A stretch of DNA of 64,000 bases from the NCBI GenBank assembly GCA_023246755.1, contig JAHFHU010000002.1:3702-67701 (forward strand). Direction: 5' to 3'. The notes under the pieces were generated by a model. That model did no database searches and was not told the origin of the DNA. It worked only from the letters and a program-made list of their open reading frames with translations. A program made the position numbers and the translations under genes. The stretch comes from Candidatus Magasanikiibacteriota bacterium (GTDB lineage Bacteria; Patescibacteriota; Patescibacteriia; Magasanikbacterales; 2-02-FULL-50-9b). Positions within the stretch are counted from its first letter, which is position 1. Each line of letters begins with the position of its first letter. Shown piece by piece: positions 1 through 64,000 of the stretch.

Positions 1-7
1 GGTCACC

Positions 8-574
8 GTGCGGGGCAAGAAAAAAATGTACGTTGCGGAACCGCCCGAAATTTTAAAGCACCAGCAACAAATTAAAATGAAACGGCTCGACGGAATTCTC
101 GACGAACTCTCCGGACTGACGCACACCGGAACATTTAAGCCGGTTATCAAATTTTACGAAGGCCTTGAAGGAATTAAAACCGTATTCATGCAATCGCTCG
201 CCTGCAAAGAAAAAACACTCTATGCGGTCGCGGGAATTCAGCGACTTAATGTGCGCTCAAAAGCCCTTTTGGATTTTTGGCTTAATGATTTTGGCCCATC
301 ACGTATTGAAAATGGAATTACAACAAAATTAATCGCGCCTGACACTGAACAAGGGCTCGCGTACAAAAAAACCGACGTGGCGCTGCATCGCGAAACCCGT
401 TTATTGCCCGCCTCAACCTACAACTTTGAAAGCGAGTACCTTGTGTACGACAACGTACTTAATTTGTTTGTATATTCAGAGCACGAACAATTTGCAATTA
501 GCATCACAAGCCAAGCCATCGCCCAAACTATGAAATTGTTATGGCGAATTGCATGGAATCAAGGGTGGAAATAA
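8..574 (+). CDS. TrmB-family transcriptional regulator, C-terminal part (gene probably continues upstream of the window)
   Basis: Open frame continues to the window edge. It resembles the two full TrmB-like paralogs in this window (21529-22341; 47220-47969) in its C-terminal region. Confidence 0.5.
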   Translation: MRGKKKMYVAEPPEILKHQQQIKMKRLDGILDELSGLTHTGTFKPVIKFYEGLEGIKTVFMQSLACKEKTLYAVAGIQRLNVRSKALLDFWLNDFGPSRIENGITTKLIAPDTEQGLAYKKTDVALHRETRLLPASTYNFESEYLVYDNVLNLFVYSEHEQFAISITSQAIAQTMKLLWRIAWNQGWK

Positions 575-617
575 AATTTGATCGGATAAACGTGTTATAC
601 TAAATTTAGATAATTAT

Positions 618-1259
618 ATGAACTTAAACATCATTCCCACACGTCCAAGCGGAACTCCACGCTCCTACGAAACGCAGGAAATAGAAGAAGCAAATGAGCG
701 CCTCCTCGACGCGCAAAATTTACTATCCCAAGCGAGGCTTAATTACTACCACGTCTCTGATTTACGCGATAAAAATAAATCAATCTTGTGCGGCGTACAA
801 TCAAGTCCAGAAACCCCGCGACCCGGCACACTTTTTGATCGGATAAAACAGCATGACGCGGTAACCGAACATTTGGTCGCTCGCGGACACATCGCACGAT
901 CGAGCGACAACGACTTTACTCTCGCACATGCGGTCGCGAGCGCTGCGCATCTGTACAAAATGCAAGTTGCTGAGGAAGAACGAATGTTAAGAATCTATCC
1001 AAGAAAAAAAGAACTCGCGGATTTAAAAAAATTTATTCCGGAAATTATACGAGAAATTGAGTCACTACAAACAAAAATCGAGGTCTTATTTCACGAAGAT
1101 GCTGAACAGGAATTTTCTTTGCGTGGCATGCTCCAGCAAATTCGTGTGCGTTTGTCACTCGGCGAATACGAACCTGAACAAGCAGAAAAAATTCGTGGAG
1201 CGCTTGCGATATATGACGCAGCAATTCCGGATGACACGCAAAAAATTCAAGCTGTTTAA
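618..1259 (+). CDS. hypothetical protein (coiled-coil-like)
   Basis: 213-aa ORF with balanced composition and no recognisable motif. Confidence 0.45.
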   Translation: MNLNIIPTRPSGTPRSYETQEIEEANERLLDAQNLLSQARLNYYHVSDLRDKNKSILCGVQSSPETPRPGTLFDRIKQHDAVTEHLVARGHIARSSDNDFTLAHAVASAAHLYKMQVAEEERMLRIYPRKKELADLKKFIPEIIREIESLQTKIEVLFHEDAEQEFSLRGMLQQIRVRLSLGEYEPEQAEKIRGALAIYDAAIPDDTQKIQAV

Positions 1260-1303
1260 GTGCGATCTATTGACACCATCGCCCCGCTCGCGTATAGTGC
1301 GCC

Positions 1304-1377
1304 TGCGGGATAGAGCAGCCCGGCAGCTCGCCAGGCCCATAACCTGGAGGTCGTTGGTTCAAATCCAACTCCCGCAA
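1304..1377 (+). tRNA. tRNA-Met or tRNA-Ile2 (anticodon CAT), elongator type
   Basis: Manual cloverleaf: 7-bp acceptor TGCGGGA/TCCCGCA, D-arm GAGC/GCTC, anticodon stem CCAGG/CCTGG with loop CCCATAA (CAT at 1338-1340), T-arm GTTGG-TTCAAAT-CCAAC, discriminator A. A29:U41 argues against an initiator tRNA. No CCA encoded. Confidence 0.6.
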
Positions 1378-1380
1378 TTA

Positions 1381-1412
1381 AAAAACCCTCGTGCAAGCGA
1401 GAGTTTTTTAAT
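1381..1412. terminator. weak intrinsic terminator after the tRNA (short hairpin plus T-run), possibly bidirectional
   Basis: CTCG-tgcaag-CGAG hairpin followed by GAGTTTTTTAATT. It lies between a tRNA and a convergent gene. Confidence 0.3.
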
Positions 1413-1421
1413 TGTAGACAA

Positions 1422-3407
1422 TTACCATCCTCCACCGCCCCCGCCCCCTCCGCCACCACCAGATGATCCGCCGCCCGATGACCCTGATCTGCTGCCCGGA
1501 AACGCTGATGCAGAACTAATCGCGGATGAAAAATTTTGGAAACTATGGACAAAACCCATATCGCGCGCAAATCCATTTCGTTGTGTCCCGCTGCGTTCGA
1601 TCTCGGTGGCTGACGTCAAAACCGACTCAAACTGTTCGCCCCATTTTTGTTCAACACCGAGCGCGCACGCAAAACCCAAGTTCTCTTGAAACAATTCTGG
1701 CGTTCTTTCGGGTGGATGATGAAACTCGAGCCGATCTTTTTCGGTCGCATTCAAAAAAAGTTTAAACCCCGCAAGATGTTCGACGTATGCAGCGCCTTCA
1801 ACTGAATATCGTGGCATGAGTTTCGCAAAAACAACAATGACGACGAGCAGCGCGACTAAAAACCCAACATGAATCGGACCAGCGATTCCTAAAAAAATAA
1901 TGACGATCACAATCGTCGTTGCTAAATATCCAACGATCCCGATCATCAGCATCGCGCAACCCGTCAATAATTTTGTCACCAACTTCACCACGTTCTTCAT
2001 GAATCCCGTGCTTTCCATCAAACGAATTTTTTCAAATTTATTTGAAAATAATTTCGAAATGCAGAAATACGAAATCCCTGAGACAATCGCAAATAATCCA
2101 AACCACGCGCTACGACTCAAATATAATTCATTAACAACAGCAACAACGACCAACGCAAGGGGTGTCAACAAAAACGCGCCACGCAAAAATTCTTTATTAT
2201 TTTTGAAGAATAACTTGTCATCCACCGTTTCCTTAAAATGTTCCGTAAAAATTTTAACGACGCGGCGTAATAATCGTTTATCCGTTGTTTGAGAACTTGT
2301 GCCGCCATCGATCTCAATCGAATCCGCGTCTTTAAATAACGCTTCGAGCAAAATCTTGTCCTCAAGATAATTTTTCTTTGCAGTGTAAGCAATTTTTTTT
2401 ATCGTATAAACTTTTGAATCTTCAATTCTCTCTAACTGAATCAAACCACGCGACGCCATGTCAATTAATTGTGCGCCCAACACGCCATCGTCGTACGTTC
2501 GATGAAGTAGATAACGCGCGACTGCCGGTGACATATCTTTCGGCGGTTCGTATTGCGCGATAATCGTGCGCGCTTTCGGATCTCGCCCTTTTTGATGCCA
2601 CACAATAAAAAAATATGCGAGCATCATCAAAAATCCAATCGAGACACCAATCACGCTTACCTCGAAAGGAACGGGTTTAAAAATTTCCGGATCTGCGGGT
2701 GGCTGCACCGACGCCACGACGGGCTGCACCACATGTTTTTTTGGCCAACTCGCCACGATCGTCAATCCTTCAAACGGTTGCAGCTCCCGCGTTGTATCAA
2801 ACACCATGCGGGGATATTCACCAGACTCATTTGTTTTTTGTGCCTGATACGCAGTCTCGGTCGAACCCTGCAATCCGGTATATCCATCTGTGGCAACCGC
2901 AGCAATCGGAACTGTCGTCGGCAAACTCACGCGCGCTGATGCGTGCATGATCGGGAAAACCCACCCATTTCCCGTCACGTTCCAATACAATTCATCATGA
3001 TCCTCAAAATATCCGAGCACATTCTTCATCTTATATGCGATTGTGTAGATGTGCTGTCCCGATGAAACAAACGTATTTTTATCGCCGATATAAATTCGAA
3101 TACCATTCGCGCGGGATTCTGTGTGATGCGCACTATCAACCCCATCGCTCAAAATTTTTTGCAAAGAAAATCCAACATCAAACGTCGTTCCATCATTTTT
3201 TTGATACTCCGTCGGAATATCTCGGTAAATTCCGTGCTTGATTTGATTCTGCTCCGCGGTCACAATAATTTTTTCTTCAACATCAATCGAGCCATCAACA
3301 TTTACCACGATATCGGAATGAAAGTCGTTAATAATTTCCGCCGCATCGGCACGTGTTGTTACACAAAACAACGTCGCGAAAACAAAAAAATAAAATAATT
3401 TTTTCAT
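1422..3407 (-). CDS. DUF2207-family membrane protein with Gly-rich C-terminal tail
   Basis: Signal peptide, beta-rich N-terminal domain, central TM segments, and a C-terminal SGGGSSGGGGGGGGGGGW tail typical of DUF2207 (YciQ-like) proteins. Confidence 0.65.
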   Translation of the reverse strand: MKKLFYFFVFATLFCVTTRADAAEIINDFHSDIVVNVDGSIDVEEKIIVTAEQNQIKHGIYRDIPTEYQKNDGTTFDVGFSLQKILSDGVDSAHHTESRANGIRIYIGDKNTFVSSGQHIYTIAYKMKNVLGYFEDHDELYWNVTGNGWVFPIMHASARVSLPTTVPIAAVATDGYTGLQGSTETAYQAQKTNESGEYPRMVFDTTRELQPFEGLTIVASWPKKHVVQPVVASVQPPADPEIFKPVPFEVSVIGVSIGFLMMLAYFFIVWHQKGRDPKARTIIAQYEPPKDMSPAVARYLLHRTYDDGVLGAQLIDMASRGLIQLERIEDSKVYTIKKIAYTAKKNYLEDKILLEALFKDADSIEIDGGTSSQTTDKRLLRRVVKIFTEHFKETVDDKLFFKNNKEFLRGAFLLTPLALVVVAVVNELYLSRSAWFGLFAIVSGISYFCISKLFSNKFEKIRLMESTGFMKNVVKLVTKLLTGCAMLMIGIVGYLATTIVIVIIFLGIAGPIHVGFLVALLVVIVVFAKLMPRYSVEGAAYVEHLAGFKLFLNATEKDRLEFHHPPERTPELFQENLGFACALGVEQKWGEQFESVLTSATEIERSGTQRNGFARDMGFVHSFQNFSSAISSASAFPGSRSGSSGGGSSGGGGGGGGGGGW

Positions 3408-3410
3408 AAT

Positions 3411-4322
3411 TTATTCAGTAAGATATGGTTGACTCTCGTTATTGATTTTATACGGAATTGTTTTAAACACAGATCTCACGCCACCGCCATCGCGCACCAA
3501 ATCAATCGCGACCATCACGCCCTCCATCGTTTCTTTTGAAAAATATTGATCGAAAATAAAATTACCTAAACTATAATAAATTGGACGGCCTTTATATTGC
3601 TCGACCGTTTCAACAACATGCGGGTGGCCGCCGATTACTACATCCGCGCCCGCATCAATAAACCGATGCCCCGCCACAATCTGCGCACCGGATGGCTTCG
3701 GTTTATATTCAACACCCCAGTGTGGCATCACCACAATAAAATCAGCTCCGTTCGTGTGCGCATCGCGAATCGCACGCTCAACAATCGGCACTGCAATTTT
3801 TTCCGGCACCGAAAATGCATGATACCCAACAAATGCGATTTTAAATCCATTTTTTTCAATCACATAACTCACCATCCCCACACGATTGAGTGGATCACCA
3901 AAATATTTTACCCCCGCAGCGCTCAAAAATTTTTTCGTTGCCTGCAGCCCAGCTTCATTAAAATTATACGTGTGATTATTCGCGAGTGAAACAACATCAA
4001 AATATTTCGCGAGCGCCGGCGCAAAATTTGGATTAAACGTAAACGACATTCTTTCAGCGCGCTTCATATTAAATGAAGTCGTAGTTATCGGACCTTCTAA
4101 ATTTCCAACACGCACATCATAGCCCGCGAGGTGCGAAGCAATTTTCAAAAATGGAAACTCATAATTGAAGTCAGCCCGCTTGACCGCACCAAATACCTTG
4201 CGATCAAGCATGATATCCCCAACAAAAATCATCGAAACATGTTCATCGGCCGCGCGAACCACATTCGCACTGCAATTAAAAAATATTCCGCACACCAGTA
4301 TCAAAGCTAAAAAAATTTTCAT
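3411..4322 (-). CDS. CapA/PGA_cap-family metallophosphatase (poly-gamma-glutamate capsule synthesis-like)
   Basis: Signal peptide. Motifs GDIMLDR, NLEGP, ANNHTYNF, HWGVEY and GGHPHV match the CapA/YwtB metallophosphoesterase family. Confidence 0.7.
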   Translation of the reverse strand: MKIFLALILVCGIFFNCSANVVRAADEHVSMIFVGDIMLDRKVFGAVKRADFNYEFPFLKIASHLAGYDVRVGNLEGPITTTSFNMKRAERMSFTFNPNFAPALAKYFDVVSLANNHTYNFNEAGLQATKKFLSAAGVKYFGDPLNRVGMVSYVIEKNGFKIAFVGYHAFSVPEKIAVPIVERAIRDAHTNGADFIVVMPHWGVEYKPKPSGAQIVAGHRFIDAGADVVIGGHPHVVETVEQYKGRPIYYSLGNFIFDQYFSKETMEGVMVAIDLVRDGGGVRSVFKTIPYKINNESQPYLTE

Positions 4323-4399
4323 ATCAGTGTAAGCACAACCCCGTTATTGTAACATAATGCCCTGCTCGATGGCAGGGCATTATTTCTCAACAACTCAAT

Positions 4400-6661
4400 T
4401 TAGAATCTTCCGCGTCCGCCGCCGCCACCTCCATGTGGTCGCCCCCCGCCCCGGCCTCCGCGATCTCCTCCACGTCCGCCGCCATGCCCCGAACGATCAT
4501 CGCGCTCTCGGGGCGCACGCTCCTGAAAATCAGCTGGCGGCGCAGTTAATCGCTTCATCGACAACGAAATACGGCCCTGCTCATCAATTTCTTTGACAAT
4601 CACCTTAACGTGATCACCGATCTTGAACAGATCATGCGGCGACTCAACGCGCTGCCATGACATTTCCGAAACATGCACCATACCATCCTGTTTTGGCAAC
4701 ACTTCAACGAAAATTCCGTAATCTTCAACGCGCGTGACCGGCACATCTTCAAAAATTTCGCCCGACTCAACGACACGCACAATATTTTTAATCCAATCAA
4801 CCGCCTTCTCGAGCTGCGCACCCGGTGGCGCTGTAACTGAGACTTGACCCGTTTGTTCGATATCAATTTTCACACCACAGGTATCAATAATTTCGTTGAT
4901 CACCTTTCCGCCCGGACCGATCACCTCGCGAATCTTATCAACTGGAATCATGAATGTCACAATCTTTGGCGCGTATGGAGACAAATCAGCACGCGGCTCT
5001 GGCAAACAGGCATGCATGACATCGAGAATTTGCATACGTGCCTCGCGTGCCTGCGCAAACGTGTCACGAATAATATCTGCGGTGATGCCGTCAGTCTTTG
5101 TATCCATCTGGATTGCCGTAATGCCCGCTCGAGTACCTGCAATTTTGAAATCCATGCCGCCCGGACCGTCTTCTAAGTCCTGTAGATCAGTCAAAACAAC
5201 ATATTTACCCGCTTTATTTGATGCGAGACCCATTGCCATACCTGCAACAGGTGCAGTGAGCGGAACGCCTGCGTCCATCAAAGCCAATGTTGAGCCACAG
5301 GTCGACGCCATAGACGATGAACCGTTCGACGACATCACTTCCGACACAACACGAATGGTGTAGGGAAATGTTTCTTTCGGTGGAAGCACCGGAAGCAAAG
5401 CCTTTTCCGCGAGCGCGCCATGTCCAATTTCACGGCGACCCGGGCCACGATTTGGGCCAGTCTCACCGACCGAATATGCAGGAAAATTATAGTGATGCAT
5501 GTAACGCTTTTTGCTTTCACCCTCAATACCCTGCAAAATTTGCTCGTCACCGGGCGAGCCAAGCGTCACAATTGAAAGTACGTGCGTTTCGCCCCGCTGA
5601 AAAAATCCAGTTCCGTGTGTACGTGGTAGTACAGCGACTTCTGAAACGAGCTGACGAATTTCTTTGAGCCCGCGACCGTCAACGCGACGCCCATGCTCAA
5701 TGACTTCTTCAGTAATAAATTCCTCAACAATATGTTTCAATTTATTGAACGCAATCTTGCGACGATCTTTTGAAATATTTTCGCGCGTGAAATACGCGTC
5801 GAGCAATTCTTTCATCTTGCCAAACGACTCCATACGTTCCGCTTTCGAACGCTTGGGCGCATCGTAAAAAATTTCACCCGCATGTTTTGCGATGAACGCG
5901 TGCGCAAGTTCAAGAATTGCAACATCAGTAATTTCACCTTCTGCAACTTCCGCCGCGCCCGAAGTCGCCGCGCGTTTTTCTTTTCCAACTGCCGCGCGCA
6001 CTTCTTCGATCAATTTCATCGGCTCCTTCATGTGTTTGCGCGCAAAGTCCATTGCTGCAACAAACACTTCTTCTGGAACTTGATTTGCCGCTGCTTCAAT
6101 TTGTGTAATTTTTTCTGTTGTACCGGTCACGAGCAAATCCAAAACAGATTTATTCAACGCTTCAGCCGTCGGATTAATCACCCACTCACCTTCGATCTGA
6201 CCAACGCGGATACCCGCAACCGGCCCGTTCCATGGAACGTCTGAAATCGTGAGCGCGCAACTCGCCGCGATCACGCACAACGCCTCGTGATCATTTTCAT
6301 TGTCATACGACAAAACCGTTGTTACAACCTGCACCTCGTTACGCATCGCATCGTTGAAGAGCGGACGAATGCCGCGATCAACCATGCGTCCGGTCAAAAT
6401 CGCTTCATCAGACGGCCGACCTTCGCGCTTAATAAAACGCGAACCTTTAATAATACCGGCCGCGTACAATTTTTCATCAAAATCAACCGAGAGCGGAAAA
6501 TAATCGATCCCGTCGCGCGTTCGATCGCTCATCGTTGCGGTTCCCATCACGACCGTGTCGCCGTAGCGAACGGTGCATGAACCACCTGCCTGCGGAGCAA
6601 ACTTTCCTACTTCAATCGTGAGGGTTCGGCCGCCCCACTCGGTGCTAAATTTTTGTGACAT
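4400..6661 (-). CDS. pnp: polyribonucleotide nucleotidyltransferase (PNPase) with C-terminal RGG-repeat tail
   Basis: Full-length PNPase architecture (two RNase PH domains, KH, S1). Conserved blocks such as FFQRGETHVLSIVTLGS and GSSSMASTCG are present. Extra tail GHGGGRGGDRGGRGGGRPHGGGGGGRGRF. Confidence 0.95.
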   Translation of the reverse strand: MSQKFSTEWGGRTLTIEVGKFAPQAGGSCTVRYGDTVVMGTATMSDRTRDGIDYFPLSVDFDEKLYAAGIIKGSRFIKREGRPSDEAILTGRMVDRGIRPLFNDAMRNEVQVVTTVLSYDNENDHEALCVIAASCALTISDVPWNGPVAGIRVGQIEGEWVINPTAEALNKSVLDLLVTGTTEKITQIEAAANQVPEEVFVAAMDFARKHMKEPMKLIEEVRAAVGKEKRAATSGAAEVAEGEITDVAILELAHAFIAKHAGEIFYDAPKRSKAERMESFGKMKELLDAYFTRENISKDRRKIAFNKLKHIVEEFITEEVIEHGRRVDGRGLKEIRQLVSEVAVLPRTHGTGFFQRGETHVLSIVTLGSPGDEQILQGIEGESKKRYMHHYNFPAYSVGETGPNRGPGRREIGHGALAEKALLPVLPPKETFPYTIRVVSEVMSSNGSSSMASTCGSTLALMDAGVPLTAPVAGMAMGLASNKAGKYVVLTDLQDLEDGPGGMDFKIAGTRAGITAIQMDTKTDGITADIIRDTFAQAREARMQILDVMHACLPEPRADLSPYAPKIVTFMIPVDKIREVIGPGGKVINEIIDTCGVKIDIEQTGQVSVTAPPGAQLEKAVDWIKNIVRVVESGEIFEDVPVTRVEDYGIFVEVLPKQDGMVHVSEMSWQRVESPHDLFKIGDHVKVIVKEIDEQGRISLSMKRLTAPPADFQERAPRERDDRSGHGGGRGGDRGGRGGGRPHGGGGGGRGRF

Positions 6662-6706
6662 ACATTTTATTAAACGCTACGTACCTTATGGCACGATCGT
6701 TACGAT

Positions 6707-7402
6707 TTACATGATGGTGCGCTTATTGCGCCGTTGATTTTTTTTATTGTCGACGTTCGACGAAGCAACCCGTTCTTCTGGAATCTGCTGTGTATCCCCC
6801 ACAATTTCTTCCTCCGTATCAACTGCTGGCTGATGCGTCGAGGGACGATGTTGCGCAGCACCGCCTCCGTTCTGTTGAATCAAATACTGGTCCGCGTGTT
6901 CCGCAAGATCAATAAAATCATCGACAGTCTCGATAAGTCGACTTGATGAAGTATGACGAAACGCCATCACTTCAACGCGACATCCTTTGTGCTGAAGATA
7001 CTCAACCAACGGAATGTAATCTCCATCACCCGATACGATCACAATCACGTCAACTTTGTCGCTCATGCGAATCGCATCAACCGTAATCCCCACATCCCAA
7101 TCCGCTTTCTTAACGCCGCTCGAAAAAACTTGCAAGTCGCGCTCTTTAAGCTCAATCCCTTGCAAACGCAGCGCATCAAGAAACCGAACTTCGTGCTGCT
7201 GTGGTGTTTCAACAACATACGCCGTCGCACGGATCAAATTTCGATCACGAATCGCGCCTTTCACCACGTTGATGAAATTAACTTTTGCGCCAAACAAATT
7301 TTTAGCGCTGTAATACATGTTCTGCACGTCAATAAAAATACCGACGCGTTGTGCAGTGTAATTAATCTGCACCGGCATGTCCTGTTTTTCTGTTTTTTTC
7401 AT
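6707..7402 (-). CDS. NYN/LabA-like (DUF88) domain protein
   Basis: GIFIDVQN...VIVSGDGDY matches the NYN ribonuclease-like fold family. It is inserted between rpsO and pnp with 12-nt and 45-nt gaps (same operon). Confidence 0.7.
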   Translation of the reverse strand: MKKTEKQDMPVQINYTAQRVGIFIDVQNMYYSAKNLFGAKVNFINVVKGAIRDRNLIRATAYVVETPQQHEVRFLDALRLQGIELKERDLQVFSSGVKKADWDVGITVDAIRMSDKVDVIVIVSGDGDYIPLVEYLQHKGCRVEVMAFRHTSSSRLIETVDDFIDLAEHADQYLIQQNGGGAAQHRPSTHQPAVDTEEEIVGDTQQIPEERVASSNVDNKKNQRRNKRTIM

Positions 7403-7414
7403 GTGAAAAAATGG

Positions 7415-7744
7415 TTACGCCACTTCTTCCACAATGTCGTCTACGTTGTCAACTTTATCGAGATCAGCAAACTGTTTTGCGGCCTTCAAATTAAGTGCCT
7501 TTACAAGTTTTTCAAAGCTTTGCGCATTCTCACGCTGGAGAAAGCGAAGCAAACGGCGACGCTCACCGACTTTGCGGAGTAAACCGCGGCGCGACGAGTG
7601 GTCTTTGCGATGTGACTTTAAATGGCCGATGAGTTCATCGATTTCTGCTGTCAAAATAGCGACCTGCACCTCAGGCGACCCGGTGTCACCCGCGTGCGTG
7701 CGGAATTTGGCAATGATTTTTTGTTTCTTATTTTTATCTAACAT
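7415..7744 (-). CDS. rpsO: 30S ribosomal protein S15 with acidic C-terminal extension
   Basis: Strong S15 similarity (…GDTGSPEVQVAILTAEIDELIGHLKSHRKDHSSRRGLL…). The ~20-aa extension is acidic. SD GAGG precedes the ATG. Confidence 0.9.
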   Translation of the reverse strand: MLDKNKKQKIIAKFRTHAGDTGSPEVQVAILTAEIDELIGHLKSHRKDHSSRRGLLRKVGERRRLLRFLQRENAQSFEKLVKALNLKAAKQFADLDKVDNVDDIVEEVA

Positions 7745-7837
7745 ATACCTCGCATGCTAATTTCCGCGGCGGGCCAACGCGAGTGTCAGCAGCTGCGGGC
7801 CGAATTTTACCGTTCGGCGAGAATTAAATTGGTTTCG

Positions 7838-7866
7838 ACTGTATCACGCAGCAACAGTTTTGTCAA
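7838..7866 (-). promoter_or_regulatory. putative proximal rpsO promoter (TTGACA-17-TACAGT)
   Basis: Minus strand: TTGACA at 7866..7861, 17-nt spacer, TACAGT at 7843..7838. It gives a ~85-nt hairpin-containing leader before rpsO. Confidence 0.4.
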
Positions 7867-8139
7867 ATAAAAACAACCCTTGCAAAGCTTACCGCATCTT
7901 TCTTAAAAAACTGTCGCAGGCGAGCGACGAAAGATGGAAGTGTTCAGCCACACGTAGGGGCGGGAGAACAAAGCTTGATACAAGGGTTGGAGGCCTGAAT
8001 TTGTGCGTACTCGTTTCTGCCACGAGACCGCCTACTGCGTCAACGGCTCACCGGGGTGTGAGCCGCTGGAAATAGTCGGGAGTAGCTGCAACTCTGGGGA
8101 AGTCGCAGATCACATAATTCAGCTCTGTAGCATTCAGTA
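7866..8139 (-). ncRNA. candidate ~270-nt structured sRNA (family unassigned) between the THUMP-methylase gene and rpsO
   Basis: Minus strand: consensus promoter TTGACA (8174..8169)-17-TATGCT (8151..8146). No ORF. Nested helices: CAACCCTTG/CAAGGGTTG plus AAGCTT/AAGCTT closing helix, CATCTTTC/GAAAGATG, GTCGC/GCGAC, CGGCTCA/TGAGCCG, CTCGT/ACGAG. It ends in the long helix followed by TTTTTATTT. Confidence 0.35.
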
Positions 8140-8145
8140 AGACGT

Positions 8146-8174
8146 AGCATACACGCTGCACAAGACTTTGTCAA
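8146..8174 (-). promoter_or_regulatory. sigma70-type promoter (TTGACA-17-TATGCT) firing toward rpsO
   Basis: Read from the sequence on the minus strand. The -35 overlaps the stop codon of the upstream methylase gene. Confidence 0.55.
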
Positions 8175-9355
8175 GCATTTCGAACCAACCGCACAATCTG
8201 TCGCCCCGTCCGCTGATCCGACCGCATATATAGAAGCGTCTTTTGTTCCGGCAAGAGCGGATCGATCGTAAAACCCGTTTCCGCGATAATCTCGTGGAGC
8301 GGCAACAACTCGCGCGGCGTAATTTGAAACGGCAATGAAAAAACGAGCCGACAATCCTGTTTCATCGCCGGCGCAAGCGCGCGCAGTGTTTTATTGTACA
8401 GCGCGACGAGCGCGTTTTTTTCCGACGCACTCAACGCCTCGCCTTTTTTGAGCGGACGCCCTAAAAATGGTTCGCTCGCGACAAAATCGATCGAAGCCGG
8501 CTTAAGATGTTGCGCCCGCGCCGACGCGTCGTGTTTAAAAACATCGAACTCGGTCGCATCAAGCCCGAACTGCGTGCGCGCCCACGCGAGCGAGGCTTTC
8601 GTGTCGTCAACCGCCTGTTTCAAAATATCAGACCCAAAAACGCGACCAAAATTCATCAGCGCCGCTTCGGTCAAAACAGTTCCCGAGCCACAAAACGGAT
8701 CGTACACCGCGCTTGAACTTGACTCCATGGCTCCCTGCGCGAGGTTGATCATGATTTTTGCAAGTTTCGGCGGCAACATCCCGCGCTTGGCGTCGCGTCC
8801 GGGCCGGCCATAATCGCGAAACGACCATTCATCAAATGGTTGAACTGCAACGGTCTGGCACGCAACAACATCCGAACTATCTTTAAGAATCGTCAGATCA
8901 ACGCCGTCCGGCGGCAGCAATTTTTCAAGTTGCACGCTTGCGCTCGACAAAATCGGGTCGCGGCTGATCACCGAGCGCACCGGTCGGTCGGTTTGCGCCT
9001 GAATTTCGCGCTTCAACGCGATGCCGAGCCCTTTGAATTCGGACGCGTTGACGATCGAAACACCGAATGTGACCTTGTTGCGCGCGGTGTTGGCACGAAT
9101 CACGTGGTCCGCGAGGTGCGCGACAAGCTCGTCGGGTTTGCGCGAGAGGCCTTCGACCACTTCAAGAATTTTGACCACGCCGCCAAGCTGCCCCATGAGC
9201 CACGCCGGCGATTCGCTGCATTCCACGACAAAAAATCGCTCGGCAAGCAAACGGCCGTGCGCCAAATTCGGAAACCGGCTGACCAATTCCGCCTGCGAAA
9301 GCGCCGGATGGGAGCCAAATTGAAAAACAAGTTTCATAAATGCAGCGTAGCGCAT
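8171..9355 (-). CDS. THUMP-domain-like RNA (guanine/adenine-N) methyltransferase, UPF0020/Trm11/RlmL-like
   Basis: VYDPFCGSGTVLTEAA (DPFCGSGT) and downstream SEPF…GRPL (NPPY-like) motifs of N-methyltransferases, preceded by an RNA-binding-type N-terminal domain. Confidence 0.6.
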   Translation of the reverse strand: MRYAAFMKLVFQFGSHPALSQAELVSRFPNLAHGRLLAERFFVVECSESPAWLMGQLGGVVKILEVVEGLSRKPDELVAHLADHVIRANTARNKVTFGVSIVNASEFKGLGIALKREIQAQTDRPVRSVISRDPILSSASVQLEKLLPPDGVDLTILKDSSDVVACQTVAVQPFDEWSFRDYGRPGRDAKRGMLPPKLAKIMINLAQGAMESSSSAVYDPFCGSGTVLTEAALMNFGRVFGSDILKQAVDDTKASLAWARTQFGLDATEFDVFKHDASARAQHLKPASIDFVASEPFLGRPLKKGEALSASEKNALVALYNKTLRALAPAMKQDCRLVFSLPFQITPRELLPLHEIIAETGFTIDPLLPEQKTLLYMRSDQRTGRQIVRLVRNA

Positions 9356-9383
9356 GTTGCGGCAAAAATCAAGGCGCCACGCT

Positions 9384-9412
9384 TGACAAAATCACCTCAA
9401 TTTGGTTAAATA
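9384..9412 (+). promoter_or_regulatory. promoter for the 9458 gene (TTGACA-16/17-TTAAAT) plus SD AAGGAAGG
   Basis: cTTGACAaaatcacctcaatttggTTAAATa. A strong SD sits 6 nt before the ATG at 9458. Confidence 0.5.
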
Positions 9413-9457
9413 CAGCTCAACCCAACACGCCCGAAGTGGGCAAAGGAAGGCACATAA

Positions 9458-10240
9458 ATGGAGGCTCCCATCGTCACGGCGTTGTACATGGTAGATAACT
9501 GGCTCGCACGGATTGGCAAAAAACAGAGCGATCTGATGCCCCACAACTGGAAGCGCCTCGCCGAAAACGCACTTTTCATGATGCAACTCGCTGGAGAGAC
9601 CGCTGATTCTCTGCTTGGGTTCGTGAACATGCACCGAGCACCAGAACAGACCGTGACTCTCAACCAACTGCGCAAAATGATCACGTCAGGAGACGATGGT
9701 GATTTGATGGCGCTGTGTACGGTCGCGTTCATGTGCAAGTTTGAACCACAAGCACTCTTTGTTTCTGACCTGAAAGCCAAGTTGGCCGAGTCCGCAAAGA
9801 CCGAGGCACTTCGCCTTGTCCAAGACATCACATTCAAGTCAAGCATCATCGGGGACATCCACAGTTGCCCCAAATGTGCGTTCATCCATAAGGAAATTGT
9901 TCCAGCCGCGAAGTTCTGTCCCCAGTGCGGCATGAGTCTCGCTACGGGCGTAGCACCGCAGGCGAACAATGTAGTCAACGCAGTGCGGATTCCGGTGGGT
10001 GATTCGCAAATGCCGCTGCTCGATCGCAGCTGCAATAGCCTTGAATTTTCGGTGCGTGTATGGAACTGCTTGCAAAATACCAATATACGCTTTGCTGGAG
10101 AGCTTGTGCAGAAAACCGAATCAGAGCTGTTGAAAATCGAAAATTTTGGCCGCGAGTCGCTCGGGGTAACCAAAGACGCGCTTGCGGAGCTGGGCCTCAC
10201 GCTCGACATGGACGTCCGCGGTTGGAAACCTCCGACCTGA
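9458..10240 (+). CDS. zinc-ribbon protein with RNA polymerase alpha-subunit C-terminal-domain (alpha-CTD)-like domain
   Basis: The C-terminal ~65 aa (LLDRSCNSLEFSVRVWNCLQNTNIRFAGELVQKTESELLKIENFGRESLGVTKDALAELGLTL) follows the helix-hairpin-helix alpha-CTD pattern. CPKC…CPQCG zinc ribbon. The N-terminal domain is unknown. Confidence 0.5.
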   Translation: MEAPIVTALYMVDNWLARIGKKQSDLMPHNWKRLAENALFMMQLAGETADSLLGFVNMHRAPEQTVTLNQLRKMITSGDDGDLMALCTVAFMCKFEPQALFVSDLKAKLAESAKTEALRLVQDITFKSSIIGDIHSCPKCAFIHKEIVPAAKFCPQCGMSLATGVAPQANNVVNAVRIPVGDSQMPLLDRSCNSLEFSVRVWNCLQNTNIRFAGELVQKTESELLKIENFGRESLGVTKDALAELGLTLDMDVRGWKPPT

Positions 10241-10264
10241 AACCACGGCTCAAACCCATCCCAA

Positions 10265-10307
10265 CCCACCGCATAGAGAATTGTCTCGTGCGGTGGGCTG
10301 TTTTTTT
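10265..10307. terminator. intrinsic terminator (bidirectional: A-run/T-run flanks)
   Basis: CCCACCGCA…TGCGGTGGG 9-bp stem followed by CTGTTTTTTT. Confidence 0.6.
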
Positions 10308-10527
10308 AAAAAAACAGTTCGGCACTCACGGGTGTACCCCTCCCTGGTACACCAGCAAACGCCGAACTTGGTTCAAGTTACCATTTATAAACACAGTAAG
10401 TCAAACGATATTGTCAAAAATATGTCTATACTACCGTATACAGTGTTGATAAACCTGTGGAAAAGTAGTGCATATCTGTGGAAAACTCAATGTTTTTCGA
10501 AGTTTTTAAAAATTGTACACGCTTTCG

Positions 10528-10556
10528 TTGACAAAATCGTTTTTTTATGGTATAGT
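10528..10556 (+). promoter_or_regulatory. consensus sigma70 promoter TTGACA-17-TATAGT with no ORF downstream
   Basis: cgTTGACAaaatcgtttttttatggTATAGTatc. Predicted TSS ~10563. Confidence 0.55.
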
Positions 10557-10562
10557 ATCTTC

Positions 10563-11020
10563 GTGCTCATGAAAGCTTGATCGAGTTACGGTCCGAGAGA
10601 CGCTGTAACTCTCGCTCTCATCACACACCCTATAACGACTTCCTCATCGGAAGATCAAAATAGTTCTTTTGCACGAGTTCCACCACATAGTTCTTTGCCC
10701 GCGCATTCGTCCATCGTTCACATTTCAAATCGTTCCACTTTTCTTTCAACGAGAAAGGCGTGAATACTGGTAGAACGGTCTTTCGAGACAGTTCCCACTC
10801 ACGATCCGGTGTTACCTCGCAAAATTATGAGGTCAATTAACACCACGCAGAAGGATTAGATGCGAACAACAACAACACAACCCGCAAGATCGATATCCTC
10901 GAGGTCGTCTCACGATGTACCTCAAGTAGTGTCCGTCTTGCACAAGGCTCGTGGCTCACCGATTAACTACATTGTTTCGGGTGATTGCCCGAGCCTTTGC
11001 TATTTTATACAGGTTTTTTA
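10563..11020 (+). ncRNA. candidate large ORF-less transcript (unassigned ncRNA or long leader)
   Basis: ~460 nt downstream of a consensus promoter with no ORF >60 aa. Local hairpins (GAGTTAC…GTAACTC, CTTCC-TCATC-GGAAG). It ends in a weak T-rich hairpin before the dksA promoter. Confidence 0.25.
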
Positions 11021-11038
11021 TTTTCGCCGCCGCTGGTG

Positions 11039-11067
11039 TTGACATGTGCCGCCGGTAAATCTATACT
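11039..11067 (+). promoter_or_regulatory. promoter TTGACA-17-TATACT for the dksA-like/lspA unit
   Basis: gtTTGACAtgtgccgccggtaaatcTATACTgc. Confidence 0.55.
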
Positions 11068-11098
11068 GCAGTAATATTCGTCATTTGTTGCGCGCATT

Positions 11099-11464
11099 AT
11101 GAACTCATCATTTTCAAAAGAATTTCTTGCAGAAACCAAAGAGACGCTTGAAAAACAAAAAATCCGCCTCGAGCGGCAAATTGGTGACCTCACCAACAAA
11201 GAAACCGGCTCAGCATTCCCGAGCTATGGCGAAGGTGAGGACGAAAGCGCCGAAGAAGTCGCGACATACGACGCGAATCTACAATTGCTCGATGCAAATC
11301 AGTCGGAATTGCGTGATGTCAATGAGTCAATGGTTCGTCTTGAAAAAGGAACCTACGGCATTTGCAAATATTGCAACAACCCCATTGACGAGCAGCGACT
11401 TCGGGCGCGCGCAACCTCGAGTTCGTGTGTGGCGTGCAAAAAAGCTTTAACGCAGGAGCTGTGA
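11099..11464 (+). CDS. DksA/TraR-family C4-type zinc-finger protein
   Basis: Coiled-coil N-terminus, then C-terminal GTYGICKYCNNPIDEQRLRARATSSSCVACKK C4 zinc finger as in DksA/TraR. Confidence 0.6.
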   Translation: MNSSFSKEFLAETKETLEKQKIRLERQIGDLTNKETGSAFPSYGEGEDESAEEVATYDANLQLLDANQSELRDVNESMVRLEKGTYGICKYCNNPIDEQRLRARATSSSCVACKKALTQEL

Positions 11465-11487
11465 CACAAACACGAAGGGGGGGAACA

Positions 11488-11913
11488 ATGTTACGTTTGG
11501 CGACGGCGGCAGGCCCAATTTTTTTGGTCGCAATCGACCGTTTGCTCAAGATGGCTGTCGAACAGCCTTTTTTTGATGGCAGTTCAGCCCGAATCGGCTG
11601 GCGATTTTTTGCATTTGAACGATTTCATAACAGCGGCGTCGCATTTGGCTTACCGGTTCCATTCTGGATCGTGTTGCCGCTCACCGCAGTTTTTCTTGTA
11701 TGGCTCGTCGTCTGGGCTCGACAAACGCGCGCACGTCACGCACACGCCGCGCTTGCTGCGATTTTTTTCGGCGCCGCATCCAACGCGTTTGATCGAATAA
11801 TGTATGGCTACACCATCGATTACCTCCGAATTATCGATAGCATCATCAACTGTGCAGACGTAATGATTGTGGGCGGGATTTTTTTGCTCATTTTTTATAA
11901 AAGACAAACGTAA
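11488..11913 (+). CDS. lspA: lipoprotein signal peptidase II
   Basis: Four TM segments. NSGVAFG and NAFDR…DY motifs of LspA. Start chosen at MLRLATAAGP. Confidence 0.7.
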   Translation: MLRLATAAGPIFLVAIDRLLKMAVEQPFFDGSSARIGWRFFAFERFHNSGVAFGLPVPFWIVLPLTAVFLVWLVVWARQTRARHAHAALAAIFFGAASNAFDRIMYGYTIDYLRIIDSIINCADVMIVGGIFLLIFYKRQT

Positions 11914-11930
11914 CTTAATTTTAGGGGGGT

Positions 11931-13397
11931 ATGATTACACAGCTCTGCAGCGCAACGCTCGTTGGTATCGGCGCGCAATTGATCACTGTTGAGGCCGAAG
12001 TCACGAGCGGGCTTTCGCATTTCATCATCGTCGGACTGCCTGACACACGCATTCAAGAGGCGCGCGACCGCATTCGCTCAGCGATTAAACAGTCGGGATT
12101 CATATTTCCCTATAATTTTCGGATCACGGTTAATTTGGCGCCATCGGATTTACGCAAAGAAGGAACATGGCTCGATCTGCCGATTGCGCTCGCGATTTTG
12201 AGCAAACAACTCGAACTGTCATCTCAAGCGCTCGAGGATTCTGTTTTTGTCGGCGAACTCGCGCTCGACGGATCGGTGCGATCGGTGCGTGGAGTTTTGG
12301 CGGCAGCAAAAGCTGCGGCGGCCGCGGGCAAACACGTCGTATACGTCCCCTGCGAGAACGCAGACGAGGCAGCGCTGGTTGACGGCGTTGTTGTGTATGG
12401 AGTTGCAACGCTCCACGCGTGCATCGCGCATCTTCGGGGCAACATCGTGCTCGCCGCGCACCCCGCAGCAACGACGGCGTCGCGACCTGACGACGCAACG
12501 ACGCCAGCAGCAACCATCGACATGGCAAACATCGTCGGTAACGAGTTTGCGAAACGCGCACTCATGATCGCGGCGGCGGGCCGATACCATTGTTTGCTTT
12601 CCGGACCGCCCGGCGTTGGAAAAACAATGCTCGCCCGTGCGTTTGTTGGGATATTGCCACCGCCCTCATCGCGTGAGATTCTCGAAATAACCGAGATTTA
12701 TTCGTCGCTCGGAATTGGTGTGGCTACGTCACGGCCATTTCGCGCGCCGCATCACAGCGCATCAACATCGGCGCTCGTCGGTCGTTGGGGCGGACATCGA
12801 TTAAAACCGGGCGAGATGACACTCGCGCATCGGGGCGTACTTTTTCTCGATGAGCTGCCGGAATTTGCGCGCAATGTTCTTGAACAATTGCGTCAACCAC
12901 TCGAATCCGGGGCGTTAAATTTGTCGCGCGCGGAAAATTCTGTGTCACTCCCCGCGCAATTTATTTTAATCGCAGCGCAAAATCCGTGTCCGTGTGGTTT
13001 TTTGAACGATCCTGCGCGTCAATGCACCTGCACGCTTCAACAAAAACGCGTATACGATAAAAAAATTTCTGGTCCGCTGCTCGATCGCATCCACATTCAT
13101 TGCGAAGTTGCGCAAACGAATCTTTCGCAAATTGCGCACCCTCAAAAAACGCAGTCAAGCGCTCAATTGCGCGAGATGGTCATCACCGCGCACAAATTTG
13201 CCGCCGCCCGCCACGGAGCAGACACAATCCCCGCAAAAACACACGAATTTGCCGTTGCGGCTGCGGAAAAATTGCAACTTTCAACGCGAGGGCTTTTTCA
13301 ATTACTTAAAATCAGTCGCACGATCGCAGATCTTGCGTGCAGCCCGACCGTCACGCACGCGCACGTTGCCGAAGCGCTTCAGTATTGTCGGCGGTGA
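11931..13397 (+). CDS. comM: YifB/ComM-family Mg-chelatase-like AAA+ ATPase
   Basis: N-terminal Lon-like domain (…VEAEVTSGLSHFIIVGLPDTRIQEARDRIRSAI…), Walker A GPPGVGKT, and C-terminal ChlI-like region. Confidence 0.85.
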   Translation: MITQLCSATLVGIGAQLITVEAEVTSGLSHFIIVGLPDTRIQEARDRIRSAIKQSGFIFPYNFRITVNLAPSDLRKEGTWLDLPIALAILSKQLELSSQALEDSVFVGELALDGSVRSVRGVLAAAKAAAAAGKHVVYVPCENADEAALVDGVVVYGVATLHACIAHLRGNIVLAAHPAATTASRPDDATTPAATIDMANIVGNEFAKRALMIAAAGRYHCLLSGPPGVGKTMLARAFVGILPPPSSREILEITEIYSSLGIGVATSRPFRAPHHSASTSALVGRWGGHRLKPGEMTLAHRGVLFLDELPEFARNVLEQLRQPLESGALNLSRAENSVSLPAQFILIAAQNPCPCGFLNDPARQCTCTLQQKRVYDKKISGPLLDRIHIHCEVAQTNLSQIAHPQKTQSSAQLREMVITAHKFAAARHGADTIPAKTHEFAVAAAEKLQLSTRGLFQLLKISRTIADLACSPTVTHAHVAEALQYCRR

Positions 13398-13414
13398 GAT
13401 GAAACCGCGCGCAC

Positions 13415-14827
13415 CTAACGAATATATTTAATCGGATTCACCCGACGACCGCCGATGATAACTTCGAAATGAAGATGCGAACCGGTTGAGCGACCGGTGG
13501 TACCAACCATTGCGATCACAGATCCCCGAGTCACTTGCTGGCCCGTTGCGACAAAAACTTTGCTGTTGTGGCCGTATCGAGTAAGCATGCCGTTGCCGTG
13601 ATCAATTAAAATCATGTTGCCGTAACCACTATTGTTCCATCCTGAAAAAACAACGGTGCCATCATCCGCAGCATACACTTGATCCGTGTAATCACCATTA
13701 ATATCAACGCCCGGATGGCCACCACTAAAAAATTGCGTGATGCTGTGCTGACGTGTTGGCCAAAATAATTTTTCGCCGGGCGCGAGCGGTGCGCGCTGAA
13801 TCACCTCGGGATGGTCTTGTGGTGTCTCCGGAGTAACGGGTTGAAAATCCGTGGTTTCCGACGTAGCCGCAGGTGCCGTTGATGGTGATGCGTCCGGCTG
13901 CTCATTTGATTCCGGAATCGCGGCCGGCTCTGGCTTCGCTGGCTTTGGTTGTGGGGCCGCTGCAACCGCGACCTGCACACCCGGAATGACGAGTGACTGT
14001 CCTTTTTTCAATTGCGCAGTCGCGAGTAAATCGTTTGCGAGCGCGATCTGTTTACTCGTCAACTTAAACTTTTTTGCAACATCCGCAACAGAGCCCCCAT
14101 TTTTCACGGTGTAAACAACGCCATCTGTTCGCGGAACAATAATCGTATCGCCTTGATGCAACACGCTTGCTGCCTTCAAATTGTTCGCCCACAATAACGT
14201 CTCAATTTTCAAACCAAACTTTTTTGCGATTCGTGCGAGTGTGTCACTCCGCTGCACGGCATAATGTTCGATTGGTTTTTTTTGCGCTACCGTCGGCTCC
14301 TCCGGTGGCGGCTCTTCCGCGCCGAGCGGAGCCTTTCCAACATTTCCGGTATACGGAAACACGTATGCAACCGCACCGCCGTTATGATAAATCGTCGTTG
14401 GAATTTGCTCCGTGAATTCATTAAGATCGATGCTCGATGTAACATCCGATGCCTGCCAATCAATTTCTGATGAAATCAGTTTCGTTAAAAATAAGCTGTG
14501 CGAACCGACGATCACACCCGGAGCTGTTGACGCATTAACCGAGCTGAGGGTGAGAAAAAAAACCATCGCCGTTGCAAAAATAAAAACCGACGTGCTGTTG
14601 CTGAAAAAAATTTTTCGTCGCGTCCACGGATCTTCGGAAAGTTCGTTATACGCGCGCCACTGACGTCGCGTGATTTGATAAATCGGAGCGATAACGAGCG
14701 GGATGAGCGGATTCAGGACTACGATCAAAAATCGTCCGGTAGTTTGTCCGAACCACACAACAAGACGCTTGAGTAAAACAAGCGCCCGCACCAGCGATAG
14801 AAGGACTTTGAAGAAATGACGCTTCAC
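13415..14827 (-). CDS. LysM-domain M23 family metallopeptidase
   Basis: Two LysM repeats (YAVQRSDTLARIAKKFG…; YTVKNGGSVADVAKKF…). C-terminal M23 motifs HPGVDI…HLHFEV. Confidence 0.8.
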   Translation of the reverse strand: MKRHFFKVLLSLVRALVLLKRLVVWFGQTTGRFLIVVLNPLIPLVIAPIYQITRRQWRAYNELSEDPWTRRKIFFSNSTSVFIFATAMVFFLTLSSVNASTAPGVIVGSHSLFLTKLISSEIDWQASDVTSSIDLNEFTEQIPTTIYHNGGAVAYVFPYTGNVGKAPLGAEEPPPEEPTVAQKKPIEHYAVQRSDTLARIAKKFGLKIETLLWANNLKAASVLHQGDTIIVPRTDGVVYTVKNGGSVADVAKKFKLTSKQIALANDLLATAQLKKGQSLVIPGVQVAVAAAPQPKPAKPEPAAIPESNEQPDASPSTAPAATSETTDFQPVTPETPQDHPEVIQRAPLAPGEKLFWPTRQHSITQFFSGGHPGVDINGDYTDQVYAADDGTVVFSGWNNSGYGNMILIDHGNGMLTRYGHNSKVFVATGQQVTRGSVIAMVGTTGRSTGSHLHFEVIIGGRRVNPIKYIR

Positions 14828-14921
14828 AATGTGCTTTTAAGCATACTATGGTATCATTTGGACGTCAACCGCGTTCAGGGCAAAAAAGAAATTAATTTGG
14901 CTAATTTGAGATAAAAAAACT

Positions 14922-16148
14922 ATGATCCCTGCAATTATTTTTTCAACTTTTATCGCCGTCTGCACCATCATTGCCGCGCTGTGGCTCTCTGAATTTCGCC
15001 GCGCGCCCGATGAGACGATTCCCGCAACAATTCACCCGATTCTTCCCGCGATCGGCGTCGTGCTCATCATCGCGATTCCGGCGCTCGGGTATTTTTTTTC
15101 AATCGGCGTCGCAATCGTTTTCATTCTTGGTATGATCGCATCATCGATCATCGAATATTTTGCAAAAAAAATCCACGCAGAAAATTCTAAACACTCACTG
15201 TTTCCCTTGTGTGCGCTCGCGTGTTCGATTCTTGTGTACTCGCTACTTTGGACTATCGCCGGCACAGGAACAGCTCTCGTTGCGCTCGCGACGGGCGCGC
15301 TAACCATTTCGTTTTTAACGCGCGCGACAAACGAACTCCAGCCGTTTCTTGTCACCACAGTCGGCGTGCTCGGTGCACATTTTTTTTATGCGGGGTCAGA
15401 ACGTGCGGTTGGATTTACGCTCGCCTTACTTGCCGTCGGCTGCGCCTCAACGTTGATCAGTATTTTTGTTGCAACGCATTACGCATGGAAAACCCCGCAG
15501 CAGATGTTTCACGGTGCGTGCATTGCATTTTTTTTATTCGGACTCACGACGACATCGTGGCTGCTCGAATTTAAACCACTCATGATGGTCGCATGTGTTG
15601 GCGTTGGGCTTGTGTGCGCAATCGCATGCACGCGCATACACAAACCATGGATCCCCCTCGCCTGTATTTTTGTTGGATTGAGCGCGGGCTACTCTCTCGC
15701 AGAATTTTACGGCATCATCATCGTGCTCCTTGCGTTTTATGCGTTAATCGGAAATATTCGTCTGCTAAAATTCACAGAGCACCGTGTCAGCATCGATATT
15801 TTTTTGCTCCTCACCATTTTCATTTTGTTTGTTCACAGCATCACCGTCGCCGGACGCTCGATTTTATTCGAGCTCAACGACCCGTACATTCTTGCAGGAA
15901 TTTTAATGAGCGGCGCACTCATGTACGTGTCTGCCTCACAACGAGAAAAACCGCTCATGCTCATCGCTCCTGTTGTTCTCACGTGCATCAGTATCGCGCT
16001 ATTTCAAAAAACGCACGGCGTCGTCGTGTTGTGTGGCATGTTGTTTGGCTTAGTAGTTCGTGATATTTTTGAACGCACGATCACGCCGCTGATCCAAACC
16101 TATCTGTTCATCGGAATGCTGCTCGTTGCGGTGGTTTTTCGTCCATAG
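14922..16148 (+). CDS. polytopic integral membrane protein, function unknown
   Basis: About 12 hydrophobic segments. No catalytic motif recognised. Confidence 0.5.
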   Translation: MIPAIIFSTFIAVCTIIAALWLSEFRRAPDETIPATIHPILPAIGVVLIIAIPALGYFFSIGVAIVFILGMIASSIIEYFAKKIHAENSKHSLFPLCALACSILVYSLLWTIAGTGTALVALATGALTISFLTRATNELQPFLVTTVGVLGAHFFYAGSERAVGFTLALLAVGCASTLISIFVATHYAWKTPQQMFHGACIAFFLFGLTTTSWLLEFKPLMMVACVGVGLVCAIACTRIHKPWIPLACIFVGLSAGYSLAEFYGIIIVLLAFYALIGNIRLLKFTEHRVSIDIFLLLTIFILFVHSITVAGRSILFELNDPYILAGILMSGALMYVSASQREKPLMLIAPVVLTCISIALFQKTHGVVVLCGMLFGLVVRDIFERTITPLIQTYLFIGMLLVAVVFRP

Positions 16149-16155
16149 CCGAGTC

Positions 16156-16184
16156 TTGCCAAGTTCGCACCTGCGTGCTAAAAT
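16156..16184 (+). promoter_or_regulatory. promoter TTGCCA-17-TAAAAT upstream of tig
   Basis: tcTTGCCAagttcgcacctgcgtgcTAAAATac. Confidence 0.5.
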
Positions 16185-16210
16185 ACGCCTACTTTTAGAA
16201 TTTTCTTCTT

Positions 16211-17500
16211 ATGTCTGCCATCATCAAACAACTTCCAAAATCACAAATCGAACTCACGATCACGGTCGCGCCGGAACAGATGCAGCCTTATCTCATGGCC
16301 GCAGCGAAAAAAATTTCCGAGGAAATTAAAATCGCGGGATTTCGTCCGGGCTTTGCACCCTATGATGTTGTTGCTGCGCAGGTTGGCGAAATGAAAATTT
16401 TGGATGCCGCACTCGAACATGCGGTGCGCGAAACGTTTGTCGAAGCAATACGCTCACACGAACTCCGCACAATCGGCACACCTGATATCGCAATTGAAAA
16501 AGCTGCGCCGAAAAATGAATTTATCTATCGCGCGACTGTTTCGGTTGTGCCTGCGGTGACGTTGCCAGATTTTTCGAAAATTTCAATCGCGATTAAAAGC
16601 GAGCTGGTGACTGATGCGGATATTGATGCGGTGATTGTTGATGTGCGCAAAATGCACGCAGCGCTCGAAGACACGCTGGACGCGGTTGGTGAACATGATC
16701 AGGTTACGGTTGATATGCATTTATTCGATGGCGCGGTTCCGCTCGAAGGCGGACAGGCGCTCGGTCATGTGGTGCCGCTCGACGAGCCGTATTACATTGC
16801 GGGCTTTGTTGAAAAATTAATTGGCGCGCACACGGGCGACGAGCTATCATTTGAATTACCATTCCCCGCTGATCATTATCAGAAATTATACGCGGGCAAA
16901 AATATTACGTTTAAAGTCAAGCTAACGAAGGTACAAAAACGCGCGTTGCCGGAAGTCACCGAAGAGTTTGCAAAAAAACTTGGTGTCGAATCGATTGCCG
17001 AATTGCGTGCGAACATTTCGAAAAATATTTTGGTCGAACACACACGCAAAGCTGAAGATGCGGCGGATATTGATATGCTGAAAGCGGTGATTGGCGCTGC
17101 AACGTTTGGCGAGTTGCCAGAAAATTTAATTGATGCGGAGCGACGCAAACTCATGCAAGATTTAATGCACAGTTTGCAACAACACGGCATCGCGGCTGAA
17201 CAGTATTTTTCTGACATGAAAAAATCTCCGGAAGAATTGCAAGCCGGTTTCACGGATCAGGCGATTGAGCGCGCGAAGATGGGTTTGGTCACACACATGA
17301 TTTCAGTTGAACACAAACTTGAGGCGACAAAAGCAGAACTCGAGGAGGAATTGAACGCAATTCGTGAGGCATACAAAAATAACGCGGACGCGATCAAGCG
17401 TTTGCAAACGCCGGATGTGCAAGAATCTGTTTTGAATTCATTGCGCAACCGAAAAGTGATGGAGTGGATGCGTGAAAAGATGATCGCCGCCGCACATTGA
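16211..17500 (+). CDS. tig: trigger factor
   Basis: Ribosome-binding N-domain, FKBP-like PPIase region and C-terminal arms. GFRPG motif. Confidence 0.85.
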   Translation: MSAIIKQLPKSQIELTITVAPEQMQPYLMAAAKKISEEIKIAGFRPGFAPYDVVAAQVGEMKILDAALEHAVRETFVEAIRSHELRTIGTPDIAIEKAAPKNEFIYRATVSVVPAVTLPDFSKISIAIKSELVTDADIDAVIVDVRKMHAALEDTLDAVGEHDQVTVDMHLFDGAVPLEGGQALGHVVPLDEPYYIAGFVEKLIGAHTGDELSFELPFPADHYQKLYAGKNITFKVKLTKVQKRALPEVTEEFAKKLGVESIAELRANISKNILVEHTRKAEDAADIDMLKAVIGAATFGELPENLIDAERRKLMQDLMHSLQQHGIAAEQYFSDMKKSPEELQAGFTDQAIERAKMGLVTHMISVEHKLEATKAELEEELNAIREAYKNNADAIKRLQTPDVQESVLNSLRNRKVMEWMREKMIAAAH

Positions 17501-17562
17501 CATTTTTTTGTTTTAGTTATAGGGTTTGGAAGGGAATCACTCCCTTTGAAAGGAAGTTGGCC

Positions 17563-17880
17563 ATGCCAAAGAAACCTCGTAAAGCAGAGAAGCCGATCAT
17601 AACGACATGGTTTGATCCGCAAAAAGACCTCGAAGGGTACACCGAACGTCGCGGCGCGTGGATCGCAAAGGTGATGCAGGATGGACGTTACCGGCTAGCC
17701 TGCGAACTAACCGAGGAGGGCGCTGTTATGCGTTTACTCAAGCTGCTTGCGGAGGAAAAGCTTCCCAGCATGCGGGATCAGTTTGTGATCGAACGACAGA
17801 AATCTTACAACGGCATCCAAACACCATCTGACGAAGTGCGTCCGTGGAAACGCATGCGCGAGCCAGACAAAATTGCATAG
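17563..17880 (+). CDS. hypothetical protein
   Basis: SD AAGGAAG before ATG at 17563. 105 aa with no recognised domain. Confidence 0.45.
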   Translation: MPKKPRKAEKPIITTWFDPQKDLEGYTERRGAWIAKVMQDGRYRLACELTEEGAVMRLLKLLAEEKLPSMRDQFVIERQKSYNGIQTPSDEVRPWKRMREPDKIA

Positions 17881-17888
17881 GAGGAATC

Positions 17889-18350
17889 ATGGCAGACCTT
17901 TGGGACAAAGATGAGTTTATTCGTTATGTTCGAAATTCAAATCTCGTTCGCGCTCTCGAGTACGCTCGGGAAAAAAATACGCCTGAAATGATTGTCCGGC
18001 ATTACTTGCGTGTTGAATTCTTTGATGCGCTGAACGCGTGCGAATATGTGGTTGCTTGTGGCATCTCATTATGCACGGGTGAGCGTTTTGATAAATTCCG
18101 GCTTGACGAGCTCACCGGCCTTCAACTCGTTGCCGTTCGCGGCTATATCAAAATGATCAACGTGATGATTGATCCGCGTGTCGAGGACGAATTTCAAGCC
18201 GTTCTCGCGTTGTCACAACCTGTTGACGGTCTCAAAAAGAAAGTCGCCGCGGCCATCAGCGAAATGCTGGCGATTGATGTCAAAACGCTCGCAGACAAAG
18301 TCAGGATCTATAACACGCTGTTGCCGCACCTCGTTTTGGCGACGAGGTAA
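17889..18350 (+). CDS. hypothetical protein
   Basis: SD GGAGG before ATG at 17889. 153 aa, no recognised domain. Followed by a terminator. Confidence 0.45.
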   Translation: MADLWDKDEFIRYVRNSNLVRALEYAREKNTPEMIVRHYLRVEFFDALNACEYVVACGISLCTGERFDKFRLDELTGLQLVAVRGYIKMINVMIDPRVEDEFQAVLALSQPVDGLKKKVAAAISEMLAIDVKTLADKVRIYNTLLPHLVLATR

Positions 18351-18381
18351 CGGGTAGAAAAATCTCAACAACCCACACAGA

Positions 18382-18430
18382 CGCCATCGCTTTTCCAACA
18401 TCGGATAAAGTGATGGCGGTCTTTTTATTT
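18382..18430 (+). terminator. intrinsic terminator
   Basis: CGCCATCGC…GTGATGGCG stem followed by GTCTTTTTATTTT. Confidence 0.6.
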
Positions 18431-18449
18431 TATCCACCAGTTATACACA

Positions 18450-18479
18450 TTGACAAGGAGAACGTATGTTCTCTATACT
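18450..18479 (+). promoter_or_regulatory. lexA promoter TTGACA-18-TATACT with embedded LexA (Cheo-type) box GAGAACGTATGTTCTC at 18458-18473
   Basis: Perfect 16-bp palindrome with core GAAC-N4-GTTC (the Gram-positive-type LexA operator consensus CGAACRNRYGTTYC). It sits in the promoter spacer immediately upstream of lexA. Confidence 0.75.
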
Positions 18480-18514
18480 CTGATTAAGAGTACGATCCTT
18501 CTTAACCATTTTTT

Positions 18515-19096
18515 ATGACACAGATTTTGTTTGAACAGCGCAAAAAGGAGTTGGTCAAATATTATCGCCGATTTCATCGACTTCCCTCGTATGATGAATT
18601 GGCTGATTTATATGGTGTAGAATCAAAAGGTTCGCTGCATAAATATGTAGAAAAATTCGTCGAGGAGGGATTGGTTTGCAAAACTGATGGCGGCCGATTG
18701 ATTCCTACAACTAAATTATACGGCTTGCGCGTTTTGGGAACGGTGCAGGCTGGTTTTCCGACCGCAGCCGAAGAAGAGCTGGTGGATACGTTAAGTTTGG
18801 ATCAGTTTCTGATCAAACATCCTGAGGCTTCTTATATGTTGACGGTTTCGGGCGACTCCATGATTGAGGCCGGCATCATGCCGGGTGACATGGTGATTGT
18901 TGAGCGCGGACGCGCGCCGAAGCCGGGAGAAATTGTTGTTGCCGAAGTTGACCATGATTGGACCATGAAATATTATTTGCGTCGTGGAGACGAGGTCATT
19001 TTGCGACCCGCAAATAAAAAATATCCGGACATTCGCCCGCGGCAAGAATTAAATGTTGCGGGTGTGGTGACAAGCGTGATCCGTAAATACAAGTGA
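18515..19096 (+). CDS. lexA: LexA repressor
   Basis: N-terminal winged HTH plus C-terminal S24 peptidase domain. The Ser in GDSM and the Lys follow LexA spacing. Confidence 0.9.
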   Translation: MTQILFEQRKKELVKYYRRFHRLPSYDELADLYGVESKGSLHKYVEKFVEEGLVCKTDGGRLIPTTKLYGLRVLGTVQAGFPTAAEEELVDTLSLDQFLIKHPEASYMLTVSGDSMIEAGIMPGDMVIVERGRAPKPGEIVVAEVDHDWTMKYYLRRGDEVILRPANKKYPDIRPRQELNVAGVVTSVIRKYK

Positions 19097-19097
19097 T

Positions 19098-20405
19098 ATG
19101 TCGATCGGTTTATGGGAAACTTCCGCTCATCTTCGGTCATTCCCCCGCGCCATCGCGCACGTTGATGGCGACGCATTTTTTGCGAGTTGTGAAACAGCGC
19201 TACATCCCGAGTTGCGTGGGCGCGTTGTCATAACCGGAAAAGAGCGCGGCATTGTTTCTTCGTTATCATATGAAGCAAAGGCACGTGGCGTTCGACGCGG
19301 CATGGTTTTGCATGAGGTCCGCAAAATTTGTCCGGATGCGGTTATTTTATCGAGCGATTACGAAACCTATTCCCTATTTTCCAAACGCATGTTCGCCATC
19401 ATGCGCCGATTCACCTCGCAAGTTGAGGAATATGGAATTGATGAGGGATTTGCGGATCTGACCGGCATGCAAGGGCCGCTTCATATGTCATACGAAGATA
19501 TTGCGCGTACAATGAAAAGGACAATCGATACGGAGCTGGGTTTTACTGTCTCTGTTGGTTTGGCGCCAACAAAATCACTTGCAAAAATTGCGTCCAAGTG
19601 GCAAAAGCCAAATGGATTTACGAGCGTGCCGGGGCGTGCAATTAAAGACTATTTAGGTGCGCTTGATGTAAGCAAAATTTGGGGAGTTGGCCCGAATACC
19701 GCAAAATACATGTACTCACTCGGAATACATACGGCGCATGATTTTATTTCTAAACCGTTTGAGTATGTTGCGGCGAAATTTAATAAACCACATCAAGAAA
19801 TGTGGCATGAATTAAATGGCAAGTCTGTGTGGCCGATCGTCGCGGAAGAAAAAACAACGTACGCATCAATTTCAAAAACAAAAACTTTCACGCCGCCATC
19901 GAACGATCCAGAATATGTGGTAGCGCAACTCACGCGTAACCTAGAAAACGCGTGCATCAAAGCGCGTCGCCACGGACTCGTCGCGCGCAAACTTGTGGTG
20001 TATTTGCGTACCCAACAATTCGAACACGCTGTCATGGAAGCAAAGATCACGCGCGCATCAAATTTCCCCCACGATTTATTGCCGCACATGCGCACATTGT
20101 GCGCGAAAATTTTTAAACGTGGCACACACTATCGCGCGACCGGAATCGTGCTCGCGGATCTGCAATCAGACACAGCAATCCAATCGTCTTTGTTCGAACC
20201 AGCAATTCAGATGGAAAAATTTCAACGCGTGTATGCGGCGGTTGACGCGCTCGACGAACAATTTGGAAAACACACCGTTCATTTGGGTGGATCCCAAAAA
20301 ACTTTCACACACACGCAACACGCGAGCGATCGCACGAAAAATTTATTTGTCGGAGAAAATGCAGGCCAGCATTTGAATATTCCGAAACTGGTGGTTGTTG
20401 TATAA
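19098..20405 (+). CDS. Y-family translesion DNA polymerase (DinB/UmuC-like), co-transcribed with lexA
   Basis: HVDGDAFFASCE catalytic motif, IDEGFADLTG, and helix-hairpin-helix region. The start codon lies 1 nt after the lexA stop. Confidence 0.85.
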   Translation: MSIGLWETSAHLRSFPRAIAHVDGDAFFASCETALHPELRGRVVITGKERGIVSSLSYEAKARGVRRGMVLHEVRKICPDAVILSSDYETYSLFSKRMFAIMRRFTSQVEEYGIDEGFADLTGMQGPLHMSYEDIARTMKRTIDTELGFTVSVGLAPTKSLAKIASKWQKPNGFTSVPGRAIKDYLGALDVSKIWGVGPNTAKYMYSLGIHTAHDFISKPFEYVAAKFNKPHQEMWHELNGKSVWPIVAEEKTTYASISKTKTFTPPSNDPEYVVAQLTRNLENACIKARRHGLVARKLVVYLRTQQFEHAVMEAKITRASNFPHDLLPHMRTLCAKIFKRGTHYRATGIVLADLQSDTAIQSSLFEPAIQMEKFQRVYAAVDALDEQFGKHTVHLGGSQKTFTHTQHASDRTKNLFVGENAGQHLNIPKLVVVV

Positions 20406-20457
20406 AAAATAAGCCCTACTCACATCGCGGTTGCAATGCTTTCGGGCTTGTTTATGT

Positions 20458-21321
20458 TTATTTTTTGCGTAATTCAAACAGGAGCATCGGCCAGTTCAAT
20501 GAAATGCAACCATCCTCAGCAATGTGGAATCCGAGAATTGATCCAAGATCGCTAATGATTTCAGCTTCCGTTAAATTATATGCATGCAGTGCCTTCATGA
20601 ACAGCGCCATTTCATTAAGCCCACTAAAGTTCCATACGATCGGAACGATTTCAGCGCGTACAAATTCCATGTCCGTGTCTTTGAGAAGTTCGCCGTGCAG
20701 ACGTTCCGGACTCAACCACTTTTCGTCATGACCCGTGAGACAGTGTTTCTTAACCGACTTTTCAAAGTGGAGCGCGAGCGCTGTACCAGCACCCACGTCA
20801 CCCGCAATGAAACGTCCACCACTTTTGAGCAGTTGGCTCACATTCTTAAACATCTCGTGCTGACGGTCCACACCATTTTTATCAGTCACATGGTGGATGC
20901 CGCCATAGCTCGTAACGTAATCAACAGTCCCTACAATTTCCTTGCAGTACCTGTACGTTGCTGCTTTAGAGAGATCTCCATGAACGGTAACAACGCGATT
21001 TTCCGGGCAACGACGCTTCAGCGCACCAAGCTGAATCTCACTCGGATCAATCGCGTAAACACGCGATTGAGACCACTCTGCCAAATGATGAGTCAAGAAT
21101 CCGGTCCCCGCCGCGATATCGATGCCGATTTCATTTTTAGACACACGTAACCATTCGCGCATGTATTCGATGTCCTGATCACGAGCTTTGGGTGCAAGAT
21201 CAAGCGCAAGCCGATACAGCTCGCCACGAATGTTAAAATCTTCTGAATCCTCGATCTTACTAGTCTTTGTGAGTTCAAGAATACGGACGATTTCGTGGTT
21301 GATTTGATCTTTTATGTTCAT
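20458..21321 (-). CDS. class I SAM-dependent methyltransferase
   Basis: IDIAAGTGFLTHHL (motif I), VTVHGDL, and GGRFIAGDV. Start set at the internal ATG (21321) with SD AGAGG. Confidence 0.65.
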   Translation of the reverse strand: MNIKDQINHEIVRILELTKTSKIEDSEDFNIRGELYRLALDLAPKARDQDIEYMREWLRVSKNEIGIDIAAGTGFLTHHLAEWSQSRVYAIDPSEIQLGALKRRCPENRVVTVHGDLSKAATYRYCKEIVGTVDYVTSYGGIHHVTDKNGVDRQHEMFKNVSQLLKSGGRFIAGDVGAGTALALHFEKSVKKHCLTGHDEKWLSPERLHGELLKDTDMEFVRAEIVPIVWNFSGLNEMALFMKALHAYNLTEAEIISDLGSILGFHIAEDGCISLNWPMLLFELRKK

Positions 21322-21445
21322 AATAACCTCTATGAAAGTTCGATTGCTGATTTTGCTTTGGTAAAGAGCTGTGTTCTCGTCACTCTCGATCATCACCTTT
21401 CGGGTTTCTCACTGTGACTAAGCACAATAACACGAAAATACTAAT

Positions 21446-21477
21446 TTGTCAATAGTATTTGGCTAATATATTGACAA
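21446..21477. promoter_or_regulatory. inverted-repeat operator TTGTCAATAgTA…TAtaTTGACAA overlapping the -35 of the TrmB-paralog promoter
   Basis: The 9-bp arms TTGTCAATA / TATTGACAA are separated by 14 bp. The right arm contains the -35 TTGACA. Confidence 0.45.
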
Positions 21478-21499
21478 AAATCAGTAATGCGTATATAAT
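21471..21499 (+). promoter_or_regulatory. perfect consensus promoter TTGACA-17-TATAAT for the TrmB-family gene
   Basis: taTTGACAaaaatcagtaatgcgtaTATAATtt. ATG at 21529. Confidence 0.65.
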
Positions 21500-21528
21500 T
21501 TATGTACGTTTAAATTTCAACAAACGCT

Positions 21529-22341
21529 ATGCTAAGCCAAAAAGAATTGCAAGAAATCTTATACGAATCCCTCGTGGAACTTGGACTTACTGAAAACGAA
21601 CGGGGTTTATACACACTCTCGCTGTCACTCGGTCCCGCAACTCTGACAAAGCTCGCTGAAATCATGGGGATGCCACGACCGAATGTGTACAAGGTAATCG
21701 AAGGACTCGAATCAAAAGGCTTGGCAAAATTTAGCGAACGCAAAAAATTTGCGCGCACATTTATAGTCGAAGCACCAACAACTATCACTGAACTTCTTCG
21801 CCACAAACACGAAAAAATTACGCGGTTTTGCACGCGTGTGACGCACGCGATGCCGGACTTGCTCGCAATGTATTCGCAAGGTGAATTACCAACAACTATC
21901 AAAGTGCTTCAAGGAACCGACGCATATCTTAATGTGTTTTATCAAATTCTTGATGAAGAAAAAACGTGCATTGATTTTTGTGGATCAGTTCAAGATTATT
22001 TGGAATTTTTGCCACAAGCCGACCAAGAACGTTGGACAAAAAAACGTGTTGCGCGTGGAACGCGTGTACGCGTGCTTTCGCTCCCGAGCCAAGAAACCGA
22101 ACGAATTGCATCTGTAGCACAACAGCAACTTCGCGAAATTAAATATTTGCCACCTGACAAAAAATTTGAAACTGCTTTTCAATTATTTGGAAATAAAGTC
22201 GTCGTGTGGCAACCGCGTGCTCCGCTCGCACTGCTTATTGAAGATCAATACATTGTAAAAATGCTGCGCATGCTGTTTGAAACAATGTGGGAACATGCCG
22301 AAAAAAATAAAACGGTACAGACGCAGAGAGCGACGCCGTGA
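21529..22341 (+). CDS. TrmB-family transcriptional regulator
   Basis: N-terminal winged-helix region (LYTLSLSLGPATLTKLAEIMGMPRPNVYKVIEGLESKGL) plus TrmB-type C-terminal domain. Confidence 0.75.
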   Translation: MLSQKELQEILYESLVELGLTENERGLYTLSLSLGPATLTKLAEIMGMPRPNVYKVIEGLESKGLAKFSERKKFARTFIVEAPTTITELLRHKHEKITRFCTRVTHAMPDLLAMYSQGELPTTIKVLQGTDAYLNVFYQILDEEKTCIDFCGSVQDYLEFLPQADQERWTKKRVARGTRVRVLSLPSQETERIASVAQQQLREIKYLPPDKKFETAFQLFGNKVVVWQPRAPLALLIEDQYIVKMLRMLFETMWEHAEKNKTVQTQRATP

Positions 22342-22363
22342 ATTTTTCCATGATATATACCTC

Positions 22364-23116
22364 CTAGATCTTTTTTCGTTTGTTGTACCGCATTCTTGGC
22401 CCGATAAATTTTCCCCACGTTCGCACACGTCGCCACAGTGGCGCGTACACATCTTCGCGCGGATCAATGTACAATTCTTTTTTGTCGACCTCCTCCACCC
22501 ATTCGACCGGTGCGTTTTTGATAATTGCCAGCGGCTGCGATTCGTTGCCTTCGCCCATCACGAGCACTGCCGCAGTTGCGAGACTGTCTGCAACATCGGT
22601 GCGCGAGTATGACATCACGCGTCCGTTCAAGTCCTGTGTACCGCGATATTCGCGAATGCCGCTGATCCCCGCATATCCCAACGCAATCCCGACAACGCCC
22701 GCACGCAGCGGAAGCAACCGACTGTCGGTTATGATCACGCCAAGTTTCTTGACGCCGTAGTGCGCGCAAAGCGCCGCGCGAATTTTTTCCGCTGACGCAT
22801 AACTGTCGCGCGGCAACAACACCAACCCACCGTGCGCATTCGACTCATCAACTCCGGCCGACCCAAGAATTGTGCCGTCTTTAATCGTGAGCCAGCAATA
22901 TTTTGTTTTCATCTGCCAATCGGATTCTTCGCGCACGAGTTCTGCTTTACGGCGCGCACTTGCGCTCGGCACCCACCGACCTTCGGCATACGCAACAATT
23001 TTTGACGTAACAACAACGATAATTTTTTCCTGCAATTTCGGAATGTGCATGATGATGTGCTTCATAAGATCGTCGCCGACCCGTACGACTGATGTCTTGA
23101 TAGGATTTACAATCAT
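22364..23116 (-). CDS. CofE-like gamma-glutamyl ligase family protein (F420-0:gamma-glutamyl ligase fold)
   Basis: GSAGVDESNAHGG…ITDSRLLPLRAGVVGIALGYAGI…GTQDLNGR resembles the CofE family. Confidence 0.45.
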   Translation of the reverse strand: MIVNPIKTSVVRVGDDLMKHIIMHIPKLQEKIIVVVTSKIVAYAEGRWVPSASARRKAELVREESDWQMKTKYCWLTIKDGTILGSAGVDESNAHGGLVLLPRDSYASAEKIRAALCAHYGVKKLGVIITDSRLLPLRAGVVGIALGYAGISGIREYRGTQDLNGRVMSYSRTDVADSLATAAVLVMGEGNESQPLAIIKNAPVEWVEEVDKKELYIDPREDVYAPLWRRVRTWGKFIGPRMRYNKRKKI

Positions 23117-23276
23117 AATTTGTGATTTGAGGAATTAAAAAAGCCGCCCGAAAGGCGGCCGCTGCGCGAAACGTCGGCGCAACAACAATCACCTCTCGTT
23201 TAAATGTGGAGGTTGTGTACAAAGCCTGACCATGTTTGAAAATTTTTCCTGATCAACATAATAAAGGTGGTTGTGC

Positions 23277-23513
23277 TCACACGCGCGCAGCGTTGGCTAG
23301 AAATTTTGCACGATGTTTTTTCAAAAAATTAAAGTGGTCACTAGCGTTAAGCAAAATTGCGTATGCGGGAATTCGCCACAACGAAACTTGCACAATTAAA
23401 TCACCAAACTCAACAGCATCATCGTATTTCAACGAATTAATCTTCCACGAAAGCACGTCGCCTTCGGGATCGTATTTAATGTGTCGCGTAAAAATGATTT
23501 GTTTATCGTTCAT
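23277..23513 (-). CDS. small hypothetical protein (78 aa)
   Basis: It reads more protein-like than the overlapping plus-strand ORF. A minus-strand hairpin plus U-run (23144-23169) lies downstream. Confidence 0.3.
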   Translation of the reverse strand: MNDKQIIFTRHIKYDPEGDVLSWKINSLKYDDAVEFGDLIVQVSLWRIPAYAILLNASDHFNFLKKHRAKFLANAARV

Positions 23514-23864
23514 ATTGTTTGCGTCTTCCCACGTATGTGGTAATTACCAAAATGTAGTTAAACTCACACCTGTATACTACCCGAAGCACATGAAATTCGT
23601 CAATTGGTCGTTGCGCGATAATTTGTGGGTGCCGCGAGGCGGTATCAACTCGTTCGGGTGACTCCAGCACTTTTTGTATCAAAACTTGGGTAACACAAAA
23701 GCCCAGTAGATTTGTTTCTTGAATACTTTCTTGTGCATGTGTGGTGTACCGAATAATCATCTACCACTGGGTTCCACAAACAAAAAATTTTGTCAAGCTC
23801 AGTGTGGTGGAAAACCTGTGCATAATTGACGCCACCACACAAAACAACTACACTAAAAAAATCT

Positions 23865-24470
23865 ATGGATAAAATTCAAAAAAATAATCGCAACTTTTAC
23901 GACTCACACGCCCAAAAATGGAGCGCGAACAAAACGTCCTCATTTTTTGAAGAAAAAGAATTCACCATTTTTGCAAAATATTTCTCTACGGGCGACACTA
24001 TCATTGACATTGGATGCGGACACGGCCGCTCTATTCCATTATTTCTTGGTATCGGACATAAACTTCGATATTTTGGTATCGACATTAGTAAAAAAATAAT
24101 GAGAATTGCAGCGCGTCGTTATCCGCAGCTAAAATTTCAATACACCGATCTAACAGATGCAAAAACATTGCCACGCAAAAAGTTTGATGGGTTTTGGGCT
24201 AACGCAAGTTTACAGCATATTCCGTTTGAACACTGGCCACTTGCGTGGAAAAATATTCGATCATTCAGTAAGCCGCGTGCTGTCGGCTACATTAAAATTC
24301 CCGAAGATCTTATGTCAGCGACAGATGAAGATCCGCGGCATTTCACAATACTGACTGATAAAAAGTTTCATGAATTCTGCAAGGCGAATAAAATTAATAT
24401 CCTAAAATCTGGTTTGAGTTCAACGGGTGAAAAAAAGCATGTGTGGCGGTGGTATATTATTCGGATGTGA
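23865..24470 (+). CDS. class I SAM-dependent methyltransferase (Methyltransf_11/25-like)
   Basis: IIDIGCGHGRSI motif I, and FGIDIS…FDGFWANASLQHI. Start at internal ATG 23865. Confidence 0.65.
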   Translation: MDKIQKNNRNFYDSHAQKWSANKTSSFFEEKEFTIFAKYFSTGDTIIDIGCGHGRSIPLFLGIGHKLRYFGIDISKKIMRIAARRYPQLKFQYTDLTDAKTLPRKKFDGFWANASLQHIPFEHWPLAWKNIRSFSKPRAVGYIKIPEDLMSATDEDPRHFTILTDKKFHEFCKANKINILKSGLSSTGEKKHVWRWYIIRM

Positions 24471-24721
24471 CAGATTTCCACGAACGCGTGCTCGCCGTAG
24501 TTGCTAAAATTCAGCGCGGCCGCACGATGACCTACAAAGAAGTTGCGGCTGCGGCCGGTTCGCCCCATGCAGCGCGCGCCGTTGGTTCGATTATGAAGTC
24601 AAATTATAACCCAAACATTCCGTGTCATCGCGTCGTGCGCAGCGACGGCACGGCGGGGAGATATAATCGCGGCGACGAAAATAAAATTAAAATTTTGAAG
24701 GAGGAAGGTGCGCTGAAATGA
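24443..24721 (+). CDS. methylated-DNA-protein-cysteine methyltransferase DNA-binding/active-site domain (short MGMT/Ogt-like)
   Basis: TYKEVAAAAGSPHAARAVGSIMKSNYNPNIPCHRVV carries the PCHRV active-site cysteine motif. Confidence 0.7.
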   Translation: MAVVYYSDVTDFHERVLAVVAKIQRGRTMTYKEVAAAAGSPHAARAVGSIMKSNYNPNIPCHRVVRSDGTAGRYNRGDENKIKILKEEGALK

Positions 24722-24749
24722 GACAACAAAAAGCCAACTCCCTCAATTA

Positions 24750-26651
24750 TCACTTCACGAGCGGCAAAAATAGCGCGCTTGGAACTACAAATTTTCCAGT
24801 CACGCAATTATTTTCGTACGATTTTTCCGTGAAAACTTTTTGCTCATTCACGCACACTTTAATTGAATGTTCGCCTGCGGTAAAATTTGTCGGCACGTCA
24901 CCCGAAAGATTAAAGTTCACAACACCATCTTTCTTTTCACCACCCGAATCATGCGCGCGGAACAAACTAAGCTCATCCGACTCATCGAAATATCCGACTG
25001 CATCAAACTTAATATTAGGCACTGATGCGTCGCCAACATTTCTGAACTTCGCACTCACGCGCAAAAAATTTCCACCAGTAATCGTTGATTTCGTCAGTGT
25101 TGTGCTGATGCTAGACCACGCAATATCCGGCTGAGGCTCTGCGATGGGCTCCGGAATTTCGATTTCTGTTTCTGCACAATTATTTTCAAAATTTGTTTCT
25201 TTGATTATTTCGTTTGGATTCAAACAGACCTTAATGGTGTGTGTGCCCGGTTCTGTAAGCGCGGTATTCGGCACCACAAACACAACCGCTGATTGTTTGT
25301 CTGCAGTCAATAATTTAAATTTCGGAACAACAATCGTTTCTGCCTCATTTGCTCCGTCAAAATAAATTGCAACATCTGGATTTTGTTTTGCATCTCCCGC
25401 ACCGATATTTGCTGTTGTAAATTTAAATCCAAGCGCTGTCGGCTTCACCGTAACTTCAAAAAATGGAATTGAAAAATCAGGATCGGGCGCGCCCAGCACT
25501 TCAAACTCAACATCAACACAATTATTTTCAACATTGCCTTCATCAATAATTTTCTTGGACACACTTGATTGATTTGCACATACCGTTGCCTGATACATGC
25601 CTGCCTCAATTGCAGGTATCTCAAAATAATTTACTAGTTTTATTTTTTTACCCGCCACAAGCGCCATCGGTTTTTGTGTTACAAACGTTAAATTCTTTCC
25701 TAAACTTTCGATAAAAATATTTGATGCGGGAACTTTTGTAACATCCGCCGCTCCCTGATTTGCAAGTTCTGTTACGATTTTTATTGTGGTTTGCCCGCCA
25801 TTTGCAGAATTAACTGCTGTCACCACAGGATCAACCAAAACTAAATCAGGTTGTGGTGGCGGAGAAACGAACAACGACAGCTCAAGACAATTATTTTCAA
25901 TCGATGATTCGGCAACATAATTTTTGCCACCCCATGCATTGATACAAATTTTTGTAGGATACGATCCCGCATCAACGTGTGGAATTTTAAATGTGTAAAT
26001 TTGTGTAATTGAAGCGCCCGCAATCAAACCAAGAGAACCCTTTGGTTCAAAGAAAAAAACTTTCGGAAAAACATCAGACTCGACTCCGAGCTTTGGTAAT
26101 TGCACAACATCGGCTGGCCCATCGTTGCGAACTGTTACAACCAATTTAATTTCAGAATTTTTTCCGTAATTCATGTCACTTATTTTAAACATTGACGCGC
26201 TATCAACTGACAAATCCGCAAGTGGCGCTGGCGGAATTACAATTTCAGTTGAACTGCAATTGTTTGTGTAGTCCGATTCTTTAACAGATTTTTTCTCGTT
26301 CAAACAAACCTTAAGTGTGTAAGTTCCGGATTGATACACACCATTGATCGACTTACCGATTTGAATTGTGTCCCCCGCTTTGAGCGTTGCGTACATCGCG
26401 AGATTCAACCCAATTGGATAATTTTCCAGGTAAACCGTTGTGAGTCCGATTGATTTTGCAGCTGCACTTCCATTATTAGCGAGCTTAACTTTCACCGAAA
26501 TATTTTGGACACCCGCAGTCCACGGTGTTACATTTGCCTGAACCTCGCTGATTGAAAGGTCGGGCGACTTTCCGGCGGCATGTGCGGCAGTTGCTGGAAA
26601 CAATACTGCAAAAACGATGACGAATAAAAATGTATAGCGCATAAAATTCAT
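24750..26651 (-). CDS. secreted protein with ~5 CARDB-like repeats ending in conserved ENNC motifs
   Basis: Signal peptide. Repeats of ~120 aa each end in TNNCSS, IENNCLE, VENNCVD, FENNCAE or YENNCVT. Beta-rich. Consistent with the CARDB cell-adhesion domain. Confidence 0.5.
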   Translation of the reverse strand: MNFMRYTFLFVIVFAVLFPATAAHAAGKSPDLSISEVQANVTPWTAGVQNISVKVKLANNGSAAAKSIGLTTVYLENYPIGLNLAMYATLKAGDTIQIGKSINGVYQSGTYTLKVCLNEKKSVKESDYTNNCSSTEIVIPPAPLADLSVDSASMFKISDMNYGKNSEIKLVVTVRNDGPADVVQLPKLGVESDVFPKVFFFEPKGSLGLIAGASITQIYTFKIPHVDAGSYPTKICINAWGGKNYVAESSIENNCLELSLFVSPPPQPDLVLVDPVVTAVNSANGGQTTIKIVTELANQGAADVTKVPASNIFIESLGKNLTFVTQKPMALVAGKKIKLVNYFEIPAIEAGMYQATVCANQSSVSKKIIDEGNVENNCVDVEFEVLGAPDPDFSIPFFEVTVKPTALGFKFTTANIGAGDAKQNPDVAIYFDGANEAETIVVPKFKLLTADKQSAVVFVVPNTALTEPGTHTIKVCLNPNEIIKETNFENNCAETEIEIPEPIAEPQPDIAWSSISTTLTKSTITGGNFLRVSAKFRNVGDASVPNIKFDAVGYFDESDELSLFRAHDSGGEKKDGVVNFNLSGDVPTNFTAGEHSIKVCVNEQKVFTEKSYENNCVTGKFVVPSALFLPLVK

Positions 26652-26671
26652 TTTATATAGTGTAGCACAAT

Positions 26672-27745
26672 TTAAATAAAGCATTTTTCCCATCCACGCA
26701 AATAGTCAGTCAAATACGCGGATTTACTTGGTAGTTGCGGTAAAATTTCCTGCACACAAACCCCACCCATCAAAATCCGTTCAACCGCAACGCAAAGCGC
26801 CGCGCCATCACCGACTGGAATAATCAAGCCGTTTTCACCATCACGAACAATCTCAGGGGCAACACCAACATCCGTAGTTATAATTGGAGTGCCGGCCGCA
26901 GCCGCCTCAACGATGGTGCGGCCATAACCTTCGTAGAGCGAGGTGTTGAGAAAAATGTCCGCGCCTTTGATATGTGGCACGACATCCGGCATCCAGCCAA
27001 GTGTACGCACAAACGAAAATTTTTCAAGCATTGTGCGCTCTGGCCCATCGCCCAAAATAATAATACCGACATCGGTGTGGTTTTTAATAATCGGTGCAAG
27101 CACGTTACACGCCCACGCAATTTGCTTTTCGTGTGTCAACCGCGATGCCATCAGAATAATTTTTTTGAATTGCGGAAAACGCGAATGAAGATCGATTGCA
27201 TCCGTCGTGACAATCGCTGCAACATCAACAAATATTGGAAGCACAGAAATTTTTTCCGTGGGCACACGTGTTACAATTGTTTTTTTGATTCGCTCACTCA
27301 CGACACGAACGCCATCTGCATATTTTAAAATTCGCCGCGCAATAAAATTTCGAATTCGATTTTTTATCGATTCATTGATGAAAAATTTATTTTCAAAATC
27401 CGTATGAATTTGCAATTGTAATTTGGTACCAAACTTTTTTTTCAAAAAAACGCCGATCAGCCCCAACTCAAATGGATCCTGACAACTGATAAGCATTTCT
27501 GTGCCACGTGCGGCGATGGTGCGGGCCACAATTTTGTATGCATCAAATACACGCTGCAATTTTTTTTCTGAATTTGTTGGATAGACATGAAGGTTTGTAT
27601 CATGAATTTCGATGCCGGATTTTTTCCCGCACAAAATCACGATGTGCAATTCTGCAACAAGCCCTGCATATTCACGCATCCGGATGTATGCCGCTGACCC
27701 AATTTCCAGTATATTCGTGTCTGTACTCAACATCAGAACCTTCAT
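26672..27745 (-). CDS. GT4-family glycosyltransferase
   Basis: C-terminal motif EGYGRTIVEAAAAGTPIITTDVG (E-x7-E GT1/GT4 signature). Confidence 0.75.
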   Translation of the reverse strand: MKVLMLSTDTNILEIGSAAYIRMREYAGLVAELHIVILCGKKSGIEIHDTNLHVYPTNSEKKLQRVFDAYKIVARTIAARGTEMLISCQDPFELGLIGVFLKKKFGTKLQLQIHTDFENKFFINESIKNRIRNFIARRILKYADGVRVVSERIKKTIVTRVPTEKISVLPIFVDVAAIVTTDAIDLHSRFPQFKKIILMASRLTHEKQIAWACNVLAPIIKNHTDVGIIILGDGPERTMLEKFSFVRTLGWMPDVVPHIKGADIFLNTSLYEGYGRTIVEAAAAGTPIITTDVGVAPEIVRDGENGLIIPVGDGAALCVAVERILMGGVCVQEILPQLPSKSAYLTDYLRGWEKCFI

Positions 27746-28749
27746 ATTTTTCGAACAATTATTAACAATTCATCCGCAATTTGTCCCCAGCTGTGGGTAA
27801 AATCATAACTTCGAACTTGCGCTCGCACGCGTGCATAATTGACGTCATCCACGAGCCACAAAATTTTTGCGGTCATATCATCGATAGACAGTGGATCACA
27901 CAACACCCCAACATTTTTTAATTTTTCCGCGAAACCTGATTCACGCGTCAAAATGAATGGCTTATTGCAACGAATCGCATCGAGAATTACATGTGGCGAA
28001 ACTTCGCCGAGTGACGGCATCACAACCGCATAACACGTTTCAATTTTTTTCATCAACGCATCATGCGAAAGTATGTGGCATGTCTCGAGCGAAATTTCAG
28101 GTTTTATTTCTTGCGCCGCTGCGAACGCTTTTTTAAAAGCTGAAATATTTTTATACACGATGTCACGCGTTGCAAAAATAAAATTTTTTGTAACCATGGG
28201 CTTATCACAAATTTTTTTATCAAAACGATTTTCAACGATAAAAATTTTCTGCGCCGCCAAATTATAAGGCTGCAAAAAAATATCACGCTGCCACTCTGTT
28301 GAAAATATAAGCGCGCTTACATTGCGCAGTGTCCACCGCGTCAACGCAAAAATTATTTTTTCTTTGCGTGAAAATGCGCGCGGCTCTAAATAAAATTTTG
28401 AGAGTAAAATCGATTCACCGGTGCGTTCAACAAATTGTTCGTATAAGAAATCACCGCCCGTGCGCAAAATAATTTTTCGGCCGAAAATTTTTGCTGCAAC
28501 CGTTGCGGGCCAACCAACGCTGAACGTGTCGAGCGCCACAACAAAATCCGCAGGTGCGATTCTCGACGCGACGCGCAAAAAATACAAAAAATGACGCGCA
28601 GCCGCAGGTAAGGCGCGCTCAAGCCGTCCGTACGTGACGACCGAAACGTGATGGCCACGCGCACCAAATTCGGCCTCCAACGCGGCCGCGTATTGTGCAG
28701 GCCCGCTGGTTGCCGGCGGGTAGATGCCGGTTGCGATACAAATTCGCAT
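27742..28749 (-). CDS. GT4-family glycosyltransferase
   Basis: N-terminal IYPPATSGPAQY (GT4 N-domain), C-terminal nucleotide-sugar binding fold. Overlaps the downstream GT4 gene by 4 nt. Confidence 0.7.
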   Translation of the reverse strand: MRICIATGIYPPATSGPAQYAAALEAEFGARGHHVSVVTYGRLERALPAAARHFLYFLRVASRIAPADFVVALDTFSVGWPATVAAKIFGRKIILRTGGDFLYEQFVERTGESILLSKFYLEPRAFSRKEKIIFALTRWTLRNVSALIFSTEWQRDIFLQPYNLAAQKIFIVENRFDKKICDKPMVTKNFIFATRDIVYKNISAFKKAFAAAQEIKPEISLETCHILSHDALMKKIETCYAVVMPSLGEVSPHVILDAIRCNKPFILTRESGFAEKLKNVGVLCDPLSIDDMTAKILWLVDDVNYARVRAQVRSYDFTHSWGQIADELLIIVRKI

Positions 28750-28808
28750 ATATGAGGCATCTTACTGCAATTGCCCCATAAAATCAAGGCTGGTATACTG
28801 GCCGCCAT

Positions 28809-29651
28809 ATGTTAATTGGTGCACATGTTTCAATGGCTGGCGGCGTGCAAAATGCTCCGGACAACGCAGGCGCGATCGGTGCCGAGTGTTTTCAGATGTT
28901 CACGCGCTCGCCGCAAGGTGGGCCGGCGCCCAAACTCACCCCCGAAATCATCGCGGATTTTTTGGCGCGCTGTAAACAACACAAAATCACCGAGTGGGTT
29001 GTGCACGCGCCGTATTACATCAACCTTGCGTCGGAAAAAGAGTCACTGCAAAAATCATCGGTGCGTGTTTTGCGCGAAGAGTTGGACCGCGATTCGCTCC
29101 TGCACGCAAAATATATGATGTTCCACCCGGGCAGCGCAAAAAATGTTGGCGCGGCGGCGGGCATCAAGTTTTCAATCGAAAATTGCCGACGCATTCTTGA
29201 TGGCTATGATGGACACACCGAGTTGCTCCTCGAAATTTCCGCGGGCGCCGGCGACGTTATTGGCGCAAATTTTGAAATTGTTGGTGAAATTTTGGCCGGC
29301 GTTGACGCGGACAAATCTTTGGCGCAAAAAATGAATGTGTGTTTCGATACGCAACACGCATTTGGTTCTGGATATGATTTGCGCGACGCGACGGCTGTTG
29401 ACGCGACGTTCAAAAAATTCGACAAGTTAATTGGCCTCTCGCGTTTAAAAATGTCGCACTGCAATGATTCGAAAATCGAGCTCGGCGGCCACAAAGATCG
29501 GCACGAGCATATCGGGGAAGGGTTGATCGGTGCGGCCGGTTTCAAAGCGATTTTGCACCACCCAAAATTGCAGCATATCAATTTATATTGCGAAACCGAG
29601 GGCACAAAAGTCGCCGACGATATCAAAAAATTAAAAAAGATGCGTGGATGA
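28809..29651 (+). CDS. nfo: endonuclease IV (AP endonuclease family 2)
   Basis: LIGAHVS…MFHPGS…TKVADDI follow the Nfo TIM-barrel metal-site pattern. Confidence 0.85.
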   Translation: MLIGAHVSMAGGVQNAPDNAGAIGAECFQMFTRSPQGGPAPKLTPEIIADFLARCKQHKITEWVVHAPYYINLASEKESLQKSSVRVLREELDRDSLLHAKYMMFHPGSAKNVGAAAGIKFSIENCRRILDGYDGHTELLLEISAGAGDVIGANFEIVGEILAGVDADKSLAQKMNVCFDTQHAFGSGYDLRDATAVDATFKKFDKLIGLSRLKMSHCNDSKIELGGHKDRHEHIGEGLIGAAGFKAILHHPKLQHINLYCETEGTKVADDIKKLKKMRG

Positions 29652-29868
29652 TATGAAAATTTCCGTGCGCGTTATTGCACATGCGAAACACAATTTAGTT
29701 GAAATCCAGCCCGATGGCTCATATCGTGTGCGGGTAACTGCGGCACCAACTGACGGAAAAGCAAATATAGCCGTGACGACCGCGCTTGCAAAATTTTTTG
29801 GATGTGCGAAATCGAATATTAAATTAATTTCTGGGGCAACGGCAAAAAATAAAGTTTTCCAGATTTAA
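29644..29868 (+). CDS. DUF167/YggU-family protein
   Basis: 74 aa with a GKANIAV…LAKFFG…ISGATAKNK pattern typical of UPF0235. Confidence 0.65.
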   Translation: MDDMKISVRVIAHAKHNLVEIQPDGSYRVRVTAAPTDGKANIAVTTALAKFFGCAKSNIKLISGATAKNKVFQI

Positions 29869-29890
29869 ACACATTAATTACCCAATATAA

Positions 29891-30145
29891 CTAAGCAAGA
29901 TCCTCCCCCCCGCGCGTAAATGGATTACATCTCAAAATTCTCCACAAGGCTCGCGCCCAACCGCCAAAAAAACCATATTTTAAAATTGCGAGGCGGCCGT
30001 ATTCGCTGCACGACGGCGAAAATTTGCAATAACCCGCAGGAAACGCGGCACGAAAAAAACCGTGGTCAGGCGAAATTGTTTTCTGATAGAGCCAAATGCC
30101 GAACACGCTTGCGCGCTGGGGCATCGACACAACAAAACGAATCAT
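29891..30145 (-). CDS. yidD: membrane protein insertion efficiency factor YidD
   Basis: CKFSPSCSEYG…RILRCNPFTRGGED signature. Adjacent to rnpA as in most bacteria. Confidence 0.85.
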   Translation of the reverse strand: MIRFVVSMPQRASVFGIWLYQKTISPDHGFFRAAFPAGYCKFSPSCSEYGRLAILKYGFFGGWARALWRILRCNPFTRGGEDLA

Positions 30146-30501
30146 ATTTTCCCCCGCGCCACAATCCCGACGCGTTCAAAAAAAATTTTAAAAAACTCTC
30201 GCCGCCGATCGTCCTCAACTCGAACAGCCGCGGCTCTAATCATCACAACCACATCGAGCGCACCGTTCATTGCACCACGCTCAACCGCAACACGCAACAC
30301 ATCGCGCGCCTGCCGCTTCACCCGATTGCGCACCACAGCCAGTTTTGAAACACCTCCCGCAACGATCACGCATACACGCGGCCGCCCCAGCGTATTGCCC
30401 GACACATACAAAGAACACTCGGGACAGCTAAACCGCTTTCCGAGTTTCAAAACCCGTTTAATATCCTTATCAGCTGCAATGCGAAATTCGCGTGCAAGCA
30501 T
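30142..30501 (-). CDS. rnpA: ribonuclease P protein component
   Basis: RNR motif region VVRNRVKRQARDV. Position between rpmH and yidD. Confidence 0.85.
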   Translation of the reverse strand: MLAREFRIAADKDIKRVLKLGKRFSCPECSLYVSGNTLGRPRVCVIVAGGVSKLAVVRNRVKRQARDVLRVAVERGAMNGALDVVVMIRAAAVRVEDDRRREFFKIFFERVGIVARGKI

Positions 30502-30513
30502 GTCAGGGTAAAA

Positions 30514-30663
30514 TTATTTTTCCGAAGAAACCGTGAGCTTCGTGCGGCCCTTTGTTCGGCGACGTGCCAAAACCTTACGGCCGTTTTTTGTGCTCATACG
30601 CTCGCGAAAACCGTGTGTTTTTGCGCGCTTTCGCTTCTTTGGTTGATATGTTCGCTTTGGCAT
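30514..30663 (-). CDS. rpmH: 50S ribosomal protein L34
   Basis: Hand-translated, it gives [49 protein letters not shown]. It is absent from the ORF track because it is under 60 aa. Confidence 0.9.
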
Positions 30664-30739
30664 AGTAATAAGTAGAAGGATTATAGCGGATTAGCTCAAT
30701 CTTGTCGACCCCCCAACACACCAAAGAGTTTTCAACAGA

Positions 30740-30778
30740 TTTTCCACAAGTTATACACAAAATATACACTTATCCACA
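30740..30778. promoter_or_regulatory. DnaA-box cluster upstream of dnaA (TTTTCCACA, TTATACACA, perfect TTATCCACA)
   Basis: Boxes at 30740-30748, 30751-30759 and 30770-30778, in the rpmH-dnaA intergenic region. Confidence 0.6.
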
Positions 30779-30822
30779 GTTGCTAACTGTGTTATATTAC
30801 CACCACTTCACCGAAAGACCCT

Positions 30823-32301
30823 ATGACACCACACGAATTATGGCACGCCGTACTCGGCGAGCTCGAATTAACGCTAAGCCAAGCCAATTTTAAGACGTGG
30901 TTCGGACAATCACAGCTGCAGAGCTTTGAACATGGGTCAGTTACGATCACCGTTCCGAATGGGGTTGCAAAGCAATGGCTTGAAAACAAATATCAAAAAC
31001 AGATAATTCACTCCATTGAGCGAATTCTTGAGCAGCCTGTTCAAAAAATAATTTTCAAGATCGAATCGCCCGCAAAACCAAGCCTCGCTGGATTTATTTC
31101 TCAAGAAATTGCGCCGCCAGCACCAACACAAACGCAGCCGCAGCAAACCCAACAAAATCAATACTTTGCACCTACACAACCACAACAAAAATCTCAATTC
31201 ATCACGCGCGCCGATGCGCCGCCATCGATGCAAACAACGGTCACCGAACGCATCGAAGCAAAAAATAAGTTTGGTCTCAACCCGCGTTACACATTTGAAA
31301 CGTTCATTGTTGGCAAAACCAACGAACTCGCGCATGCGGCCGCACAAGCAATCGCAAATCGTCCGGGCGAGGTCTACAATCCGCTCTTCATATATGGTGG
31401 CGTTGGACTCGGAAAAACCCACCTTATCCAAGCGATCGGCAACCGAATCTCCGCAAACGACCCAAACGTTCGAATTCTCTACATCTCATCAGAACGCTTT
31501 ACCAATGAATTTGTTGCTGCAATTCGCTCGGGCAGCATTAAACAATTTAAGGAAACATACCGCGGCATAGACCTTCTCCTCATCGATGACATCCAATTTA
31601 TCGCGGGAAAAACCGAAACGCAAGAGGAGTTTTTTCACACATTTAACGAACTACACCAAGCAAATAAACAGATTGTGATGACCTCCGATCGTCCGCCCAA
31701 GGCAATTCCGGGTCTCGAAGATCGTCTCCGGTCACGTTTTGAGTGGGGCATGATTGCGGATGTTGCGTCACCGGACCTTGAAACACGTGTTGCGATTCTC
31801 GAGTCAAAATGCGCTGAAAAAAAATGCAGCCTTTCAAAAGAGCTTTTGCAAGTAATCGCAACGCTGGTTAAAAGCAACATCCGAGAACTCGAGGGCGCGC
31901 TCAATAAAATTCTCGCACACCATCAACTCCGCGGCGAAAGTCCCTCAGTTGATTCAGTCAAAACGCTTTTATCAAGCTATGATGAGCAATCGTACAGGAA
32001 ATCACTAACCCCAAAGGAGCTCACCACGATTGTTTCGCAATATTTCGACGTGAGTATTGATGAACTCATGAGCCCAAACCGAGAAAAACGACTTGCGTTT
32101 CCTCGTCAAATCATCATGTATCTCTTGCGTGAGGAGTTAAAGTGTTCATTTCCATCGATCGGGCAGGAACTTGGTGGCCGCGACCACACCACCGCGATGC
32201 ACGCGTACGAAAAAATTACGCGCGAGCTTGAAAATGATATGAAGCTCAAACAGGATATCGCGGCCATCCGCCAGCGGTTATACACAATTGCACATGGATA
32301 A
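30823..32301 (+). CDS. dnaA: chromosomal replication initiator protein DnaA
   Basis: AAA+ Walker A GGVGLGKTHL, sensor motifs, and C-terminal DNA-binding domain. Q/P-rich linker. Confidence 0.95.
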   Translation: MTPHELWHAVLGELELTLSQANFKTWFGQSQLQSFEHGSVTITVPNGVAKQWLENKYQKQIIHSIERILEQPVQKIIFKIESPAKPSLAGFISQEIAPPAPTQTQPQQTQQNQYFAPTQPQQKSQFITRADAPPSMQTTVTERIEAKNKFGLNPRYTFETFIVGKTNELAHAAAQAIANRPGEVYNPLFIYGGVGLGKTHLIQAIGNRISANDPNVRILYISSERFTNEFVAAIRSGSIKQFKETYRGIDLLLIDDIQFIAGKTETQEEFFHTFNELHQANKQIVMTSDRPPKAIPGLEDRLRSRFEWGMIADVASPDLETRVAILESKCAEKKCSLSKELLQVIATLVKSNIRELEGALNKILAHHQLRGESPSVDSVKTLLSSYDEQSYRKSLTPKELTTIVSQYFDVSIDELMSPNREKRLAFPRQIIMYLLREELKCSFPSIGQELGGRDHTTAMHAYEKITRELENDMKLKQDIAAIRQRLYTIAHG

Positions 32302-32575
32302 GTTGCGGATAGACTCTGGACAAGTTCTTTATAAGTTCCGCAAAACCTGTTACAAAGTACGTGGATATCGTGGTGGATAACTCGTATTTTATACACAGAA
32401 ACTCCACACGCAAATTGCATACACCAACATATACACCGTTCATGCGGAATTCACGCACAGGCGATGTGCACCGGTGGATTGTCTGTATAACCGCATGGTT
32501 GCGCGCTCAAAAAGGCCTTATCCACTTTTCCACCGCCCCTACTACTATTACTAGAAATACATAAAGAAACAGAAT
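32302..32575. other. predicted oriC: DnaA-box cluster plus AT-rich unwinding element in the dnaA-dnaN intergenic region
   Basis: GTGGATAAC (32373-32381), TTATACACA (32389-32397), TTATCCACT/TTTTCCACC (32518-32534), a TGGATAT-like box, and the AT-rich stretch CTACTACTATTACTAGAAATACATAAAGAAACAGAAT before dnaN. Confidence 0.6.
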
Positions 32576-33691
32576 ATGAAATTCACGTGTACTAAAGAAA
32601 ATTTTTTACAAGGAATTCAAGCAGTCTCTTCGATTACCGGAAAGCAAGTTCACTTACCGATACTCAACAACATTTTATTATTAGCAGAACCAACAGGTCT
32701 CAAAGCGATCGGAACAAATCTGGAACTTTCTATCGTTGCAACAATTCGTGGTAAGGTTGAGATTGCCGGAACCTTTACTGTTCCTGCTAAGATGCTCGTT
32801 GAATATATTTCGCTGCTTCCGAATGAAGCGCATATCGATTGTGAATTAGATGGCGTTGAGTTGATTTTGAAATCAGGTCGTCAGCGTACGAAAATGAAGG
32901 GCGCGCCTGCGACGGATTTCCCCGCTGTGCCGCCGGTTGAAAAAAACAATGAACTTGTTTTTCCCGCGGATCGTTTAAAGCGCGCGCTTCAACGTGTACT
33001 CATGTCGGTTTCGCACAGTGAAGTTCGACCAGAGCTGCAAGGTGTTCTGCTTTTTTCAGAAAATACGGATCAGTTGCGTGCGACGCTTGCTTCAACCGAT
33101 AGCTACCGTCTTTCGGAAGTGCACGTTGAATTACTCAATCAATCGAGTGTCGCGGTGCGCGTTATTATTCCGCAAAAAGCTGCACAGGAAATCCACAGAC
33201 TTCTCCCCAACTCAAATGAACCGACCGCTCTCGTGCTCGGCGAGGGTCAGATTTCATGTGTGATTGGCGACGTTCATCTTGTTTCGCGACTGATCGATGG
33301 GACTTATCCCGATTATCGACAGATTATCCCCAAGACATGGAATACTGAATTGAAAGCGCCTGTTGAAGAAACGCTCAAGGCGATTAAAGCCGCCTCACTT
33401 TTTGCAACACAGGGTGTGAGCGCGGTTTCGCTCGAGCTCAAACCAGCTTCGGAAATTCTCAACATCACATCCGCCTCAACGCAGGCTGGCGAACACTCGG
33501 CTGACATTTCGGTTGAAGGCGTCGGGGTTGATAATAAAGTTATTTTGAACCATCGTTTTTTGGTTGATGGGCTTTTGTCGGTCGACGATGAGCGGGTAAT
33601 TTTAAAAGTGGTGAATAGTGAGTCGCCGTGTTTGCTGCAACCGGAAAAAACAGATGATTATTTATATATCATCATGCCGATTCGCCAATAA
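32576..33691 (+). CDS. dnaN: DNA polymerase III subunit beta (sliding clamp)
   Basis: Three-domain clamp pattern. Immediately downstream of dnaA. Confidence 0.9.
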   Translation: MKFTCTKENFLQGIQAVSSITGKQVHLPILNNILLLAEPTGLKAIGTNLELSIVATIRGKVEIAGTFTVPAKMLVEYISLLPNEAHIDCELDGVELILKSGRQRTKMKGAPATDFPAVPPVEKNNELVFPADRLKRALQRVLMSVSHSEVRPELQGVLLFSENTDQLRATLASTDSYRLSEVHVELLNQSSVAVRVIIPQKAAQEIHRLLPNSNEPTALVLGEGQISCVIGDVHLVSRLIDGTYPDYRQIIPKTWNTELKAPVEETLKAIKAASLFATQGVSAVSLELKPASEILNITSASTQAGEHSADISVEGVGVDNKVILNHRFLVDGLLSVDDERVILKVVNSESPCLLQPEKTDDYLYIIMPIRQ

Positions 33692-33701
33692 TTTACAATT
33701 A

Positions 33702-33750
33702 AAAAACGCACCATCTTTGTTCGAATACAAAATTGGTGCGCTTTTTATTT
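33702..33750. terminator. bidirectional intrinsic terminator between convergent dnaN and the 3D-domain gene
   Basis: AAAAAAC-GCACCA…TGGTGC-GCTTTTTATTTT. Confidence 0.6.
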
Positions 33751-34283
33751 TATTCAATGATCTGAACTCGGGTGTGTTTGACGCCGAAATGTTTTGCTGA
33801 TGCACGCGATGGCATCCACACGTCGAAACGACCTGACTCGTAGCGCGCGTTCATGCGATCGTTGACGGTGAAGACCTTGTCTCCGAAAATGTCGGGAATA
33901 CGAATTTTTGTGTTATACGGAAGCCAGTTTGCTGCGATCAACCCGTCGTACACGCGCTTACCATTTGAAGTGATAAAGGGTGTGTCGTCGGTTTGATCAG
34001 GGCTTGATGAGTATGCGGTCGCGGTGACGGTGATTGTTCGTTTAATCGTCACAAGCGACGGGGTACTTGGAGGCTCATCTCCTGAAAGCTCCACCGTTGC
34101 GTGATCAAAATCAGGTGTTTCAATTGTTTGGGCGCGAACAACCTGTGGTTTGATAGAATGGACGATGAGTGCAGCAAATACAGCACAAATAACAAGTTTT
34201 TCCGCTCTGTTAAGCTGTTTTATTGTTGTTGATCTCATAGTTTTGAGGAAGTAAATAGTATCACAAAACCTCGTTTTTGTCAA
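33750..34283 (-). CDS. 3D-domain (MltA/YocH-like) cell-wall protein
   Basis: TATAYSSSPDQTDDTPFITSNGKRV…NDRMNARY… carries the three conserved Asp of the 3D domain. N-terminal TM anchor. Confidence 0.65.
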   Translation of the reverse strand: MTKTRFCDTIYFLKTMRSTTIKQLNRAEKLVICAVFAALIVHSIKPQVVRAQTIETPDFDHATVELSGDEPPSTPSLVTIKRTITVTATAYSSSPDQTDDTPFITSNGKRVYDGLIAANWLPYNTKIRIPDIFGDKVFTVNDRMNARYESGRFDVWMPSRASAKHFGVKHTRVQIIE

Positions 34284-34336
34284 CGGGCCCGCTTTCTGCT
34301 ACCGTTAGAAGCGAGAATCTTTGTTTTTAATGTTAC

Positions 34337-36871
34337 ATGCAGAAAAAAAATAAAATCTTCAAAGAAAAAATTGTTAGATTGGGCGTTACGAATCACAACA
34401 GTCTTTGGAGTAAATTTCGCCATAATTTTACAATCGGTCGCCTATTGGGCGTTGCCGCAATTTTTTCGATTATCGGATTTTTTTGCATTACGATTTTTAT
34501 CGCGTGGCTCACCCGAGATTTACCAGATCCTGATCATCTACAAGATCGTGTCATCGTCGAAAGCACAAAAATGTTTGATCGAACGGGCAAGCATCTTTTG
34601 TATGAGTTGTACGATGAAAAAAAACGCACGGTGGTTGATGTTGCCGCGCTTCCCCGCTATATCATCGACGCGACTATTTCAATTGAAGACGCTCATTTTT
34701 ACGAGCACAAGGGTATTCGGTGGACAAGTTTGGTTCGTGCGATTGTTTCAGATGTGCTGCGTTTATCGAGTGGTCGCGGTGGCGCATCGACGTTGACCCA
34801 GCAACTCGTGAAAAACGCAATTTTGACGAATGAAAAAAGTTTGACGCGTAAAATTAAAGAAGGAATTCTCGCGTTGCAGATCGAGCGTATTTATTCGAAA
34901 GATCAAATTTTGAAATTATATTTCAACGAAATTCCATATGGTTCAACAAATTATGGCATTGAATCTGCGGCGCAAGCATATTTTGGGAAGTCGGCAAAAA
35001 ATTTAACACTCGCGGAAGCTGCTACCGTTGCTGCGATGCCACAGGCGCCGACGCGCTATTTGCAAAACCCAAAATTACTGCGTGGTCGACGTGACTACAT
35101 TCTTACAAAAATGCGCGAATATAATTATATAACCGAAGCACAGATGCAGGACGCGCAATCGCAAACTTCGGATGTGCACGTGGTTCAGGCAACATCAATC
35201 GCGCCGCACTTTGTGATGTATATCAAAGAGCAGTTGGTAAATGCGTATGGCGAAAAAAAGGTTGATCAGGGTGGGCTTCGAGTTACGACAACGCTTGATT
35301 TTGATGCGCAGGTTGCGGCAAACGCTGCGGTCGCACACGGAGTTGATGCGGCGGAAAAAAAATACGGTGCGACAAACGGCGCGCTGCTTTCGGTCGATGC
35401 GACAAACGGCGATATTTTGGCGATGGTTGGGTCGCGAAATTTTTCAGACGACGCACACGGCGGGCAATTTAACGTCGTAACACAGGGGGTTCGTCAGCCA
35501 GGCTCGTCGTTTAAACCAATTGTGTATTCCGCTGTGTTTGAAAAGGGTTTTCCCCCGGAAACGGTTTTGTTCGATGTTGAAACAGATTTTCCGTATGATG
35601 GAAAAACGTATCATCCACACAATTACGATGGCGCGACGCGCGGGCCTGTCACGATGCGACAGGCGCTTCAGGGCTCGCTTAATATTCCTGCAGTGAAAGC
35701 TGTTTTTCTTGTTGGCATCGACGGCGCGCTTGATTTTGCGCAACGACTCGGCTACACGACGTTTGGAGATCGATCACAATTTGGGCCTTCGGTTGTGCTC
35801 GGCGGCGGCGGTGTGCGTTTGATTGAGCATGTGCGTGCGTTTGACGCGTTTGCAAACGGAGGCAAGATGAATGAGCTGTTCGGAATTTTGAAAGTCGAAG
35901 ACCATAGCGGAGCCGACATCACGCCAAAGAAAAAAGATGCAAAACAGGTTTTGTCCCCCGAGCTTGCGGCGACAATTTCGAGTGTGCTTTCGGATAATCC
36001 GTCGCGCGCATATATTTTTGGAGAGAAAAATCATTTAACGTTGGGCGATCGGCCGGTTGCGGCAAAGACGGGTACGACGAATGACTATCATGACGCATGG
36101 ACCATGGGTTACACACCGCAAATTGTGACCGGTGTTTGGGTTGGAAACAACGATAATTCGGTGATGAAGCGCGGCGCGGACGGATCTGTGGTCGCAGCGC
36201 CAATCTGGCAAGAGTTTATGGCGGCCGCGACAAAAAAATTGCCGATCGTTTCGTTTCCTGACGCGCCCGCGAATGTCGCAACTAATCCGATGCTGCAAGG
36301 TTTGGTTGGTGGCGGAATTACCGTTGCGATTGATACCGTGACGGGTAAACGCGCGACTGAATTTACGCCGCCCGAAACAACGATTAAAAAAGTTTTTATT
36401 CCTGCGCACGATATTTTATTTTACGTCAATCCGGAAGATCCGCTGGGCGCTTCGCCGAGTGATCCGTCGGTGCACCCTGAATATGCCGCATGGGAGGCGG
36501 GTGTTCAAAAGTGGGTTGCCGCAAAAGCCGGAAGTGGAACCGTATTTGGTGAGCCGCCAACAGAATTTGATGACGTTCATAAAAAAGAATTTCAGCCGGT
36601 TATTTTAATTACCGCGCCGCAAGCCGGCGGTTCGGTTAGCGGTTCAATTATTGTGCCACAAGTTACGGTGACGTCTGTGCGTGGCGTTCAGCGCGTTGAA
36701 TATCGAATTGATGGGCAGCTCGTTGGAACCGTTAATTCGTTTCCGTATACTTTAACGATCCCCGCGGCAGGAATCAAGCAGGGCATCCACACACTCGAAG
36801 TTTCAGCGTTTGACGATGTTGGAAATAAGTCCGTGCAGAGTCTAGAGTTTCATTATTCCGAGAACGGATAG
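34337..36871 (+). CDS. class A penicillin-binding protein (bifunctional transglycosylase/transpeptidase, PBP1A-like) with C-terminal Ig-like domain
   Basis: GT51 motifs EDAHFYEHKGI, GASTLTQQL and RKIKE. Transpeptidase SSFKP, SLN-like and KTGTT. N-terminal TM anchor. Confidence 0.9.
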   Translation: MQKKNKIFKEKIVRLGVTNHNSLWSKFRHNFTIGRLLGVAAIFSIIGFFCITIFIAWLTRDLPDPDHLQDRVIVESTKMFDRTGKHLLYELYDEKKRTVVDVAALPRYIIDATISIEDAHFYEHKGIRWTSLVRAIVSDVLRLSSGRGGASTLTQQLVKNAILTNEKSLTRKIKEGILALQIERIYSKDQILKLYFNEIPYGSTNYGIESAAQAYFGKSAKNLTLAEAATVAAMPQAPTRYLQNPKLLRGRRDYILTKMREYNYITEAQMQDAQSQTSDVHVVQATSIAPHFVMYIKEQLVNAYGEKKVDQGGLRVTTTLDFDAQVAANAAVAHGVDAAEKKYGATNGALLSVDATNGDILAMVGSRNFSDDAHGGQFNVVTQGVRQPGSSFKPIVYSAVFEKGFPPETVLFDVETDFPYDGKTYHPHNYDGATRGPVTMRQALQGSLNIPAVKAVFLVGIDGALDFAQRLGYTTFGDRSQFGPSVVLGGGGVRLIEHVRAFDAFANGGKMNELFGILKVEDHSGADITPKKKDAKQVLSPELAATISSVLSDNPSRAYIFGEKNHLTLGDRPVAAKTGTTNDYHDAWTMGYTPQIVTGVWVGNNDNSVMKRGADGSVVAAPIWQEFMAAATKKLPIVSFPDAPANVATNPMLQGLVGGGITVAIDTVTGKRATEFTPPETTIKKVFIPAHDILFYVNPEDPLGASPSDPSVHPEYAAWEAGVQKWVAAKAGSGTVFGEPPTEFDDVHKKEFQPVILITAPQAGGSVSGSIIVPQVTVTSVRGVQRVEYRIDGQLVGTVNSFPYTLTIPAAGIKQGIHTLEVSAFDDVGNKSVQSLEFHYSENG

Positions 36872-36908
36872 TTGCCGGATCCTGCACCATTCGATAGAAT
36901 AGTGCTGC

Positions 36909-36980
<72 letters not shown>

Positions 36981-36985
36981 TTAAA

Positions 36986-37014
36986 GCCCCTCACCTTTGC
37001 GGTGAGGTTTTTTA
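36986..37014 (+). terminator. intrinsic terminator after tRNA-Cys
   Basis: CCTCACC-tttgc-GGTGAGG followed by TTTTTT. Confidence 0.65.
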
Positions 37015-37022
37015 ATTCCCGC

Positions 37023-37051
37023 TTGACACTTTGTGCCTTTCGCATTATAAT
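37023..37051 (+). promoter_or_regulatory. perfect consensus promoter TTGACA-17-TATAAT driving the GC-rich two-gene cassette
   Basis: gcTTGACActttgtgcctttcgcatTATAATctc. Confidence 0.65.
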
Positions 37052-37146
37052 CTCGCCCACTTGTCTGAAGCCGTGCATGCCCGCTGTGGGTTTGTGAGGT
37101 GGATGCTTTTGCGGACCGCTCCGTGTAGCGGCCGTTGGGTGTATTG

Positions 37147-38085
37147 ATGAATTTCAATCAATTTCCTTCGTTCAAGATCGCGAGCCTCATGGTTCATTTC
37201 AATGATCCAAAGTTTGCGGGTACCAGCTTGGTCGCGTCCAACATCGGCGCTGTGCTGATCGATCGGGTGATTTCGGGCAACATCGTTGCGGTTCCACTTG
37301 GCGAGCAGGCCACGAGCGACGACAAGTCTGGTAAGTTTCTGCTCCAAACTGCAGCACAGATCGTTCTCGAGGGCCAGCCGTTCACCCTGATCACGATGAT
37401 CGGTGATCGCCAAATCGGCGCGCCGTCGGATCACCTCTTCGTTGCGGCCTCTGCGTTCGTCAAAGGAACAGAGGGAAACAACCTCTCGGGCGATCACACG
37501 TTGAGCGACGGCCGCGATGGCGTGCAGCACAGCGCGCTGATCGACAAGGACGGTGTTGTCTTTGCAATGCCGGATGTGCGCGACGTTACGCAGTTTGAGT
37601 TCGGCAACACGTCGTACGCGCTTGCGTTGACCGATAACGCGATCAAACTGGTTGTTGGCGTTCGTGCGGGCAAGGTTCGCTACAGCAACGCTGCGTTGTT
37701 GCAATCGGGTGGCGCGTTGAACCTGCGCGCGGTCGCTTCGATGGGCCGCTTGATCGAGGTTGACGGCGAGAAACGGGCTGTTTCGATTCTCAACATGCGC
37801 ACTCAGCCGGACACGGTTTGCGAACAGGGACAGTTCGTGGTTCTCGAGACTCGTCGGATCGGCGCAAACGGTTTCAAGATGCGCATCATCGGGACCATGA
37901 ACATGGACAGCGGCGTGAAAGTCGCCTACGGGCCGGTGACGGGTGATCCGGAGCGCTTTGCGTTCGGTGCGCAGGACGGCGAGATTCAGCTCACCTTGAC
38001 CCGTGTGGTGCTCGCGGAGATGATTGCGGCGGAAAAACTCAGCGCGCAGCCGCAGCCACAGCCACAGCAGCACATCGGTTTTTAG
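37147..38085 (+). CDS. hypothetical beta-rich protein (GC-rich cassette gene 1)
   Basis: 312-aa ORF with balanced composition. The antisense 417-aa ORF is Arg-rich, as expected for an antisense frame in GC-rich DNA. ~60% GC, against ~47% in flanking genes. Confidence 0.5.
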   Translation: MNFNQFPSFKIASLMVHFNDPKFAGTSLVASNIGAVLIDRVISGNIVAVPLGEQATSDDKSGKFLLQTAAQIVLEGQPFTLITMIGDRQIGAPSDHLFVAASAFVKGTEGNNLSGDHTLSDGRDGVQHSALIDKDGVVFAMPDVRDVTQFEFGNTSYALALTDNAIKLVVGVRAGKVRYSNAALLQSGGALNLRAVASMGRLIEVDGEKRAVSILNMRTQPDTVCEQGQFVVLETRRIGANGFKMRIIGTMNMDSGVKVAYGPVTGDPERFAFGAQDGEIQLTLTRVVLAEMIAAEKLSAQPQPQPQQHIGF

Positions 38086-38286
38086 TAGCCTCGGCTCAGG
38101 TCCCACGTCGGCCATCGGCTCAGGTCGCCTCTCCACAAAAGAAGTGCGTAGTCGGCAGGGTTTTCTCTGCTGCACACACTTTTTTTGTGGGAGGTGTTTT
38201 TTGTTTATGCGGGCTATGGACAATTTTGAATATATGCCGTATACTTCCTCCCCCCCCCACTTACATTGTCGACAAGGAGTCGTTTC

Positions 38287-39150
38287 ATGGTATTTCATCG
38301 GGTTCGGTCACTGCTGTTCAGTCAAGTTAGGTCTCGCGAAGAAATGCATTTATTGCCGCTCACCGCGAGTCATTGGCTTGATCCGGCTGAAATTACTGCG
38401 GTTCTCATCGATCTGCATAGTTACAAAGCGTTTTACTCGACTTCCCCCGAGATCGAAATTTCGGCTCGCTTTGCGACGATTCAGTCGCTTCAGCGGATTC
38501 GATTGGTCAGTCAAGGCACCTTGCCGCTGAATCGCGAACAAACGTTTGTGACGATCGGCATGTGGGATCCGTGTTTTGAGATTAATCAAATCGCGCTGGA
38601 GGACGCGATTGGTCTCATCAGCGGCGTGATTTCAGGCGATTCGTTTGCGGGACTTGGACATTTCAATCGTCAAACGACCATGAGCTACTGTTATATAAGT
38701 GGCTATTTGTACCATGAGCGCTGCACGCTTGATTACGGTCGACTTTTTGTTGACTCACCCGCCGAAACACTTGTGCGTCGTAAGCCGAGTGGTTTCGAGA
38801 CTCTGTCTAAAATCGGTGTTTGGTCGCCCGTTCAGATGGGTGAATTGAATTCGGATTTTATCACGGGTTGTTGGCTGATGGGTCGTCAGGAATTTGCCGA
38901 ATCGGGCGGTTCAGATCGCGCGGTGGTGCGTTTGAGCAATGGTCGGATGCGCGGGGTTGATGTTATGTTTCGGTGCGACGCAGGGCTGATTCGGGTTCAT
39001 GAGCTCGGCGGACCACTGAGCTTGCCCGGAATTTATTTGGGGCATCGCGCAGGTCAGCGGAATCAGGATTTGCCGCGGAGCGTTATCAGTGTGCATCGGG
39101 GTGGTCGATTGACGCGTTCAGGCGTGTTTGCGTTGTCGGTTGCCAAGTGA
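38287..39150 (+). CDS. hypothetical protein (GC-rich cassette gene 2)
   Basis: 287-aa ORF starting at ATG preceded by AGGAG. No recognised motif. Confidence 0.45.
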   Translation: MVFHRVRSLLFSQVRSREEMHLLPLTASHWLDPAEITAVLIDLHSYKAFYSTSPEIEISARFATIQSLQRIRLVSQGTLPLNREQTFVTIGMWDPCFEINQIALEDAIGLISGVISGDSFAGLGHFNRQTTMSYCYISGYLYHERCTLDYGRLFVDSPAETLVRRKPSGFETLSKIGVWSPVQMGELNSDFITGCWLMGRQEFAESGGSDRAVVRLSNGRMRGVDVMFRCDAGLIRVHELGGPLSLPGIYLGHRAGQRNQDLPRSVISVHRGGRLTRSGVFALSVAK

Positions 39151-39195
39151 GATCGGTAGGAACTTTGCGCGCGAGACATTTGCGCGCAGTGTGTT

Positions 39196-39238
39196 GGTGT
39201 GGGTCTGCGAACTGCGGGCCCACACCTTCTTTTTTTTA
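39196..39238 (+). terminator. strong intrinsic terminator closing the GC-rich cassette
   Basis: GGTGTGGG…CCCACACC 8-bp GC stem followed by TTCTTTTTTTT. Confidence 0.7.
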
Positions 39239-39265
39239 GCGCGCCCTGCTACACTGGGTTTCGAT

Positions 39266-41980
39266 ATGTCACACAAAATCACGACTTCTGAACCAACGCG
39301 CCGTTTACTAATTTTTGACGGCAATGCGATTATTCATCGGTGTTTTCATGCGATTCCCCCACTCGCGACAAAGGATGGGGTTTTGGTCAACGCCGTGTAC
39401 GGTTTTTTGATGATGTTTTTGAAAGCGGTGAAGGATTTGAAGCCGACGCACGTGGTGGTGACGTTTGATATGGCGGGGCCGACGTTTCGCCACGAGGAGT
39501 TTGCCGAATATAAAGCAACACGCGTCAAGCAAGCGCCGGAGTTGTACGCGCAAATTCCGATTACGAAAGAAGTTTTGGGCGCGATGGGCGTGCAGATTTT
39601 TGAGAAAAAAGGTTTTGAGGCGGATGATGTGATTGGAACGATTGCGACGTTGGCGCGGCACGAACGACCGACGGTTGAGTCGATTATCGTGACCGGTGAT
39701 ATGGATGCGTTGCAGCTCATCAACACGACGACACGCGTGTACACGATGCGCCGCGGAATTTCGGACACGCTGATTTTTGATGCGGCCGCGGTGCGCGAAA
39801 AGTTTGGGTTTGATCCGGAGTTTGTTGTTGATTATAAAGCGTTGCGGGGTGATGTGTCGGATAATATTCCGGGAGTGAAAGGTGTGGGCGAAAAAACGGG
39901 CATGGAGTTGGTGAAAAAGTTTGGGACGATTGAAAAAATGTATGCGGCGCTCGATGTTGGTGAAAAAATTGAGGGTGTGAGCGAGCGGATGCGCGGATTG
40001 CTGGTTGAGAAAAAAGCGGATGCGATTCAAAGTAAGCGACTCGCGACTATTGTGTGTGATGTGCCGCTTGATTTTTCGTTTGGAAAAACCGCGTATGTGC
40101 CGGTTGAGCGCGATGCGATTTTTCCGGTATTTCAAAAGTTGGGATTTTTGTCGTTGCTCCAGCGGTTGCCGAGTTCGACTGCGGGCGTGACCGAAGTTGT
40201 TGAGCCGAAAAAGAAAATACAATTGATTGTTGCGAAAGATGTGGTGAAGACGCGCGCGGTTGTTGAAAAAATGTTGAAGCAGCGCGCGGTTGCGGCATAT
40301 TTGATGAAGCCGGTGCAGCAGGATTTGTTTGGTGCGTCGGCGCCGATGCTTGGGTTTGCGTGGGAGGGCTCGATTGCAGCCGTTGAGGTGAATTTCGAAT
40401 CGCAGTGGGATGAGATTGGTCGATTATTTTTGGATAAAAAATGTGCGCTCGTTGCACATGATGTGAAGCAATTGATGCATGAATTGGCGCAGCATGGAAT
40501 TCGGGTGGGCGGTGAAATTTTTGATGTGATGATTGCGGCATATGTGTTGCAAGCCGGAACGCGTTCGCATGATCTGCCAAATTTGGTGATTACTGTTTTG
40601 GGTGAGGATGTGCCCGTTGTTGAGTGGGCGTATGGCGATCCGACACGTGCGGCGCGCGGGGCTGAACGTGTGTGGCGCGTTGCGGAAAAATTGCGCGTGG
40701 AAATTAGCGAAAAGGGTTTTGCAAAATTATTTGATGAAATTGAAATGCCGCTCGTTGCGCCGCTTGCACGCATGGAACGATATGGGATCGAAGCGGATGG
40801 AAAATATTTGACGAAGCTTGATAAAAAATTGAGTGGCGAGTTGGAAAAAATTTCAAAGCGAATTTATAAAATGGCGGGGCGAGAATTTAATATTGCATCG
40901 CCGCAACAAGTTTCGGAAATTTTATTTGATGTGTTGAAATTGTCCGCTGCGGGAATTAAGCGCGGGAAAACGGGTGGAATTTCAACGGCAGCGGGTGAGC
41001 TCGACAAGTTGCAGGGCACCCATGAAATTATCGATTCGATTTTGGAGCATCGCGAAATTTCGAAATTGTTGAACACATATGTTGAGGCGTTGCCAAAATT
41101 GATTGCGGCGGATGGACGCGTGCACACGACATTCAATCAGGCCGTTGCGGCGACAGGCCGGTTGTCGTCATCGAATCCAAATTTGCAAAATATTCCGGTG
41201 CGCACGGAGTTGGGGCGCGATATTCGGCGTGCGTTTGTTGCGGCGGATGGGTATGAATTGTTGTCGTGCGATTATTCGCAATTTGAGTTGCGTATCGCAG
41301 CACATTTGGCGCGTGATAAAAAACTGATCGAAATTTTTGAGGCGGGGCTCGACGTGCATACGGCAACGGCAGCGGAAATTCACGGCGTGCCGCTTGCGGA
41401 GGTGACTAAGGAGATGCGATTTTCGGCGAAGGAGGTCAATTTTGGGGTGATGTATGGAATGGGTGCGTGGGGTTTGGCCGGCCGCACGGGTTTGTCACGC
41501 GAGGAGGCACGCGCATTTATCGACAAATACATGGCGACGTTTAGCGGGGTTGCGGCGTATCTCGAAGAAACGAAGGTTATTGCGCGCAAACTTGGTTATG
41601 CGGAAACAATGTTTGGACGACGACGCTATTTGCCGGAATTGTCGTCGGGCGTTGCGGCGGTGCGCGCTGCGGGTGAACGCATGGCGGTAAATATGCCGAT
41701 TCAAGGGACGCAGGCGGATATTTTGAAAATTGCGATGATTGAAATTGATGCATTATTGGCGCGTGAGTATGGATTTGGATTCGGGGTGACGGTTGAAGAG
41801 CGCGCGTGTCCAGCGCGAATGCTTTTGCAGGTGCATGATGAGTTGATTTTTGAAATTAAAAAAGGGCTGGCCGCGGAATTGGCGCCACGGATTTTGGAAA
41901 TTATGTCGGGTGTGGTGAAGTTGGTGGTGCCGGTTAAAGTTGATTTTGAGGTTGGAGGGAATTGGGCGGATTTGGATTAA
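39266..41980 (+). CDS. polA: DNA polymerase I (5'-3' exonuclease, 3'-5' exo-like and polymerase domains)
   Basis: N-terminal FEN domain (LLIFDGNAIIHRCFHA). Pol A motifs DYSQFELRI, RRAAKEVNFGVMYG-like, and QVHDELIFE. Confidence 0.95.
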   Translation: MSHKITTSEPTRRLLIFDGNAIIHRCFHAIPPLATKDGVLVNAVYGFLMMFLKAVKDLKPTHVVVTFDMAGPTFRHEEFAEYKATRVKQAPELYAQIPITKEVLGAMGVQIFEKKGFEADDVIGTIATLARHERPTVESIIVTGDMDALQLINTTTRVYTMRRGISDTLIFDAAAVREKFGFDPEFVVDYKALRGDVSDNIPGVKGVGEKTGMELVKKFGTIEKMYAALDVGEKIEGVSERMRGLLVEKKADAIQSKRLATIVCDVPLDFSFGKTAYVPVERDAIFPVFQKLGFLSLLQRLPSSTAGVTEVVEPKKKIQLIVAKDVVKTRAVVEKMLKQRAVAAYLMKPVQQDLFGASAPMLGFAWEGSIAAVEVNFESQWDEIGRLFLDKKCALVAHDVKQLMHELAQHGIRVGGEIFDVMIAAYVLQAGTRSHDLPNLVITVLGEDVPVVEWAYGDPTRAARGAERVWRVAEKLRVEISEKGFAKLFDEIEMPLVAPLARMERYGIEADGKYLTKLDKKLSGELEKISKRIYKMAGREFNIASPQQVSEILFDVLKLSAAGIKRGKTGGISTAAGELDKLQGTHEIIDSILEHREISKLLNTYVEALPKLIAADGRVHTTFNQAVAATGRLSSSNPNLQNIPVRTELGRDIRRAFVAADGYELLSCDYSQFELRIAAHLARDKKLIEIFEAGLDVHTATAAEIHGVPLAEVTKEMRFSAKEVNFGVMYGMGAWGLAGRTGLSREEARAFIDKYMATFSGVAAYLEETKVIARKLGYAETMFGRRRYLPELSSGVAAVRAAGERMAVNMPIQGTQADILKIAMIEIDALLAREYGFGFGVTVEERACPARMLLQVHDELIFEIKKGLAAELAPRILEIMSGVVKLVVPVKVDFEVGGNWADLD

Positions 41981-42001
41981 ATTTTTGCATTGCGGTAAGA
42001 T

Positions 42002-42976
42002 GTGGGCGCTATGGTTTTGTATGTGTACGGGCCGGACACGAAGCGTTCGCGCGAGCATCTCGACAAATTGATCGAGAAATTTTATCGTGAGCGCGATCCG
42101 CAGAAATTGAATGTGAAGCGTGTGGTGGTTGGCGACGCTGATGATGGGTGTGATGTGCGGGGTGAGTTGATGACCGCGCCGTTTTTGGCCGAGAAGCGCA
42201 TGGTCGTGCTGGAACGGATGCTTGAACGCGGCGACGCGGATCTGCTTGCGTGGTTTGAAGCGCGATGTGTCGAGCGTGAACCGCCGAGCGACACGATTAT
42301 TGTTGTCTGGGAGGAAGAGCCGGTTAAAAAAGCGCGCGCGGCGAGTGAAAAGTTGCACGCGCGACTCGTGGAGTCAAAATTTGCGCAGGAGTTTACGACG
42401 CTTGAGGGGAAAAAACGTGAGGCGTGGGTTGTGCGCGCGATTGCGGAGCGCGGCGGTTCGATTTCGGCAGATGCGGCGAGTGAATTGACACGGCGTTTGT
42501 CGGATGAGTATGAAGTATCAAACGCGATTGATGTGTTGGTTGCGTATGCGGGTGGCGCGCGCGTGATTGGTGTGCGTGATGTTGATTTATTTTTACCACC
42601 AGATGTTGAAAGTAAAATTTTTGAGGCAATGGATTTGTTGTCGATGAAAAAACATGGTGCTGCGATGAAGCAATTGGCGAATGTGTGGTTTGTGGACAAT
42701 GATCCGGTGTACATTTTTGCGATGCTGCATCGTCAGGTTCGGTTGTTGTTTCAGACGCGCGAGCTGCTCGATGATAATCCGAACGTGAGCGATATGGCGA
42801 TTTCAAAAACGCTCGGCGTGCATGCGTTTGTCGCGAAAAAAATGTTGGGGCAGGCGCGATTGTGGACGCGCGTCGAACTGATTGCGTGGTACGATCGGTT
42901 GATTGAGATTGATTATGCGATCAAACACGGCACGGTTGATGCGCGCGTTCTTATCGATAAATTTGTTGCGGTTTGA
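42002..42976 (+). CDS. holA: DNA polymerase III delta subunit-like (clamp-loader, HolA family)
   Basis: Size and N-terminal AAA+-like fold pattern (LYVYGPD…). Position directly after polA. Confidence 0.55.
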   Translation: MGAMVLYVYGPDTKRSREHLDKLIEKFYRERDPQKLNVKRVVVGDADDGCDVRGELMTAPFLAEKRMVVLERMLERGDADLLAWFEARCVEREPPSDTIIVVWEEEPVKKARAASEKLHARLVESKFAQEFTTLEGKKREAWVVRAIAERGGSISADAASELTRRLSDEYEVSNAIDVLVAYAGGARVIGVRDVDLFLPPDVESKIFEAMDLLSMKKHGAAMKQLANVWFVDNDPVYIFAMLHRQVRLLFQTRELLDDNPNVSDMAISKTLGVHAFVAKKMLGQARLWTRVELIAWYDRLIEIDYAIKHGTVDARVLIDKFVAV

Positions 42977-43003
42977 TTCGTCCCTCACTATACTGCACTG
43001 TAT

Positions 43004-44872
43004 ATGAATATTAGGGTATTTCCCCGCATGTTGAGCTTTGTTTTTGCGTTTTTGCTCAGCATACCTTTTTTTGTTGCCAATGATTTTTTGTTACCATTAT
43101 CGACTATTCGTGTGACTGCGTGGGCTGTAGGTATCATCGCATTGTTCGTCATATTTTTATTTTGGATATTCCGTAGTGCGACCGTGCGGATTGAGCTGAA
43201 CAGTGTTTTACAGCATCCGGTTGTGATTTGTTATGCGGCTTTTCTTGCTTGGTTGACGGTGCGGTCAGCATTTGTTTGGTCTGAATATACGTGGTGGGGC
43301 ACGTGGGCTCGTGGCGATGGTTTGTGGATGCAGTGGTCATGGCTAATCGTGTTAATCATTGCTGTTATTTGGCATCGCGTATCGCCCATAGTTTTTTCAA
43401 AAATTTTGATGTATGCGGTATCTATTTTAATAACAACCACCATAATTTCACGATTTGGTGCCACAGGTGTTCAATCAGATCGGTGGTCCGGTTTTGTTGG
43501 AAACCCACTTTATTTCTCCGCCTTGGTTTTATTTATTCCATGGTTTGCGTACGCGGCGTCTGCGCAGATAATTCATAAGACACACAGAAAATTTTTTATC
43601 ACGAGCATGCTAATTGTTACGGGTCTGCTTCTGTATTTTTCTGGTTCACGTGGTGCATTAGTCGCTGCTGCTGCCGGTGTTTTTATTTGGGCCATTGCTC
43701 GAGTTGCAAATCAAAAATACCGGGTAATCATTTTTGTGTTTATGACCCTGTATGTTTTTTTTGGGTATAAGTATTTTTTGATTGCTGATCGAAGTAGTAC
43801 GATTTATTCTCGTCTTGCATTGTGGAGTGCTGCACGCGATGAATTCAAAAATAGGCCAATCATTGGCTATGGATTTGGTGAACATCTCAACGTAATTTCG
43901 CATAACCTAATTCCATTATTTCGGGTTATGCCCAGTGAACAAGTGACAGATACTACGCACTCATTATTCATTGATGTTGCACTCGCGGGTGGCTTAGTCG
44001 CGCTCACGCTATTAGCTCTCTGGATATTTTTTTCTGTTCGATCGATTAATGCGCTTGGTATAGATGATCGTGGTGTTGCGCTGGCGACATTTTTTGCGTA
44101 CTTATTTTTTGGTATCTCTTTTATTTGGAGTCCGTGGTCGCAGATATTTTTATTATTTATATTGGTACCGATTATAGCAAAAACACTGAACATTACTAAA
44201 AATAATAATACATCATTTATATTTTTTCTGGTCATGATTATCATTTTTTGTTCATCCGTGTTTGTTATTTTGACGTTACCTGTTCAGGCGGCTGTTGGTT
44301 ACCGTGCAGCAATTAATCCACAACAGATGAATGATGCGACTGGGATGATGCCGTTCAGTCGTGATCGCGATGGCATTTTGGCGCGCCAGTTTGCAAAATT
44401 TTTGGATGCACAAAATGAGGGTGTTATTGGTCAAGATCTATTGGCGCGTTTTGAGCTGCGTGCCCATGAGCGTGAAACACTTGTAGCAGACCGTCACGCA
44501 TTTGCAGTTGTTTTTTTTAAGCTTGCGCAGAAGTCTGCGGCGCATCAAAATTTGTATGCGTTAGCTGAAGAGTCGTTGCGCGCTTGTCTTGTTCAAAGTA
44601 TCGATCGTCCCGCATCTGTATTTCAGCTCGCGATCGTTCTTTTTTCCGAGGGCAGGTTTACAGAGTCACTAGATCTTTTGAAAAAATTTCGAGATATACA
44701 CGCAGATATTCCAGAGGCATTTATCTTTTATGGACTACTTGCTGATGTATCAGGCAAAAGTGATGAAGCTCATGTTGCAGCACAGCAAGCAGTTGTGCTT
44801 CGACCACTTGATGCGGGTTGGGACGATAATTATTTGTTGTGGCTCAAGGATATATTGGGTCGGCATCGTTAA
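43004..44872 (+). CDS. O-antigen ligase/Wzy_C-family membrane protein with C-terminal TPR-like domain
   Basis: About 12 TM segments. LLLYFSGSRGALVAAAAGVFIWA matches the Wzy_C conserved loop. The last ~190 aa are soluble and helical. Confidence 0.6.
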   Translation: MNIRVFPRMLSFVFAFLLSIPFFVANDFLLPLSTIRVTAWAVGIIALFVIFLFWIFRSATVRIELNSVLQHPVVICYAAFLAWLTVRSAFVWSEYTWWGTWARGDGLWMQWSWLIVLIIAVIWHRVSPIVFSKILMYAVSILITTTIISRFGATGVQSDRWSGFVGNPLYFSALVLFIPWFAYAASAQIIHKTHRKFFITSMLIVTGLLLYFSGSRGALVAAAAGVFIWAIARVANQKYRVIIFVFMTLYVFFGYKYFLIADRSSTIYSRLALWSAARDEFKNRPIIGYGFGEHLNVISHNLIPLFRVMPSEQVTDTTHSLFIDVALAGGLVALTLLALWIFFSVRSINALGIDDRGVALATFFAYLFFGISFIWSPWSQIFLLFILVPIIAKTLNITKNNNTSFIFFLVMIIIFCSSVFVILTLPVQAAVGYRAAINPQQMNDATGMMPFSRDRDGILARQFAKFLDAQNEGVIGQDLLARFELRAHERETLVADRHAFAVVFFKLAQKSAAHQNLYALAEESLRACLVQSIDRPASVFQLAIVLFSEGRFTESLDLLKKFRDIHADIPEAFIFYGLLADVSGKSDEAHVAAQQAVVLRPLDAGWDDNYLLWLKDILGRHR

Positions 44873-45016
44873 CGAATAACATGTGATTAATTTTCTCGTT
44901 ACGGTTCTTATGGTACAATGATGAGTGCTGTGGTGGTATTTTATTTTGTAATCACTCACACAGCGTTTGATTATTCGAAACCGTAGTGGAGGGTAGGATC
45001 TAACTTACTAAAAAAT

Positions 45017-45628
45017 ATGAAAAATACACACTTCGTTTTTTTGTTCGCGACACTATTATTCGCTGGTTCTGGATGTGGGGATTCGGCACCGGCCACAACA
45101 GCTCCGTCTGAAAAAGCGTCCGCTTCACAGCAGGCACAGAATCCGACGCCAACAGCTCAAATCGCGCAACGCATGCCTCGATACACGCATACCAAGTATG
45201 GTTTCTCGATTGAACCGCCGCTCAATTGGAAGGTTGATGAATCTAAGCCGGGCCTGGCACTCATGATTTCGAGTGATCATGCAGATGAGGCATCTGCAAA
45301 ATTTAATTATCGTGCAAATATTAATGTGCAGGTTACGCAACTAACCAATGGTTCGGTTGCTGAAACCGCAAAAAAATTCGTGAGCTCATTTGGAAGTTCG
45401 TGGAATTCGGTTAAGGTTCTCGAAGAGGGGCCGGCAAAAGTTGGTGACGCCGAGGCATACAAGGTTGTCGTTGATTTGGCTGGTGACGATTATTCTCCAC
45501 GCGGAGAGTGCTTTGTTGTGCGAGCGGATGCGATTGATGGCGCGGTGGTATGTGGATACGCTTTGGACTCAAAGTGGGCTGAAAATAAGGACATTCTTGA
45601 GTCGTCTCTCGCAACGTTCAAACCATAA
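45017..45628 (+). CDS. putative lipoprotein
   Basis: Signal peptide with lipobox-like LFAGSGC. Soluble beta-rich domain. Confidence 0.45.
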   Translation: MKNTHFVFLFATLLFAGSGCGDSAPATTAPSEKASASQQAQNPTPTAQIAQRMPRYTHTKYGFSIEPPLNWKVDESKPGLALMISSDHADEASAKFNYRANINVQVTQLTNGSVAETAKKFVSSFGSSWNSVKVLEEGPAKVGDAEAYKVVVDLAGDDYSPRGECFVVRADAIDGAVVCGYALDSKWAENKDILESSLATFKP

Positions 45629-45630
45629 TA

Positions 45631-45659
45631 TTGACTAGTTTGGATCGGTTTGCTAAACT
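45631..45659 (+). promoter_or_regulatory. promoter TTGACT-17-TAAACT upstream of rpsT
   Basis: atTTGACTagtttggatcggtttgcTAAACTac. Confidence 0.45.
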
Positions 45660-45703
45660 ACGGACACGCAAAACTTTATTACACGCTCATGTAACTAACG
45701 GTT

Positions 45704-45964
45704 ATGCCAAATTTGGCTCAAGCAAAAAAAGCACTTCGTAAATCGAAAAAAGCGTTTATTCGCAATGAGGCGATTCGCGATGGTGTTCGTAAATTAAAAA
45801 AAGCCGCTCGTGTCGCGGTTGACGGGAAAGATAAGTCAGGCGCGGCAAAAGCAGCGCACGAATTACAAGTCGCTGTCGATAAGGCAGCAAAGCGCGGAAT
45901 TCTTCATAAGAATAAAGCGGCTCGTCTCAAATCACGTTTGGCAAAAAAGATTCGTTCACTCTAA
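45704..45964 (+). CDS. rpsT: 30S ribosomal protein S20
   Basis: MPNLAQAKKALRKSKK…RLKSRLAKKIRSL, a typical S20. Confidence 0.9.
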   Translation: MPNLAQAKKALRKSKKAFIRNEAIRDGVRKLKKAARVAVDGKDKSGAAKAAHELQVAVDKAAKRGILHKNKAARLKSRLAKKIRSL

Positions 45965-45980
45965 ACAGTGAAATAAAAAA

Positions 45981-46008
45981 TCTCCGGTGATAAGCCGGAG
46001 ATTTTTTT
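45981..46008. terminator. bidirectional intrinsic terminator between rpsT and convergent rmuC
   Basis: AAATAAAAAA-TCTCCGG-tgataa-CCGGAGA-TTTTTTT. Confidence 0.7.
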
Positions 46009-47068
46009 ATTCTTCTGATTGACCTGTCGGTAATTCAGCGAGTTCAATTTGCGCAACTTTTTCAAATTTAGAATCAAATTTTTCGAGACGTTTGCGCGAA
46101 TCATCAAATGCGCGTGCGGCATTGGTCAGGTGTTTTCCAACGAGACCATAATCGCCATTGAATCGCTCGAGATCACCTTTGAGACGCGAAAGATTTTGCA
46201 TCATTTCGCGCGCGCTCGATTCAATTTGCATCCCGCGAAGTCCGAGTAAAATTGTTTGCAGATAAACATAAAAACTGTTCGGCGAAACAGGAATTACGTT
46301 CCGACTATGCGCATAATGCACCAAATCATTCTCCTCGACCCCCTTCACAATTGTTTCGTAGTAAACATTTTCGGCAGGAATATACATGAGTGCAATATTG
46401 AGCGTGCCCTCGTCAGGTAAAATATATTGCTTTGCAATTTTATCAATGTGCTTTTTTACATCGCTCACAAACATTTTTTTGTGTACATCTTTTTCCTCGT
46501 CGGGAGCGGCCAGCATTTTCTGAAAATTTTCGAGTGGAAATTTTGAATCAACAGGTACGAGCATGTTATCGCGCAACTTCACAACCGCATCAACAACCTC
46601 ACCAGATTGAAAACGATGTTGTTCTGTGTAATGTTCAGATGGTAAAATCTGCGCTAATAAATTTCCAAGAAAAAATTCACCAATAGTTCCACGCAATTTT
46701 GGCGATCGTAAAATTTCTTGTAACGACGCAATATCTTTTCCAACATCGTAGATCCGTTTGTTTGCTTCTTCGAGTTGTGCGAGTTTGTTGGTGACAATCG
46801 CGTACGACCGCGCAGCAACATCAAGCCGCTCCCCCATTGTTTGATTTGTGTGCTGCTGCGATTGCGTATTTTCCCGCAGCCGATCATTCATTTGTTTGGT
46901 GATCGCATTCAATTGTTGTAAAACAGTTTGTGTTGTATTCTGTAGCTGCCGCTCAAGATGCGCATCCCCACCTTGATTATTTTTGTGAAACCGATATAGT
47001 ATTGCAAGTGCGACACAGAGCGCGGCGCACAAAATGACGAATGCGATTGTAAGGATTGTTGTAAACAT
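46007..47068 (-). CDS. rmuC: DNA recombination protein RmuC
   Basis: N-terminal TM anchor, long coiled coil, and C-terminal RmuC nuclease-like domain pattern. Confidence 0.7.
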   Translation of the reverse strand: MFTTILTIAFVILCAALCVALAILYRFHKNNQGGDAHLERQLQNTTQTVLQQLNAITKQMNDRLRENTQSQQHTNQTMGERLDVAARSYAIVTNKLAQLEEANKRIYDVGKDIASLQEILRSPKLRGTIGEFFLGNLLAQILPSEHYTEQHRFQSGEVVDAVVKLRDNMLVPVDSKFPLENFQKMLAAPDEEKDVHKKMFVSDVKKHIDKIAKQYILPDEGTLNIALMYIPAENVYYETIVKGVEENDLVHYAHSRNVIPVSPNSFYVYLQTILLGLRGMQIESSAREMMQNLSRLKGDLERFNGDYGLVGKHLTNAARAFDDSRKRLEKFDSKFEKVAQIELAELPTGQSEE

Positions 47069-47144
47069 AGAAACGCAAGTATAACACGTTCGGGATTTGT
47101 TCGGTAGATGTGTATAACTTGTGGATGATTTGTGTACAAAACGT

Positions 47145-47217
47145 GTCCCTGTAGTTCAACTGGATAGAACTGCCCCGTCCTAAGGGGTTAATGGGTGTTC
47201 AAATCACCCCGGGGGCA
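47145..47217 (+). tRNA. tRNA-Arg (anticodon CCT)
   Basis: Manual cloverleaf: acceptor GUCCCUG/CGGGGGC (two G·U pairs), D-arm GTTC/GAAC, anticodon stem GCCCC/GGGGT with loop GTCCTAA, T-arm GGGTG-TTCAAAT-CACCC, discriminator A. Confidence 0.6.
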
Positions 47218-47219
47218 AA

Positions 47220-47969
47220 TTAACTTTTTCTTTTCGATTGCTCATTTTCCCATGCGAGATCAAAAAGTGCTTGCACGGTATCTGCAATTTCTTGACTTTC
47301 AATAATAACGGTAATAATTTTGCCATCGAGCGTTGAAAACGCGACTTTATTTCCATAGATAAAAATGTCACCACCAAATTTTTTGTGTGGCTGTGTCACT
47401 TTAATGGTATCGACTTCTTTTCTGGGCGGCGCCATAAGTGTTCCCGTGTGGAGTGCACGCCCATGCACGTTGAGTTTTGCCATGTTTGCACGCAATGGCT
47501 GAAGATCCTGTGGTGTGAACACTTTAAAAACAGTGTCTGCATTATACAATTCGCAGGTGTTATTTGGCTTTGTTGCGACAACGTCCTCGAGGTATGTTTT
47601 GAGGCCTTCGATTCCCTCAAGCAATTTAACTGTTGGTTTTTCGCCACGTTGTTTAAGTTTGAGTTCATCAATCGATGATTGAATTTCATGTAGTATGTTT
47701 TCAACATCACCAACCTTGCTTTGTACAAACGAAATAAGCCGCTCGGGATTTTCTGCGGTATAGAGCGTTTTTTTGCCGGTTTGCATCGAGCTCATTAATC
47801 CACGCATTTTAAGCGATTCGATCGCTGTATAGGTTGTCATGCGAGAAACTCCGGCCTTTTTGGCGATATCTTGAACGGGTGTGGGTCCAAGTTCAAGTGA
47901 AAGCAGGTAAATAATTGCCTCACTATCGGTTAGTCCGAGAGATTTGAGAATTTTTTTCCATTGTGCCAT
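47220..47969 (-). CDS. TrmB-family transcriptional regulator
   Basis: wHTH (…DIAKKAGVSRMTTYTAIESLKMRGL…) plus TrmB C-terminal domain. Start set at MAQWKK. Confidence 0.7.
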   Translation of the reverse strand: MAQWKKILKSLGLTDSEAIIYLLSLELGPTPVQDIAKKAGVSRMTTYTAIESLKMRGLMSSMQTGKKTLYTAENPERLISFVQSKVGDVENILHEIQSSIDELKLKQRGEKPTVKLLEGIEGLKTYLEDVVATKPNNTCELYNADTVFKVFTPQDLQPLRANMAKLNVHGRALHTGTLMAPPRKEVDTIKVTQPHKKFGGDIFIYGNKVAFSTLDGKIITVIIESQEIADTVQALFDLAWENEQSKRKS

Positions 47970-47983
47970 ATTTTGTCTAGTGA

Positions 47984-48307
47984 TTAGACAGATTTTAGCA
48001 CATCGCTCCTCCATTGTAAATAGCACAGGAGTTTTGGCCCATATAATCGGTCATCGATAAATGGGATGACGCAGCCGAGTAGTTTTTTACGCGATCTGGT
48101 TATAAGCAAGAGATACTCCGTATTTTTTTCTCGATATAATCTCGGCTTTTGATTAAGATTTAGTGATCGCGCAACATAATCGAGCAATTCAAAATTTTCT
48201 GGTGACATTTTTATTTGAAAACCGAATTGTTCTGTACGTGCGGACTTAATATGTATAAATGTGCCACATACGGAAATTACGCCTGCGACGAAATCTGGTG
48301 AGAGCAT
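47984..48307 (-). CDS. LAGLIDADG-like ORF with degenerate (non-acidic) motif
   Basis: FVAGVISVCGTF aligns to the LAGLIDADG motif, but both catalytic Asp/Glu positions are replaced. The downstream architecture matches a half-site homing-endonuclease fold. No SD. Overlaps the N-terminal extension frame of the TrmB gene. Confidence 0.35.
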   Translation of the reverse strand: MLSPDFVAGVISVCGTFIHIKSARTEQFGFQIKMSPENFELLDYVARSLNLNQKPRLYREKNTEYLLLITRSRKKLLGCVIPFIDDRLYGPKLLCYLQWRSDVLKSV

Positions 48308-48323
48308 ATTTTATTGGTATTTC

Positions 48324-48345
48324 AATGTTTCACGTGAAACATTGA
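48324..48345. promoter_or_regulatory. perfect 22-bp palindrome CAATGTTTCACGTGAAACATTG (candidate operator)
   Basis: Read from the sequence. It shares the core GTTTCAC·GTGAAAC with a second palindrome 73 bp downstream. Confidence 0.5.
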
Positions 48346-48396
48346 AGCTTAAATCTGTTGTTTTAATAATTTTGAAACTACAAGCAAAGAGTTTTT

Positions 48397-48416
48397 TGGT
48401 TTCACGTGAAACCAAA
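48397..48416. promoter_or_regulatory. perfect 20-bp palindrome TTGGTTTCACGTGAAACCAA (candidate operator)
   Basis: Second copy of the GTTTCACGTGAAAC core. A perfect DnaA box TTATCCACA at 48497-48505 and an extended -10 (TGcTATAAT, 48538-48546) follow. Confidence 0.5.
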
Positions 48417-48585
48417 AGCTAATTTTGTATACAATAATGTTACCAAACGGAACTAAAAAAATCAATTAACATGATTTACACACAGAAATCACAGGTTTAT
48501 CCACAAACTTATCAACATACTAGGAGCGCTATTTTTTTGCTATAATTAGCCGAGTCCGAACAAAACTCGGGCGCTGCTGTACTTT

Positions 48586-51500
48586 ATGTCTCTCCGGCAG
48601 TGGTTCAATAGAAAAAACCCTTTAAATAAAAAGAAAAATAAGACCGCCAGCACCAATTTTAATGATGCCGACGTTCTTTTTTATACACAAATAGATCCCG
48701 AAAAACCCCAATCTCTCGAAGAGAAATTCTGGGTAGTCGTTTTTGCGTGTGCTCTGGCCCTGTTTTTTTTGCCAATCATCTATCTCATACCGCGGATACA
48801 TGATTTAGTTAACGCAACCACATGGGTTACAACCGAAGATATAGAAACAACAGACGATGTGGGTGCATATGGCAACATCGTTCTTAATTCGTCTAATCTC
48901 CCTGATGCGGTTTTTTACGATAAAACAAATCGAAGAGTTCGATGGGCAACACGCTCTGCTGGCGGAACATGGGCGGCAGAATCGATTGAAACACTGCCAA
49001 ATGAGTACAATTTTGGCAACACAAACAACATAAAAATGGGTATAGCCATCGATCCGACCGATAATAAGCCATCGGTGCTTTACTGTAATTATGGCTACGG
49101 CGGCGGCGCTGCAAATTCGCAATTGCGTTTTGCACATCGGGTTGGCGGCGGCGCAGGGAATTGCGGTACGAGCAATAATTGGACATGTTCGAGCGTGGGC
49201 GACATAAGTGATTCGTGTGGTATGCGCATGGTTACGCTTGGGTTCCACGTGACGAGCAGTCAGCCGATCGCATCATATTCGCAAGACAGTGGCGCGGGTA
49301 CTCGCATAAAATACGCTGAGTACGACGGTTCCGCATGGACAATAACGACGATTGCGGGGAATGAGTCAACAGGATATTATGACCTACAACAAACCGCACT
49401 TTCGTTTACAACAAGCAGCGAGCCGGTTATTTTTTTCCCGCGTCAATACGACGGCTCAATCGATCAGGTTATGTATTCCTATCGCCGCGCATCGGATTGG
49501 GCGTGGCAAACACCGGTCGTCGTCGATAGCGTTCGACATATAAATGCACCCGCAACATTCATGTCGGCAACAAAAGACAGTAACGGGTATATTTGGGCCA
49601 CATATTCAACGGCATACGGCGGACTTAGCTACGCAAAACTTATCGGCGGCACGCTCACGACCTCGACGCTTGATCAAACCGTCAGCAGCACATGGAATTC
49701 GATCGCGATTATAAACAGTAATCCGGCGGTTGCGTGGTATGATTCGACCAACAGCGATCTTAAATATTCAATATACACTGCTGGTATATGGACGGGAGAA
49801 ACGGTTTCTTCAACGGGCGATGTTGGGCAATATGCCGCGCTTGCCTCAACGGGCGGCCTGCCATTTATTTCTTACTACGACCGCACGAACGGCAACGCCA
49901 GCTTCATTTCGGCAACAGCGTTTAACACGGCGCCAACTGCCCCGACCGTGCCATATTCGAACTCAACAACTGCGCAATCTGGTTTAGCTAATCCAACGAA
50001 TCTTGCAACAAGCACGCCGGCATTTTCCGCCCTGTTTAATGACGCAGATGGGAGTGACACGGGCCAGAAGGCTGAAATTCAGGTGACAACGAGCACGGAT
50101 GGTTTTGCAACCGTCACGCACTGGGAGTCTGGTGCATCCGGTAACACCTATTCTCCAAACACAACAAATGGCGCTCGTTCAATTGATTTTGGCTACAATA
50201 ACTTCGGAAGCGCCGCAACAAAATCTATCAGTTTTCCGGACGACGGAACGGAGGGCGGCACCAACACCACGTATTATTGGCGAATTCGATTTTGGGATGC
50301 GAGTGTTGCGGGCACATGGTCGGCGACCGCAACATTTTCGATCTTGGATCTTCCCGCTGCGCCGTCATCACTCCTTGCGCCGTTAAGCGAAACAAGTGCT
50401 GTCGCAAGTTGGACGGATAATTCTTCGATTGAGCGCAGTTTTGCGCTCGCGCAATCAACGGACAACAGCACGTACACACACGCCGCAACATCATCGGCGA
50501 ATGTCGCAACCGCAACCGCGTCAACTTTGATTCCGAACACACTTTATTATTTTAAGGTTCGTGCGTACAATCTTGCGGGTTATTCATCCTATTCGACCGC
50601 AACGAGCGGCTACACACTTGCAAATATTCCGGCGACAGTGATGGCAAGTTCATCCGCGTACGATCGCGTGAGTCTTTCGTGGAGCGCAAATAGCAACTCA
50701 GCCGGAACCGAATATGATGTGTTGAATGTAACCGCGAGCACAAATTCTGGATTCGCTGCAGGAACAAACGCGACAATCACGGGCCTGCAGGGTGCAAAAT
50801 CATATACGTTTCAGGTTCGAGCTCGAAATTCGGCACTCATCAACACGAGCTATTCTTCCGTTGCGACAACGACCACGCTTCCGAACGATCCCGCGAGCCT
50901 CACCGCTACACAAAGCGGCACGTCGGTCGTGCTCGCGTGGAGCGCAAATGGTAATAGCGCCTCGGCGAATTATATTGTCGAAAATATCACAACCGGTCTG
51001 ACATCAGGCCTGATTAGCGCAACAACGTACACGTTTACCGGTTTGACCACCGGCTCAACATACCAATTTCGTGTTAAGGCATACAACAGTGATTCGATGG
51101 CGTCTGGTTATTCGGGCACCACATCCATCACGCTCACCGCGAGTTCTTCGGGGAGCGCGGGCGGGGCAGCGTCGCAAGGTCGCGCCGAACAACAGGCGCA
51201 GCAACAAGCGATCATCGCCGATGCGATGAGTGGAGCTTTTACCATTTCATCGATTGACAATGGCGTTACATCAAAAATGACGTCTTCGACGCAGGTGTAT
51301 CTGAATCTGACGTATTCTGCAAATGTTACCGACATGATGGTTTCAAATCAGCCCGGATTTGATGGTGAATCATGGATTAAGGCACAACAAAAGACGGCGT
51401 GGAATATTATTGGCGGAACAGGCACGCGCACCGTTTACGTTAAATTTCGAAGCAAAAAATTAAACACGAGCGACGTTTTTGCGCAATCAATCACACTCGA

Positions 51501-53889
51501 TCAGGTCGCGCCGGCGGTTCCAACGATCGCATCGCCGACGATGAATGAAAAATTAACCACTGAAAAAATTTCCTACAGTGGCACCGGAGAAAGTCAATCG
51601 CACATCATCCTCACTCTGCACAGCACGGTCAACGGAGTGACTGTCAGTCAATCGATCGGCGATGTTGTGGTCGATGAGCGTGGCGCATGGTCATACGATG
51701 CGCCAATTCCGCTTGCCACGGGCAACTATTCCGTATACGTGACTTCGTTCGACGCGGCGGGCAATAATGCAAAATCTGCGATGATTAGATTTTCGGTTGT
51801 TGATAATACGCCGCCGGCAACGCCCGACGTTTTGTTGCCCGAACAACATGGGGTTGTTGAGGGTGGTTTATTTTCCACCAATGGGTTCGCCGAGCCAAAT
51901 ACAAAAATTATCATTGTCCGCGACAATATTTTGACGTATCAGGCGGAAACACAACTCGATGGGACATGGAAATATCATTTTGTTGTGCCGCTCGGGGTTG
52001 GGACGCATTCGCTTGAATACACAGCAATTGACAGTTCAAGCAATCAGAGCGCCAAGCGAACCATTCTGTTTTCTGTGACCGGGCCCATCATAGCAGCGCC
52101 GATCATACCAGATCTGCCCATCGTTCAACCGCCAGCGTCGCCCTCACCAATTATTTCTCAAAAACCTCACAATCCAAAACCGGCTTTTTTTGATCAAACA
52201 GCAAGTGCACCAACAGGGAAATCAATCGCGGGTGGCACTGCAAATGTAAGTTCATCACCAGATTCACCAACAAATTCGACGTCGGACTCATCAGGCGCAG
52301 CCATCTCTGATGGAATTATTACGCTCGATCCGAAATCGCAAATTGACATTGTCGCGCAATCGTCGAACGAAAGCGTTTCGTCGGGAATTTTGAAGAACGC
52401 CGCCGCTGTCGTTAATGCAGCGTATGATCGGGCGCAGATCGTGGCGCGCCAAACGGCTGTTTCGGCAAAGCGAGCCGCACGTGTTGTTAAACAGGTTGCT
52501 GAAACTCCACAAGTGCAAGCCACCAATAAAATCGTCGTGGTTCCGACGACGTCGGCGATTGCGATTGCGTCGGTGGGTGGCGCGGTCAACAGTTCGCAAT
52601 ATTTGATTTATCTCAAATATTTGTTTACGCAACCATTTTCGTTGTTGCGGCGCCGGCGAAGAAAAGGGTGGGGGACGGTTTACAATGCATTGACGAAGTT
52701 GCCGGTTGATCTTGCGGTTGTACGCATTGTTGATGCGAAATCAAACCGCGTAGTTCAGTCGCGCGTAACGGATCGCATGGGCCGGTATCAATTTTTTGTT
52801 CAACCCGGCGAATACGCGATTGAATCAACGAAGCAAGACTTTTCGTTTCCGCCGGTATATATGAAGGGCCGAACGGAAGATGGGCGCTATACGGATGTCT
52901 ATGCGGGTGGCGCGCTCGCGCTTGAACAGCCAACGGCCGTGCGATACAACATTCCGCTTGATCCGGCTGGGATGGAAAAGCCCGCGTCCCAGATTTTGCG
53001 TGAGGCGGCAAAAAAACGTTTTGCGCAAATTGCGAGTTTGGGTGGCGTAATTATGACCGGCGTTTCATTCGCGGTGACGCCAACTCCAATTGTGGGTGCG
53101 TTTTTGGTTGGACATATCGGTAGTTACTTTGTTTTTCGCCGTCTGGCTCTTGGAAAAAAGCCGAACAATTGGGGGGTTGTCTATGATGCAGAAACAAAAT
53201 TACCCGTTGCAAAGGCGATCGTGCGCATTTTTGACACGCAATACAACAAACTTCTTGAAACACAAGTGACCGATGACAAAGGTCGGTATGCGTTTTTAGT
53301 CGGTAAAAATACGTATTATGTGATGGCCGAACACCAAGGTCATCAAAAATTTGTTTCACAACCCGTTGAAATACGCGAGGATGTTGAGGGAAGCGCCGTC
53401 GCACCGGACGTTATGCTTAAAGTCGAATCGGTTCTCGTTCCAGAAACGCTCTCATCGGTCCCCGTAACGGAAACGCCGGCGATTGCGGAAGCCGTCTTGC
53501 CGAGCGCTGATTCGGTTCAGCCTCAACAGCAACCGGTAAGTTACGCACCAAAAGCAATTGTTCCGTTACATGTCGACGCAGCGTCGGATCTCAGTCCATC
53601 GATTCTTTTTAAAAAAATTTCGTCCGAAAATAATAATTCCACGCCTATCGCCGAGGCACTTGCGAGTAAAACACAACAAACCGAACAGTTCGTGGTGTTT
53701 AAAAAAATTGAGCAACAAGCATCGGCGCAGCGCAAAATCGCTCCACTCGCAATTGCACACACAAATACATCTGGTTTGTTAGCGCCCATTTCATTGGCGT
53801 CCCGAAAATTAATCATAACCGGCTTGCCGCATGATATTGATGAGTTGCCTGAGCTCATCAACGACGGAAATTTTTTGCCACAGCGATAA
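48586..53889 (+). CDS. giant (1767 aa) cell-surface protein with N-terminal TM anchor, FN3-like and Ig-like repeats, and two carboxypeptidase-regulatory-like domains
   Basis: TM helix at residues ~50-70. FN3-like segments (…YYFKVRAYNLAGYS…, …YQFRVKAYNSDS…). Big/Ig-like repeats. Two CarboxypepD_reg-like modules (…VRIVDAKSNRVVQSRVTDRMGRYQF…, …VRIFDTQYNKLLETQVTDDKGRYAF…). Confidence 0.7.
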   Translation: MSLRQWFNRKNPLNKKKNKTASTNFNDADVLFYTQIDPEKPQSLEEKFWVVVFACALALFFLPIIYLIPRIHDLVNATTWVTTEDIETTDDVGAYGNIVLNSSNLPDAVFYDKTNRRVRWATRSAGGTWAAESIETLPNEYNFGNTNNIKMGIAIDPTDNKPSVLYCNYGYGGGAANSQLRFAHRVGGGAGNCGTSNNWTCSSVGDISDSCGMRMVTLGFHVTSSQPIASYSQDSGAGTRIKYAEYDGSAWTITTIAGNESTGYYDLQQTALSFTTSSEPVIFFPRQYDGSIDQVMYSYRRASDWAWQTPVVVDSVRHINAPATFMSATKDSNGYIWATYSTAYGGLSYAKLIGGTLTTSTLDQTVSSTWNSIAIINSNPAVAWYDSTNSDLKYSIYTAGIWTGETVSSTGDVGQYAALASTGGLPFISYYDRTNGNASFISATAFNTAPTAPTVPYSNSTTAQSGLANPTNLATSTPAFSALFNDADGSDTGQKAEIQVTTSTDGFATVTHWESGASGNTYSPNTTNGARSIDFGYNNFGSAATKSISFPDDGTEGGTNTTYYWRIRFWDASVAGTWSATATFSILDLPAAPSSLLAPLSETSAVASWTDNSSIERSFALAQSTDNSTYTHAATSSANVATATASTLIPNTLYYFKVRAYNLAGYSSYSTATSGYTLANIPATVMASSSAYDRVSLSWSANSNSAGTEYDVLNVTASTNSGFAAGTNATITGLQGAKSYTFQVRARNSALINTSYSSVATTTTLPNDPASLTATQSGTSVVLAWSANGNSASANYIVENITTGLTSGLISATTYTFTGLTTGSTYQFRVKAYNSDSMASGYSGTTSITLTASSSGSAGGAASQGRAEQQAQQQAIIADAMSGAFTISSIDNGVTSKMTSSTQVYLNLTYSANVTDMMVSNQPGFDGESWIKAQQKTAWNIIGGTGTRTVYVKFRSKKLNTSDVFAQSITLDQVAPAVPTIASPTMNEKLTTEKISYSGTGESQSHIILTLHSTVNGVTVSQSIGDVVVDERGAWSYDAPIPLATGNYSVYVTSFDAAGNNAKSAMIRFSVVDNTPPATPDVLLPEQHGVVEGGLFSTNGFAEPNTKIIIVRDNILTYQAETQLDGTWKYHFVVPLGVGTHSLEYTAIDSSSNQSAKRTILFSVTGPIIAAPIIPDLPIVQPPASPSPIISQKPHNPKPAFFDQTASAPTGKSIAGGTANVSSSPDSPTNSTSDSSGAAISDGIITLDPKSQIDIVAQSSNESVSSGILKNAAAVVNAAYDRAQIVARQTAVSAKRAARVVKQVAETPQVQATNKIVVVPTTSAIAIASVGGAVNSSQYLIYLKYLFTQPFSLLRRRRRKGWGTVYNALTKLPVDLAVVRIVDAKSNRVVQSRVTDRMGRYQFFVQPGEYAIESTKQDFSFPPVYMKGRTEDGRYTDVYAGGALALEQPTAVRYNIPLDPAGMEKPASQILREAAKKRFAQIASLGGVIMTGVSFAVTPTPIVGAFLVGHIGSYFVFRRLALGKKPNNWGVVYDAETKLPVAKAIVRIFDTQYNKLLETQVTDDKGRYAFLVGKNTYYVMAEHQGHQKFVSQPVEIREDVEGSAVAPDVMLKVESVLVPETLSSVPVTETPAIAEAVLPSADSVQPQQQPVSYAPKAIVPLHVDAASDLSPSILFKKISSENNNSTPIAEALASKTQQTEQFVVFKKIEQQASAQRKIAPLAIAHTNTSGLLAPISLASRKLIITGLPHDIDELPELINDGNFLPQR

Positions 53890-53950
53890 AACTTTACGTC
53901 GATGCGCGTGCGTGATAGGATTTTGCAGCGCTTGGCGTAAAATTTTTCTC

Positions 53951-54023
53951 GGGCCCTTAGCTCATTTGGTAGAGCGCTTCCATGGCATGGAAGAGGTGGC
54001 GAGTTCGAGCCTCGCAGGGTCCA
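53951..54023 (+). tRNA. tRNA-Ala (anticodon GGC)
   Basis: Manual cloverleaf: acceptor GGGCCCT/AGGGTCC with the G3·U70 alanine identity pair, anticodon stem CTTCC/GGAAG with loop ATGGCAT, T-arm GCGAG-TTCGAGC-CTCGC, discriminator A. Confidence 0.7.
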
Positions 54024-54052
54024 ATTTTTTGAAAAATCTCAGCAATTTTGCG

Positions 54053-54081
54053 TTGACAAAACACGTTTTTTGTGCTATTAT
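54053..54081 (+). promoter_or_regulatory. promoter TTGACA-17-TATTAT upstream of the QG-rich repeat protein gene
   Basis: cgTTGACAaaacacgttttttgtgcTATTATag. Confidence 0.5.
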
Positions 54082-54141
54082 AGTTAGGTAATTATTCATC
54101 TTCTAATCCTTCGTCTCTCAGGTTGGACTAAAAGATTTTTT

Positions 54142-55677
54142 ATGCAGTTCCTTACTAAGTGGTGCAAACATATGTGCACCGTACCCGCACGAGTATATTT
54201 CGTAGCATTTGTTTTTGCCCTCTCGACCGTTTACGTGTCGCAAGAGGTTGGCTCTGTTTTTGCGCAGAGCGTTGGTTCGGGTCCGATGCCGCCGCAGCCG
54301 ATGGGACCGCCACCAAATAACCAGATGGGTCCAAACCAGATGGGCGGGCAACAGGCCGGTGGTCCGCAAGGCGGCCAGTTCGGCAAAATGGATCAGGGCC
54401 AATTTGGTGGTCAGCCACAACAGCAACAGCCGATGCAGCAAGGCCCCAATCAAATGATGCCGCCGTTGAATGGCGGGCAGGGAATGCCACCAAGTCAAGG
54501 CGGTAAACCAGATTTTAATGGTGGACAGATGCAGTTTGGTCAACAGCCAATGCAAAAGATGGGAAAATTTGACAACAGCCAAATGGGTCCAAACCAGATG
54601 GGCGGGCAACAGGCCGGTGGTCCGCAAGGCGGCCAGTTCGGCAAAATGGATCAGGGCCAGTTTGGTGGTCAGCCACAACAGCAACAGCCGATGCAACCAC
54701 AACAGTTTCAGAACGATCAAAAACAGGGCGGCGTCATGGAAAAAGGACAGCACGAAGATTCAGACGCGCAGCAATCAAAAATGGAAGCGCAGCGCGCAGA
54801 GCAGATGAAAAAACAGTTTGCTCAAATGAAAAAGCAGTTTGGTCAGATGGGTTCTATGTTGAAAAAAGTTGAAGCGCGCGTAGCTGCTGTAGAAAAGCAG
54901 GGCGTAAAAGCTCCAACCGAACTTGCGGAAGCTCTCGCAAATGCAAAAATCGCGCTCGCAACGGTGCAGAACGCACAATCATTAGAAGATGATGGTGTGC
55001 AAGATGCGATGCAAGCGTTGCAAGAGAGCGGTCACACCTTGCAACAAGGTATGCAGCAACTTGAGATGCTTGGGCAAATGCCACAAATGTTAAAACAAGC
55101 TGCGTCAGAAATTAAAAAACTCGAAGCGTCATACACACGTTCACAGAAATTAGTGAGTCGCGCGAAAATCGATGTGTCAAGTCAGATGGCCGAATTTCGT
55201 AAGGCAATTGACACGATTAAAGCTGGCTACGCCAACGCGCAGCAACTCATCCAGAGTGGCGATGCGGAAGGCGCGAGCGAAGCGCTTAAAACAGATGTGT
55301 GGGATAATATGCAAGACGCATATCAGTATCCCGGCATGATCGAAGCGTTGAGCAATGTAAAAAAATATCTTACCAACTTCGACAAATTCATTGCGCGTGC
55401 CGCAAAGAGTAAGGCCGTTGGCGGAGACAGCGAAGCGAGCGCCGCGCTTCAGGACATGCGAACGAAAGTCGTTGAACTCAAGCAGTCAGCGACGCAAGCA
55501 ACAACAGATCCCGAAGAATTGAAATCCGCGATTAACGACATCTTTGAATTGCAATCAACGATTCAAGGTGTGTTGGGCACGAGCAATCCAATGAGTGCGC
55601 AATCGCGACAGAACGGAAATTCATCCTTTGACTTTTCAGCTTTTGGACAGGTGAACGATTCACAAGGGCAGCGGTAA
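54142..55677 (+). CDS. secreted low-complexity Q/G/P/M-rich repeat protein with coiled-coil C-terminal half
   Basis: Signal-peptide-like segment after an alternative ATG at 54172. A 38-aa unit (MGPNQMGGQQAGGPQGGQFGKMDQGQFGGQPQQQQPMQ) is duplicated. The C-terminal half is helical and K/E/Q-rich. Confidence 0.55.
   Translation: MQFLTKWCKHMCTVPARVYFVAFVFALSTVYVSQEVGSVFAQSVGSGPMPPQPMGPPPNNQMGPNQMGGQQAGGPQGGQFGKMDQGQFGGQPQQQQPMQQGPNQMMPPLNGGQGMPPSQGGKPDFNGGQMQFGQQPMQKMGKFDNSQMGPNQMGGQQAGGPQGGQFGKMDQGQFGGQPQQQQPMQPQQFQNDQKQGGVMEKGQHEDSDAQQSKMEAQRAEQMKKQFAQMKKQFGQMGSMLKKVEARVAAVEKQGVKAPTELAEALANAKIALATVQNAQSLEDDGVQDAMQALQESGHTLQQGMQQLEMLGQMPQMLKQAASEIKKLEASYTRSQKLVSRAKIDVSSQMAEFRKAIDTIKAGYANAQQLIQSGDAEGASEALKTDVWDNMQDAYQYPGMIEALSNVKKYLTNFDKFIARAAKSKAVGGDSEASAALQDMRTKVVELKQSATQATTDPEELKSAINDIFELQSTIQGVLGTSNPMSAQSRQNGNSSFDFSAFGQVNDSQGQR
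54325..54438 (+). repeat. intragenic direct repeat copy 1 (~114 nt)
   Basis: Near-identical (1-2 mismatches) to 54583-54696. Confidence 0.7.
54583..54696 (+). repeat. intragenic direct repeat copy 2 (~114 nt)
   Basis: Near-identical to 54325-54438. A recent in-frame duplication. Confidence 0.7.
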
Positions 55678-55748
55678 TCGCTCCCGATCGCACACGCAAC
55701 TGTCATGAAAGGTATCGTAATAAAATCCCCGTTTTTTCTGCGGGGATT

Positions 55749-57146
55749 TTAAATTTGATCTATGGTCTCTATGAAAATTTGAGCAAGTTTTTTAGTTGTC
55801 GCGATTGATTCTGTTCCAACGGAAATGCGCAAAAATGGTTGCGTGTCCTTGTCAGCATGAAGCGCGGTTAGATAGACGCGTGTCGTGTCCATGCCAAAAC
55901 TGGTTCCCGCAACGAGATCGACGCGATGTTTTTTTGCTAGAGCAATTGCACGCCGGATGAATTTTTTGTACAGTACGATTTTTGATTGATGCGATTTTGG
56001 GGCAAGCACAAAAAAACTGCCGTGAAATTTTTTTGAGCACGTCCAATCATATCCTGTGTATGTTGGTAACCCCGGATACACGACGTGTGAGAACGGCGAT
56101 TTTTTTTGTACGCGCAGATGTTCGTCGATTATGGCCGTGAGATACGATGCGTTACGTTGCATGCGCAGTATTCGGTTTTCGAGCAGTGCGCGATTTGGTT
56201 CGGGGAGGGCGAGCACCGACGCATCCGGCATGATTGTTCCAAAATGCATCCGCCAAAGCAAAAGTCGGCATGATGAAATTGCAGATGTCCATATCACACC
56301 ACCGGTTACCCGATCCAAACCAAACTGATGATATTTGTTGAGACTTTCGAAAACAATCAGAGTAAGTTTGCTCGGAACGAGTGGCATGTCTTTGAGCGGT
56401 TGATACATGATGCTCAAGCCGGTATTGTCGAGCACGAGTGTTGTGGGGCGCGTGATTTCTTTTGCAAGGCGCGTGATGATGCGTGTCAGGTCAGGCATCG
56501 CAATCGTTTCAGTGTTGCAGAGCGAATCTAAAAAAATCACAGACGGCTGAATTTTTTTGACTGCCGCGAGCAGTGCATCGACATCCATTTCGTCAACGTA
56601 GGTTAAATGCTCGCGGCAAAAACTTTCAAGGATTAATTTGCTCTCAAAATATGTCGAGACTCCGGCGACAACCGGCCCGTCGATCATTCCATCAAGTTGG
56701 AGGCTCAACAAAATGGTGGTGAATGCCGACATCCCGCTTGATGTTACTAAAACATTTGGCGGCAAGCGCAGCGGTGCGTCGATGTACGACGCGCGAAACG
56801 CACGTTCGTATTGTTCGGCGTCAAGGTGGCGATCACGTTTGTAATCATTGATTGTGCCATCGATTTTTCCCGTTTGACTGCCGGCTTTTGAGTTGATTGA
56901 GTGCGCATACGAAGGGGACTGCCAATCTGTCGAGGCAAGAATTGCCGCAGTGATGCCTTGTAATTCGCGTAGTTTTTCCGCAGATGAATTATCAAAATCC
57001 TGTTCAATTTTTTGGTATGCTACGATGGTTTCATCTAAAATTTTTGATGAAATTTTGTTGTTTTTTTTAAAATTTTCGAGACGTCGAAGTGCGGATGTGC
57101 AGAGAAATAATAGTTCATCGCACTCACTTCGTGCGTTTTTCTCCAT
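55749..57146 (-). CDS. PLP-dependent Cys/Met-metabolism-family enzyme (cystathionine gamma-synthase/beta-lyase-like) with N-terminal extension
   Basis: SGMSA, the PLP-lysine region FESLNKY, and the C-terminal RISVGTE motif characteristic of the Cys_Met_Meta_PP family. Confidence 0.55.
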   Translation of the reverse strand: MEKNARSECDELLFLCTSALRRLENFKKNNKISSKILDETIVAYQKIEQDFDNSSAEKLRELQGITAAILASTDWQSPSYAHSINSKAGSQTGKIDGTINDYKRDRHLDAEQYERAFRASYIDAPLRLPPNVLVTSSGMSAFTTILLSLQLDGMIDGPVVAGVSTYFESKLILESFCREHLTYVDEMDVDALLAAVKKIQPSVIFLDSLCNTETIAMPDLTRIITRLAKEITRPTTLVLDNTGLSIMYQPLKDMPLVPSKLTLIVFESLNKYHQFGLDRVTGGVIWTSAISSCRLLLWRMHFGTIMPDASVLALPEPNRALLENRILRMQRNASYLTAIIDEHLRVQKKSPFSHVVYPGLPTYTGYDWTCSKKFHGSFFVLAPKSHQSKIVLYKKFIRRAIALAKKHRVDLVAGTSFGMDTTRVYLTALHADKDTQPFLRISVGTESIATTKKLAQIFIETIDQI

Positions 57147-57552
57147 ATAAAATTTTGATAGAAAATATACATCCGCCGATGCCGTCGAATAATAAATCGA
57201 ACATGGTGTCGGAGTTGTTCAGCTGGAAGTGCGTGTTGAAAAAATAGTCATGTAAGAATTCGTACCACTCCCACGCAACGCCAAAAAGCATGACGAATGA
57301 GATGAGCAAAACAATTTGTCCAAGCAGCGGAATTTTTTTCCACCAAATCAACGACGGCGTTGCGGAAACATATTGATGGAACATGTGGGCGATCGCGAGG
57401 CCGCCGAGTCCATGCATGAGATGATCGATGCGCGGTTCAAATGCATAGATACGATCCATGAATGGCGTTTGGTTAATTAAAAACAGCGCGACGGGCGCCC
57501 ACATGATAGAAATTATTTTTTTCATAGATTTTTTGATATACTGAATTCCCAT
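57124..57552 (-). CDS. small integral membrane protein (VanZ-like?)
   Basis: Four hydrophobic segments. Weak resemblance to VanZ-like proteins. Confidence 0.4.
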   Translation of the reverse strand: MGIQYIKKSMKKIISIMWAPVALFLINQTPFMDRIYAFEPRIDHLMHGLGGLAIAHMFHQYVSATPSLIWWKKIPLLGQIVLLISFVMLFGVAWEWYEFLHDYFFNTHFQLNNSDTMFDLLFDGIGGCIFSIKILYGEKRTK

Positions 57553-58690
57553 GACGAGTGAAACTTTTTTTGAAAAATTATCTGATGCTCTGTTGCAACC
57601 GCCCGCGCACGCGTGGGATGGTCCGCAACCTGGACTTTCCGCGCAAGCTGATGAGCGTTGTCGTTATTATTTTTCGCAAAACACAGGACGACTGGAGCGT
57701 ATTGTACAGCATGATGCGACGGGTGCGCCAGCCGTGCAAGTTCATTATCGACATGTTGACTCCGGCGAAATTTCCGGTCAATCGCGGGCGCGCGCATTTG
57801 AAATTGAGCGATGGAATGGTGACGCGTTTGTTTCCGAAGGGGTGGTCGCACAAGACGGCCGTGTGATTCGGACGCACGCGCTTCCGCGCACGATGCTCAC
57901 CGAGCATGGAAAACAGGAGCCTATCCCGCGCGAGTCGGATATTTTTATCACACCATCCGGCGAGGTTGTTCGACTTTCGTCGCAAGGGACTTTTTTCGCA
58001 TCACCACGCGCTGCATATTTGGGTCGCGCAACAATTTTTAACGCAGCGCATCCGTTTGTCGTTAAAACACCATCGGGTGAGCATGAACTTTCCGTTGATT
58101 GTCGGGACACGGTGATTGATGTTGAAGGGAATGTGTTTGAATTTAAGTCGGAAGGTTTGGTTGCGATCGGAGAGCTTGTCATTCCCGAGTTAGATCACGC
58201 GGCGGATCAGGTGGGCACGCAGCATCTCGTTCATGATTTTTTTACGCTTTCGCTTGCGGATAACGCAGTTACCGTCGATTTTCATGACGCGAAAATTAAT
58301 GAAATGCTGGAGCGGCCGTTGCATCCGATTGGCGGGCGACACCCGTTTGTTCACGATGCGACGCCGGAACTTGTTGATATACACGGCAGCACGCTCGGTG
58401 AGGAGCGGTTACGCGAAGTTGAGCGCGCGGCGCTTGAGCTCGGGCTTGTGAGTTTTGCGCTTCGGAATGAGACGCGACGGCCTGCGCGCGCGGCGTTTTT
58501 GAAAGCGCAGCACGCGCTCGAAGATCGGTTGTGGCATCGGATTGATCGGCTCGAGGAGCTCGTCGGGATGGCGCGGCACACGCTCGTGAACCCGACGCAA
58601 ATTCGTGCGTGGATTGACCGCGCAGCCGAACATCCGCACGAAGCTTTGCTCGCGCTCAAAGCACATCAATCGTATGTTGCAGCTCGATAA
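57551..58690 (+). CDS. hypothetical protein (GC-rich module, ~62% GC)
   Basis: 379-aa ORF with no recognised motif. Composition is clearly distinct from its neighbours. Confidence 0.45.
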   Translation: MTSETFFEKLSDALLQPPAHAWDGPQPGLSAQADERCRYYFSQNTGRLERIVQHDATGAPAVQVHYRHVDSGEISGQSRARAFEIERWNGDAFVSEGVVAQDGRVIRTHALPRTMLTEHGKQEPIPRESDIFITPSGEVVRLSSQGTFFASPRAAYLGRATIFNAAHPFVVKTPSGEHELSVDCRDTVIDVEGNVFEFKSEGLVAIGELVIPELDHAADQVGTQHLVHDFFTLSLADNAVTVDFHDAKINEMLERPLHPIGGRHPFVHDATPELVDIHGSTLGEERLREVERAALELGLVSFALRNETRRPARAAFLKAQHALEDRLWHRIDRLEELVGMARHTLVNPTQIRAWIDRAAEHPHEALLALKAHQSYVAAR

Positions 58691-59639
58691 ACTCGCGGCG
58701 GAATTTTTGGACCATCTTGAGATCGAAAAAAATCGTTCGCTCCTCACGCGGCGGAATTACGAGTTATATTTGCGGCGATTTGTTGATTTTATCAAGCGTG
58801 CGTACAAAAAAAATAATCCCGACGCGATCACATTTGACGCGGTGCGTGCCTATCGGTTGTGGCTGCATCGGTTTGTCGACGCGCAGGGGAATGCGTTGTC
58901 AGCAGCGACACAAAATTATCATCTGATTGCGCTGCGGTCGCTTTTGAAATATTTATCAAAGCGCGAAATTAAATCACTTGCGGCCGAGCGCGTTGAGTTG
59001 GGCAAAATGCCGGAGCGGCACGTTTCGTTTTTATCCGGTGACGAACTTGCCCGGTTTTTGAACGCGCCGCTGCACGCGGATCAAAGCGAGTCATTGGCCG
59101 CGCGCGACAAAGCGATTCTTGAGTTGTTGTTTTCGACGGGTTTGCGTGTGTCGGAGCTCGTTGGTTTGAAGCGCGACGATGTTGAGTTGTCACGCGGAGA
59201 AATTGGCGTTGTTGGAAAGGGGCGCAAACGGCGTGTGGTGTTTGTATCCGATGAGGCGCGCCAGTGGGTGAAAAAATATTTGGGGCTGCGGCGCGACATG
59301 AGCCCATTTTTGTTCGCGAATCAGGATCGTGCGGCGGCAACACGCGAGAAGAAAAAATCGGGGAGCGCTGAAGCTGTTGAAGGTTTGACGCCACGCTCGG
59401 TGCAACGCATGGTTGAAAAATATGCGCGCGAGGCGGGGATTATGAAGACCGTGACGCCGCACGTGCTCCGCCATTCATTCGCGACGGATTTGTTGCACAA
59501 TGGCGCGGACATCCGCTCCGTGCAAGTCATGCTCGGCCACTCGTCAATCACGACGACGCAAGTTTACACACACGTCACGGATCCACAGCTCAAAAAAATT
59601 CATCAGAAATTTCATCATCGGGGGCAGGCGGGGGATTAA
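58674..59639 (+). CDS. tyrosine site-specific recombinase (XerC/XerD/integrase family)
   Basis: The catalytic region contains the C-terminal RHSFATDLL…GADIRSVQVMLGHSSITTTQVYTHV with the conserved R-H-R-Y residues. N-terminal core-binding domain. GC-rich like the upstream gene. Confidence 0.85.
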   Translation: MLQLDKLAAEFLDHLEIEKNRSLLTRRNYELYLRRFVDFIKRAYKKNNPDAITFDAVRAYRLWLHRFVDAQGNALSAATQNYHLIALRSLLKYLSKREIKSLAAERVELGKMPERHVSFLSGDELARFLNAPLHADQSESLAARDKAILELLFSTGLRVSELVGLKRDDVELSRGEIGVVGKGRKRRVVFVSDEARQWVKKYLGLRRDMSPFLFANQDRAAATREKKKSGSAEAVEGLTPRSVQRMVEKYAREAGIMKTVTPHVLRHSFATDLLHNGADIRSVQVMLGHSSITTTQVYTHVTDPQLKKIHQKFHHRGQAGD

Positions 59640-59704
59640 ATATCGGTTTTCCACAATTCATGCACATTGACAAAAGTTTCAGGCTATGGAACCCAGTGGG
59701 GTAT

Positions 59705-60169
59705 ATGTCTGAAAAAAATTTTGATGCGTGGTTTGTGCTTAAAAAAAGAGTGCATGACAGACATGCTTTTTCATCGCGTCCGGGTGGTGATCGATTTTTT
59801 CAGGTGCGCGATGTATGGTTTTGTTCAATTGGTGAAAATATTGGCCACGAACAGGATGGAAAGCACACGTACTTTGAGCGCCCTGTTTTGATTGTTCAAA
59901 AATTTAATCACGATATGTTTTGGGGTGTTCCACTCACCAGCAATCTTAAACAAGGCCGGTATTGCCTTGAGATTTTTTTTGCTGGTCGATACAGCTCAGC
60001 CATGCATTCGCAGTTGCGTTTATGGGACGCGCGCAGATTGTTGCGAAAAATCGATCGTATTTCTGAGAGTGATCACCGGCAGATTACAGAAAAAATAATT
60101 TCTATTTTAAAATTAAGCGGCTCCCCGCATGAGCGAGGAGCCTCGGAGCCCGAAGGCGTAGTGAAGTAA
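59705..60169 (+). CDS. MazF/PemK-like endoribonuclease toxin-family protein, paralog 1 (with C-terminal extension)
   Basis: FQVRDVWFCSIGENIGHEQDGK…ERPVLIVQK…GVPLTS follows the PemK/MazF/Kid pattern GEIWxVxLDPxxGxEQxGxRPxLIV…PxTS. Confidence 0.5.
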   Translation: MSEKNFDAWFVLKKRVHDRHAFSSRPGGDRFFQVRDVWFCSIGENIGHEQDGKHTYFERPVLIVQKFNHDMFWGVPLTSNLKQGRYCLEIFFAGRYSSAMHSQLRLWDARRLLRKIDRISESDHRQITEKIISILKLSGSPHERGASEPEGVVK

Positions 60170-60199
60170 CTATAGAATATTTTAAATTAGCTGTCAAAT

Positions 60200-60586
60200 A
60201 TGTCTGAAAAAAATTTTGATGCGTGGAACGAATACAAAAAAGAACTCGACGCGCACAGACGAAACCTTATTTTTCGGCCGGGTGAAGTTTGGTTTTGCTC
60301 AATCGGTGAAAATATTGGGCGCGAACAAAATGGGAAAAATAATTTGTTTGAGCGACCGATTTTAATCATAAAAAAATTCAATCGTGAGATGTTTTGGGGT
60401 GCGCCACTCACCTCGAAAGAGCATAGTGGCTCTTGGTATTATAATTTTTTTTACGACGGCATTTTAGAAACTGTTATTCTGGTCCAACTTCGTTTAGTTG
60501 ATATTGGCCGATTACAACGAAAATTGTTTCGGATAAATGTGGTTCACCGACTTGCGATTCGTGAAAAACTCAAGAACTTGTTATAA
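60200..60586 (+). CDS. MazF/PemK-like endoribonuclease toxin-family protein, paralog 2
   Basis: RPGEVWFCSIGENIGREQNGK…ERPILIIKK…GAPLTS. N-terminal 20 aa nearly identical to paralog 1 (MSEKNFDAW…). Confidence 0.5.
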   Translation: MSEKNFDAWNEYKKELDAHRRNLIFRPGEVWFCSIGENIGREQNGKNNLFERPILIIKKFNREMFWGAPLTSKEHSGSWYYNFFYDGILETVILVQLRLVDIGRLQRKLFRINVVHRLAIREKLKNLL

Positions 60587-60592
60587 CAAAAA

Positions 60593-60611
60593 ATCCCCGA
60601 AGGGATTTTTT
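60593..60611. terminator. intrinsic terminator (bidirectional flanks)
   Basis: AAAAAA-ATCCC-cgaa-GGGAT-TTTTTTG. Confidence 0.5.
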
Positions 60612-60749
60612 GTAAGTCATTCGGCTGCTTGCGCAGCCTCGGATGTGGACGAATCCACGATAGTAACGCAAGTATAAAACACGAGGCATGTTCTGTCAAA
60701 CGCCGAAATTTGAATTCACCCGAACAAGTGCTATACTTGCCTCTATAAT

Positions 60750-61634
60750 ATGAAAATTAGAAAAGCAATTATTCCGGTAGCGGGTTACGGGACGCGTTTT
60801 CTTCCGGCCACAAAGGCGCAACCAAAAGAAATGTTGCCAATTGTTGATAAACCGACGGTGCAATACGTGGTCGAGGAAATCGTTGCTGCGGGCATTACGG
60901 ATATTATTTTTGTGACGCGTCGCGGTAACCACATGCTTGAAGACCATTTTGACAGCAATATTGAACTCGAGCGCCAGCTTGAAGCGGCGGGGAAGCTCGA
61001 TCGTCTCAAACTCGTGCGCGACATCAACCACCTCGCACATTTTTACTACGTTCGTCAAACGCGTGACATGCCCTATGGCAACGGTACGCCGCTGCTTGCC
61101 GCGAAAGAATTGATCGGCGACGAGCCGTTCATCTATGTGTTTCCGGACGACGTAGTTGATTCGGCGGTGAGCGCGACGAAACAGCTCGTGCAGGCATACG
61201 AAAAACTCGATGATCCTGCCGCAATCATCGGTGTCCAGGAAATGCCGGATGAGGTTCTTCATCTGTATGGCGTGGTTAAGCCGAAAAAGGGCGCGCAAAA
61301 AATCGCAGGCGCGATGCGCGTTGAATCTGTGATCGAAAAACCCGCGGCCGGCACGGCGCCGAGCAATCTTGCGCAGTTTGGTCGGTTCGTTTTGACGCCC
61401 GACGTGATTCGCGCACTTGAGAAACAGCCGCTCGGCAAGGATAATGAGCTTTGGTTGACCGACGCTTTGATGGCTGTCGCAAAAAAGAAACCGGTCTACG
61501 CAAAAACTATCGACGGCACATGGTATACGACCGGTGATCCATTCAACTATCTCAAAGCAACGATTGCGTTTGGTCTCAAACATCCCAAAGTGGGAAAAGA
61601 GTTTACGCAATATTTGCGCGATTTGAAAATTTAA
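60750..61634 (+). CDS. galU: UTP--glucose-1-phosphate uridylyltransferase
   Basis: IPVAGYGTRFLPATKAQPKEMLPIVDKP N-terminal signature, and VEKP…G(R)FV motif. Confidence 0.9.
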   Translation: MKIRKAIIPVAGYGTRFLPATKAQPKEMLPIVDKPTVQYVVEEIVAAGITDIIFVTRRGNHMLEDHFDSNIELERQLEAAGKLDRLKLVRDINHLAHFYYVRQTRDMPYGNGTPLLAAKELIGDEPFIYVFPDDVVDSAVSATKQLVQAYEKLDDPAAIIGVQEMPDEVLHLYGVVKPKKGAQKIAGAMRVESVIEKPAAGTAPSNLAQFGRFVLTPDVIRALEKQPLGKDNELWLTDALMAVAKKKPVYAKTIDGTWYTTGDPFNYLKATIAFGLKHPKVGKEFTQYLRDLKI

Positions 61635-61637
61635 AAT

Positions 61638-63065
61638 ATGTTCAAGCGATCTTTGACAATCAGTTTACTCTTCGCAACGCTCGTCTTGACCGGCGCGGGA
61701 TGTGGCGCCGCGGCCGCGCCTGCAGCTCCGGTTGCGAACACGGGGCCGGTGACGCTTCAATATTGGGGTGTGTTCACTGACACGGATGACATGGCGATTT
61801 TGATCAATGTTTTTCAGAAAAAACATCCGAATATTCAAATTCAGTATCGCAAATTTCGTCCCGAGGAGTATGAGCAAAAATTGCTTGAAGCGTTTGCTGA
61901 TGATCGCGGCCCGGATATTTTCAGTATTCACAGCACGTGGCTTCAAAAATATAAATCAAAATTGAGCCCGATGCCAACAAAGATCAGTTATCCGGTGTTT
62001 ACAAAAACAGGGAGCGGCATGAGTGAAAAAACAGTTGTTACATCCGAAGATCGCGCGGGGCTCACGCTCAAACAGATGCGCGATCAGTTTGTGCAGACCG
62101 TTGAAGAGGACACGATGGACGAAGCGGTTGCGACGTCAACGGTAAAATCGATTTTTGCGCTGCCATTTTTTGTCGACTCGCTCGCACTTTATTACAACAA
62201 AGATGTATTGGCTGAAAATGCGATTACAAAGCCCGCAAAAGATTGGGACGGCTTGCGAGTACATGCGGAGACACTCACCAAGCGAATTAATGACACGGAT
62301 ACGATTACGCAAGCTGCAGTTGCGCTCGGGACCGGAACGACGGTGCATCGCGCTGCTGATATTTTGTTGGCGCTCATGGCGCAAAACGGCGCTCGCATCA
62401 CGAACGAGAAAAATCAATTTACATTTAATGGTCCCGGCAATACGATTCCAAATAAAGACGAAGCGCTTCCGGGTGCGCGCGCGCTTGAGTTTTATCTTGA
62501 TTTCGCAAATCCAAATACAAAAGCATACAGCTGGAATGACCAACAGGGCGATGCGCTCAATGCGTTTGCCGACGGCAAGCTCACGTATTATTTTGGGTAT
62601 TCCTATGATATGTCCGTGATTCGTTCGCGAAATCCGCGATTGAATTTCGACGTGACCGCGCTTCCGCAGCTTGAAAAACCAAAAAATATCGCGAATTATT
62701 GGATGGAGGCGGTCGCAAATAAATCAAAGCGCAAAAATGAGGCGTGGTTGTTTGTGCTCGAATCTGCAACAAATAAAGAAGCGCTGACGAAATTTTTGAA
62801 AGCAACGGGTCGCGCTTCGGCACTTACTGAATTGATCGCGTCTGAAATTGACGATATCGATCTTGGGGTTTTTGCGAAACAAAATTTGACCGCGCACACA
62901 TGGTACCACGGTTCGGATAGCAAGGTGGCGGAACAAATTATCGCCGAATTAATTGATGCGACGCGCGCTGCACTTGCAAATCCGAGTGGTGAAAAAATTG
63001 ATGCGGAGCAGATTGTGCAAGAAGCGATTGATCGGGCGGCGAAGCGTCTCAACAACACACTATGA
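61638..63065 (+). CDS. extracellular solute-binding protein (SBP family 1, sugar-type) lipoprotein, with no adjacent permease genes
   Basis: Lipoprotein signal LVLTGAGC. SBP_bac_1-type fold pattern. Confidence 0.65.
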   Translation: MFKRSLTISLLFATLVLTGAGCGAAAAPAAPVANTGPVTLQYWGVFTDTDDMAILINVFQKKHPNIQIQYRKFRPEEYEQKLLEAFADDRGPDIFSIHSTWLQKYKSKLSPMPTKISYPVFTKTGSGMSEKTVVTSEDRAGLTLKQMRDQFVQTVEEDTMDEAVATSTVKSIFALPFFVDSLALYYNKDVLAENAITKPAKDWDGLRVHAETLTKRINDTDTITQAAVALGTGTTVHRAADILLALMAQNGARITNEKNQFTFNGPGNTIPNKDEALPGARALEFYLDFANPNTKAYSWNDQQGDALNAFADGKLTYYFGYSYDMSVIRSRNPRLNFDVTALPQLEKPKNIANYWMEAVANKSKRKNEAWLFVLESATNKEALTKFLKATGRASALTELIASEIDDIDLGVFAKQNLTAHTWYHGSDSKVAEQIIAELIDATRAALANPSGEKIDAEQIVQEAIDRAAKRLNNTL

Positions 63066-63874
63066 CATTTATTTCCCGCTGGTTCATGAGCGCCGCCGTC
63101 ACGATGGTCATGATGAGCATGTTTATCGCGACGCCACTCGTTGCGCACGGCGCCGGATTGTTACCCGAACCAACAGGGAAGTGTCCCGAGAACTATCAAA
63201 ATGGAACGCAAGCGGATTTAAGCACGCCGTGCAAAGATGGTGGAGAGCGTGATTATGCGCTTGATGATATTAAATCGTTTCTCGCAATTATTGGCAACAC
63301 ATTGCTCGGCGTTTCCGGCGCGATCGTTTTATTTTGCTTTGTGCTCGGTGGATTTTTCTGGCTTGCGTCCGCGGGCAACGAAAAAATGGTCAGTCGCGGG
63401 AAAACACTCATTTCGAGCGCGGTGATTGGCCTCATCATTATTTTTACCGCATACACACTCGTCGTATTTGGGGTTAAAGAATTGACCGGCGAGCGAGCCG
63501 CTGAATTTATTCCTGCTCCACAAAATTCATCAACAGGCGGCGGCGCAAAAGCGGCCGGAGTTATCAAAGGTTCTATTTCAAAACCACCGTCGGGCATGGA
63601 GCCAACTGCGGTTTGTGCTGCAATCAGTGGCACCTGTATGTCCGCGAATAAATGTACGACCGCATATTCGATTTTGGGCGCATGCGCGTCAATTGGTTCG
63701 TCGCAACAAGAATGCTGTATGGAAATTGACCAAGGATCTCAGAAAACAGATTGCGGGAAAATCGGTGGTACATGCCAAGAAGAGAGCGTGACGTGCGCGG
63801 GTGCAGTTGTCAAAGGGTTGTGCAACGGAAAAGGGCAGGGGGCAAGCGTTCAGTGCTGCATCAAAACTTCGTAG
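63062..63874 (+). CDS. TrbC/VirB2-like pilin-type protein fused to a C-terminal Cys-rich domain
   Basis: Signal peptide, then two hydrophobic helices separated by a short polar loop (the VirB2/TrbC topology), then ~95 aa with ~15 Cys (CAAISGTCMSANKC…CCMEID…CGKIGGTCQEESVTCAGAVVKGLCNG…QCCIK). Confidence 0.4.
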   Translation: MTFISRWFMSAAVTMVMMSMFIATPLVAHGAGLLPEPTGKCPENYQNGTQADLSTPCKDGGERDYALDDIKSFLAIIGNTLLGVSGAIVLFCFVLGGFFWLASAGNEKMVSRGKTLISSAVIGLIIIFTAYTLVVFGVKELTGERAAEFIPAPQNSSTGGGAKAAGVIKGSISKPPSGMEPTAVCAAISGTCMSANKCTTAYSILGACASIGSSQQECCMEIDQGSQKTDCGKIGGTCQEESVTCAGAVVKGLCNGKGQGASVQCCIKTS

Positions 63875-63895
63875 TAGTGTATACTGTCAATAATA

Positions 63896-64000
63896 TGATG
63901 AAACAACGAACTATTTTTTTTGCGATCATCGCATCGATCGGAATTTTGTCTGCCGCACTTGTTTCGACACATGCTGTTTTCGCGGCTGATTCCGTTTCAG
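63896..64000 (+). CDS. signal-peptide protein, 5' fragment (continues beyond the window)
   Basis: MMKQRTIFFAIIASIGILSAALVSTHAVFAADSVS… open to the window end. Confidence 0.4.

Follow-up and report, generated by a model that had tools for sequence, protein, structure and literature searches.

A candidate lineage-restricted structured RNA and a putative S15 operator upstream of rpsO in Magasanikbacteria

Introduction

DapZ and MicL of the enterobacteria are small RNAs (sRNAs) embedded in the 3' untranslated region (3' UTR) of a messenger, each being transcribed from a promoter of its own that lies where the upstream gene ends and sharing the terminator of the mRNA, and sRNAs of this type act via a conserved single-stranded seed and Hfq. 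To our knowledge, almost no regulatory RNAs are on record for CPR/Patescibacteria, and a literature search turned up no publication about structured RNAs from this group.

The other point of comparison is formed by the operators of rpsO, the gene for ribosomal protein S15, of which the Firmicutes (Geobacillus) example and other phylum-specific regulators were described by Slinger et al. (PMC4137082, PMC4684408). Each of these regulators is an independent, phylum-specific structure that takes in the Shine-Dalgarno sequence and is a partial mimic of the S15 site in the rRNA, where a junction lies about one helical turn from a GU/GC motif (PMC4137082, PMC4684408). The GU/GC motif is a secondary S15 recognition site in the rRNA; the S15 mRNA operator of E. 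coli imitates it, as others apparently do too (PMC4684408).

Here, we analyse an interval upstream of rpsO in a 64,000-nt stretch of a contig of an uncultured member of the Magasanikbacteria (CPR), referred to below as the window. An earlier note on this DNA had proposed a promoter-to-terminator structured RNA at this place, either a lineage-specific sRNA or a long leader through which S15 or PNPase autoregulates the operon. Our preferred reading, to which we give about an even chance, is that positions 8174-~7865 form a ~275-nt lineage-restricted structured RNA gene, hereafter the unit, and that 7866-7745 hold the rpsO promoter and a likely S15 operator.

Organization of the locus

Read on the minus strand, the interval 8174-7745 appears to consist of two separate elements, a non-coding unit and, after it, the promoter and leader of rpsO, which is followed by a NYN gene and pnp (Table 1). 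The gene upstream had been labelled a THUMP methylase; it does encode a methyltransferase, as judged by its match to PF01170, but a THUMP domain was not among its Pfam matches, which gave UPF0020 only. The stop codon TGA of this gene (8173-8171) lies inside the -35 hexamer of the candidate unit promoter, and the start codon ATG of rpsO is at 7744-7742.

A search of the whole window against Rfam 15 at the gathering threshold returned four tRNAs only. At E<=10, positions 7350-8600 gave only chance matches of 12-16 bits, with no S15 family and no RF00114, and the relatives L090 and L097 gave nothing. The covariance-model search, with no family at E<=10, agrees with the earlier inspection by eye, in which RNase P, tmRNA, SRP and 6S signatures had not been seen.

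Table 1. Coordinates of genes and of predicted elements in and around the interval (window numbering)
Feature	Position	Strand	Details	Basis
Methyltransferase gene	8171..9355	-	UPF0020/RMKL type, 394 aa	Pfam PF01170, E 5e-11
Candidate unit promoter	8146..8174	-	-35 TTGACA 8174-8169; -10 TATGCT 8151-8146; 17-nt spacer	10/12, scan
Unit, 5' domain	7995..8139	-		MFE and centroid structures
Unit, hairpin P2	8108-8086	-	in 5' domain	predicted fold
Unit, helix P3	8079-8071 / 8036-8028	-		predicted fold
Unit, hairpin P3a	8068-8041	-	caps P3	predicted fold
Unit, hairpin P4	8026-8010	-		predicted fold
Unit, linker	7990..7994	-	GCCUC, single-stranded, joins the domains	unpaired in MFE and centroid
Unit, 3' domain	7874..7989	-		MFE, inverted-repeat search
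Unit, hairpin P6	7969-7942	-	inside 3'-domain closing stem	
Unit, branched hairpin P7	7941-7891	-	inside 3'-domain closing stem	
U-tract	7865..7873	-	UUUUUAUUU (DNA TTTTTATTT), right after closing stem	sequence
rpsO promoter	7838..7866	-	-35 TTGACA 7866-7861; -10 TACAGT 7843-7838; extended -10 TG	10/12, scan
rpsO 5' leader	7745..7831	-	87 nt, inferred start ~7831	11-sequence alignment
Leader, P1 hairpin	7818-7813 / 7804-7799	-	GCCGAA/UUCGGC	fold
Leader, P2 hairpin	7798-7785 / 7778-7764	-		RNAalifold, alignment
Leader, GU/GC motif in P2	7789-7788 / 7775-7774	-	C-U with G-G	invariant
Leader, P2 loop	7783-7779	-	CUCGC, complementary to GCGAG 7753-7749	sequence
rpsO	7415..7744	-	S15, 109 aa; first in rpsO-NYN-pnp	Pfam PF00312, E 1e-30
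NYN gene	6707-7402	-		Pfam PF01936
pnp	4400-6661	-	third in rpsO-NYN-pnp	

Distribution among relatives

The unit is identical in one contig of the same species and ~52-54% identical in a single sister clade, L096-98, of which the L097 copy serves below as the orthologue for comparison. Most close relatives are without the unit yet keep rpsO-NYN-pnp and the leader. In L081-86, a 127-aa cupredoxin gene sits exactly between the methyltransferase gene and the rpsO promoter, and in L087, L099 and L180-184 other genes or elements occupy the slot, that of L087 being a 102-nt element with perfect 19-bp terminal arms (z -9.4) immediately upstream of the rpsO promoter. In L090-92, the methyltransferase gene is on the opposite strand and a structured unit without an ORF precedes the rpsO promoter; homology between this unit and that of the window was considered and rejected, as the alignment z of 1.2-1.5 is not significant, and the two are treated as analogous only.

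Further afield, a genome scan with PNPase reached only relatives of at most 56% identity, all without the unit, and the rpsO-upstream gaps of the distant L001, L002, L004 and L036 hold tRNAs or unrelated sequence. A metagenome scan with S15 gave no close relatives, its matches being swamped by the universal DTGSPEVQ peptide. The unit thus appears to be restricted to a narrow sub-lineage of the Magasanikbacteria and, since it is missing from most close relatives, any function that it has would be dispensable. The proposal of a lineage-specific sRNA is upheld as to narrow distribution, structure and non-coding character; its independence as a transcript is something that we infer.

Promoter, coding potential and 3' end of the unit

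The near-consensus promoter that had been noted over the methyltransferase stop codon was recovered in our scan, which returned five promoter-like sites in 2 kb against 1.3 expected. The L097 orthologue carries TTGACA-17-TATGAT in the same place, and between the two copies the hexamers are kept at an exact spacing of 17 nt, the spacer itself having diverged (7/17 identical). At this spacing, the match is 10/12 in the window, where the -35 hexamer lies over the stop codon, and 11/12 in both L097 and L090. In L090, the promoter of the unit reads TTGACA-17-TATATT, and the unit of L090-92 has the same ACTGAAT start as that of the window. Transcription of the unit would start at ~8139. Conservation of the -35 hexamer is partly a matter of coding constraint, given its overlap with the stop codon.

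Downstream, the stretch described as ~270 nt devoid of an ORF proved to be ~275 nt in length, its longest ORFs being of 44 aa in sense and 71 aa in antisense, and a Pfam search of the ORFs in the unit region up to these sizes gave no matches. Indels between the window and L097 are of 4, 16, 1, 2, 3, 1 and 7 nt; by phase, mismatches occur at rates of 0.43/0.43/0.53, with no marked three-base periodicity. With neither a conserved ORF nor a codon-like substitution pattern, the unit appears to be non-coding. A small protein starting from the ATG inside the -10 hexamer (36- and 61-codon ORFs in the window and L097) was considered and discarded, the two ORFs being unalignable, broken by frameshifting indels and without a Pfam match.

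At the other end, the reported helix with its run of T residues was found as described. The U-tract overlaps an A/T-rich region upstream of the rpsO -35 hexamer, and L097 has UUUUUUUAU at the same position. Together, the 11+6-bp stem, which is kept in L097, and the U-tract resemble intrinsic terminators in having a G+C-containing stem with a U-tract directly behind it, and in lying between the end of one gene and the promoter of the next. They differ in that the stem closes a 94-nt branched insert and not a loop of 3-8 nt, a non-canonical arrangement owing to which the terminator scan made no call here. We regard them as a terminator-like 3' end, with a predicted end point, that would serve both the unit and the methyltransferase mRNA. 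As there is no terminator between the methyltransferase gene and the unit, the methyltransferase mRNA must run into the unit.

The unit is like RNAs of the DapZ/MicL type in having a candidate promoter that overlaps the end of the upstream CDS and a terminator that is necessarily common with the mRNA, and in being non-coding and a few hundred nucleotides long. It has no homology to them and differs in that structure is kept while sequence is poorly conserved.

An alternative account would be that the unit amounts to no more than a structured 3' UTR with terminator on the methyltransferase mRNA, with promoter-like hexamers that are incidental and no separate sRNA, the fold guarding the mRNA from 3'-5' exonucleases and insulating the autoregulated rpsO promoter from read-through. 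We consider this account unlikely, although the absence of a terminator between the methyltransferase stop and the unit, the TGA inside TTGACA, the closing stem and U-tract being the best-conserved parts, and the large hairpins found upstream of the rpsO promoter in other relatives, such as L087, all fit it. The -10 hexamer, however, has been kept at its exact 17-nt spacing beside a diverged spacer, and the analogous unit of L090-92, with its 11/12 promoter, cannot be the 3' UTR of a methyltransferase gene that lies on the opposite strand. Moreover, a terminator or insulator needs the 3' stem only, which leaves the structure-preserving evolution of the strand-specific 5' domain, described next, without an explanation.

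Fold of the unit and its conservation in the sister clade

The unit has a predicted minimum free energy (MFE) of -102 kcal/mol, against -77.5±4.6 for 200 shuffles (z -5.28), and in further shuffle runs its z was -5.5 to -6.2, against -0.6 to -0.9 when the opposite strand was folded. Among 223 minus-strand tiles of 286 nt in the window, that of the unit is the most extreme, the strongest of these tiles having been re-tested with 60 shuffles. The 5' domain is closed by the helix CUGAAU/AUUCAG (8137-8132 / 8000-7995), for which there is an alternative CUGAAUU copy at 8122-8116, and within this helix lie three elements, P2, P3 (capped by P3a) and P4. This domain is strand-specific (z -4.5 in sense, 0.05 in antisense). 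The linker that follows sits in an island, CAG(G/A)CCUC, that is kept in L097.

The 3' domain is bounded by a perfect 9-bp inverted repeat, CAACCCTTG/CAAGGGTTG (7989-7981 / 7882-7874). The MFE structure extends this to an 11+6-bp stem around two branched hairpins, so that the closing stem, P5, comprises CAACCCUUGUA/UGCAAGGGUUG (7989-7979 / 7884-7874) and AAGCUU/AAGCUU (7976-7971 / 7890-7885). The interrupted 9+6-bp helix enclosing two further helices, as first noticed, is therefore present and in the fold is somewhat longer. On both strands the 3' domain folds well (z -6.3 in sense, -4.0 in antisense).

The body of the unit is homologous between the window and L097 (alignment z 10-12), and its identity compares with 42% at the fourfold sites of the flanking genes, which indicates near-neutral divergence. 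The L097 copy folds equally well (z -5.9). Pairing profiles computed independently for the two copies and compared along a sequence-only alignment gave a correlation of 0.647, the maximum of a circular-shift null being 0.33. In a substitution null, identical columns were fixed and the variant bases of L097 permuted, 200 times globally and 120 times locally. Permuted sequences had an MFE of -76±5 against -99.3 observed, a profile correlation of 0.28±0.17 against 0.647 and 7.2±4.7 in-register pairs against 20.5; the observed values were reached in 0/200 global and 0/120 local permutations. On the antisense strand the signal in the same test was weaker.

Taken by domain, the in-register pair overlap with L097 is 9.8 in the 5' domain against 0.9±1.0 in neutral simulations (0/120), and 10.6 in the 3' domain against 10.1±1.7, which is accounted for by conserved sequence alone. 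The compensatory base changes that the earlier note had suggested looking for in relatives do occur, if only in pairwise statistics from one diverged orthologue lineage: P3 has two double changes in L097 (G-C>A-U and C-G>U-A) and two single changes, and the conserved closing stem P5 has one compensatory C-G>U-A. Since both copies fold and the substitutions preserve structure despite near-neutral divergence, the unit is probably a real structured RNA, and the conservation of its fold via compensatory change in this pairwise test suggests selection on its structure.

Single-sequence covariance models of the two domains were also run on L097. That of the 3' domain (R2) found it at 25 bits (E ~1e-4) via the outer stem and U-run only, and that of the 5' domain (R1) scored 11 bits in the wrong place and 4.5 bits when forced. 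Such models are too insensitive at ~50% identity.

Near-neutral divergence would also be expected of a non-functional remnant of a lost gene, for example one for cupredoxin, in a hypervariable slot whose content differs in almost every relative, in which case the fold would be fortuitous. We hold this to be quite improbable. The cupredoxin gene of L081-86 does lie in exactly this slot, a weak collinear tblastn match places the cupredoxin C-terminus at 8038-7928 on the minus strand (E 0.016 in a 550-nt search space, 1.7 in the whole window), and a frameshift-aware alignment scored 60 against 39.9±5.7 for shuffles (0/100). However, a family HMM of 114 cupredoxin sequences had no match in any frame of the window and L097 units, a 55%-identical homologue gave no signal, L097 gave none for either cupredoxin protein, DNA similarity to the L081 gene was absent (z -1), and the copper-ligand residues are not retained. 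The HMM result, and the lack of a reading frame conserved between the window and L097, speak against the decayed coding remnant in relatives that the earlier note had allowed for. Decay, moreover, would erase structure, whereas both copies have z < -5.8 with the fold preserved (0/200, 0/120), and length has been maintained (267 versus 287 nt) in a lineage that generally has small, streamlined genomes.

The rpsO promoter and leader

A second promoter, serving rpsO, had been proposed as well; it too is present (TTGACA-17-TACAGT), and its TTTGACAAAA context and 17-nt spacing are kept in close relatives. The leader that would start from it, put at ~85 nt and said to contain a hairpin, has 87 nt and two hairpins, P1 and P2. 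We aligned 11 distinct leaders, those of the window and ten relatives. A hairpin at the position of P1 folds in every one of them, with a sequence that differs by lineage, and is weak (-1.9 kcal/mol) in the shorter leaders of L099 and L181. The core CTGAC(A/T)CTCGCGTYGG...GCGAG is found, along with the promoter, in 10 of 12 other distinct leader sequences, the remaining two, L180/L182, carrying a different leader. Its GCGAG, the complement of the P2 loop, overlaps the Shine-Dalgarno sequence GAGG.

In P2 and the predicted pseudoknot, 96% of cells pair, against 32-41% when the partners are slid by 1-3 columns. The pairs U62-G75 and C61-G76 (alignment columns) do not vary among the 11 leaders, and the GU/GC motif lies 9-10 steps from the P1/P2 junction. 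Because pseudoknot and motif are invariant, covariation speaks neither for nor against them. From these comparisons, rpsO appears to have a 5' UTR that is conserved and structured and takes in the ribosome-binding site, and the GU/GC motif and junction of this leader would be rRNA-mimic features of S15 sites.

Like the E. coli-type S15 leader (RF00114), that of the Magasanikbacteria is short, lies directly upstream of rpsO, has a hairpin loop able to form a pseudoknot with the ribosome-binding region, and carries a GU/GC motif like that of the S15 site in 16S rRNA helix 22 (PMC4684408). It differs from RF00114 in sequence, in helix lengths and in its extra, variable 5' hairpin P1. What it has in common with the Firmicutes-type operators is a junction, here of P1 and P2, and a GU/GC motif, which sits 9-10 steps into P2, but it is not alignable to them. 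The Firmicutes leaders that we retrieved have an ACUCC-type element upstream of their GGAGG, and no Rfam model detects them.

The possibility that the whole 430 nt is one rpsO leader, with the stem and U-tract as an attenuator regulated by S15, PNPase or the NYN nuclease, seems to us very improbable. The tandem order of promoter, structured RNA, terminator-like stem and rpsO would suit such an attenuator, as would the adjoining operon of RNA-binding and RNA-degrading proteins and the strand and order, which are the same in L097 and L090. A strong rpsO promoter, however, follows directly after the U-tract and is kept in close relatives, no alternative antiterminator pairing is evident in the MFE or centroid structure, and most relatives keep the leader and operon without the upstream unit. 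In view of this last observation, the earlier suggestion that S15 or PNPase autoregulates through the upstream ~275 nt is not supported either. The 87-nt leader, which is conserved and carries features of S15 sites, is the likelier site of S15 autoregulation.

A MITE- or REP-like origin, in which a small palindromic mobile element landed upstream of rpsO and makes up the 3' domain or all of the unit, is hardly tenable. In its favour are terminal inverted repeats of 9+6 bp, a 3' domain that folds on both strands (z -6.3, -4.0), a variable slot and, in the equivalent position of L087, a 102-nt element whose perfect terminal repeats are of 19 bp. Against it, the 64-kb window contains no second copy, searches of phages, plasmids and viral contigs (IMG/VR) gave no match, no target-site duplication is visible, the L097 copy is orthologous and diverged, not near-identical, and the 5' domain is strand-specific.

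Possible roles of the two elements

In our preferred reading, of a structured RNA gene followed by an S15 operator, the unit would be transcribed from its own sigma-70-type promoter over the methyltransferase stop codon and would fold into a 5' domain with a four-helix junction and a 3' domain with a three-helix junction, joined by a single-stranded CCUC linker. It would end at the 11+6-bp closing stem and U-tract, which would also have to end the methyltransferase mRNA and keep read-through away from the rpsO promoter. In its anatomy, such a unit would be a 3'-UTR-embedded sRNA with its own promoter. That structure is kept while sequence drifts near-neutrally points to a structure-dependent role and away from seed pairing; this role may lie in protein binding, or in RNA stability and termination. 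In the leader, S15 would bind P2 at its GU/GC motif, which lies about one helical turn away from where P1 and P2 meet. It would thereby stabilize a helix between the P2 loop (CUCGC) and the GCGAG of the Shine-Dalgarno region, and translation initiation would be blocked.

If expressed, the unit would be a rare lineage-specific structured sRNA in reduced CPR genomes, and one whose structure is maintained while its sequence turns over near-neutrally. The leader would add to the known S15 operators one more that arose independently and carries a GU/GC mimic, and bears on the convergent versus divergent origin of ribosomal-protein leaders. Neither element alters current views, their chief value being that they are concrete, testable candidates.

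A broader reading, which we regard as a long shot, is that the slot upstream of the Magasanikbacteria rpsO promoter houses a fast-evolving family of promoter-to-terminator RNAs acting with the S15-NYN-PNPase operon, as decoys or scaffolds that would titrate S15 or RNA-decay enzymes; if true, this would amount to a CPR-specific layer of RNA-turnover control. The type found in the window and L097 and the unalignable type of L090-92 would then be diverged members, with a common promoter layout and an ACUGAAU 5' end.

Gene neighbourhood

The host belongs to Candidatus Magasanikbacteria (CPR/Patescibacteria), its S15 sharing 95% identity with the S15 of a Magasanikbacteria RIFCSPHIGHO2 MAG and its PNPase finding its best matches among GTDB species genomes in CPR MAGs, at no more than 56% identity. 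The order rpsO-NYN-pnp, where NYN denotes a predicted nuclease, is common to several CPR lineages (L001-L005, L036 and L081-L096, in our numbering of loci from relatives); some MAGs with this order are labelled 'uncultured Gammaproteobacteria', the best relatives nevertheless being CPR. The upstream gene, which the earlier note called a THUMP methylase, does encode a methyltransferase, but Pfam returned no THUMP domain.

Coordinates of features around rpsO in the window
Feature	Position	Strand	Remarks
Methyltransferase, UPF0020/RMKL-type	8171-9355	-	Pfam: UPF0020 only
Methyltransferase-rpsO gap		-	426 nt; holds unit, second promoter and leader
First promoter, TTGACA-17-TATGCT	8174-8146	-	scan, 10/12
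Second promoter, TTGACA-17-TACAGT	7866-7838	-	scan, 10/12
rpsO leader	7831-7745	-	87 nt; predicted start
rpsO	7415-7744	-
NYN-domain protein gene	6707-7402	-	between rpsO and pnp
pnp	4400-6661	-

The 109-aa S15 carries an acidic C-terminal extension of ~20 residues (DLDKVDNVDDIVEEVA; 7415-7480, minus strand), which differs from one relative to another. At its C-terminus PNPase has a low-complexity tail rich in glycine and arginine (RDDRSGHGGGRGGDRGGRGGGRPHGGGGGGRGRF; 4400-4500, minus strand), and we know of no such tail in well-studied PNPases.

A probable structured RNA upstream of rpsO

The stretch from the methyltransferase gene to the rpsO promoter has no ORF. This unit, as it is termed here, is most probably a genuine structured RNA restricted to its lineage, any function of which would be dispensable. 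The promoters, repeats, enclosed hairpins and T-run described in the earlier note are all present. The scan found 5 promoter-like sites in 2 kb against 1.3 expected, and the methyltransferase stop TGA (8173-8171) sits within the -35 hexamer of the first promoter. A 9-bp perfect inverted repeat and an AAGCTT pair together form, in the minimum free energy (MFE) structure, an 11+6-bp stem around two hairpins, followed by TTTTTATTT. The MFE of the 286-nt stretch is -102 kcal/mol, compared with -77.5+/-4.6 for 200 dinucleotide shuffles (z -5.28). Among 223 minus-strand tiles it ranks as the most extreme after the strongest had been tested again with additional shuffles, and its folding depends on the strand, at z -5.5 to -6.2 sense against -0.6 to -0.9 antisense. 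Rfam returned nothing for the region, whether with the gathering threshold or with E<=10, and a Pfam search of the unit's ORFs gave zero matches.

Evidence that the structure is under selection comes from a pairwise comparison with one diverged lineage, the sister clade L096-98 (S15 93% identical), represented by L097. An alignment z of 10-12 shows the two unit bodies to be homologous, yet their identity of ~52-54%, against 42% at 4-fold degenerate sites in the genes on either side, indicates sequence divergence close to neutral. The L097 unit nevertheless folds as strongly as that of the window (z -5.9 sense, -2.7 antisense), and the independently predicted MFE structures share a topology, namely a 5' junction with a closing helix and three hairpin arms and a 3' stem around two arms. 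When upstream/downstream pairing-probability profiles were compared on a sequence-only MAFFT alignment, their correlation was 0.647, against -0.04+/-0.17 (maximum 0.33) for circular shifts. As a substitution null, identical columns were fixed and the variant bases of L097 permuted globally (200 simulations) or within +/-20 columns (120); the L097 MFE (-99.3 versus -76+/-5), the profile correlation (versus 0.28+/-0.17) and the in-register pair overlap (20.5 versus 7.2+/-4.7) were reached in 0/200 global and 0/120 local simulations, the weaker antisense correlation of 0.45 being matched by 8/120. For the 5' domain the pair overlap is 9.8 versus 0.9+/-1.0 simulated, driven by helix P3 (8079-8071/8036-8028), nine pairs of which are kept in L097 through two double and two single compensatory changes. 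In-register pairs of the 3' domain are accounted for by sequence conservation alone (10.6 versus 10.1+/-1.7), its closing stem P5 having one C-G to U-A change. Single-sequence CMs were too insensitive to recover the L097 5' domain.

Independent sRNA or 3' UTR

We put the chance that the unit is an sRNA with its own promoter at about even; anatomically it resembles one embedded in a 3' UTR. In L097 the promoter (TTGACA-17-TATGAT, 11/12) keeps its hexamers with a spacer only 7/17 identical. In L090-92 the methyltransferase gene is on the opposite strand, yet 330 nt of structured sequence lacking ORFs (L090:2003-2362) precede the rpsO promoter, likewise with an 11/12 promoter and a stem plus U-run; this stretch shares ACTGAAT just past the -10 with the window unit, with which it is otherwise not alignable and has no demonstrable sequence homology. 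Close by, the locus starts with a bAvd gene, a diversity-generating retroelement accessory. The serious rival, a purely cis-acting 3' UTR and terminator/insulator, we consider rather unlikely. There being no terminator between the methyltransferase gene and the unit, the methyltransferase mRNA must share the unit's 3' end.

A hypervariable slot

Close Magasanikbacteria with S15 81-95% identical to that of the window (L081-L099, L180-L184) differ greatly in what precedes the rpsO promoter, making this slot (window 7867-8170) hypervariable. L081-86 have a 127-aa cupredoxin gene there, and L087 has a fragment of a peptidase together with a 102-nt hairpin element whose arms are perfect. Large BNR-repeat proteins fill the slot in L099 and L181, hexose-dehydratase genes in L180 and L182, and other genes in L183 and L184. 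Of the sequence ahead of rpsO, these loci keep only the final 130-140 nt, comprising promoter and leader, and in some relatives the methyltransferase gene is on the opposite strand. The full unit recurs, 100% identical, in the same-species contig L093 and, diverged, in L096-98. NYN and methyltransferase identities place the window, L081 and L097 in a near-trichotomy with L090 outside, so that the unit either was present ancestrally and gave way to other sequence in L081 or was acquired by the ancestor of the window and L097.

That the unit is the remnant of a decayed gene, which the earlier note named among the results that would refute it, is a minor rival: the cupredoxin C-terminus has a weak collinear tblastn match at 8038-7928 on the minus strand (E 0.016 in a 550-nt search space, 1.7 for the whole window) and a frameshift-aware alignment score of 60 that beats all 100 shuffles (39.9+/-5.7), but a 55%-identical homologue does not match the unit, neither protein matches the L097 unit, an HMM from 114 family members finds nothing in any frame, the L081 gene has no DNA similarity to the unit, and window-L097 differences lack marked 3-periodicity, with indels of 4, 16, 1, 2, 3, 1 and 7 nt.

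The L087 element (L087:2262-2363) abuts the rpsO promoter on its upstream side and is bounded by 19-bp terminal inverted repeats without a mismatch (CAAGACATGGGGATTTTGT / ACAAAATCCCCATGTCTTG). It is MITE-like, its two strands folding at z -9.4 and -7.2. L184:601-700 contains GGCTACAGCTTCTTTGGCCGTGATGG as two direct copies ~60 nt apart upstream of the rpsO promoter. The 11.6-kb contig L094 ends inside the rpsO promoter, within a few bases of where the unit ends.

A candidate S15 operator in the rpsO leader

S15 recognises 16S rRNA through a GU/GC motif that lies roughly one turn of helix away from a junction. The E. coli S15 mRNA operator and, apparently, others mimic this motif, and such operators typically include the Shine-Dalgarno sequence (PMC4684408, PMC4137082). 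The Magasanikbacteria leader has both features. CTGAC(A/T)CTCGCGTYGG...GCGAG(G)NATATG is common to 10 of the 12 other distinct leader sequences, that of L180/L182 being different. A hairpin at the P1 position folds in every aligned leader with differing sequence (GCCGAA/UUCGGC, CGAAC/GUUCG, CCGAG/CUCGG, CUACG/CGUAG, CCAGC/GCUGG and others), though only weakly in L099/L181, whose leaders are shorter. A further hairpin, P2, is predicted by RNAalifold, and CUCGC (7783-7779) is predicted to pair from the loop with GCGAG (7753-7749) of the Shine-Dalgarno region; for P2 and this pairing together, 96% of cells pair, compared with 32-41% when partners are slid by 1-3 columns. Within P2, 9-10 steps up from the P1/P2 junction, an invariant 5'-CU/5'-GG step sets a G-U pair beside a G-C pair. 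As both pseudoknot and motif are invariant, covariation is uninformative on either. On these grounds we place S15 autoregulation in this short leader as a candidate control element, where S15 would stabilise the pseudoknot and thereby sequester the Shine-Dalgarno sequence. The earlier proposal of an sRNA or long autoregulatory leader is thus partly supported: the structured RNA is probably real, and S15 control would lie in the separate leader. The window leader has no Rfam match; the Firmicutes-type S15 leaders retrieved for comparison are also missed by Rfam.

Other structured regions in the window

A second ORF-less promoter-to-terminator unit occupies 10241-11098 on the plus strand (core 10304-11043), with a promoter TTGACAAA-17-TATAGT at ~10530-10558, after which ~470 nt fold at z -4.28, followed by a T-run and the dksA promoter. 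It has no Rfam match, is 69% identical to L081 across 740 nt (nhmmer E 1e-76) without 3-periodicity and with non-triplet indels, and is better conserved as a non-coding element than the unit upstream of rpsO. Two other tiles are strongly structured. One, 45761-46046, reaches z -4.9 on the plus strand, where it coincides in part with an ORF of 86 aa and the end of a convergent gene. The other, 33463-33748, lies where two genes converge and has z ~-4 on either strand; it is probably a bidirectional terminator.

Follow-up and report, generated by a model that had tools for sequence, protein, structure and literature searches.

We interpret, with moderate confidence, the 860-bp gap without a long open reading frame (ORF) between the alpha-CTD-domain gene and the dksA-like gene of the window (the whole 64-kb stretch of DNA analyzed here) as a stand-alone gene for a multi-helix RNA of about 450 nt that lies outside the described families, probably acts in trans, and is probably regulated by DnaA. 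The putative RNA occupies positions 10563 to 11010 of the plus strand, with its transcription start placed ~7 nt after the -10 element of a promoter and its 3' end in a U-rich tract. A large noncoding RNA was one of the candidates named in an earlier, sequence-only reading of the gap, and that candidate has held up: conservation is above that of the neighboring genes, compensatory changes are seen, a promoter and a terminator are present, and there is no conserved ORF.

Gene neighborhood

All of the elements pointed out in the sequence-only reading are present, at or no more than 1 nt from where it had placed them. The alpha-CTD-domain gene (9458-10240) lies upstream of the gap and is followed by the intrinsic terminator assigned to it (10262-10307, plus strand), in which inverted repeat I4 (12 nt, 92%) forms a hairpin with arms at 10262-10273 and 10289-10300, followed by T7. 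Gene and terminator together are an insertion particular to the lineage of the window; in the relatives L004, L006, and L007 the alpha-CTD gene is missing and a UPF0020 methylase gene lies directly upstream of the module. On the other side, the DksA/TraR-family zinc-finger gene (11099-11464, plus strand; Pfam zf-dskA_traR) is the conserved downstream neighbor of the RNA. It is directly followed by lspA (Pfam Peptidase_A8), and this synteny is kept across relatives.

A hairpin with 23-bp arms (10316-10368; inverted repeat I1) is assigned to the minus strand, its loop reading CCTCCCT on the plus strand and AGGGAGG on the minus strand. A T-run follows it on the minus strand, where there is also a terminator-like match at 10338-10321. 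The hairpin core, ACGGGTGTACCCCTCC.TGG.ACACC, is almost invariant in L004, L006, L007, and L009, and the hairpin is restricted to one subgroup of the relatives, subgroup A. Read from its sequence, it is either a terminator-like element or a small hairpin RNA of the minus strand; inspection by eye for a minus-strand promoter that might feed it revealed nothing beyond a conserved TTGAC whose accompanying -10 is poor.

Conservation among relatives

Relatives also have the region, in conserved form. A profile built with L046 as its seed matched the upstream regions of 83 of 87 related loci, mostly from Candidatus Magasanikbacteria, and these share one order of elements ahead of dksA: palindrome, DnaA boxes, consensus promoter, an RNA of 285-600 nt, terminator, and a second promoter (P2). 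An ORF-free gap of 700-1060 bp precedes dksA in relatives at 49-89% DksA identity, and it persists although the upstream neighbors differ. At the nucleotide level the 3' half of the RNA is 82-90% identical in close relatives, compared to 65-79% for dksA, lspA, comM, and UPF0020. In L023, L066, L067, and L073, additional ORFs (76-164 aa) stand between the RNA and dksA, with the RNA module intact; because another gene separates the RNA from dksA in these four species, we consider the RNA an independent gene and not a leader.

Iterated nhmmer searches from the window RNA stalled at 10 loci. Covariance model R1, made from the core of the larger subgroup (B), found 28 B1/B2 loci and matched neither subgroup A nor B3, and model R2, from the H3-H4 domain of subgroup A, recovered nothing beyond that subgroup, even when 15 B3 loci were searched with the filters off. 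The RNA body of subgroup A (11 sequences) was thus joined to the larger subgroup by neither nhmmer nor the covariance models; the proposal that all of these RNAs form one family is based on four features: their position, the upstream module they have in common, a short motif near the 5' end, and the terminator. A pattern scan of metagenomes added two sequences to subgroup A and otherwise gave duplicates and a chance match (L095).

Predicted fold of the RNA

The transcript had been described earlier as structured, and its predicted fold, at -135 kcal/mol, bears this out with z = -5.1 relative to shuffled sequences; the minus strand folds more weakly relative to its shuffles (z = -3.5). The proposed fold is multi-domain with junctions. 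It comprises helices Ha (10583-91/10603-11) and Hb (10639-43/10649-53), the long-range helix H1 (10661-72/10847-58), H2 (10742-47/10753-58), H3 (10759-63/10799-803), H3b, which is capped by a UUCG loop (10773-81/10786-94), H4 (10808-14/10838-44), H4b (10815-18/10829-32), the H5 hairpin (10884-10941), and the terminator domain H6.

Compensatory changes were found in both subgroups when homologous regions were compared, the counts in each carrying the caveat that the sequences are related to one another: in the subgroup A alignment of 11 sequences, 85% of cells were paired, compared to 36-51% with the partners slid, and both sides had changed in 26 of 89 pairs, compared to 10-18 in the slid controls; in the 153-nt core of subgroup B, counted on an alignment fitted to the model, 91% were paired, compared to 36-45% when slid, with double changes in 35 of 43 pairs. 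Helix H1 had one-sided changes only. The plus strand is fixed as the strand of the RNA because many of the conserved G-U pairs would read A-C on the opposite strand. A structured noncoding RNA with helices kept by compensatory substitutions beyond the controls is supported by these alignments.

Short motifs recur within the RNA. GTTC occurs 6 times, compared to 1.8 expected, a count of 6 being reached in 15 of 2000 shuffles, and G[UAC]UCNUU is found within the first 45 nt in 46 of the 54 subgroup B RNAs.

Promoters and terminator

Promoter P1 of the RNA (10528-10556, plus strand) reads TTGACA-17-TATAGT with a TG extension before the -10, and promoter P2 of the dksA-like gene (11039-11067, plus strand) reads TTGACA-17-TATACT; both had been picked out by the sequence-only reading, and each matches the sigma-70 consensus at 11 of 12 positions. 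The TTGACA...TATGGTATAGT of P1 is invariant among close relatives, and the profile consensus over related loci is TTGACA...TG.TATA.T. P2 lies between the RNA terminator and dksA and is conserved as TTGAC-17-TATAAT in the profile of related loci.

The terminator domain H6 (10945-11010, plus strand) has a closing stem AGGCTCG/CGAGCCT and an inner stem CACCGA/TCGGGTG, followed by the U-rich tract TTTGCTATTTT, and there is a terminator-like match within it at 10976-10993. Compensatory changes convert GGCUCG/CGAGCC in the closing stem to GGGGCG/CGCCCC and GGCGCG/CGCGCC, and CACC/GGUG in the inner stem to CGCC/GGCG. The 3' strand of H6 can form alternative pairings in some sequences, without clear conservation. 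The terminator ends 89 nt before the dksA start codon. The RNA thus has the marks of a stand-alone unit: conserved -35 and -10 elements with 17-bp spacing, and a conserved GC-rich stem and U-tract downstream.

DnaA boxes and palindrome upstream of the promoter

Three DnaA boxes of one orientation form a cluster on the minus strand (10445-10485), with their starts spaced 11 and 21 bp apart, so that all three would share one face of the helix. The box at 10445-10453 (TGTTGATAA) has one mismatch, and those at 10456-10464 and 10477-10485 (TGTGGAAAA each) fit the relaxed consensus TTWTNCACA on the minus strand. These two 9-mers are contained in the direct repeats CTGTGGAAAA at 10455-10464 and 10476-10485, which the sequence-only reading had rightly called DnaA-box-like, and relatives have perfect boxes, TGTGGATAA (the complement being TTATCCACA), in the corresponding position. 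Several hundred nucleotides separate the boxes from the downstream dksA in nearly all of the ~85 loci listed (-570 to -870 for most), and their orientation is mostly as in the window. The cluster is doubled in L071, L077, L081, L084, and L089. The window therefore holds at least two clustered, conserved boxes that fit TTWTNCACA, and by their match and conservation the direct repeats are genuine DnaA boxes. Only three DnaA-box clusters occur in the 64-kb window, the remaining two being at dnaA/oriC; since such clusters are few and the whole arrangement is conserved in dozens of species, the arrangement is more than chance.

Next to the boxes is an operator-like palindrome (10424-10443), TATAC-N4-GTATA, within the conserved block TATACTACCGTATACAG. 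Its counterpart in the larger subgroup is TTGTATA-N8-TATACAA, and the profile consensus, TTTGTATA.ACTA.TCTATACAA, immediately precedes the DnaA boxes. In L046 the boxes are flanked on either side by a perfect 22-bp palindrome, and an imperfect third copy lies within the RNA.

The boxes form the upstream module of the RNA promoter, and a role in the regulation of transcription would thus fit at least as well as titration. Of the earlier proposal of a DnaA-titrating or regulatory (datA-like) region, the real, conserved DnaA boxes stand, and titration does not appear to be favored over regulation of transcription. Because the distance from the boxes to the -35 varies, from 42 nt in the window to about 70-160 nt elsewhere, they may also serve a purpose other than promoter control.

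Searches for known RNA families

The Rfam scan proposed in the sequence-only reading gave no family match for the RNA. With Rfam 15 (4227 models) at gathering thresholds, only tRNAs passed in the window and 20 related loci, and no riboswitch or T-box model matched the RNA; at E<=10 for the window region and E<=5 for 10 diverse loci, scattered chance matches appeared, none of which recurred in the RNA region. Neither the window nor 60 related loci yielded a tmRNA with ARAGORN, a tmRNA having a tRNA-like domain built from its two ends and a tag reading frame. The hallmarks of RNase P RNA (P1 pairing of the ends, the P4 pseudoknot, CR-I, and CR-V) were likewise absent from the RNA by inspection, and there was not even a weak Rfam match; a resemblance noted by eye, UAGAUG...ACAxAACCCG against CR-IV/CR-V, was dropped since the motif is not kept even in L004 and L013. 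6S RNA is a rod of about 180 nt whose large central bubble mimics an open promoter; the fold here shows no such rod, and there was no Rfam match to 6S RNA. In the proposed folds the 5' end is a local hairpin and the 3' end the terminator, with no P1 helix. Base-pairing of the RNA to the dnaA 5' region, sought by eye, amounted to merely 5-6 bp. Literature searches on RNAs of Magasanikbacteria, Patescibacteria, and CPR bacteria, and on DnaA-box-linked noncoding RNAs near dksA, brought up no description of such an RNA.

Alternative explanations

Several other readings of the region deserve consideration. The least improbable of them, although we doubt it, takes the DNA itself as the functional unit: a DnaA-box cluster that would control initiation by titration or through the nucleotide state of DnaA, as do datA, DARS, and the Bacillus DnaA-box clusters, with the adjacent transcription modulatory or incidental. 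Three boxes of one orientation that share a helical face, some 20 kb away from oriC, suit this reading, as do the perfect consensus of the boxes in relatives, the duplication of the cluster in some species, and the variable distance from boxes to promoter; however, it leaves ~450 nt of conserved, covarying downstream sequence unexplained, and the boxes always accompany the RNA promoter, even where dksA is displaced. A DNA unit of this kind would be compatible with the stand-alone RNA gene. An origin of replication at the cluster, or one part of a bipartite origin, is far less probable, and we have rejected it. There is indeed a DnaA-box cluster, and in close relatives genes diverge around it, UPF0020-S15-PNPase being encoded on the minus strand and dksA-lspA-comM on the plus strand. 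In L011, however, the genes around the module do not diverge, and in the window the canonical rpmH-dnaA-dnaN region, which includes DnaA boxes at 30740-30778 and 32278-32397, occupies 30.5-33.7 kb; the cumulative GC skew reaches its minimum at about 32-34 kb and does not turn at 10.4 kb. The RNA could instead be a long, cis-acting 5' leader of dksA-lspA, resembling a riboswitch or attenuator, with its terminator as a regulated switch for read-through from P1. We consider this unlikely. At most loci the RNA is directly upstream of dksA on the same strand, with the terminator close to the start codon; the 3' strand of H6 is able to join alternative pairings, and some relatives have a further terminator-like hairpin in the dksA 5' UTR. 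A leader should, however, have no promoter or gene between its terminator and the ORF it regulates, whereas here the conserved, near-consensus P2 separates the two, as do the intervening ORFs in L023, L066, L067, and L073 beside a still intact RNA module. At 285-600 nt and with several domains, the RNA is also large for a leader, and no known riboswitch or T-box model fits it.

Slightly less probable than a leader is a very divergent housekeeping RNA (RNase P RNA, tmRNA, SRP RNA, or one of 6S/Ms1 type) that the models miss in CPR bacteria. The strong promoter, like that of a stable RNA, the length of 300-450 nt, and the phylum-wide conservation are consistent with it, and the RNA-polymerase-related neighbor genes would suit a 6S/Ms1-like role. 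None of these housekeeping RNAs was found elsewhere in the 64-kb window, but such RNAs are not expected within 64 kb anyway. Against this reading, neither the window nor the 10 diverse homologues gave an Rfam match even at E<=5-10, and ARAGORN was negative in the window and all 60 loci. By inspection of sequences and folds, the two ends do not pair with each other (no P1 or acceptor stem); a T-arm and CCA are missing, as are CR-I/CR-V of RNase P, the helix-8 motif of SRP RNA, and a 6S-like rod with its central bubble. The remaining alternative, a degraded gene or a gene for a small protein, has almost no probability left. No ORF >60 aa lies wholly within the gap, in agreement with the sequence-only reading, which had seen no convincing ORF there while keeping a degraded gene among its candidates. 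ORFs of 25-60 aa are present; the sole 60-aa ORF (10860-11042) has a Shine-Dalgarno-like GAAGGA, and several close relatives keep an ATG preceded by GAAGGATTAG. Its frame, however, is not kept in relatives: indels of 1-2 nt shift it between close relatives, a stop follows 21 codons in the L004 equivalent, the ATG is lost in L014 and L094, and the conserved CCTCGAGGTC block is read in differing frames. No conserved peptide was found in the RNA region among relatives; there is no peptide similarity between subgroups, and within a subgroup the similarity is in all frames. Conservation is blockwise, without 3-nt periodicity and with compensatory pairs. We therefore rejected a small-protein gene and a degraded gene or pseudogene alike.

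Proposed function and significance

If the region is a stand-alone RNA gene, the RNA would be made abundantly and act in trans, perhaps engaging a protein as scaffold or decoy by way of the repeated G(U/C)UCNUU motifs and the conserved junctions. Its transcription would be set jointly by DnaA on the upstream boxes and a dimeric factor on the TGTATA...TATACA palindrome, and the level of the RNA would thereby be tied to the replication-initiation state of the cell. More speculatively, the near-constant adjacency to DksA, an RNA-polymerase-binding protein, hints at a role in the control of transcription or growth rate. A stronger form of this idea is that the RNA represents a new large-RNA class particular to Magasanikbacteria and related CPR bacteria that is switched by DnaA and acts on the transcription machinery with, or in parallel to, the DksA-family factor, as an analogue of 6S/Ms1 with an unrelated fold. 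We regard that form as improbable; if true, it would connect replication of the chromosome with global transcription in bacteria whose regulatory repertoires are minimal.

A large part of bacterial diversity belongs to the CPR/Patescibacteria, whose genomes are tiny and whose RNAs are almost uncharacterized. An RNA of ~450 nt that is better conserved than the neighboring housekeeping genes, has a consensus promoter, and is found in most sampled species is likely to have a central role. Large structured RNAs of unassigned function are rare; ribozymes, RNP scaffolds, and unusual assemblies have repeatedly emerged from among them. The module of DnaA boxes and palindrome provides a concrete, testable regulatory hypothesis, and the tight link to a DksA-family gene is a starting point for a search for partners. 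Should control by DnaA hold, this would be, to our knowledge, an unusual case of a large noncoding RNA wired directly to the replication initiator.

Relation to known RNAs and DnaA-box systems

The RNA resembles OLE, ROOL, GOLLD, raiA, and HEARO (RF01071, RF03087, RF01998, RF03072, and RF02033) in its length of several hundred nucleotides, its many helices backed by covariation, its range within a single lineage, its own promoter and terminator, and its lack of coding capacity. None of their models matches it, however, and it occurs in CPR bacteria; we know of no description, for any of the five, of a module of DnaA boxes and palindrome or of near-constant adjacency to dksA. Like 6S and Ms1 RNA, it is probably abundant, stable, and stand-alone. 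The actinobacterial Ms1 RNA, at about 300 nt, is of similar size, and the neighbors of the RNA here are RNA-polymerase related: the DksA-family gene in most species and the alpha-CTD gene in the window. No Rfam model matches it, however, its fold lacks a rod-like hairpin with a central bubble, and the link to RNA polymerase is one of gene neighborhood only.

The locus can also be compared to ylyA-lspA of Bacillus subtilis, where the DksA-like YlyA is encoded upstream of lspA and is preceded by ileS with a T-box leader. Both have a DksA-family gene immediately upstream of lspA and a long structured RNA further upstream on the same strand; here, in contrast, there is no T-box match and no ileS, and the RNA ends in a terminator of its own, after which dksA has a separate promoter.

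With Escherichia coli datA and DARS1/2 and the DnaA-box clusters (DBCs) of B. subtilis, the cluster has in common that consensus-like boxes are grouped in an intergenic region away from oriC, and, as in the DnaA-regulated promoters of dnaA, nrdAB, and sda, a promoter follows them downstream. For datA an IHF site is required, and for DARS a pair of boxes, I and II, in opposite orientation; the window has no oppositely oriented core boxes of the DARS type, all three boxes pointing in one direction. What sets the locus apart from all of these systems is that a large noncoding RNA lies downstream of the boxes and that a second, palindromic operator flanks them.

The gap and its borders

The gap of about 860 bp at 10240-11098 is bordered upstream by a gene, ending at 10240, for a 260-aa protein whose sole Pfam match is the RNA-polymerase alpha C-terminal domain (CTD), and downstream by dksA, a 121-aa DksA/TraR zinc-finger gene that starts at 11099 and precedes lspA and a comM-like Mg-chelatase gene. 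There are no ORFs of >60 aa inside the gap, in keeping with the sequence-only reading, which had seen no convincing ORF there. The two promoters placed by that reading rank as the top two promoter-like sites of this neighborhood in our pattern scan: P1, for the proposed RNA, at 10528-10556 (TTGACA-17-TATAGT, 11/12, with TG before the -10), and P2, for dksA, at 11039-11067 (TTGACA-17-TATACT, 11/12). The terminator claimed for the upstream gene is also present, as a hairpin (10262-10273/10289-10300) followed by T7. The fold energy of the proposed RNA, at about 10563-11010, is -135 kcal/mol; relative to shuffles, z = -5.1 for this strand and -3.5 for the opposite one. Two Logan contigs from the same organism both break in the RNA gene, one ending at window position 10776 and the other starting at 10840; this break (10777-10839) probably reflects assembly or coverage.

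The alpha-CTD protein (9458-10240, plus strand) has a CxxC...CxxC zinc ribbon at residues ~136-157 and the CTD at 184-243. No full-length homologue was found outside the window's organism; other matches have only the CTD in common, some of them as fusions with TPR repeats. Compared with the closest relatives, this gene and its own terminator are an insertion that separates the UPF0020 methylase gene from the RNA module. On the minus strand, 10316-10368 forms a long, strongly conserved hairpin (loop AGGGAGG), followed by UGUUUUUUU, with a T-run to ~10305; it resembles a minus-strand terminator or a hairpin RNA of ~60 nt. In relatives its counterpart precedes the start of UPF0020 and might therefore be a leader or attenuator, and it is retained in the window although the inserted gene cuts it off from UPF0020. 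A conserved minus-strand TTGAC at ~10397-10402 is a possible -35 for this element, but the search for a good -10 found none.

Conservation of the gap

In every one of six graded DksA homologue loci examined, 700-1060 bp directly 5' of dksA are free of ORFs; DksA identities range from 89% (L004), 79% (L006), 75% (L007), and 72% (L009) to 57% (L010) and 49% (L011). The gap is kept despite differing upstream neighbors: the UPF0020 methylase in L004, L006, and L007, an FAD oxidase gene in L009, and other genes in L010 and L011. The L009 gap includes a tRNA-like stretch, and ARAGORN called a tRNA-Met in L017, from the same contig. In the gap alignment the promoter TTGACA...TATGGTATAGT is invariant, and long invariant blocks (e.g., TAACACCACGCAGAAGGAT, ACCTCAAGTAGTGTCCG, and GCGTGAATACTGGTA) follow it through to a common terminator. 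Nucleotide identity between the window and L004, L006, and L007 is 82-90% for the 3' 270 nt of the RNA, compared to 73-79% for dksA, 65-69% for lspA, 70-73% for comM, and 68-72% for UPF0020; the gap is not only conserved but more so than its flanking genes.

Structure and covariation

Eleven sequences, two of them from a metagenome pattern scan, were aligned with MAFFT as subgroup A (the window's RNA and its close relatives), and a structure was drawn on the window sequence. In this alignment 85% of cells are paired, compared to 36-51% with slid 3' partners, and both-side changes occur in 26/89 pairs (10-18 in slid controls; shuffle mean, 13). The best-supported helices are H3b, a UUCG-capped hairpin; H4/H4b (CCGGUGUUA-CCUC...GAGG...UAACACC); H5, a long hairpin; and H6, the terminator domain, where GGCUCG/CGAGCC is replaced by GGGGCG/CGCCCC or GGCGCG/CGCGCC across relatives. 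H1, a 12-bp long-range helix pairing UAGUUCUUUUGC with GCAGAAGGAUUA, shows one-sided changes only and is tentatively modeled. For subgroup B, a larger set of dksA-upstream RNAs, a structure drawn by hand was used to build a covariance model of a 153-nt core from eight B1 sequences, and this model recovered the core in 28 loci at E<0.01. Here 91% of cells are paired (36-45% slid), and both-side changes are seen in 35/43 pairs, a figure inflated by fitting the alignment to the model, although the margin is still large. G-U pairs are frequent and conserved, indicating that the plus strand is the transcribed one.

Distribution and shared layout

A DksA alignment scanned against one genome per GTDB species gave 80 loci, the majority labeled Magasanikbacteria or Patescibacteria. 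Many others, GTDB-representative MAGs titled "uncultured Gammaproteobacteria" (plus one "Candidatus Udaeobacter" and one "Saccharibacteria"), nevertheless carry a Magasanikbacteria-type dksA locus (L016, L019, L024, and L028, for example); these record titles are evidently mislabeled. The names given to DksA homologues and to genome records assign the window to Candidatus Magasanikbacteria, a CPR/Patescibacteria lineage.

A nucleotide profile seeded with the window RNA found only the 10 loci of subgroup A. An iterated profile seeded with the L046 locus matched 83/87 upstream regions over ~600 positions, with a consensus running from a palindrome (TTTGTATA.ACTA.TCTATACAA) through DnaA boxes (TGTGGATAA, TGTG.ATAA, and GTGGATAA), a second palindrome, a promoter (TTGACA-17-TG.TATA.T), an RNA 5' hairpin (tgTAGTTC.TT..ACAA), and a terminator (GGCG...CGCCTTTTTT) to TTGAC-17-TATAAT. 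The window matches this profile at 10402-10681, which covers palindrome, boxes, promoter, and a 5' G(U/C)UCNUU motif. That motif is present in 46/54 subgroup B RNAs, and GTTC is enriched in the window RNA (6 observed, 1.8 expected). RNA length varies from ~285 to 600 nt. Neither subgroup's covariance model (for B, that of the core) reaches the other's loci; from identical placement, the shared upstream module, the 5' motif, and the terminator, we propose that the window RNA and the widespread RNA form one family.

DnaA boxes, palindromes, and the origin

The direct repeat CTGTGGAAAA occurs at 10455-64 and 10476-85, and its 9-mer, described previously as DnaA-box-like, perfectly matches the relaxed DnaA box, TTWTNCACA, when read on the minus strand. 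A third box with one mismatch, TGTTGATAA, precedes them at 10445-53; as read from the sequence, successive starts differ by 11 and 21 bp, which puts all three on one helix face. The 64-kb window has only three DnaA-box clusters. The other two, at 30740-30778 (three boxes, between rpmH and dnaA) and 32278-32397 (between dnaA and dnaN), belong to the classical origin region, rpmH(-)/dnaA/dnaN at 30530-33700 (rpmH at ~30530-30664, minus strand, read from the sequence; dnaA at 30823-32301; dnaN at 32576-33691), and the cumulative GC-skew minimum is at ~32-34 kb. With the origin so marked elsewhere, the gap's boxes are a second cluster ~20 kb away.

Nearly all 80 scanned loci have boxes several hundred nt 5' of dksA; most fall between -570 and -870, and most are oriented alike. 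The gap's boxes are real and conserved, and constant companions of the RNA promoter. In L046, a 22-bp palindrome (TTGTATACACTAGTGTATACAA) flanks them, perfect at 2358-2380 and with one change at 2458-2481, where it abuts the -35; a third, imperfect copy (2540-2565) falls within the RNA's first ~50 nt and would there form an RNA hairpin as well. This triple arrangement suggests a repressor with three operators.

Alternative explanations

Of the candidates raised earlier for the gap, a large noncoding RNA is well borne out: the region is conserved and covarying, has promoter and terminator, and keeps no reading frame. This last point, with the support for a structured RNA, disposes of a degraded gene. 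An intact protein gene was also rejected. The only sizeable ORF, 10860-11042, has 1-2-nt indels between close relatives, stops after 21 codons in L004, and lacks its ATG in L014 and L094; the reading frame of the conserved CCTCGAGGTC block differs between relatives. Stop-to-stop peptides have no similarity between subgroups, and within subgroup A every frame is equally "conserved." A dksA leader is disfavored by the conserved near-consensus promoter between RNA terminator and dksA, which agrees with the separate dksA promoter proposed earlier, and by extra ORFs of 76-164 aa between an intact RNA module and dksA in four loci (L023, L066, L067, and L073); both favor a stand-alone, trans-acting RNA. 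In L046 (2886-2957), the dksA promoter-like site of this subgroup is followed by a hairpin (CAGTCGCTCCGACTG) and then CTTTATTTTTT, ~24 nt before the dksA start; this terminator-like element in the dksA 5' UTR might act as an attenuator and has no counterpart in the window.

The suggestion of a DnaA-titrating or regulatory region holds in part, in that the boxes are conserved and sit at the RNA promoter. A site acting in DnaA titration or on the DnaA state would be compatible with the RNA gene and would suit the variable distance from boxes to promoter (42 to ~160 nt) and the duplication of the box triplet upstream of dksA in five species (L071, L077, L081, L084, and L089; in L071, -1002/-990/-970 and -823/-811/-791), but we consider it rather unlikely. 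In the simplest reading, the RNA would be made under transcriptional control of DnaA, jointly with a dimeric factor on the TGTATA...TATACA palindrome. In the mechanism we favor, the RNA would act in trans, its synthesis tuned by DnaA, and the DksA neighborhood makes the transcription machinery a possible target.

Comparison with known systems

The checks proposed with the sequence-only reading (an Rfam scan, covariation, and a count of DnaA boxes in orthologous regions) gave tRNAs only, compensatory pairs, and widespread boxes. At gathering thresholds, tRNAs were all that Rfam matched across the window and 20 loci, and permissive thresholds gave no recurring match in the RNA region. ARAGORN, run on the window and on 60 loci, detected no tmRNA; the RNA ends are unpaired, with no T-arm, RNase P or SRP signature, or 6S-type rod, and our literature searches found no description of such an RNA. 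These features make the RNA a candidate for a new large, structured noncoding RNA family that has a conserved DnaA-box module and is spread through a CPR lineage, which goes beyond what could be seen from the sequence of the window. The DksA-family gene lies directly 5' of lspA in the window (11099-11913), and Bacillus subtilis has the same order, ylyA-lspA, suggesting an old linkage of the two genes.

Follow-up and report, generated by a model that had tools for sequence, protein, structure and literature searches.

An orphan gene of atypical composition between tRNA-Cys and polA in a Candidatus Magasanikbacteria genome, and the possible turnover of genes at this position

Organization of the locus

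The window, a stretch of 64,000 nucleotides, belongs to a Candidatus Magasanikbacteria (CPR) genome and lies near oriC, with the local gene order dnaA, dnaN, PBP1A, tRNA-Cys, ORF1, ORF2, polA, holA. From the promoter-like site of the tRNA to polA all features are on the plus strand, one antisense reading frame excepted. The tRNA-Cys (GCA) gene at 36909-36980 was identified by ARAGORN and by the Rfam tRNA family (68.8 bits). The promoter scan placed a promoter-like site, TTGCCG-17-TAGAAT, ahead of it (36872-36900), the -10 region of which is kept in relatives, and the gene is followed by an intrinsic terminator (36989-37013) composed of a hairpin at 36989-37007, with a 7-bp stem containing five GC pairs, and a T-run. 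A terminator hairpin occurs at the equivalent place 3' of tRNA-Cys in the four related lineages compared (L001, L004, L007 and L008).

The promoter of ORF1, TTGACA-17-TATAAT at 37023-37051, matches the consensus in 12 of 12 positions in the promoter scan. It starts 43 nt past tRNA-Cys and 3 nt past AATTCCCGC, nine nucleotides which are possibly a remnant of the arm, similar to the tRNA 3' end, that occurs in L004 and L008. A TTGACA -35 element also lies directly 3' of the tRNA terminator in L001, L007 and L008. A perfect promoter is not peculiar to ORF1; sites with at least 11 of 12 matches number ten in the window, where 1.3 would be expected, and one further 12/12 site is located at 21471. 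ORF1, for which, as for its positional counterparts in relatives, the term slot-1 gene is used here, occupies 37147-38085 and encodes 312 amino acids from ATG. Further start candidates are a TTG at 37135 and an ATG at 37189, the latter being used by the public annotation (298 amino acids). The gene is followed by an inverted repeat (hairpin 38126-38196) and T6, giving a terminator at 38126-38202 with an RNA fold of -58 kcal/mol (z -5.5), and an equivalent hairpin with a T-run stands 3' of the slot-1 gene in L001 and L007.

ORF2 (38287-39150, 287 amino acids) has a promoter of its own, TGGACA-17-TATACT at 38217-38245, and a Shine-Dalgarno sequence, AAGGAG, at 38274-38279. This promoter is kept in relatives, as TTGACA-17-TATACT aligned in L001 and L007 and as TAGACA-17-TATACT in L004. 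The terminator of ORF2 (39196-39238) consists of a 14-bp stem (39196-39226) with nine GC pairs and a T-run, and shares sequence with the upstream portion of the polA promoter (-10 element TACACT at 39250-39255); polA begins with ATG at 39266. The elements CTTCTTTTTTTT...CTGCTACACT...ATG ahead of polA are kept in L001, L007 and L008.

The preliminary description of this DNA had listed the tRNA with its terminator, the perfect promoter, the two reading frames and the strong GC-stem terminator before polA, and all of these were recovered. It had further taken the two genes as a single promoter-to-terminator unit, a claim which has to be given up because the terminator of ORF1 and the promoter of ORF2 lie between them; ORF1 and ORF2 are predicted to be separate transcription units. 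The arrangement is not an assembly chimera. Independent assemblies match the window across the PBP1A/tRNA/ORF1 junction (L005, L006) and across the ORF2/polA junction (L002, L003). For the stretch linking the ORF1 terminator to ORF2, the only support from outside the window is the 30 nt by which two contigs overlap (L005 end 38152, L002 start 38122).

Composition and coding potential of ORF1

Physicochemical calculation gave for the ORF1 product a soluble protein of 33 kDa with pI 5.8 and no transmembrane segment. Its C-terminus bears QPQPQPQQ, as had been noticed before, its composition suggests a beta-rich protein, and a search for internal repeats found none. The gene has 58.1% GC and a GC3 of 0.725 (window mean 47.6% GC), and it forms both the highest 750-nt GC peak of the window (0.604, z 2.9) and its lowest tetranucleotide correlation (z -3.3). 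ORF2 has 52.1% GC and a GC3 of 0.53, with polA at 50% and the genes of the window ranging from 38 to 56%; its composition is ordinary. The compositional break that had been described for the pair from hand counts holds for ORF1, in the GC as well as the k-mer profile, but not for ORF2. Among Lys, Glu and Gln codons, those ending in G account for 74-81% in the slot-1 genes of the window and L001, for 35-43% in the neighbours and for 30% in ribosomal protein S20. Because of these values for the neighbours and S20, the bias of the slot-1 genes is not the optimal-codon pattern of the host. Translational selection as the sole cause of the GC3 bias was discarded, since S20 favours A-ending Lys, Glu and Gln codons and ORF1 G-ending ones.

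A reading frame of 417 codons in the ORF list (37045-38298, minus strand) runs antisense to ORF1 and in register with it. That this frame is the real gene, or that the region is a GC-rich structured RNA, is very improbable. In the window and in L001 alike, both strands do carry long reading frames; for L001 the public annotation picked the minus strand, and its two strands score equally under the codon table of the window. On the other hand, the coding score in the window is +0.28 in the ORF1 frame against -0.07 antisense, and the GC content by codon position (0.61/0.41/0.73 in the window, 0.53/0.34/0.83 in L001) displays a strong three-base periodicity that is at odds with an RNA gene. Promoter, Shine-Dalgarno sequence and terminators run along the plus strand in every genome. 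The antisense frame stays open because ORF1 is devoid of the A-ending codons TTA, CTA and TCA, and it shrinks to 238 amino acids in L007 and to fewer than 100 in L008, where A at the third position is more frequent. Its Arg/His-rich product has no similarity between the genomes compared. Another assembly differs by a sole SNP (38031 G>A), a synonymous change in the ORF1 frame that alters the antisense protein. The antisense frame was judged to be a by-product of ORF1 codon usage and no gene. The structured-RNA reading was rejected, since no Rfam family matches the ORF1 region and the folds of the 5' UTRs, which are not alignable between genomes, are unremarkable (z -0.8, +0.3 and -2.4). On these sequence features, ORF1 is read as a real, monocistronic, plus-strand protein-coding gene with a native-type sigma-70 promoter and a terminator of its own.

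Polymorphism is scarce throughout: the species of the window has one SNP and that of L007 has two, both in PBP1A, its slot-1 gene and ORF2 being invariant; in either case these are too few for dN/dS. Other copies from the L007 species are essentially identical.

Searches for relatives of ORF1

For ORF1, the self match was all that came back when 5.8e9 proteins were searched by word-indexed HMMER and 1.84e9 representative proteins were scanned in full with phmmer. Neither ORF1 nor ORF2 gave anything significant against Pfam, PHROGs, PADLOC and NCBIfam, in agreement with the earlier remark that the two proteins have no recognizable family, and ORF1 found no match among PDB sequences, IMG/VR contigs, GenBank phages and plasmids. 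The mobile-element connection that had been proposed found no counterpart for either protein in the phage, viral and plasmid collections. A capsid or encapsulin identity had also been offered for ORF1 as speculation and is unsupported: there is no significant match in Pfam, PHROGs or PDB sequences, the best PHROGs match being a Hoc-like head decoration family at a non-significant E of 0.14, and the single-sequence AF2 model was kept out of the fold search because of its pLDDT of 36. The slot-1 genes of the relatives were without match in viral contigs, and no donor or relative was found for any slot-1 gene, the large protein libraries having been queried with the ORF1 of the window only. Exact-protein look-up of polA and PBP1A of the window likewise gave no match. 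Within the collections searched, ORF1 appears to be an orphan.

ORF2, a lineage-specific neighbour of polA

The ORF2 family consists of four proteins (P0002-P0005), all from Magasanikbacteria and all encoded directly upstream of polA. Their similarity is full-length, with E values of 1e-98 to 1e-142 against the family profile, and the profile search added one member only, P0005. The motifs SFAG, ET..RR and PGI..G.R are kept in four of the four proteins, and SFAGLGHF, DYGRLFV and CWL.GRQ in the three closest ones. The metagenome locus L087, which had come up as a possible relative, proved spurious, as it sits inside an unrelated GC-rich gene. ORF2 had no match in the viral and phage collections, and its similarity to the slot-1 proteins is at noise level. 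The model of ORF2 is all-beta over residues 20-240, and the closest known folds named for this prediction were beta-propeller and WD40-like.

Across the relatives the ORF2 homologs share 27-56% identity and the polA products 65-83%. Such rapid divergence next door to the slot-1 gene is an observation that counts against replacement at the latter. The best reading of ORF2 is a separately transcribed, vertically inherited, fast-evolving and lineage-specific all-beta protein, situated outside any mobile unit.

The interval between tRNA-Cys and polA in related genomes

The comparison covers five lineages at species level, i.e., the window, L001, L007, L008 and L004, none of them near enough to catch a replacement. 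The window, L001 and L007 have the order PBP1A, tRNA-Cys, slot-1 gene, ORF2 homolog, polA. L008 has a single GC3-rich gene between tRNA-Cys and polA and no ORF2, and L004 has no slot-1 gene, ORF2 and polA coming directly after tRNA-Cys. As to the adjacency of tRNA-Cys and polA in relatives, a point raised in the preliminary description, one relative is without the slot-1 gene and another without ORF2. The linkage of tRNA-Cys and polA also occurs in Uhrbacteria and Falkowbacteria, where polA is 47% identical, and is old.

The slot-1 genes encode 269-319 amino acids, lie on the same strand and have their own promoter and terminator; a Shine-Dalgarno sequence GGAG or GGAGA precedes them in L001, L007 and L008. 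Their products lack transmembrane segments and are alike in amino-acid composition, with a high content of Gly, Val, Asp and Thr. The base of the terminator stem is alike in the window and L001. Compared with each other by BLASTP, shuffled Smith-Waterman, termini-only, BLOSUM45 semi-global and hhalign comparisons, the slot-1 proteins gave similarity at noise level throughout; their alignment z scores, local and global, were at most 3.5 and mostly at most 1, with 11-94 for pairs of ORF2 proteins. A C-terminal pattern recognized by eye, h-x-h-G-P ... V-V-x-A-K, was dropped as it had no statistical support. Identity of the flanking PBP1A between these genomes is 67-74%.

The GC3 of the slot-1 genes in the four genomes is 0.725, 0.83, 0.634 and 0.64, that of neighbouring genes 0.35-0.54, and C at the third codon position amounts to 0.31-0.49 in the slot-1 genes and to 0.11-0.14 in polA. 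A local force, GC-biased gene conversion or selection, could maintain a raised GC3 and would in that case speak against a foreign origin.

Traces of recombination and comparison with known systems

In L004 and L008, copies resembling the tRNA-Cys 3' end recur downstream of the tRNA, and both lineages contain a palindromic element of about 110 nt formed by two inverted copies of this end. In L009 (Uhrbacteria) a partial tRNA copy (z 6.6) stands ahead of a DUF3800/PDC-M04A gene. In the window no tRNA-derived direct repeat (att) was found over 36981-39286, where the best local alignment scored 19 (z 0.4) and shuffles reached 26, and no integrase or transposase was found in or beside ORF1-ORF2, the nearest Phage_integrase gene (58605-59639) being about 19 kb away. 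These negative results, like the missing donor, are observations on the side opposed to replacement.

The locus resembles islands targeted to tRNA genes by tyrosine integrases in having variable DNA directly 3' of a tRNA, with different content in relatives, in the atypical composition of ORF1, and in the tRNA 3'-end-like fragments of L004, L008 and L009. By the island criterion of odd composition with patchy presence ORF1 fits, but ORF2, with its typical GC and kept synteny, does not. The window further differs from such islands in having neither an integrase nor flanking direct repeats, and in that the variable part is one gene of about 1 kb with native-type promoter and terminator in an old slot of kept position. 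Foreign DNA is usually AT-richer, whereas the unit in the window is GC-richer than its genome.

Variable hotspots between core genes, which collect accessory and defence genes, are known from the pangenomes of E. coli, Pseudomonas and Vibrio. The present interval is similar in that core flanks (PBP1A and tRNA-Cys on one side, polA on the other) enclose unrelated genes in each genome, and in that a candidate defence gene (DUF3800, PDC-M04A) occupies the Uhrbacteria gap. It is dissimilar in holding one gene per genome, without a PADLOC match, and in being known from five species-level lineages and not from a strain-level pangenome. As in integron cassettes, each unit has one reading frame with a structured element past it, all units face the same way and their content is interchangeable. 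Unlike these cassettes, ORF1 has its own 12/12 promoter, the hairpin is a T-run terminator without the RYYYAAC/GTTRRRY core, and the locus has no IntI, attI or cassette array.

Origin of ORF1

Gene turnover beside tRNA-Cys is considered real, because ORF1 is atypical and has no homolog and because the genes at its position in relatives are unrelated or absent. The explanation adopted here, at about even confidence, is an old gene-turnover slot between tRNA-Cys and polA, with a species-specific orphan, ORF1, in the first position and the vertically inherited, fast-evolving ORF2 in the second. Each relative would carry at the first position a different, sequence-unrelated gene of raised GC3, or none, and the most likely origin of this pattern would be a single-gene cassette that was repeatedly replaced by lateral transfer, or gained and lost, between kept flanks. 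The left flank would be the tRNA-Cys terminator with the promoter region and the right flank the ORF2/polA side, and replacement could proceed via homologous recombination across these flanks or have proceeded via past tRNA-targeted recombination. If a single acquisition had predated the species split, amelioration theory implies that the GC3 bias of the slot-1 genes should have decayed.

It is possible, though rather unlikely, that the slot-1 genes are instead true orthologs, vertically inherited and diverged past recognition, perhaps under diversifying selection, so that ORF1 would be an old native gene. Such divergence within conserved micro-synteny is a documented route to orphan genes (PMC7028367), and the slot-1 genes, lacking detectable similarity between kept neighbours, are similar to the cases described. 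The common slot, strand and length, the TTGACA-17 promoter right past the tRNA terminator, the terminator with a similar stem base in the window and L001, and the shared composition without transmembrane segments are all consistent with it, and adjacent ORF2 falls to 27-41% identity while polA remains at 65-83%. However, a GC3 of 0.63-0.83 with non-host codon usage is unexpected for a fast-drifting native gene in genomes of 44-48% GC, and differs from surveyed prokaryotic orphans, which normally lie at or below the GC of their genome (PMC11293555). Moreover, L004 is entirely without the gene, and even BLOSUM45 global alignment gave no pairwise signal. As an observation in itself, the joint conservation of position, strand, size class, composition and promoter/terminator layout among the slot-1 genes fits hyper-divergence and runs counter to replacement.

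It is tempting to speculate further, with a low probability, that the region past tRNA-Cys is a dedicated single-cassette exchange site of Magasanikbacteria, served by a lineage-shared pool of GC3-rich genes of about 300 codons. The native promoter and terminator would stay in place on either side, with unrelated or hyper-diverged coding sequences swapped in between them, the palindromic element of L004 and L008 might be the recombination site or its relic, and recombination-linked GC-biased gene conversion would uphold GC3. In these episymbionts the encoded proteins could serve in immunity or host interaction and evolve fast.

That ORF1 and ORF2 are one module, which entered recently by site-specific integration at the tRNA-Cys 3' end, hardly survives: the pair adjoins the tRNA, ORF1 is compositionally atypical and neither protein belongs to a known family, but ORF2 is of typical composition and has homologs in L001, L004 and L007 at the equivalent place, the two genes have separate promoters and terminators, and there is neither a tRNA-derived repeat, nor an integrase in or beside the pair, nor a phage, viral or plasmid match. 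The self-contained recent insertion of the preliminary description falls on the same grounds, with ORF2 kept in four Magasanikbacteria lineages; the idea of an acquired module is supported in part for ORF1 and is unsupported for the pair.

Significance and possible function

If turnover is the true explanation, the locus would be a compact and well-bounded case of tiny CPR genomes exchanging or reinventing single genes at a fixed address. The genomes in question are very small, with few obvious mobile elements, and the slot adjoins a tRNA near the replication origin. As flanks, promoter and terminator are kept and the coding sequence is not, the locus offers a clean test of orphan origin by replacement versus divergence past recognition. 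It is a modest-interest case of gene turnover, of limited practical impact for now, and ORF2, whose small family is confined to this lineage and closely linked to polA, is a candidate for experiments.

The ORF1 product may be a cytoplasmic protein of accessory function, possibly involved in conflict (defence or host interaction), a suggestion made by analogy because of the variable hotspot and of the candidate defence gene in the Uhrbacteria gap. In the comparison with PADLOC, neither ORF1 and ORF2 nor the slot-1 genes in relatives matched; the only match, to PDC-M04A at 1.7e-16, came from the DUF3800 gene that fills this gap in L009.

Organization of the tRNA-Cys to polA region

The preliminary description had regarded the two genes between tRNA-Cys and polA as one GC-rich, horizontally acquired module running from a single promoter to a single terminator. 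All of the features listed for it are present: tRNA-Cys(GCA) (36909-36980) and the short terminator after it (36989-37007), a sigma-70-type promoter TTGACA-17-TATAAT matching at 12/12 positions (37023-37051), ORF1 (37147-38085, + strand, 312 aa), ORF2 (38287-39150, 287 aa), a GC-rich terminator of 14 bp with a T-run (39196-39226) and polA, which begins at 39266. The pair is not a single unit, as ORF1 ends in a terminator of its own, a long inverted-repeat hairpin (38126-38196; fold -58 kcal/mol, z -5.5) with T6, and ORF2 has a separate promoter, TGGACA-17-TATACT (38217-38245), and a Shine-Dalgarno site, AAGGAG. The perfect promoter of ORF1 is genuine, yet typical for this genome: 10 sites with at least 11/12 matches were observed in the 64-kb window against 1.3 expected, nearly all of them close 5' of genes.

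An assembly chimera was rejected, since independent assemblies of the same organism match the window sequence across the PBP1A/tRNA/ORF1 and ORF2/polA junctions; outside the window itself, only a 30-nt overlap between two contigs spans the junction of the ORF1 terminator with ORF2. The short contigs of these assemblies (L002, L003, L005 and L006) break off at the two terminator hairpins or close to them (38110-38175 and 39213-39372), which probably reflects a coverage drop at GC-rich hairpins, strain heterogeneity at the slot boundaries being a possible alternative.

Gene order in relatives

By its best polA matches the window belongs to Candidatus Magasanikbacteria. The comparison covered five lineages, namely the window and the related Magasanikbacteria loci L001, L004, L007 and L008, with no close strain pairs among them; further copies of the L007 species were essentially identical. 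The order PBP1A, tRNA-Cys, slot-1 gene (the first gene 3' of tRNA-Cys, ORF1 in the window), ORF2 homolog, polA, holA is shared by the window, L001 (GCA_039738915.1) and L007 (CALRDW010000006). In L008 (CALQYY010000019) tRNA-Cys is followed by one 288-aa GC3-rich gene and polA, and no ORF2 was detected. The 1.5-kb contig L004 (L004:1-1471) carries the tRNA-Cys 3' end and terminator, then a promoter, the ORF2 homolog and polA; the slot-1 gene is absent between the tRNA-Cys terminator and the ORF2 homolog, and thus the ORF1-equivalent gene varies in presence between lineages. tRNA-Cys also lies 5' of polA in Uhrbacteria (L009) and Falkowbacteria (L010). The gap between them holds a DUF3800 gene in the former (L009:2419-4168; PADLOC PDC-M04A, E 1.7e-16) and no clear gene in the latter. 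The linkage of tRNA-Cys to polA is therefore old and the content of the gap variable. In L007 a further 317-aa ORF, matching no family, separates PBP1A from tRNA-Cys (L007:2455-3408), where the window has 37 nt, so that both sides of the tRNA are plastic.

The regulatory elements recur together with the genes that they serve. The promoter and terminator of tRNA-Cys are found among the relatives, the TTGACA -35 element directly after the tRNA terminator and the terminator after the slot-1 gene where that gene is present, the promoter TTGACA-17-TATACT where ORF2 is present, and the overlapping ORF2 terminator/polA promoter (CTTCTTTTTTTT ... CTGCTACACT ... ATG) in relatives carrying those genes. 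Identity across the compared genomes was 67-74% for PBP1A, 65-83% for the N-terminal 515 residues of polA and 27-56% for ORF2, whose pairwise local alignments reach z = 11-94. ORF2 belongs to a small lineage-specific family. It lies directly 5' of polA, its terminator overlapping the polA promoter, and is predicted to be an all-beta protein; a link to DNA polymerase I or nucleic acid is speculation.

Coding strand and protein of ORF1

An antisense ORF of 417 aa (37045-38298, - strand) lies opposite ORF1 in the same codon register. The evidence favours the + strand ORF as the gene. Its three-base periodicity is strong, the log-odds coding score calculated from the window's genes is +0.28 for the + frame and -0.07 for the antisense (PBP1A +0.33, polA +0.40), and the promoter, ribosome-binding site and terminators have + strand orientation in the window and relatives. 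The lack of TTA, CTA and TCA codons in ORF1 (third-position A = 0.07) accounts for the open antisense frame; the antisense ORF is smaller in relatives in which A-ending codons are commoner, 238 aa in L007 and below 100 aa in L008. Another assembly differs by a single SNP, 38031 G>A, which is silent in the + strand ORF and alters the antisense protein. A structured RNA gene in place of ORF1 is disfavoured by the periodicity and by the lack of any Rfam match in the region.

As had been noted from the sequence, ORF1 belongs to no recognisable family and, judged by similarity searches, it is an orphan: a set of 5.8e9 clustered proteins yielded only its own annotated copy (P0001), as did phmmer run over all of 1.84e9 representatives. 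Pfam, NCBIfam, PADLOC and PDB gave no match, and neither did the phage and mobile-element sets PHROGs, IMG/VR, GenBank phages and PLSDB plasmids. The single-sequence AF2 model was unusable (pLDDT 36). The protein, with a computed mass of ~33 kDa and pI 5.8, is calculated to be soluble and to have no TM segment, and its composition suggests that it is beta-rich; most likely it is expressed as a soluble accessory protein of the cytoplasm. Its location at a hotspot makes a conflict role (defence or host interaction) a candidate function, to which the PADLOC profiles lend no backing.

Base composition and codon usage of slot-1 genes

The GC break that had been proposed for the pair applies to ORF1 only. 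This gene has 58.1% GC (0.61/0.41/0.73 by codon position) and shows both the top 750-nt GC value (0.604, z 2.9) and the worst tetranucleotide match (z -3.3) of the window, whereas ORF2 is ordinary (52.1% GC, GC3 0.53; polA 50%, PBP1A 48%, window mean 47.6%).

The four slot-1 genes (ORF1, L001 9019-9828, L007 3762-4721 and L008 5042-5908) encode 269-319 aa on one strand, each as a monocistronic unit. Their GC3 is 0.725 in the window and 0.83, 0.634 and 0.64 in the relatives, against 0.35-0.54 in neighbours, and third-position C is 0.31-0.49 against 0.11-0.14 in polA. The genes of the window and L001 exhibit a general move to G- and C-ending codons, with CTC/CTG, GGC and CGC favoured; 74-81% of their Lys/Glu/Gln codons end in G, compared with 35-43% in neighbours and 30% in the ribosomal protein S20 gene. 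Since S20 and the neighbours differ in this way, the host's optimal-codon pattern was ruled out as the sole cause of the bias. Comparison of the slot-1 genes with one another or with ORF2 revealed no similarity by local alignment (z at most 3.5, mostly below 1), and slot-1 comparisons by termini, semi-global BLOSUM45 and hhalign stayed at noise level. The one unusual feature is that genes unrelated in sequence and rich in GC3 recur at one position.

The window ORFs 30823-32301 and 32576-33691 correspond in size and order to the Pfam-annotated dnaA and dnaN of L001. As the minimum of the cumulative GC skew also falls near 32.5-33 kb, the ORF1 locus lies at most ~5 kb away from the probable origin of replication. 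Beyond that point the + strand has a strong excess of G over C (polA third position G 0.42, C 0.12); ORF1 lacks that skew, third-position G and C both being 0.36.

Origin of ORF1

We give an even chance to the reading that the position beside tRNA-Cys has long been a turnover slot: single-gene units would replace one another there, or be gained or lost, while the flanks stay conserved. In its favour are the varying presence of the slot gene (L004, L008) and a GC3 and codon bias unlike the genome's, which, on amelioration theory, should have decayed had the genes come from one acquisition before the lineages split. ORF1 would then be another orphan accessory gene in a variable tRNA-adjacent slot, a kind already known.

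The turnover reading is also favoured by fragments resembling the tRNA 3' end that relatives carry downstream of the tRNA. L004 (~62-175) and L008 (~4885-4982) have in common an element of ~110 nt in the spacer that separates the tRNA-Cys terminator from the next promoter. This element is bounded by inverted tRNA-Cys copies (T-loop/acceptor 3' segment), which pair as an outer stem, and it encloses a hairpin that is perfect in both loci and wholly different in sequence (GAACTGAC/GTCAGTTC vs GGAACGCGC/GCGCGTTCC). The minus-strand fold z values are -2.9 and -3.5, and Rfam gave no match to the element. A degenerate version occurs in L001:8820-8860, and the window retains at most 9 nt (AATTCCCGC, 37012-37020), close 5' of the -35 site. 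This ~110-nt element may have been left by recombination at the tRNA (att site) or be a small tRNA-derived structured element. Further in favour of turnover, the equivalent Uhrbacteria gap is filled by the unrelated DUF3800 gene, which is preceded by a partial tRNA-Cys duplicate (2509-2544; local alignment z 6.6) that looks like an integration footprint.

The main rival, which we consider rather doubtful, is that the slot-1 genes were inherited vertically and diverged past recognition, a documented route to orphan genes (PMC7028367). The genes are alike in position and strand, in size class and regulatory layout, and in overall composition, which agrees with this, as does the very fast evolution of the adjacent ORF2. 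The raised GC3 argues against it, the GC of surveyed prokaryotic orphans being near or below that of the genome (PMC11293555), although the two would be compatible if GC-biased gene conversion or another local force acted at the slot.

The recent integration of a self-contained pair has to be abandoned: ORF2 is syntenic and typical in its composition, each gene is a unit of its own, a direct repeat derived from the tRNA is absent from the region (best local score z 0.4), and there is no integrase at the pair, the nearest lying ~19 kb away. What survives of the proposed horizontal module is that something variable, ORF1 without ORF2, adjoins tRNA-Cys.

Other features of the window

The layout of tRNA-Cys and ORF1 is repeated at tRNA-Ala (53951-54023), which is followed by an 11/12 promoter (54053-54081) and a 511-aa ORF without Pfam match (54142-55677). 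The region 57551-60586, ~19 kb from ORF1, is a candidate for a genuine mobile or addiction module; in it a relatively GC-rich (54%) 379-aa ORF with no family match lies beside a tyrosine recombinase gene (58605-59639; XerC/D or phage-integrase type) and a pair of genes for PemK/MazF-like toxins (59660-60169 and 60200-60586). A 287-aa ORF at 9406-10269 (- strand) has an odd codon-position GC pattern and is probably spurious, and the 260-aa ORF that overlaps it at 9458-10240 (+ strand) has a helix-hairpin-helix end resembling, by eye, the RNA polymerase alpha C-terminal domain. Between holA and S20 (~45704-45960) the window has two genes more than L001, in which rpsT follows holA directly; one is O-antigen-ligase-like (Wzy_C; 622 aa) and the other is a 203-aa ORF (together 43004-45628). 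In the L007 species S20 is followed by a 202-aa ORF.
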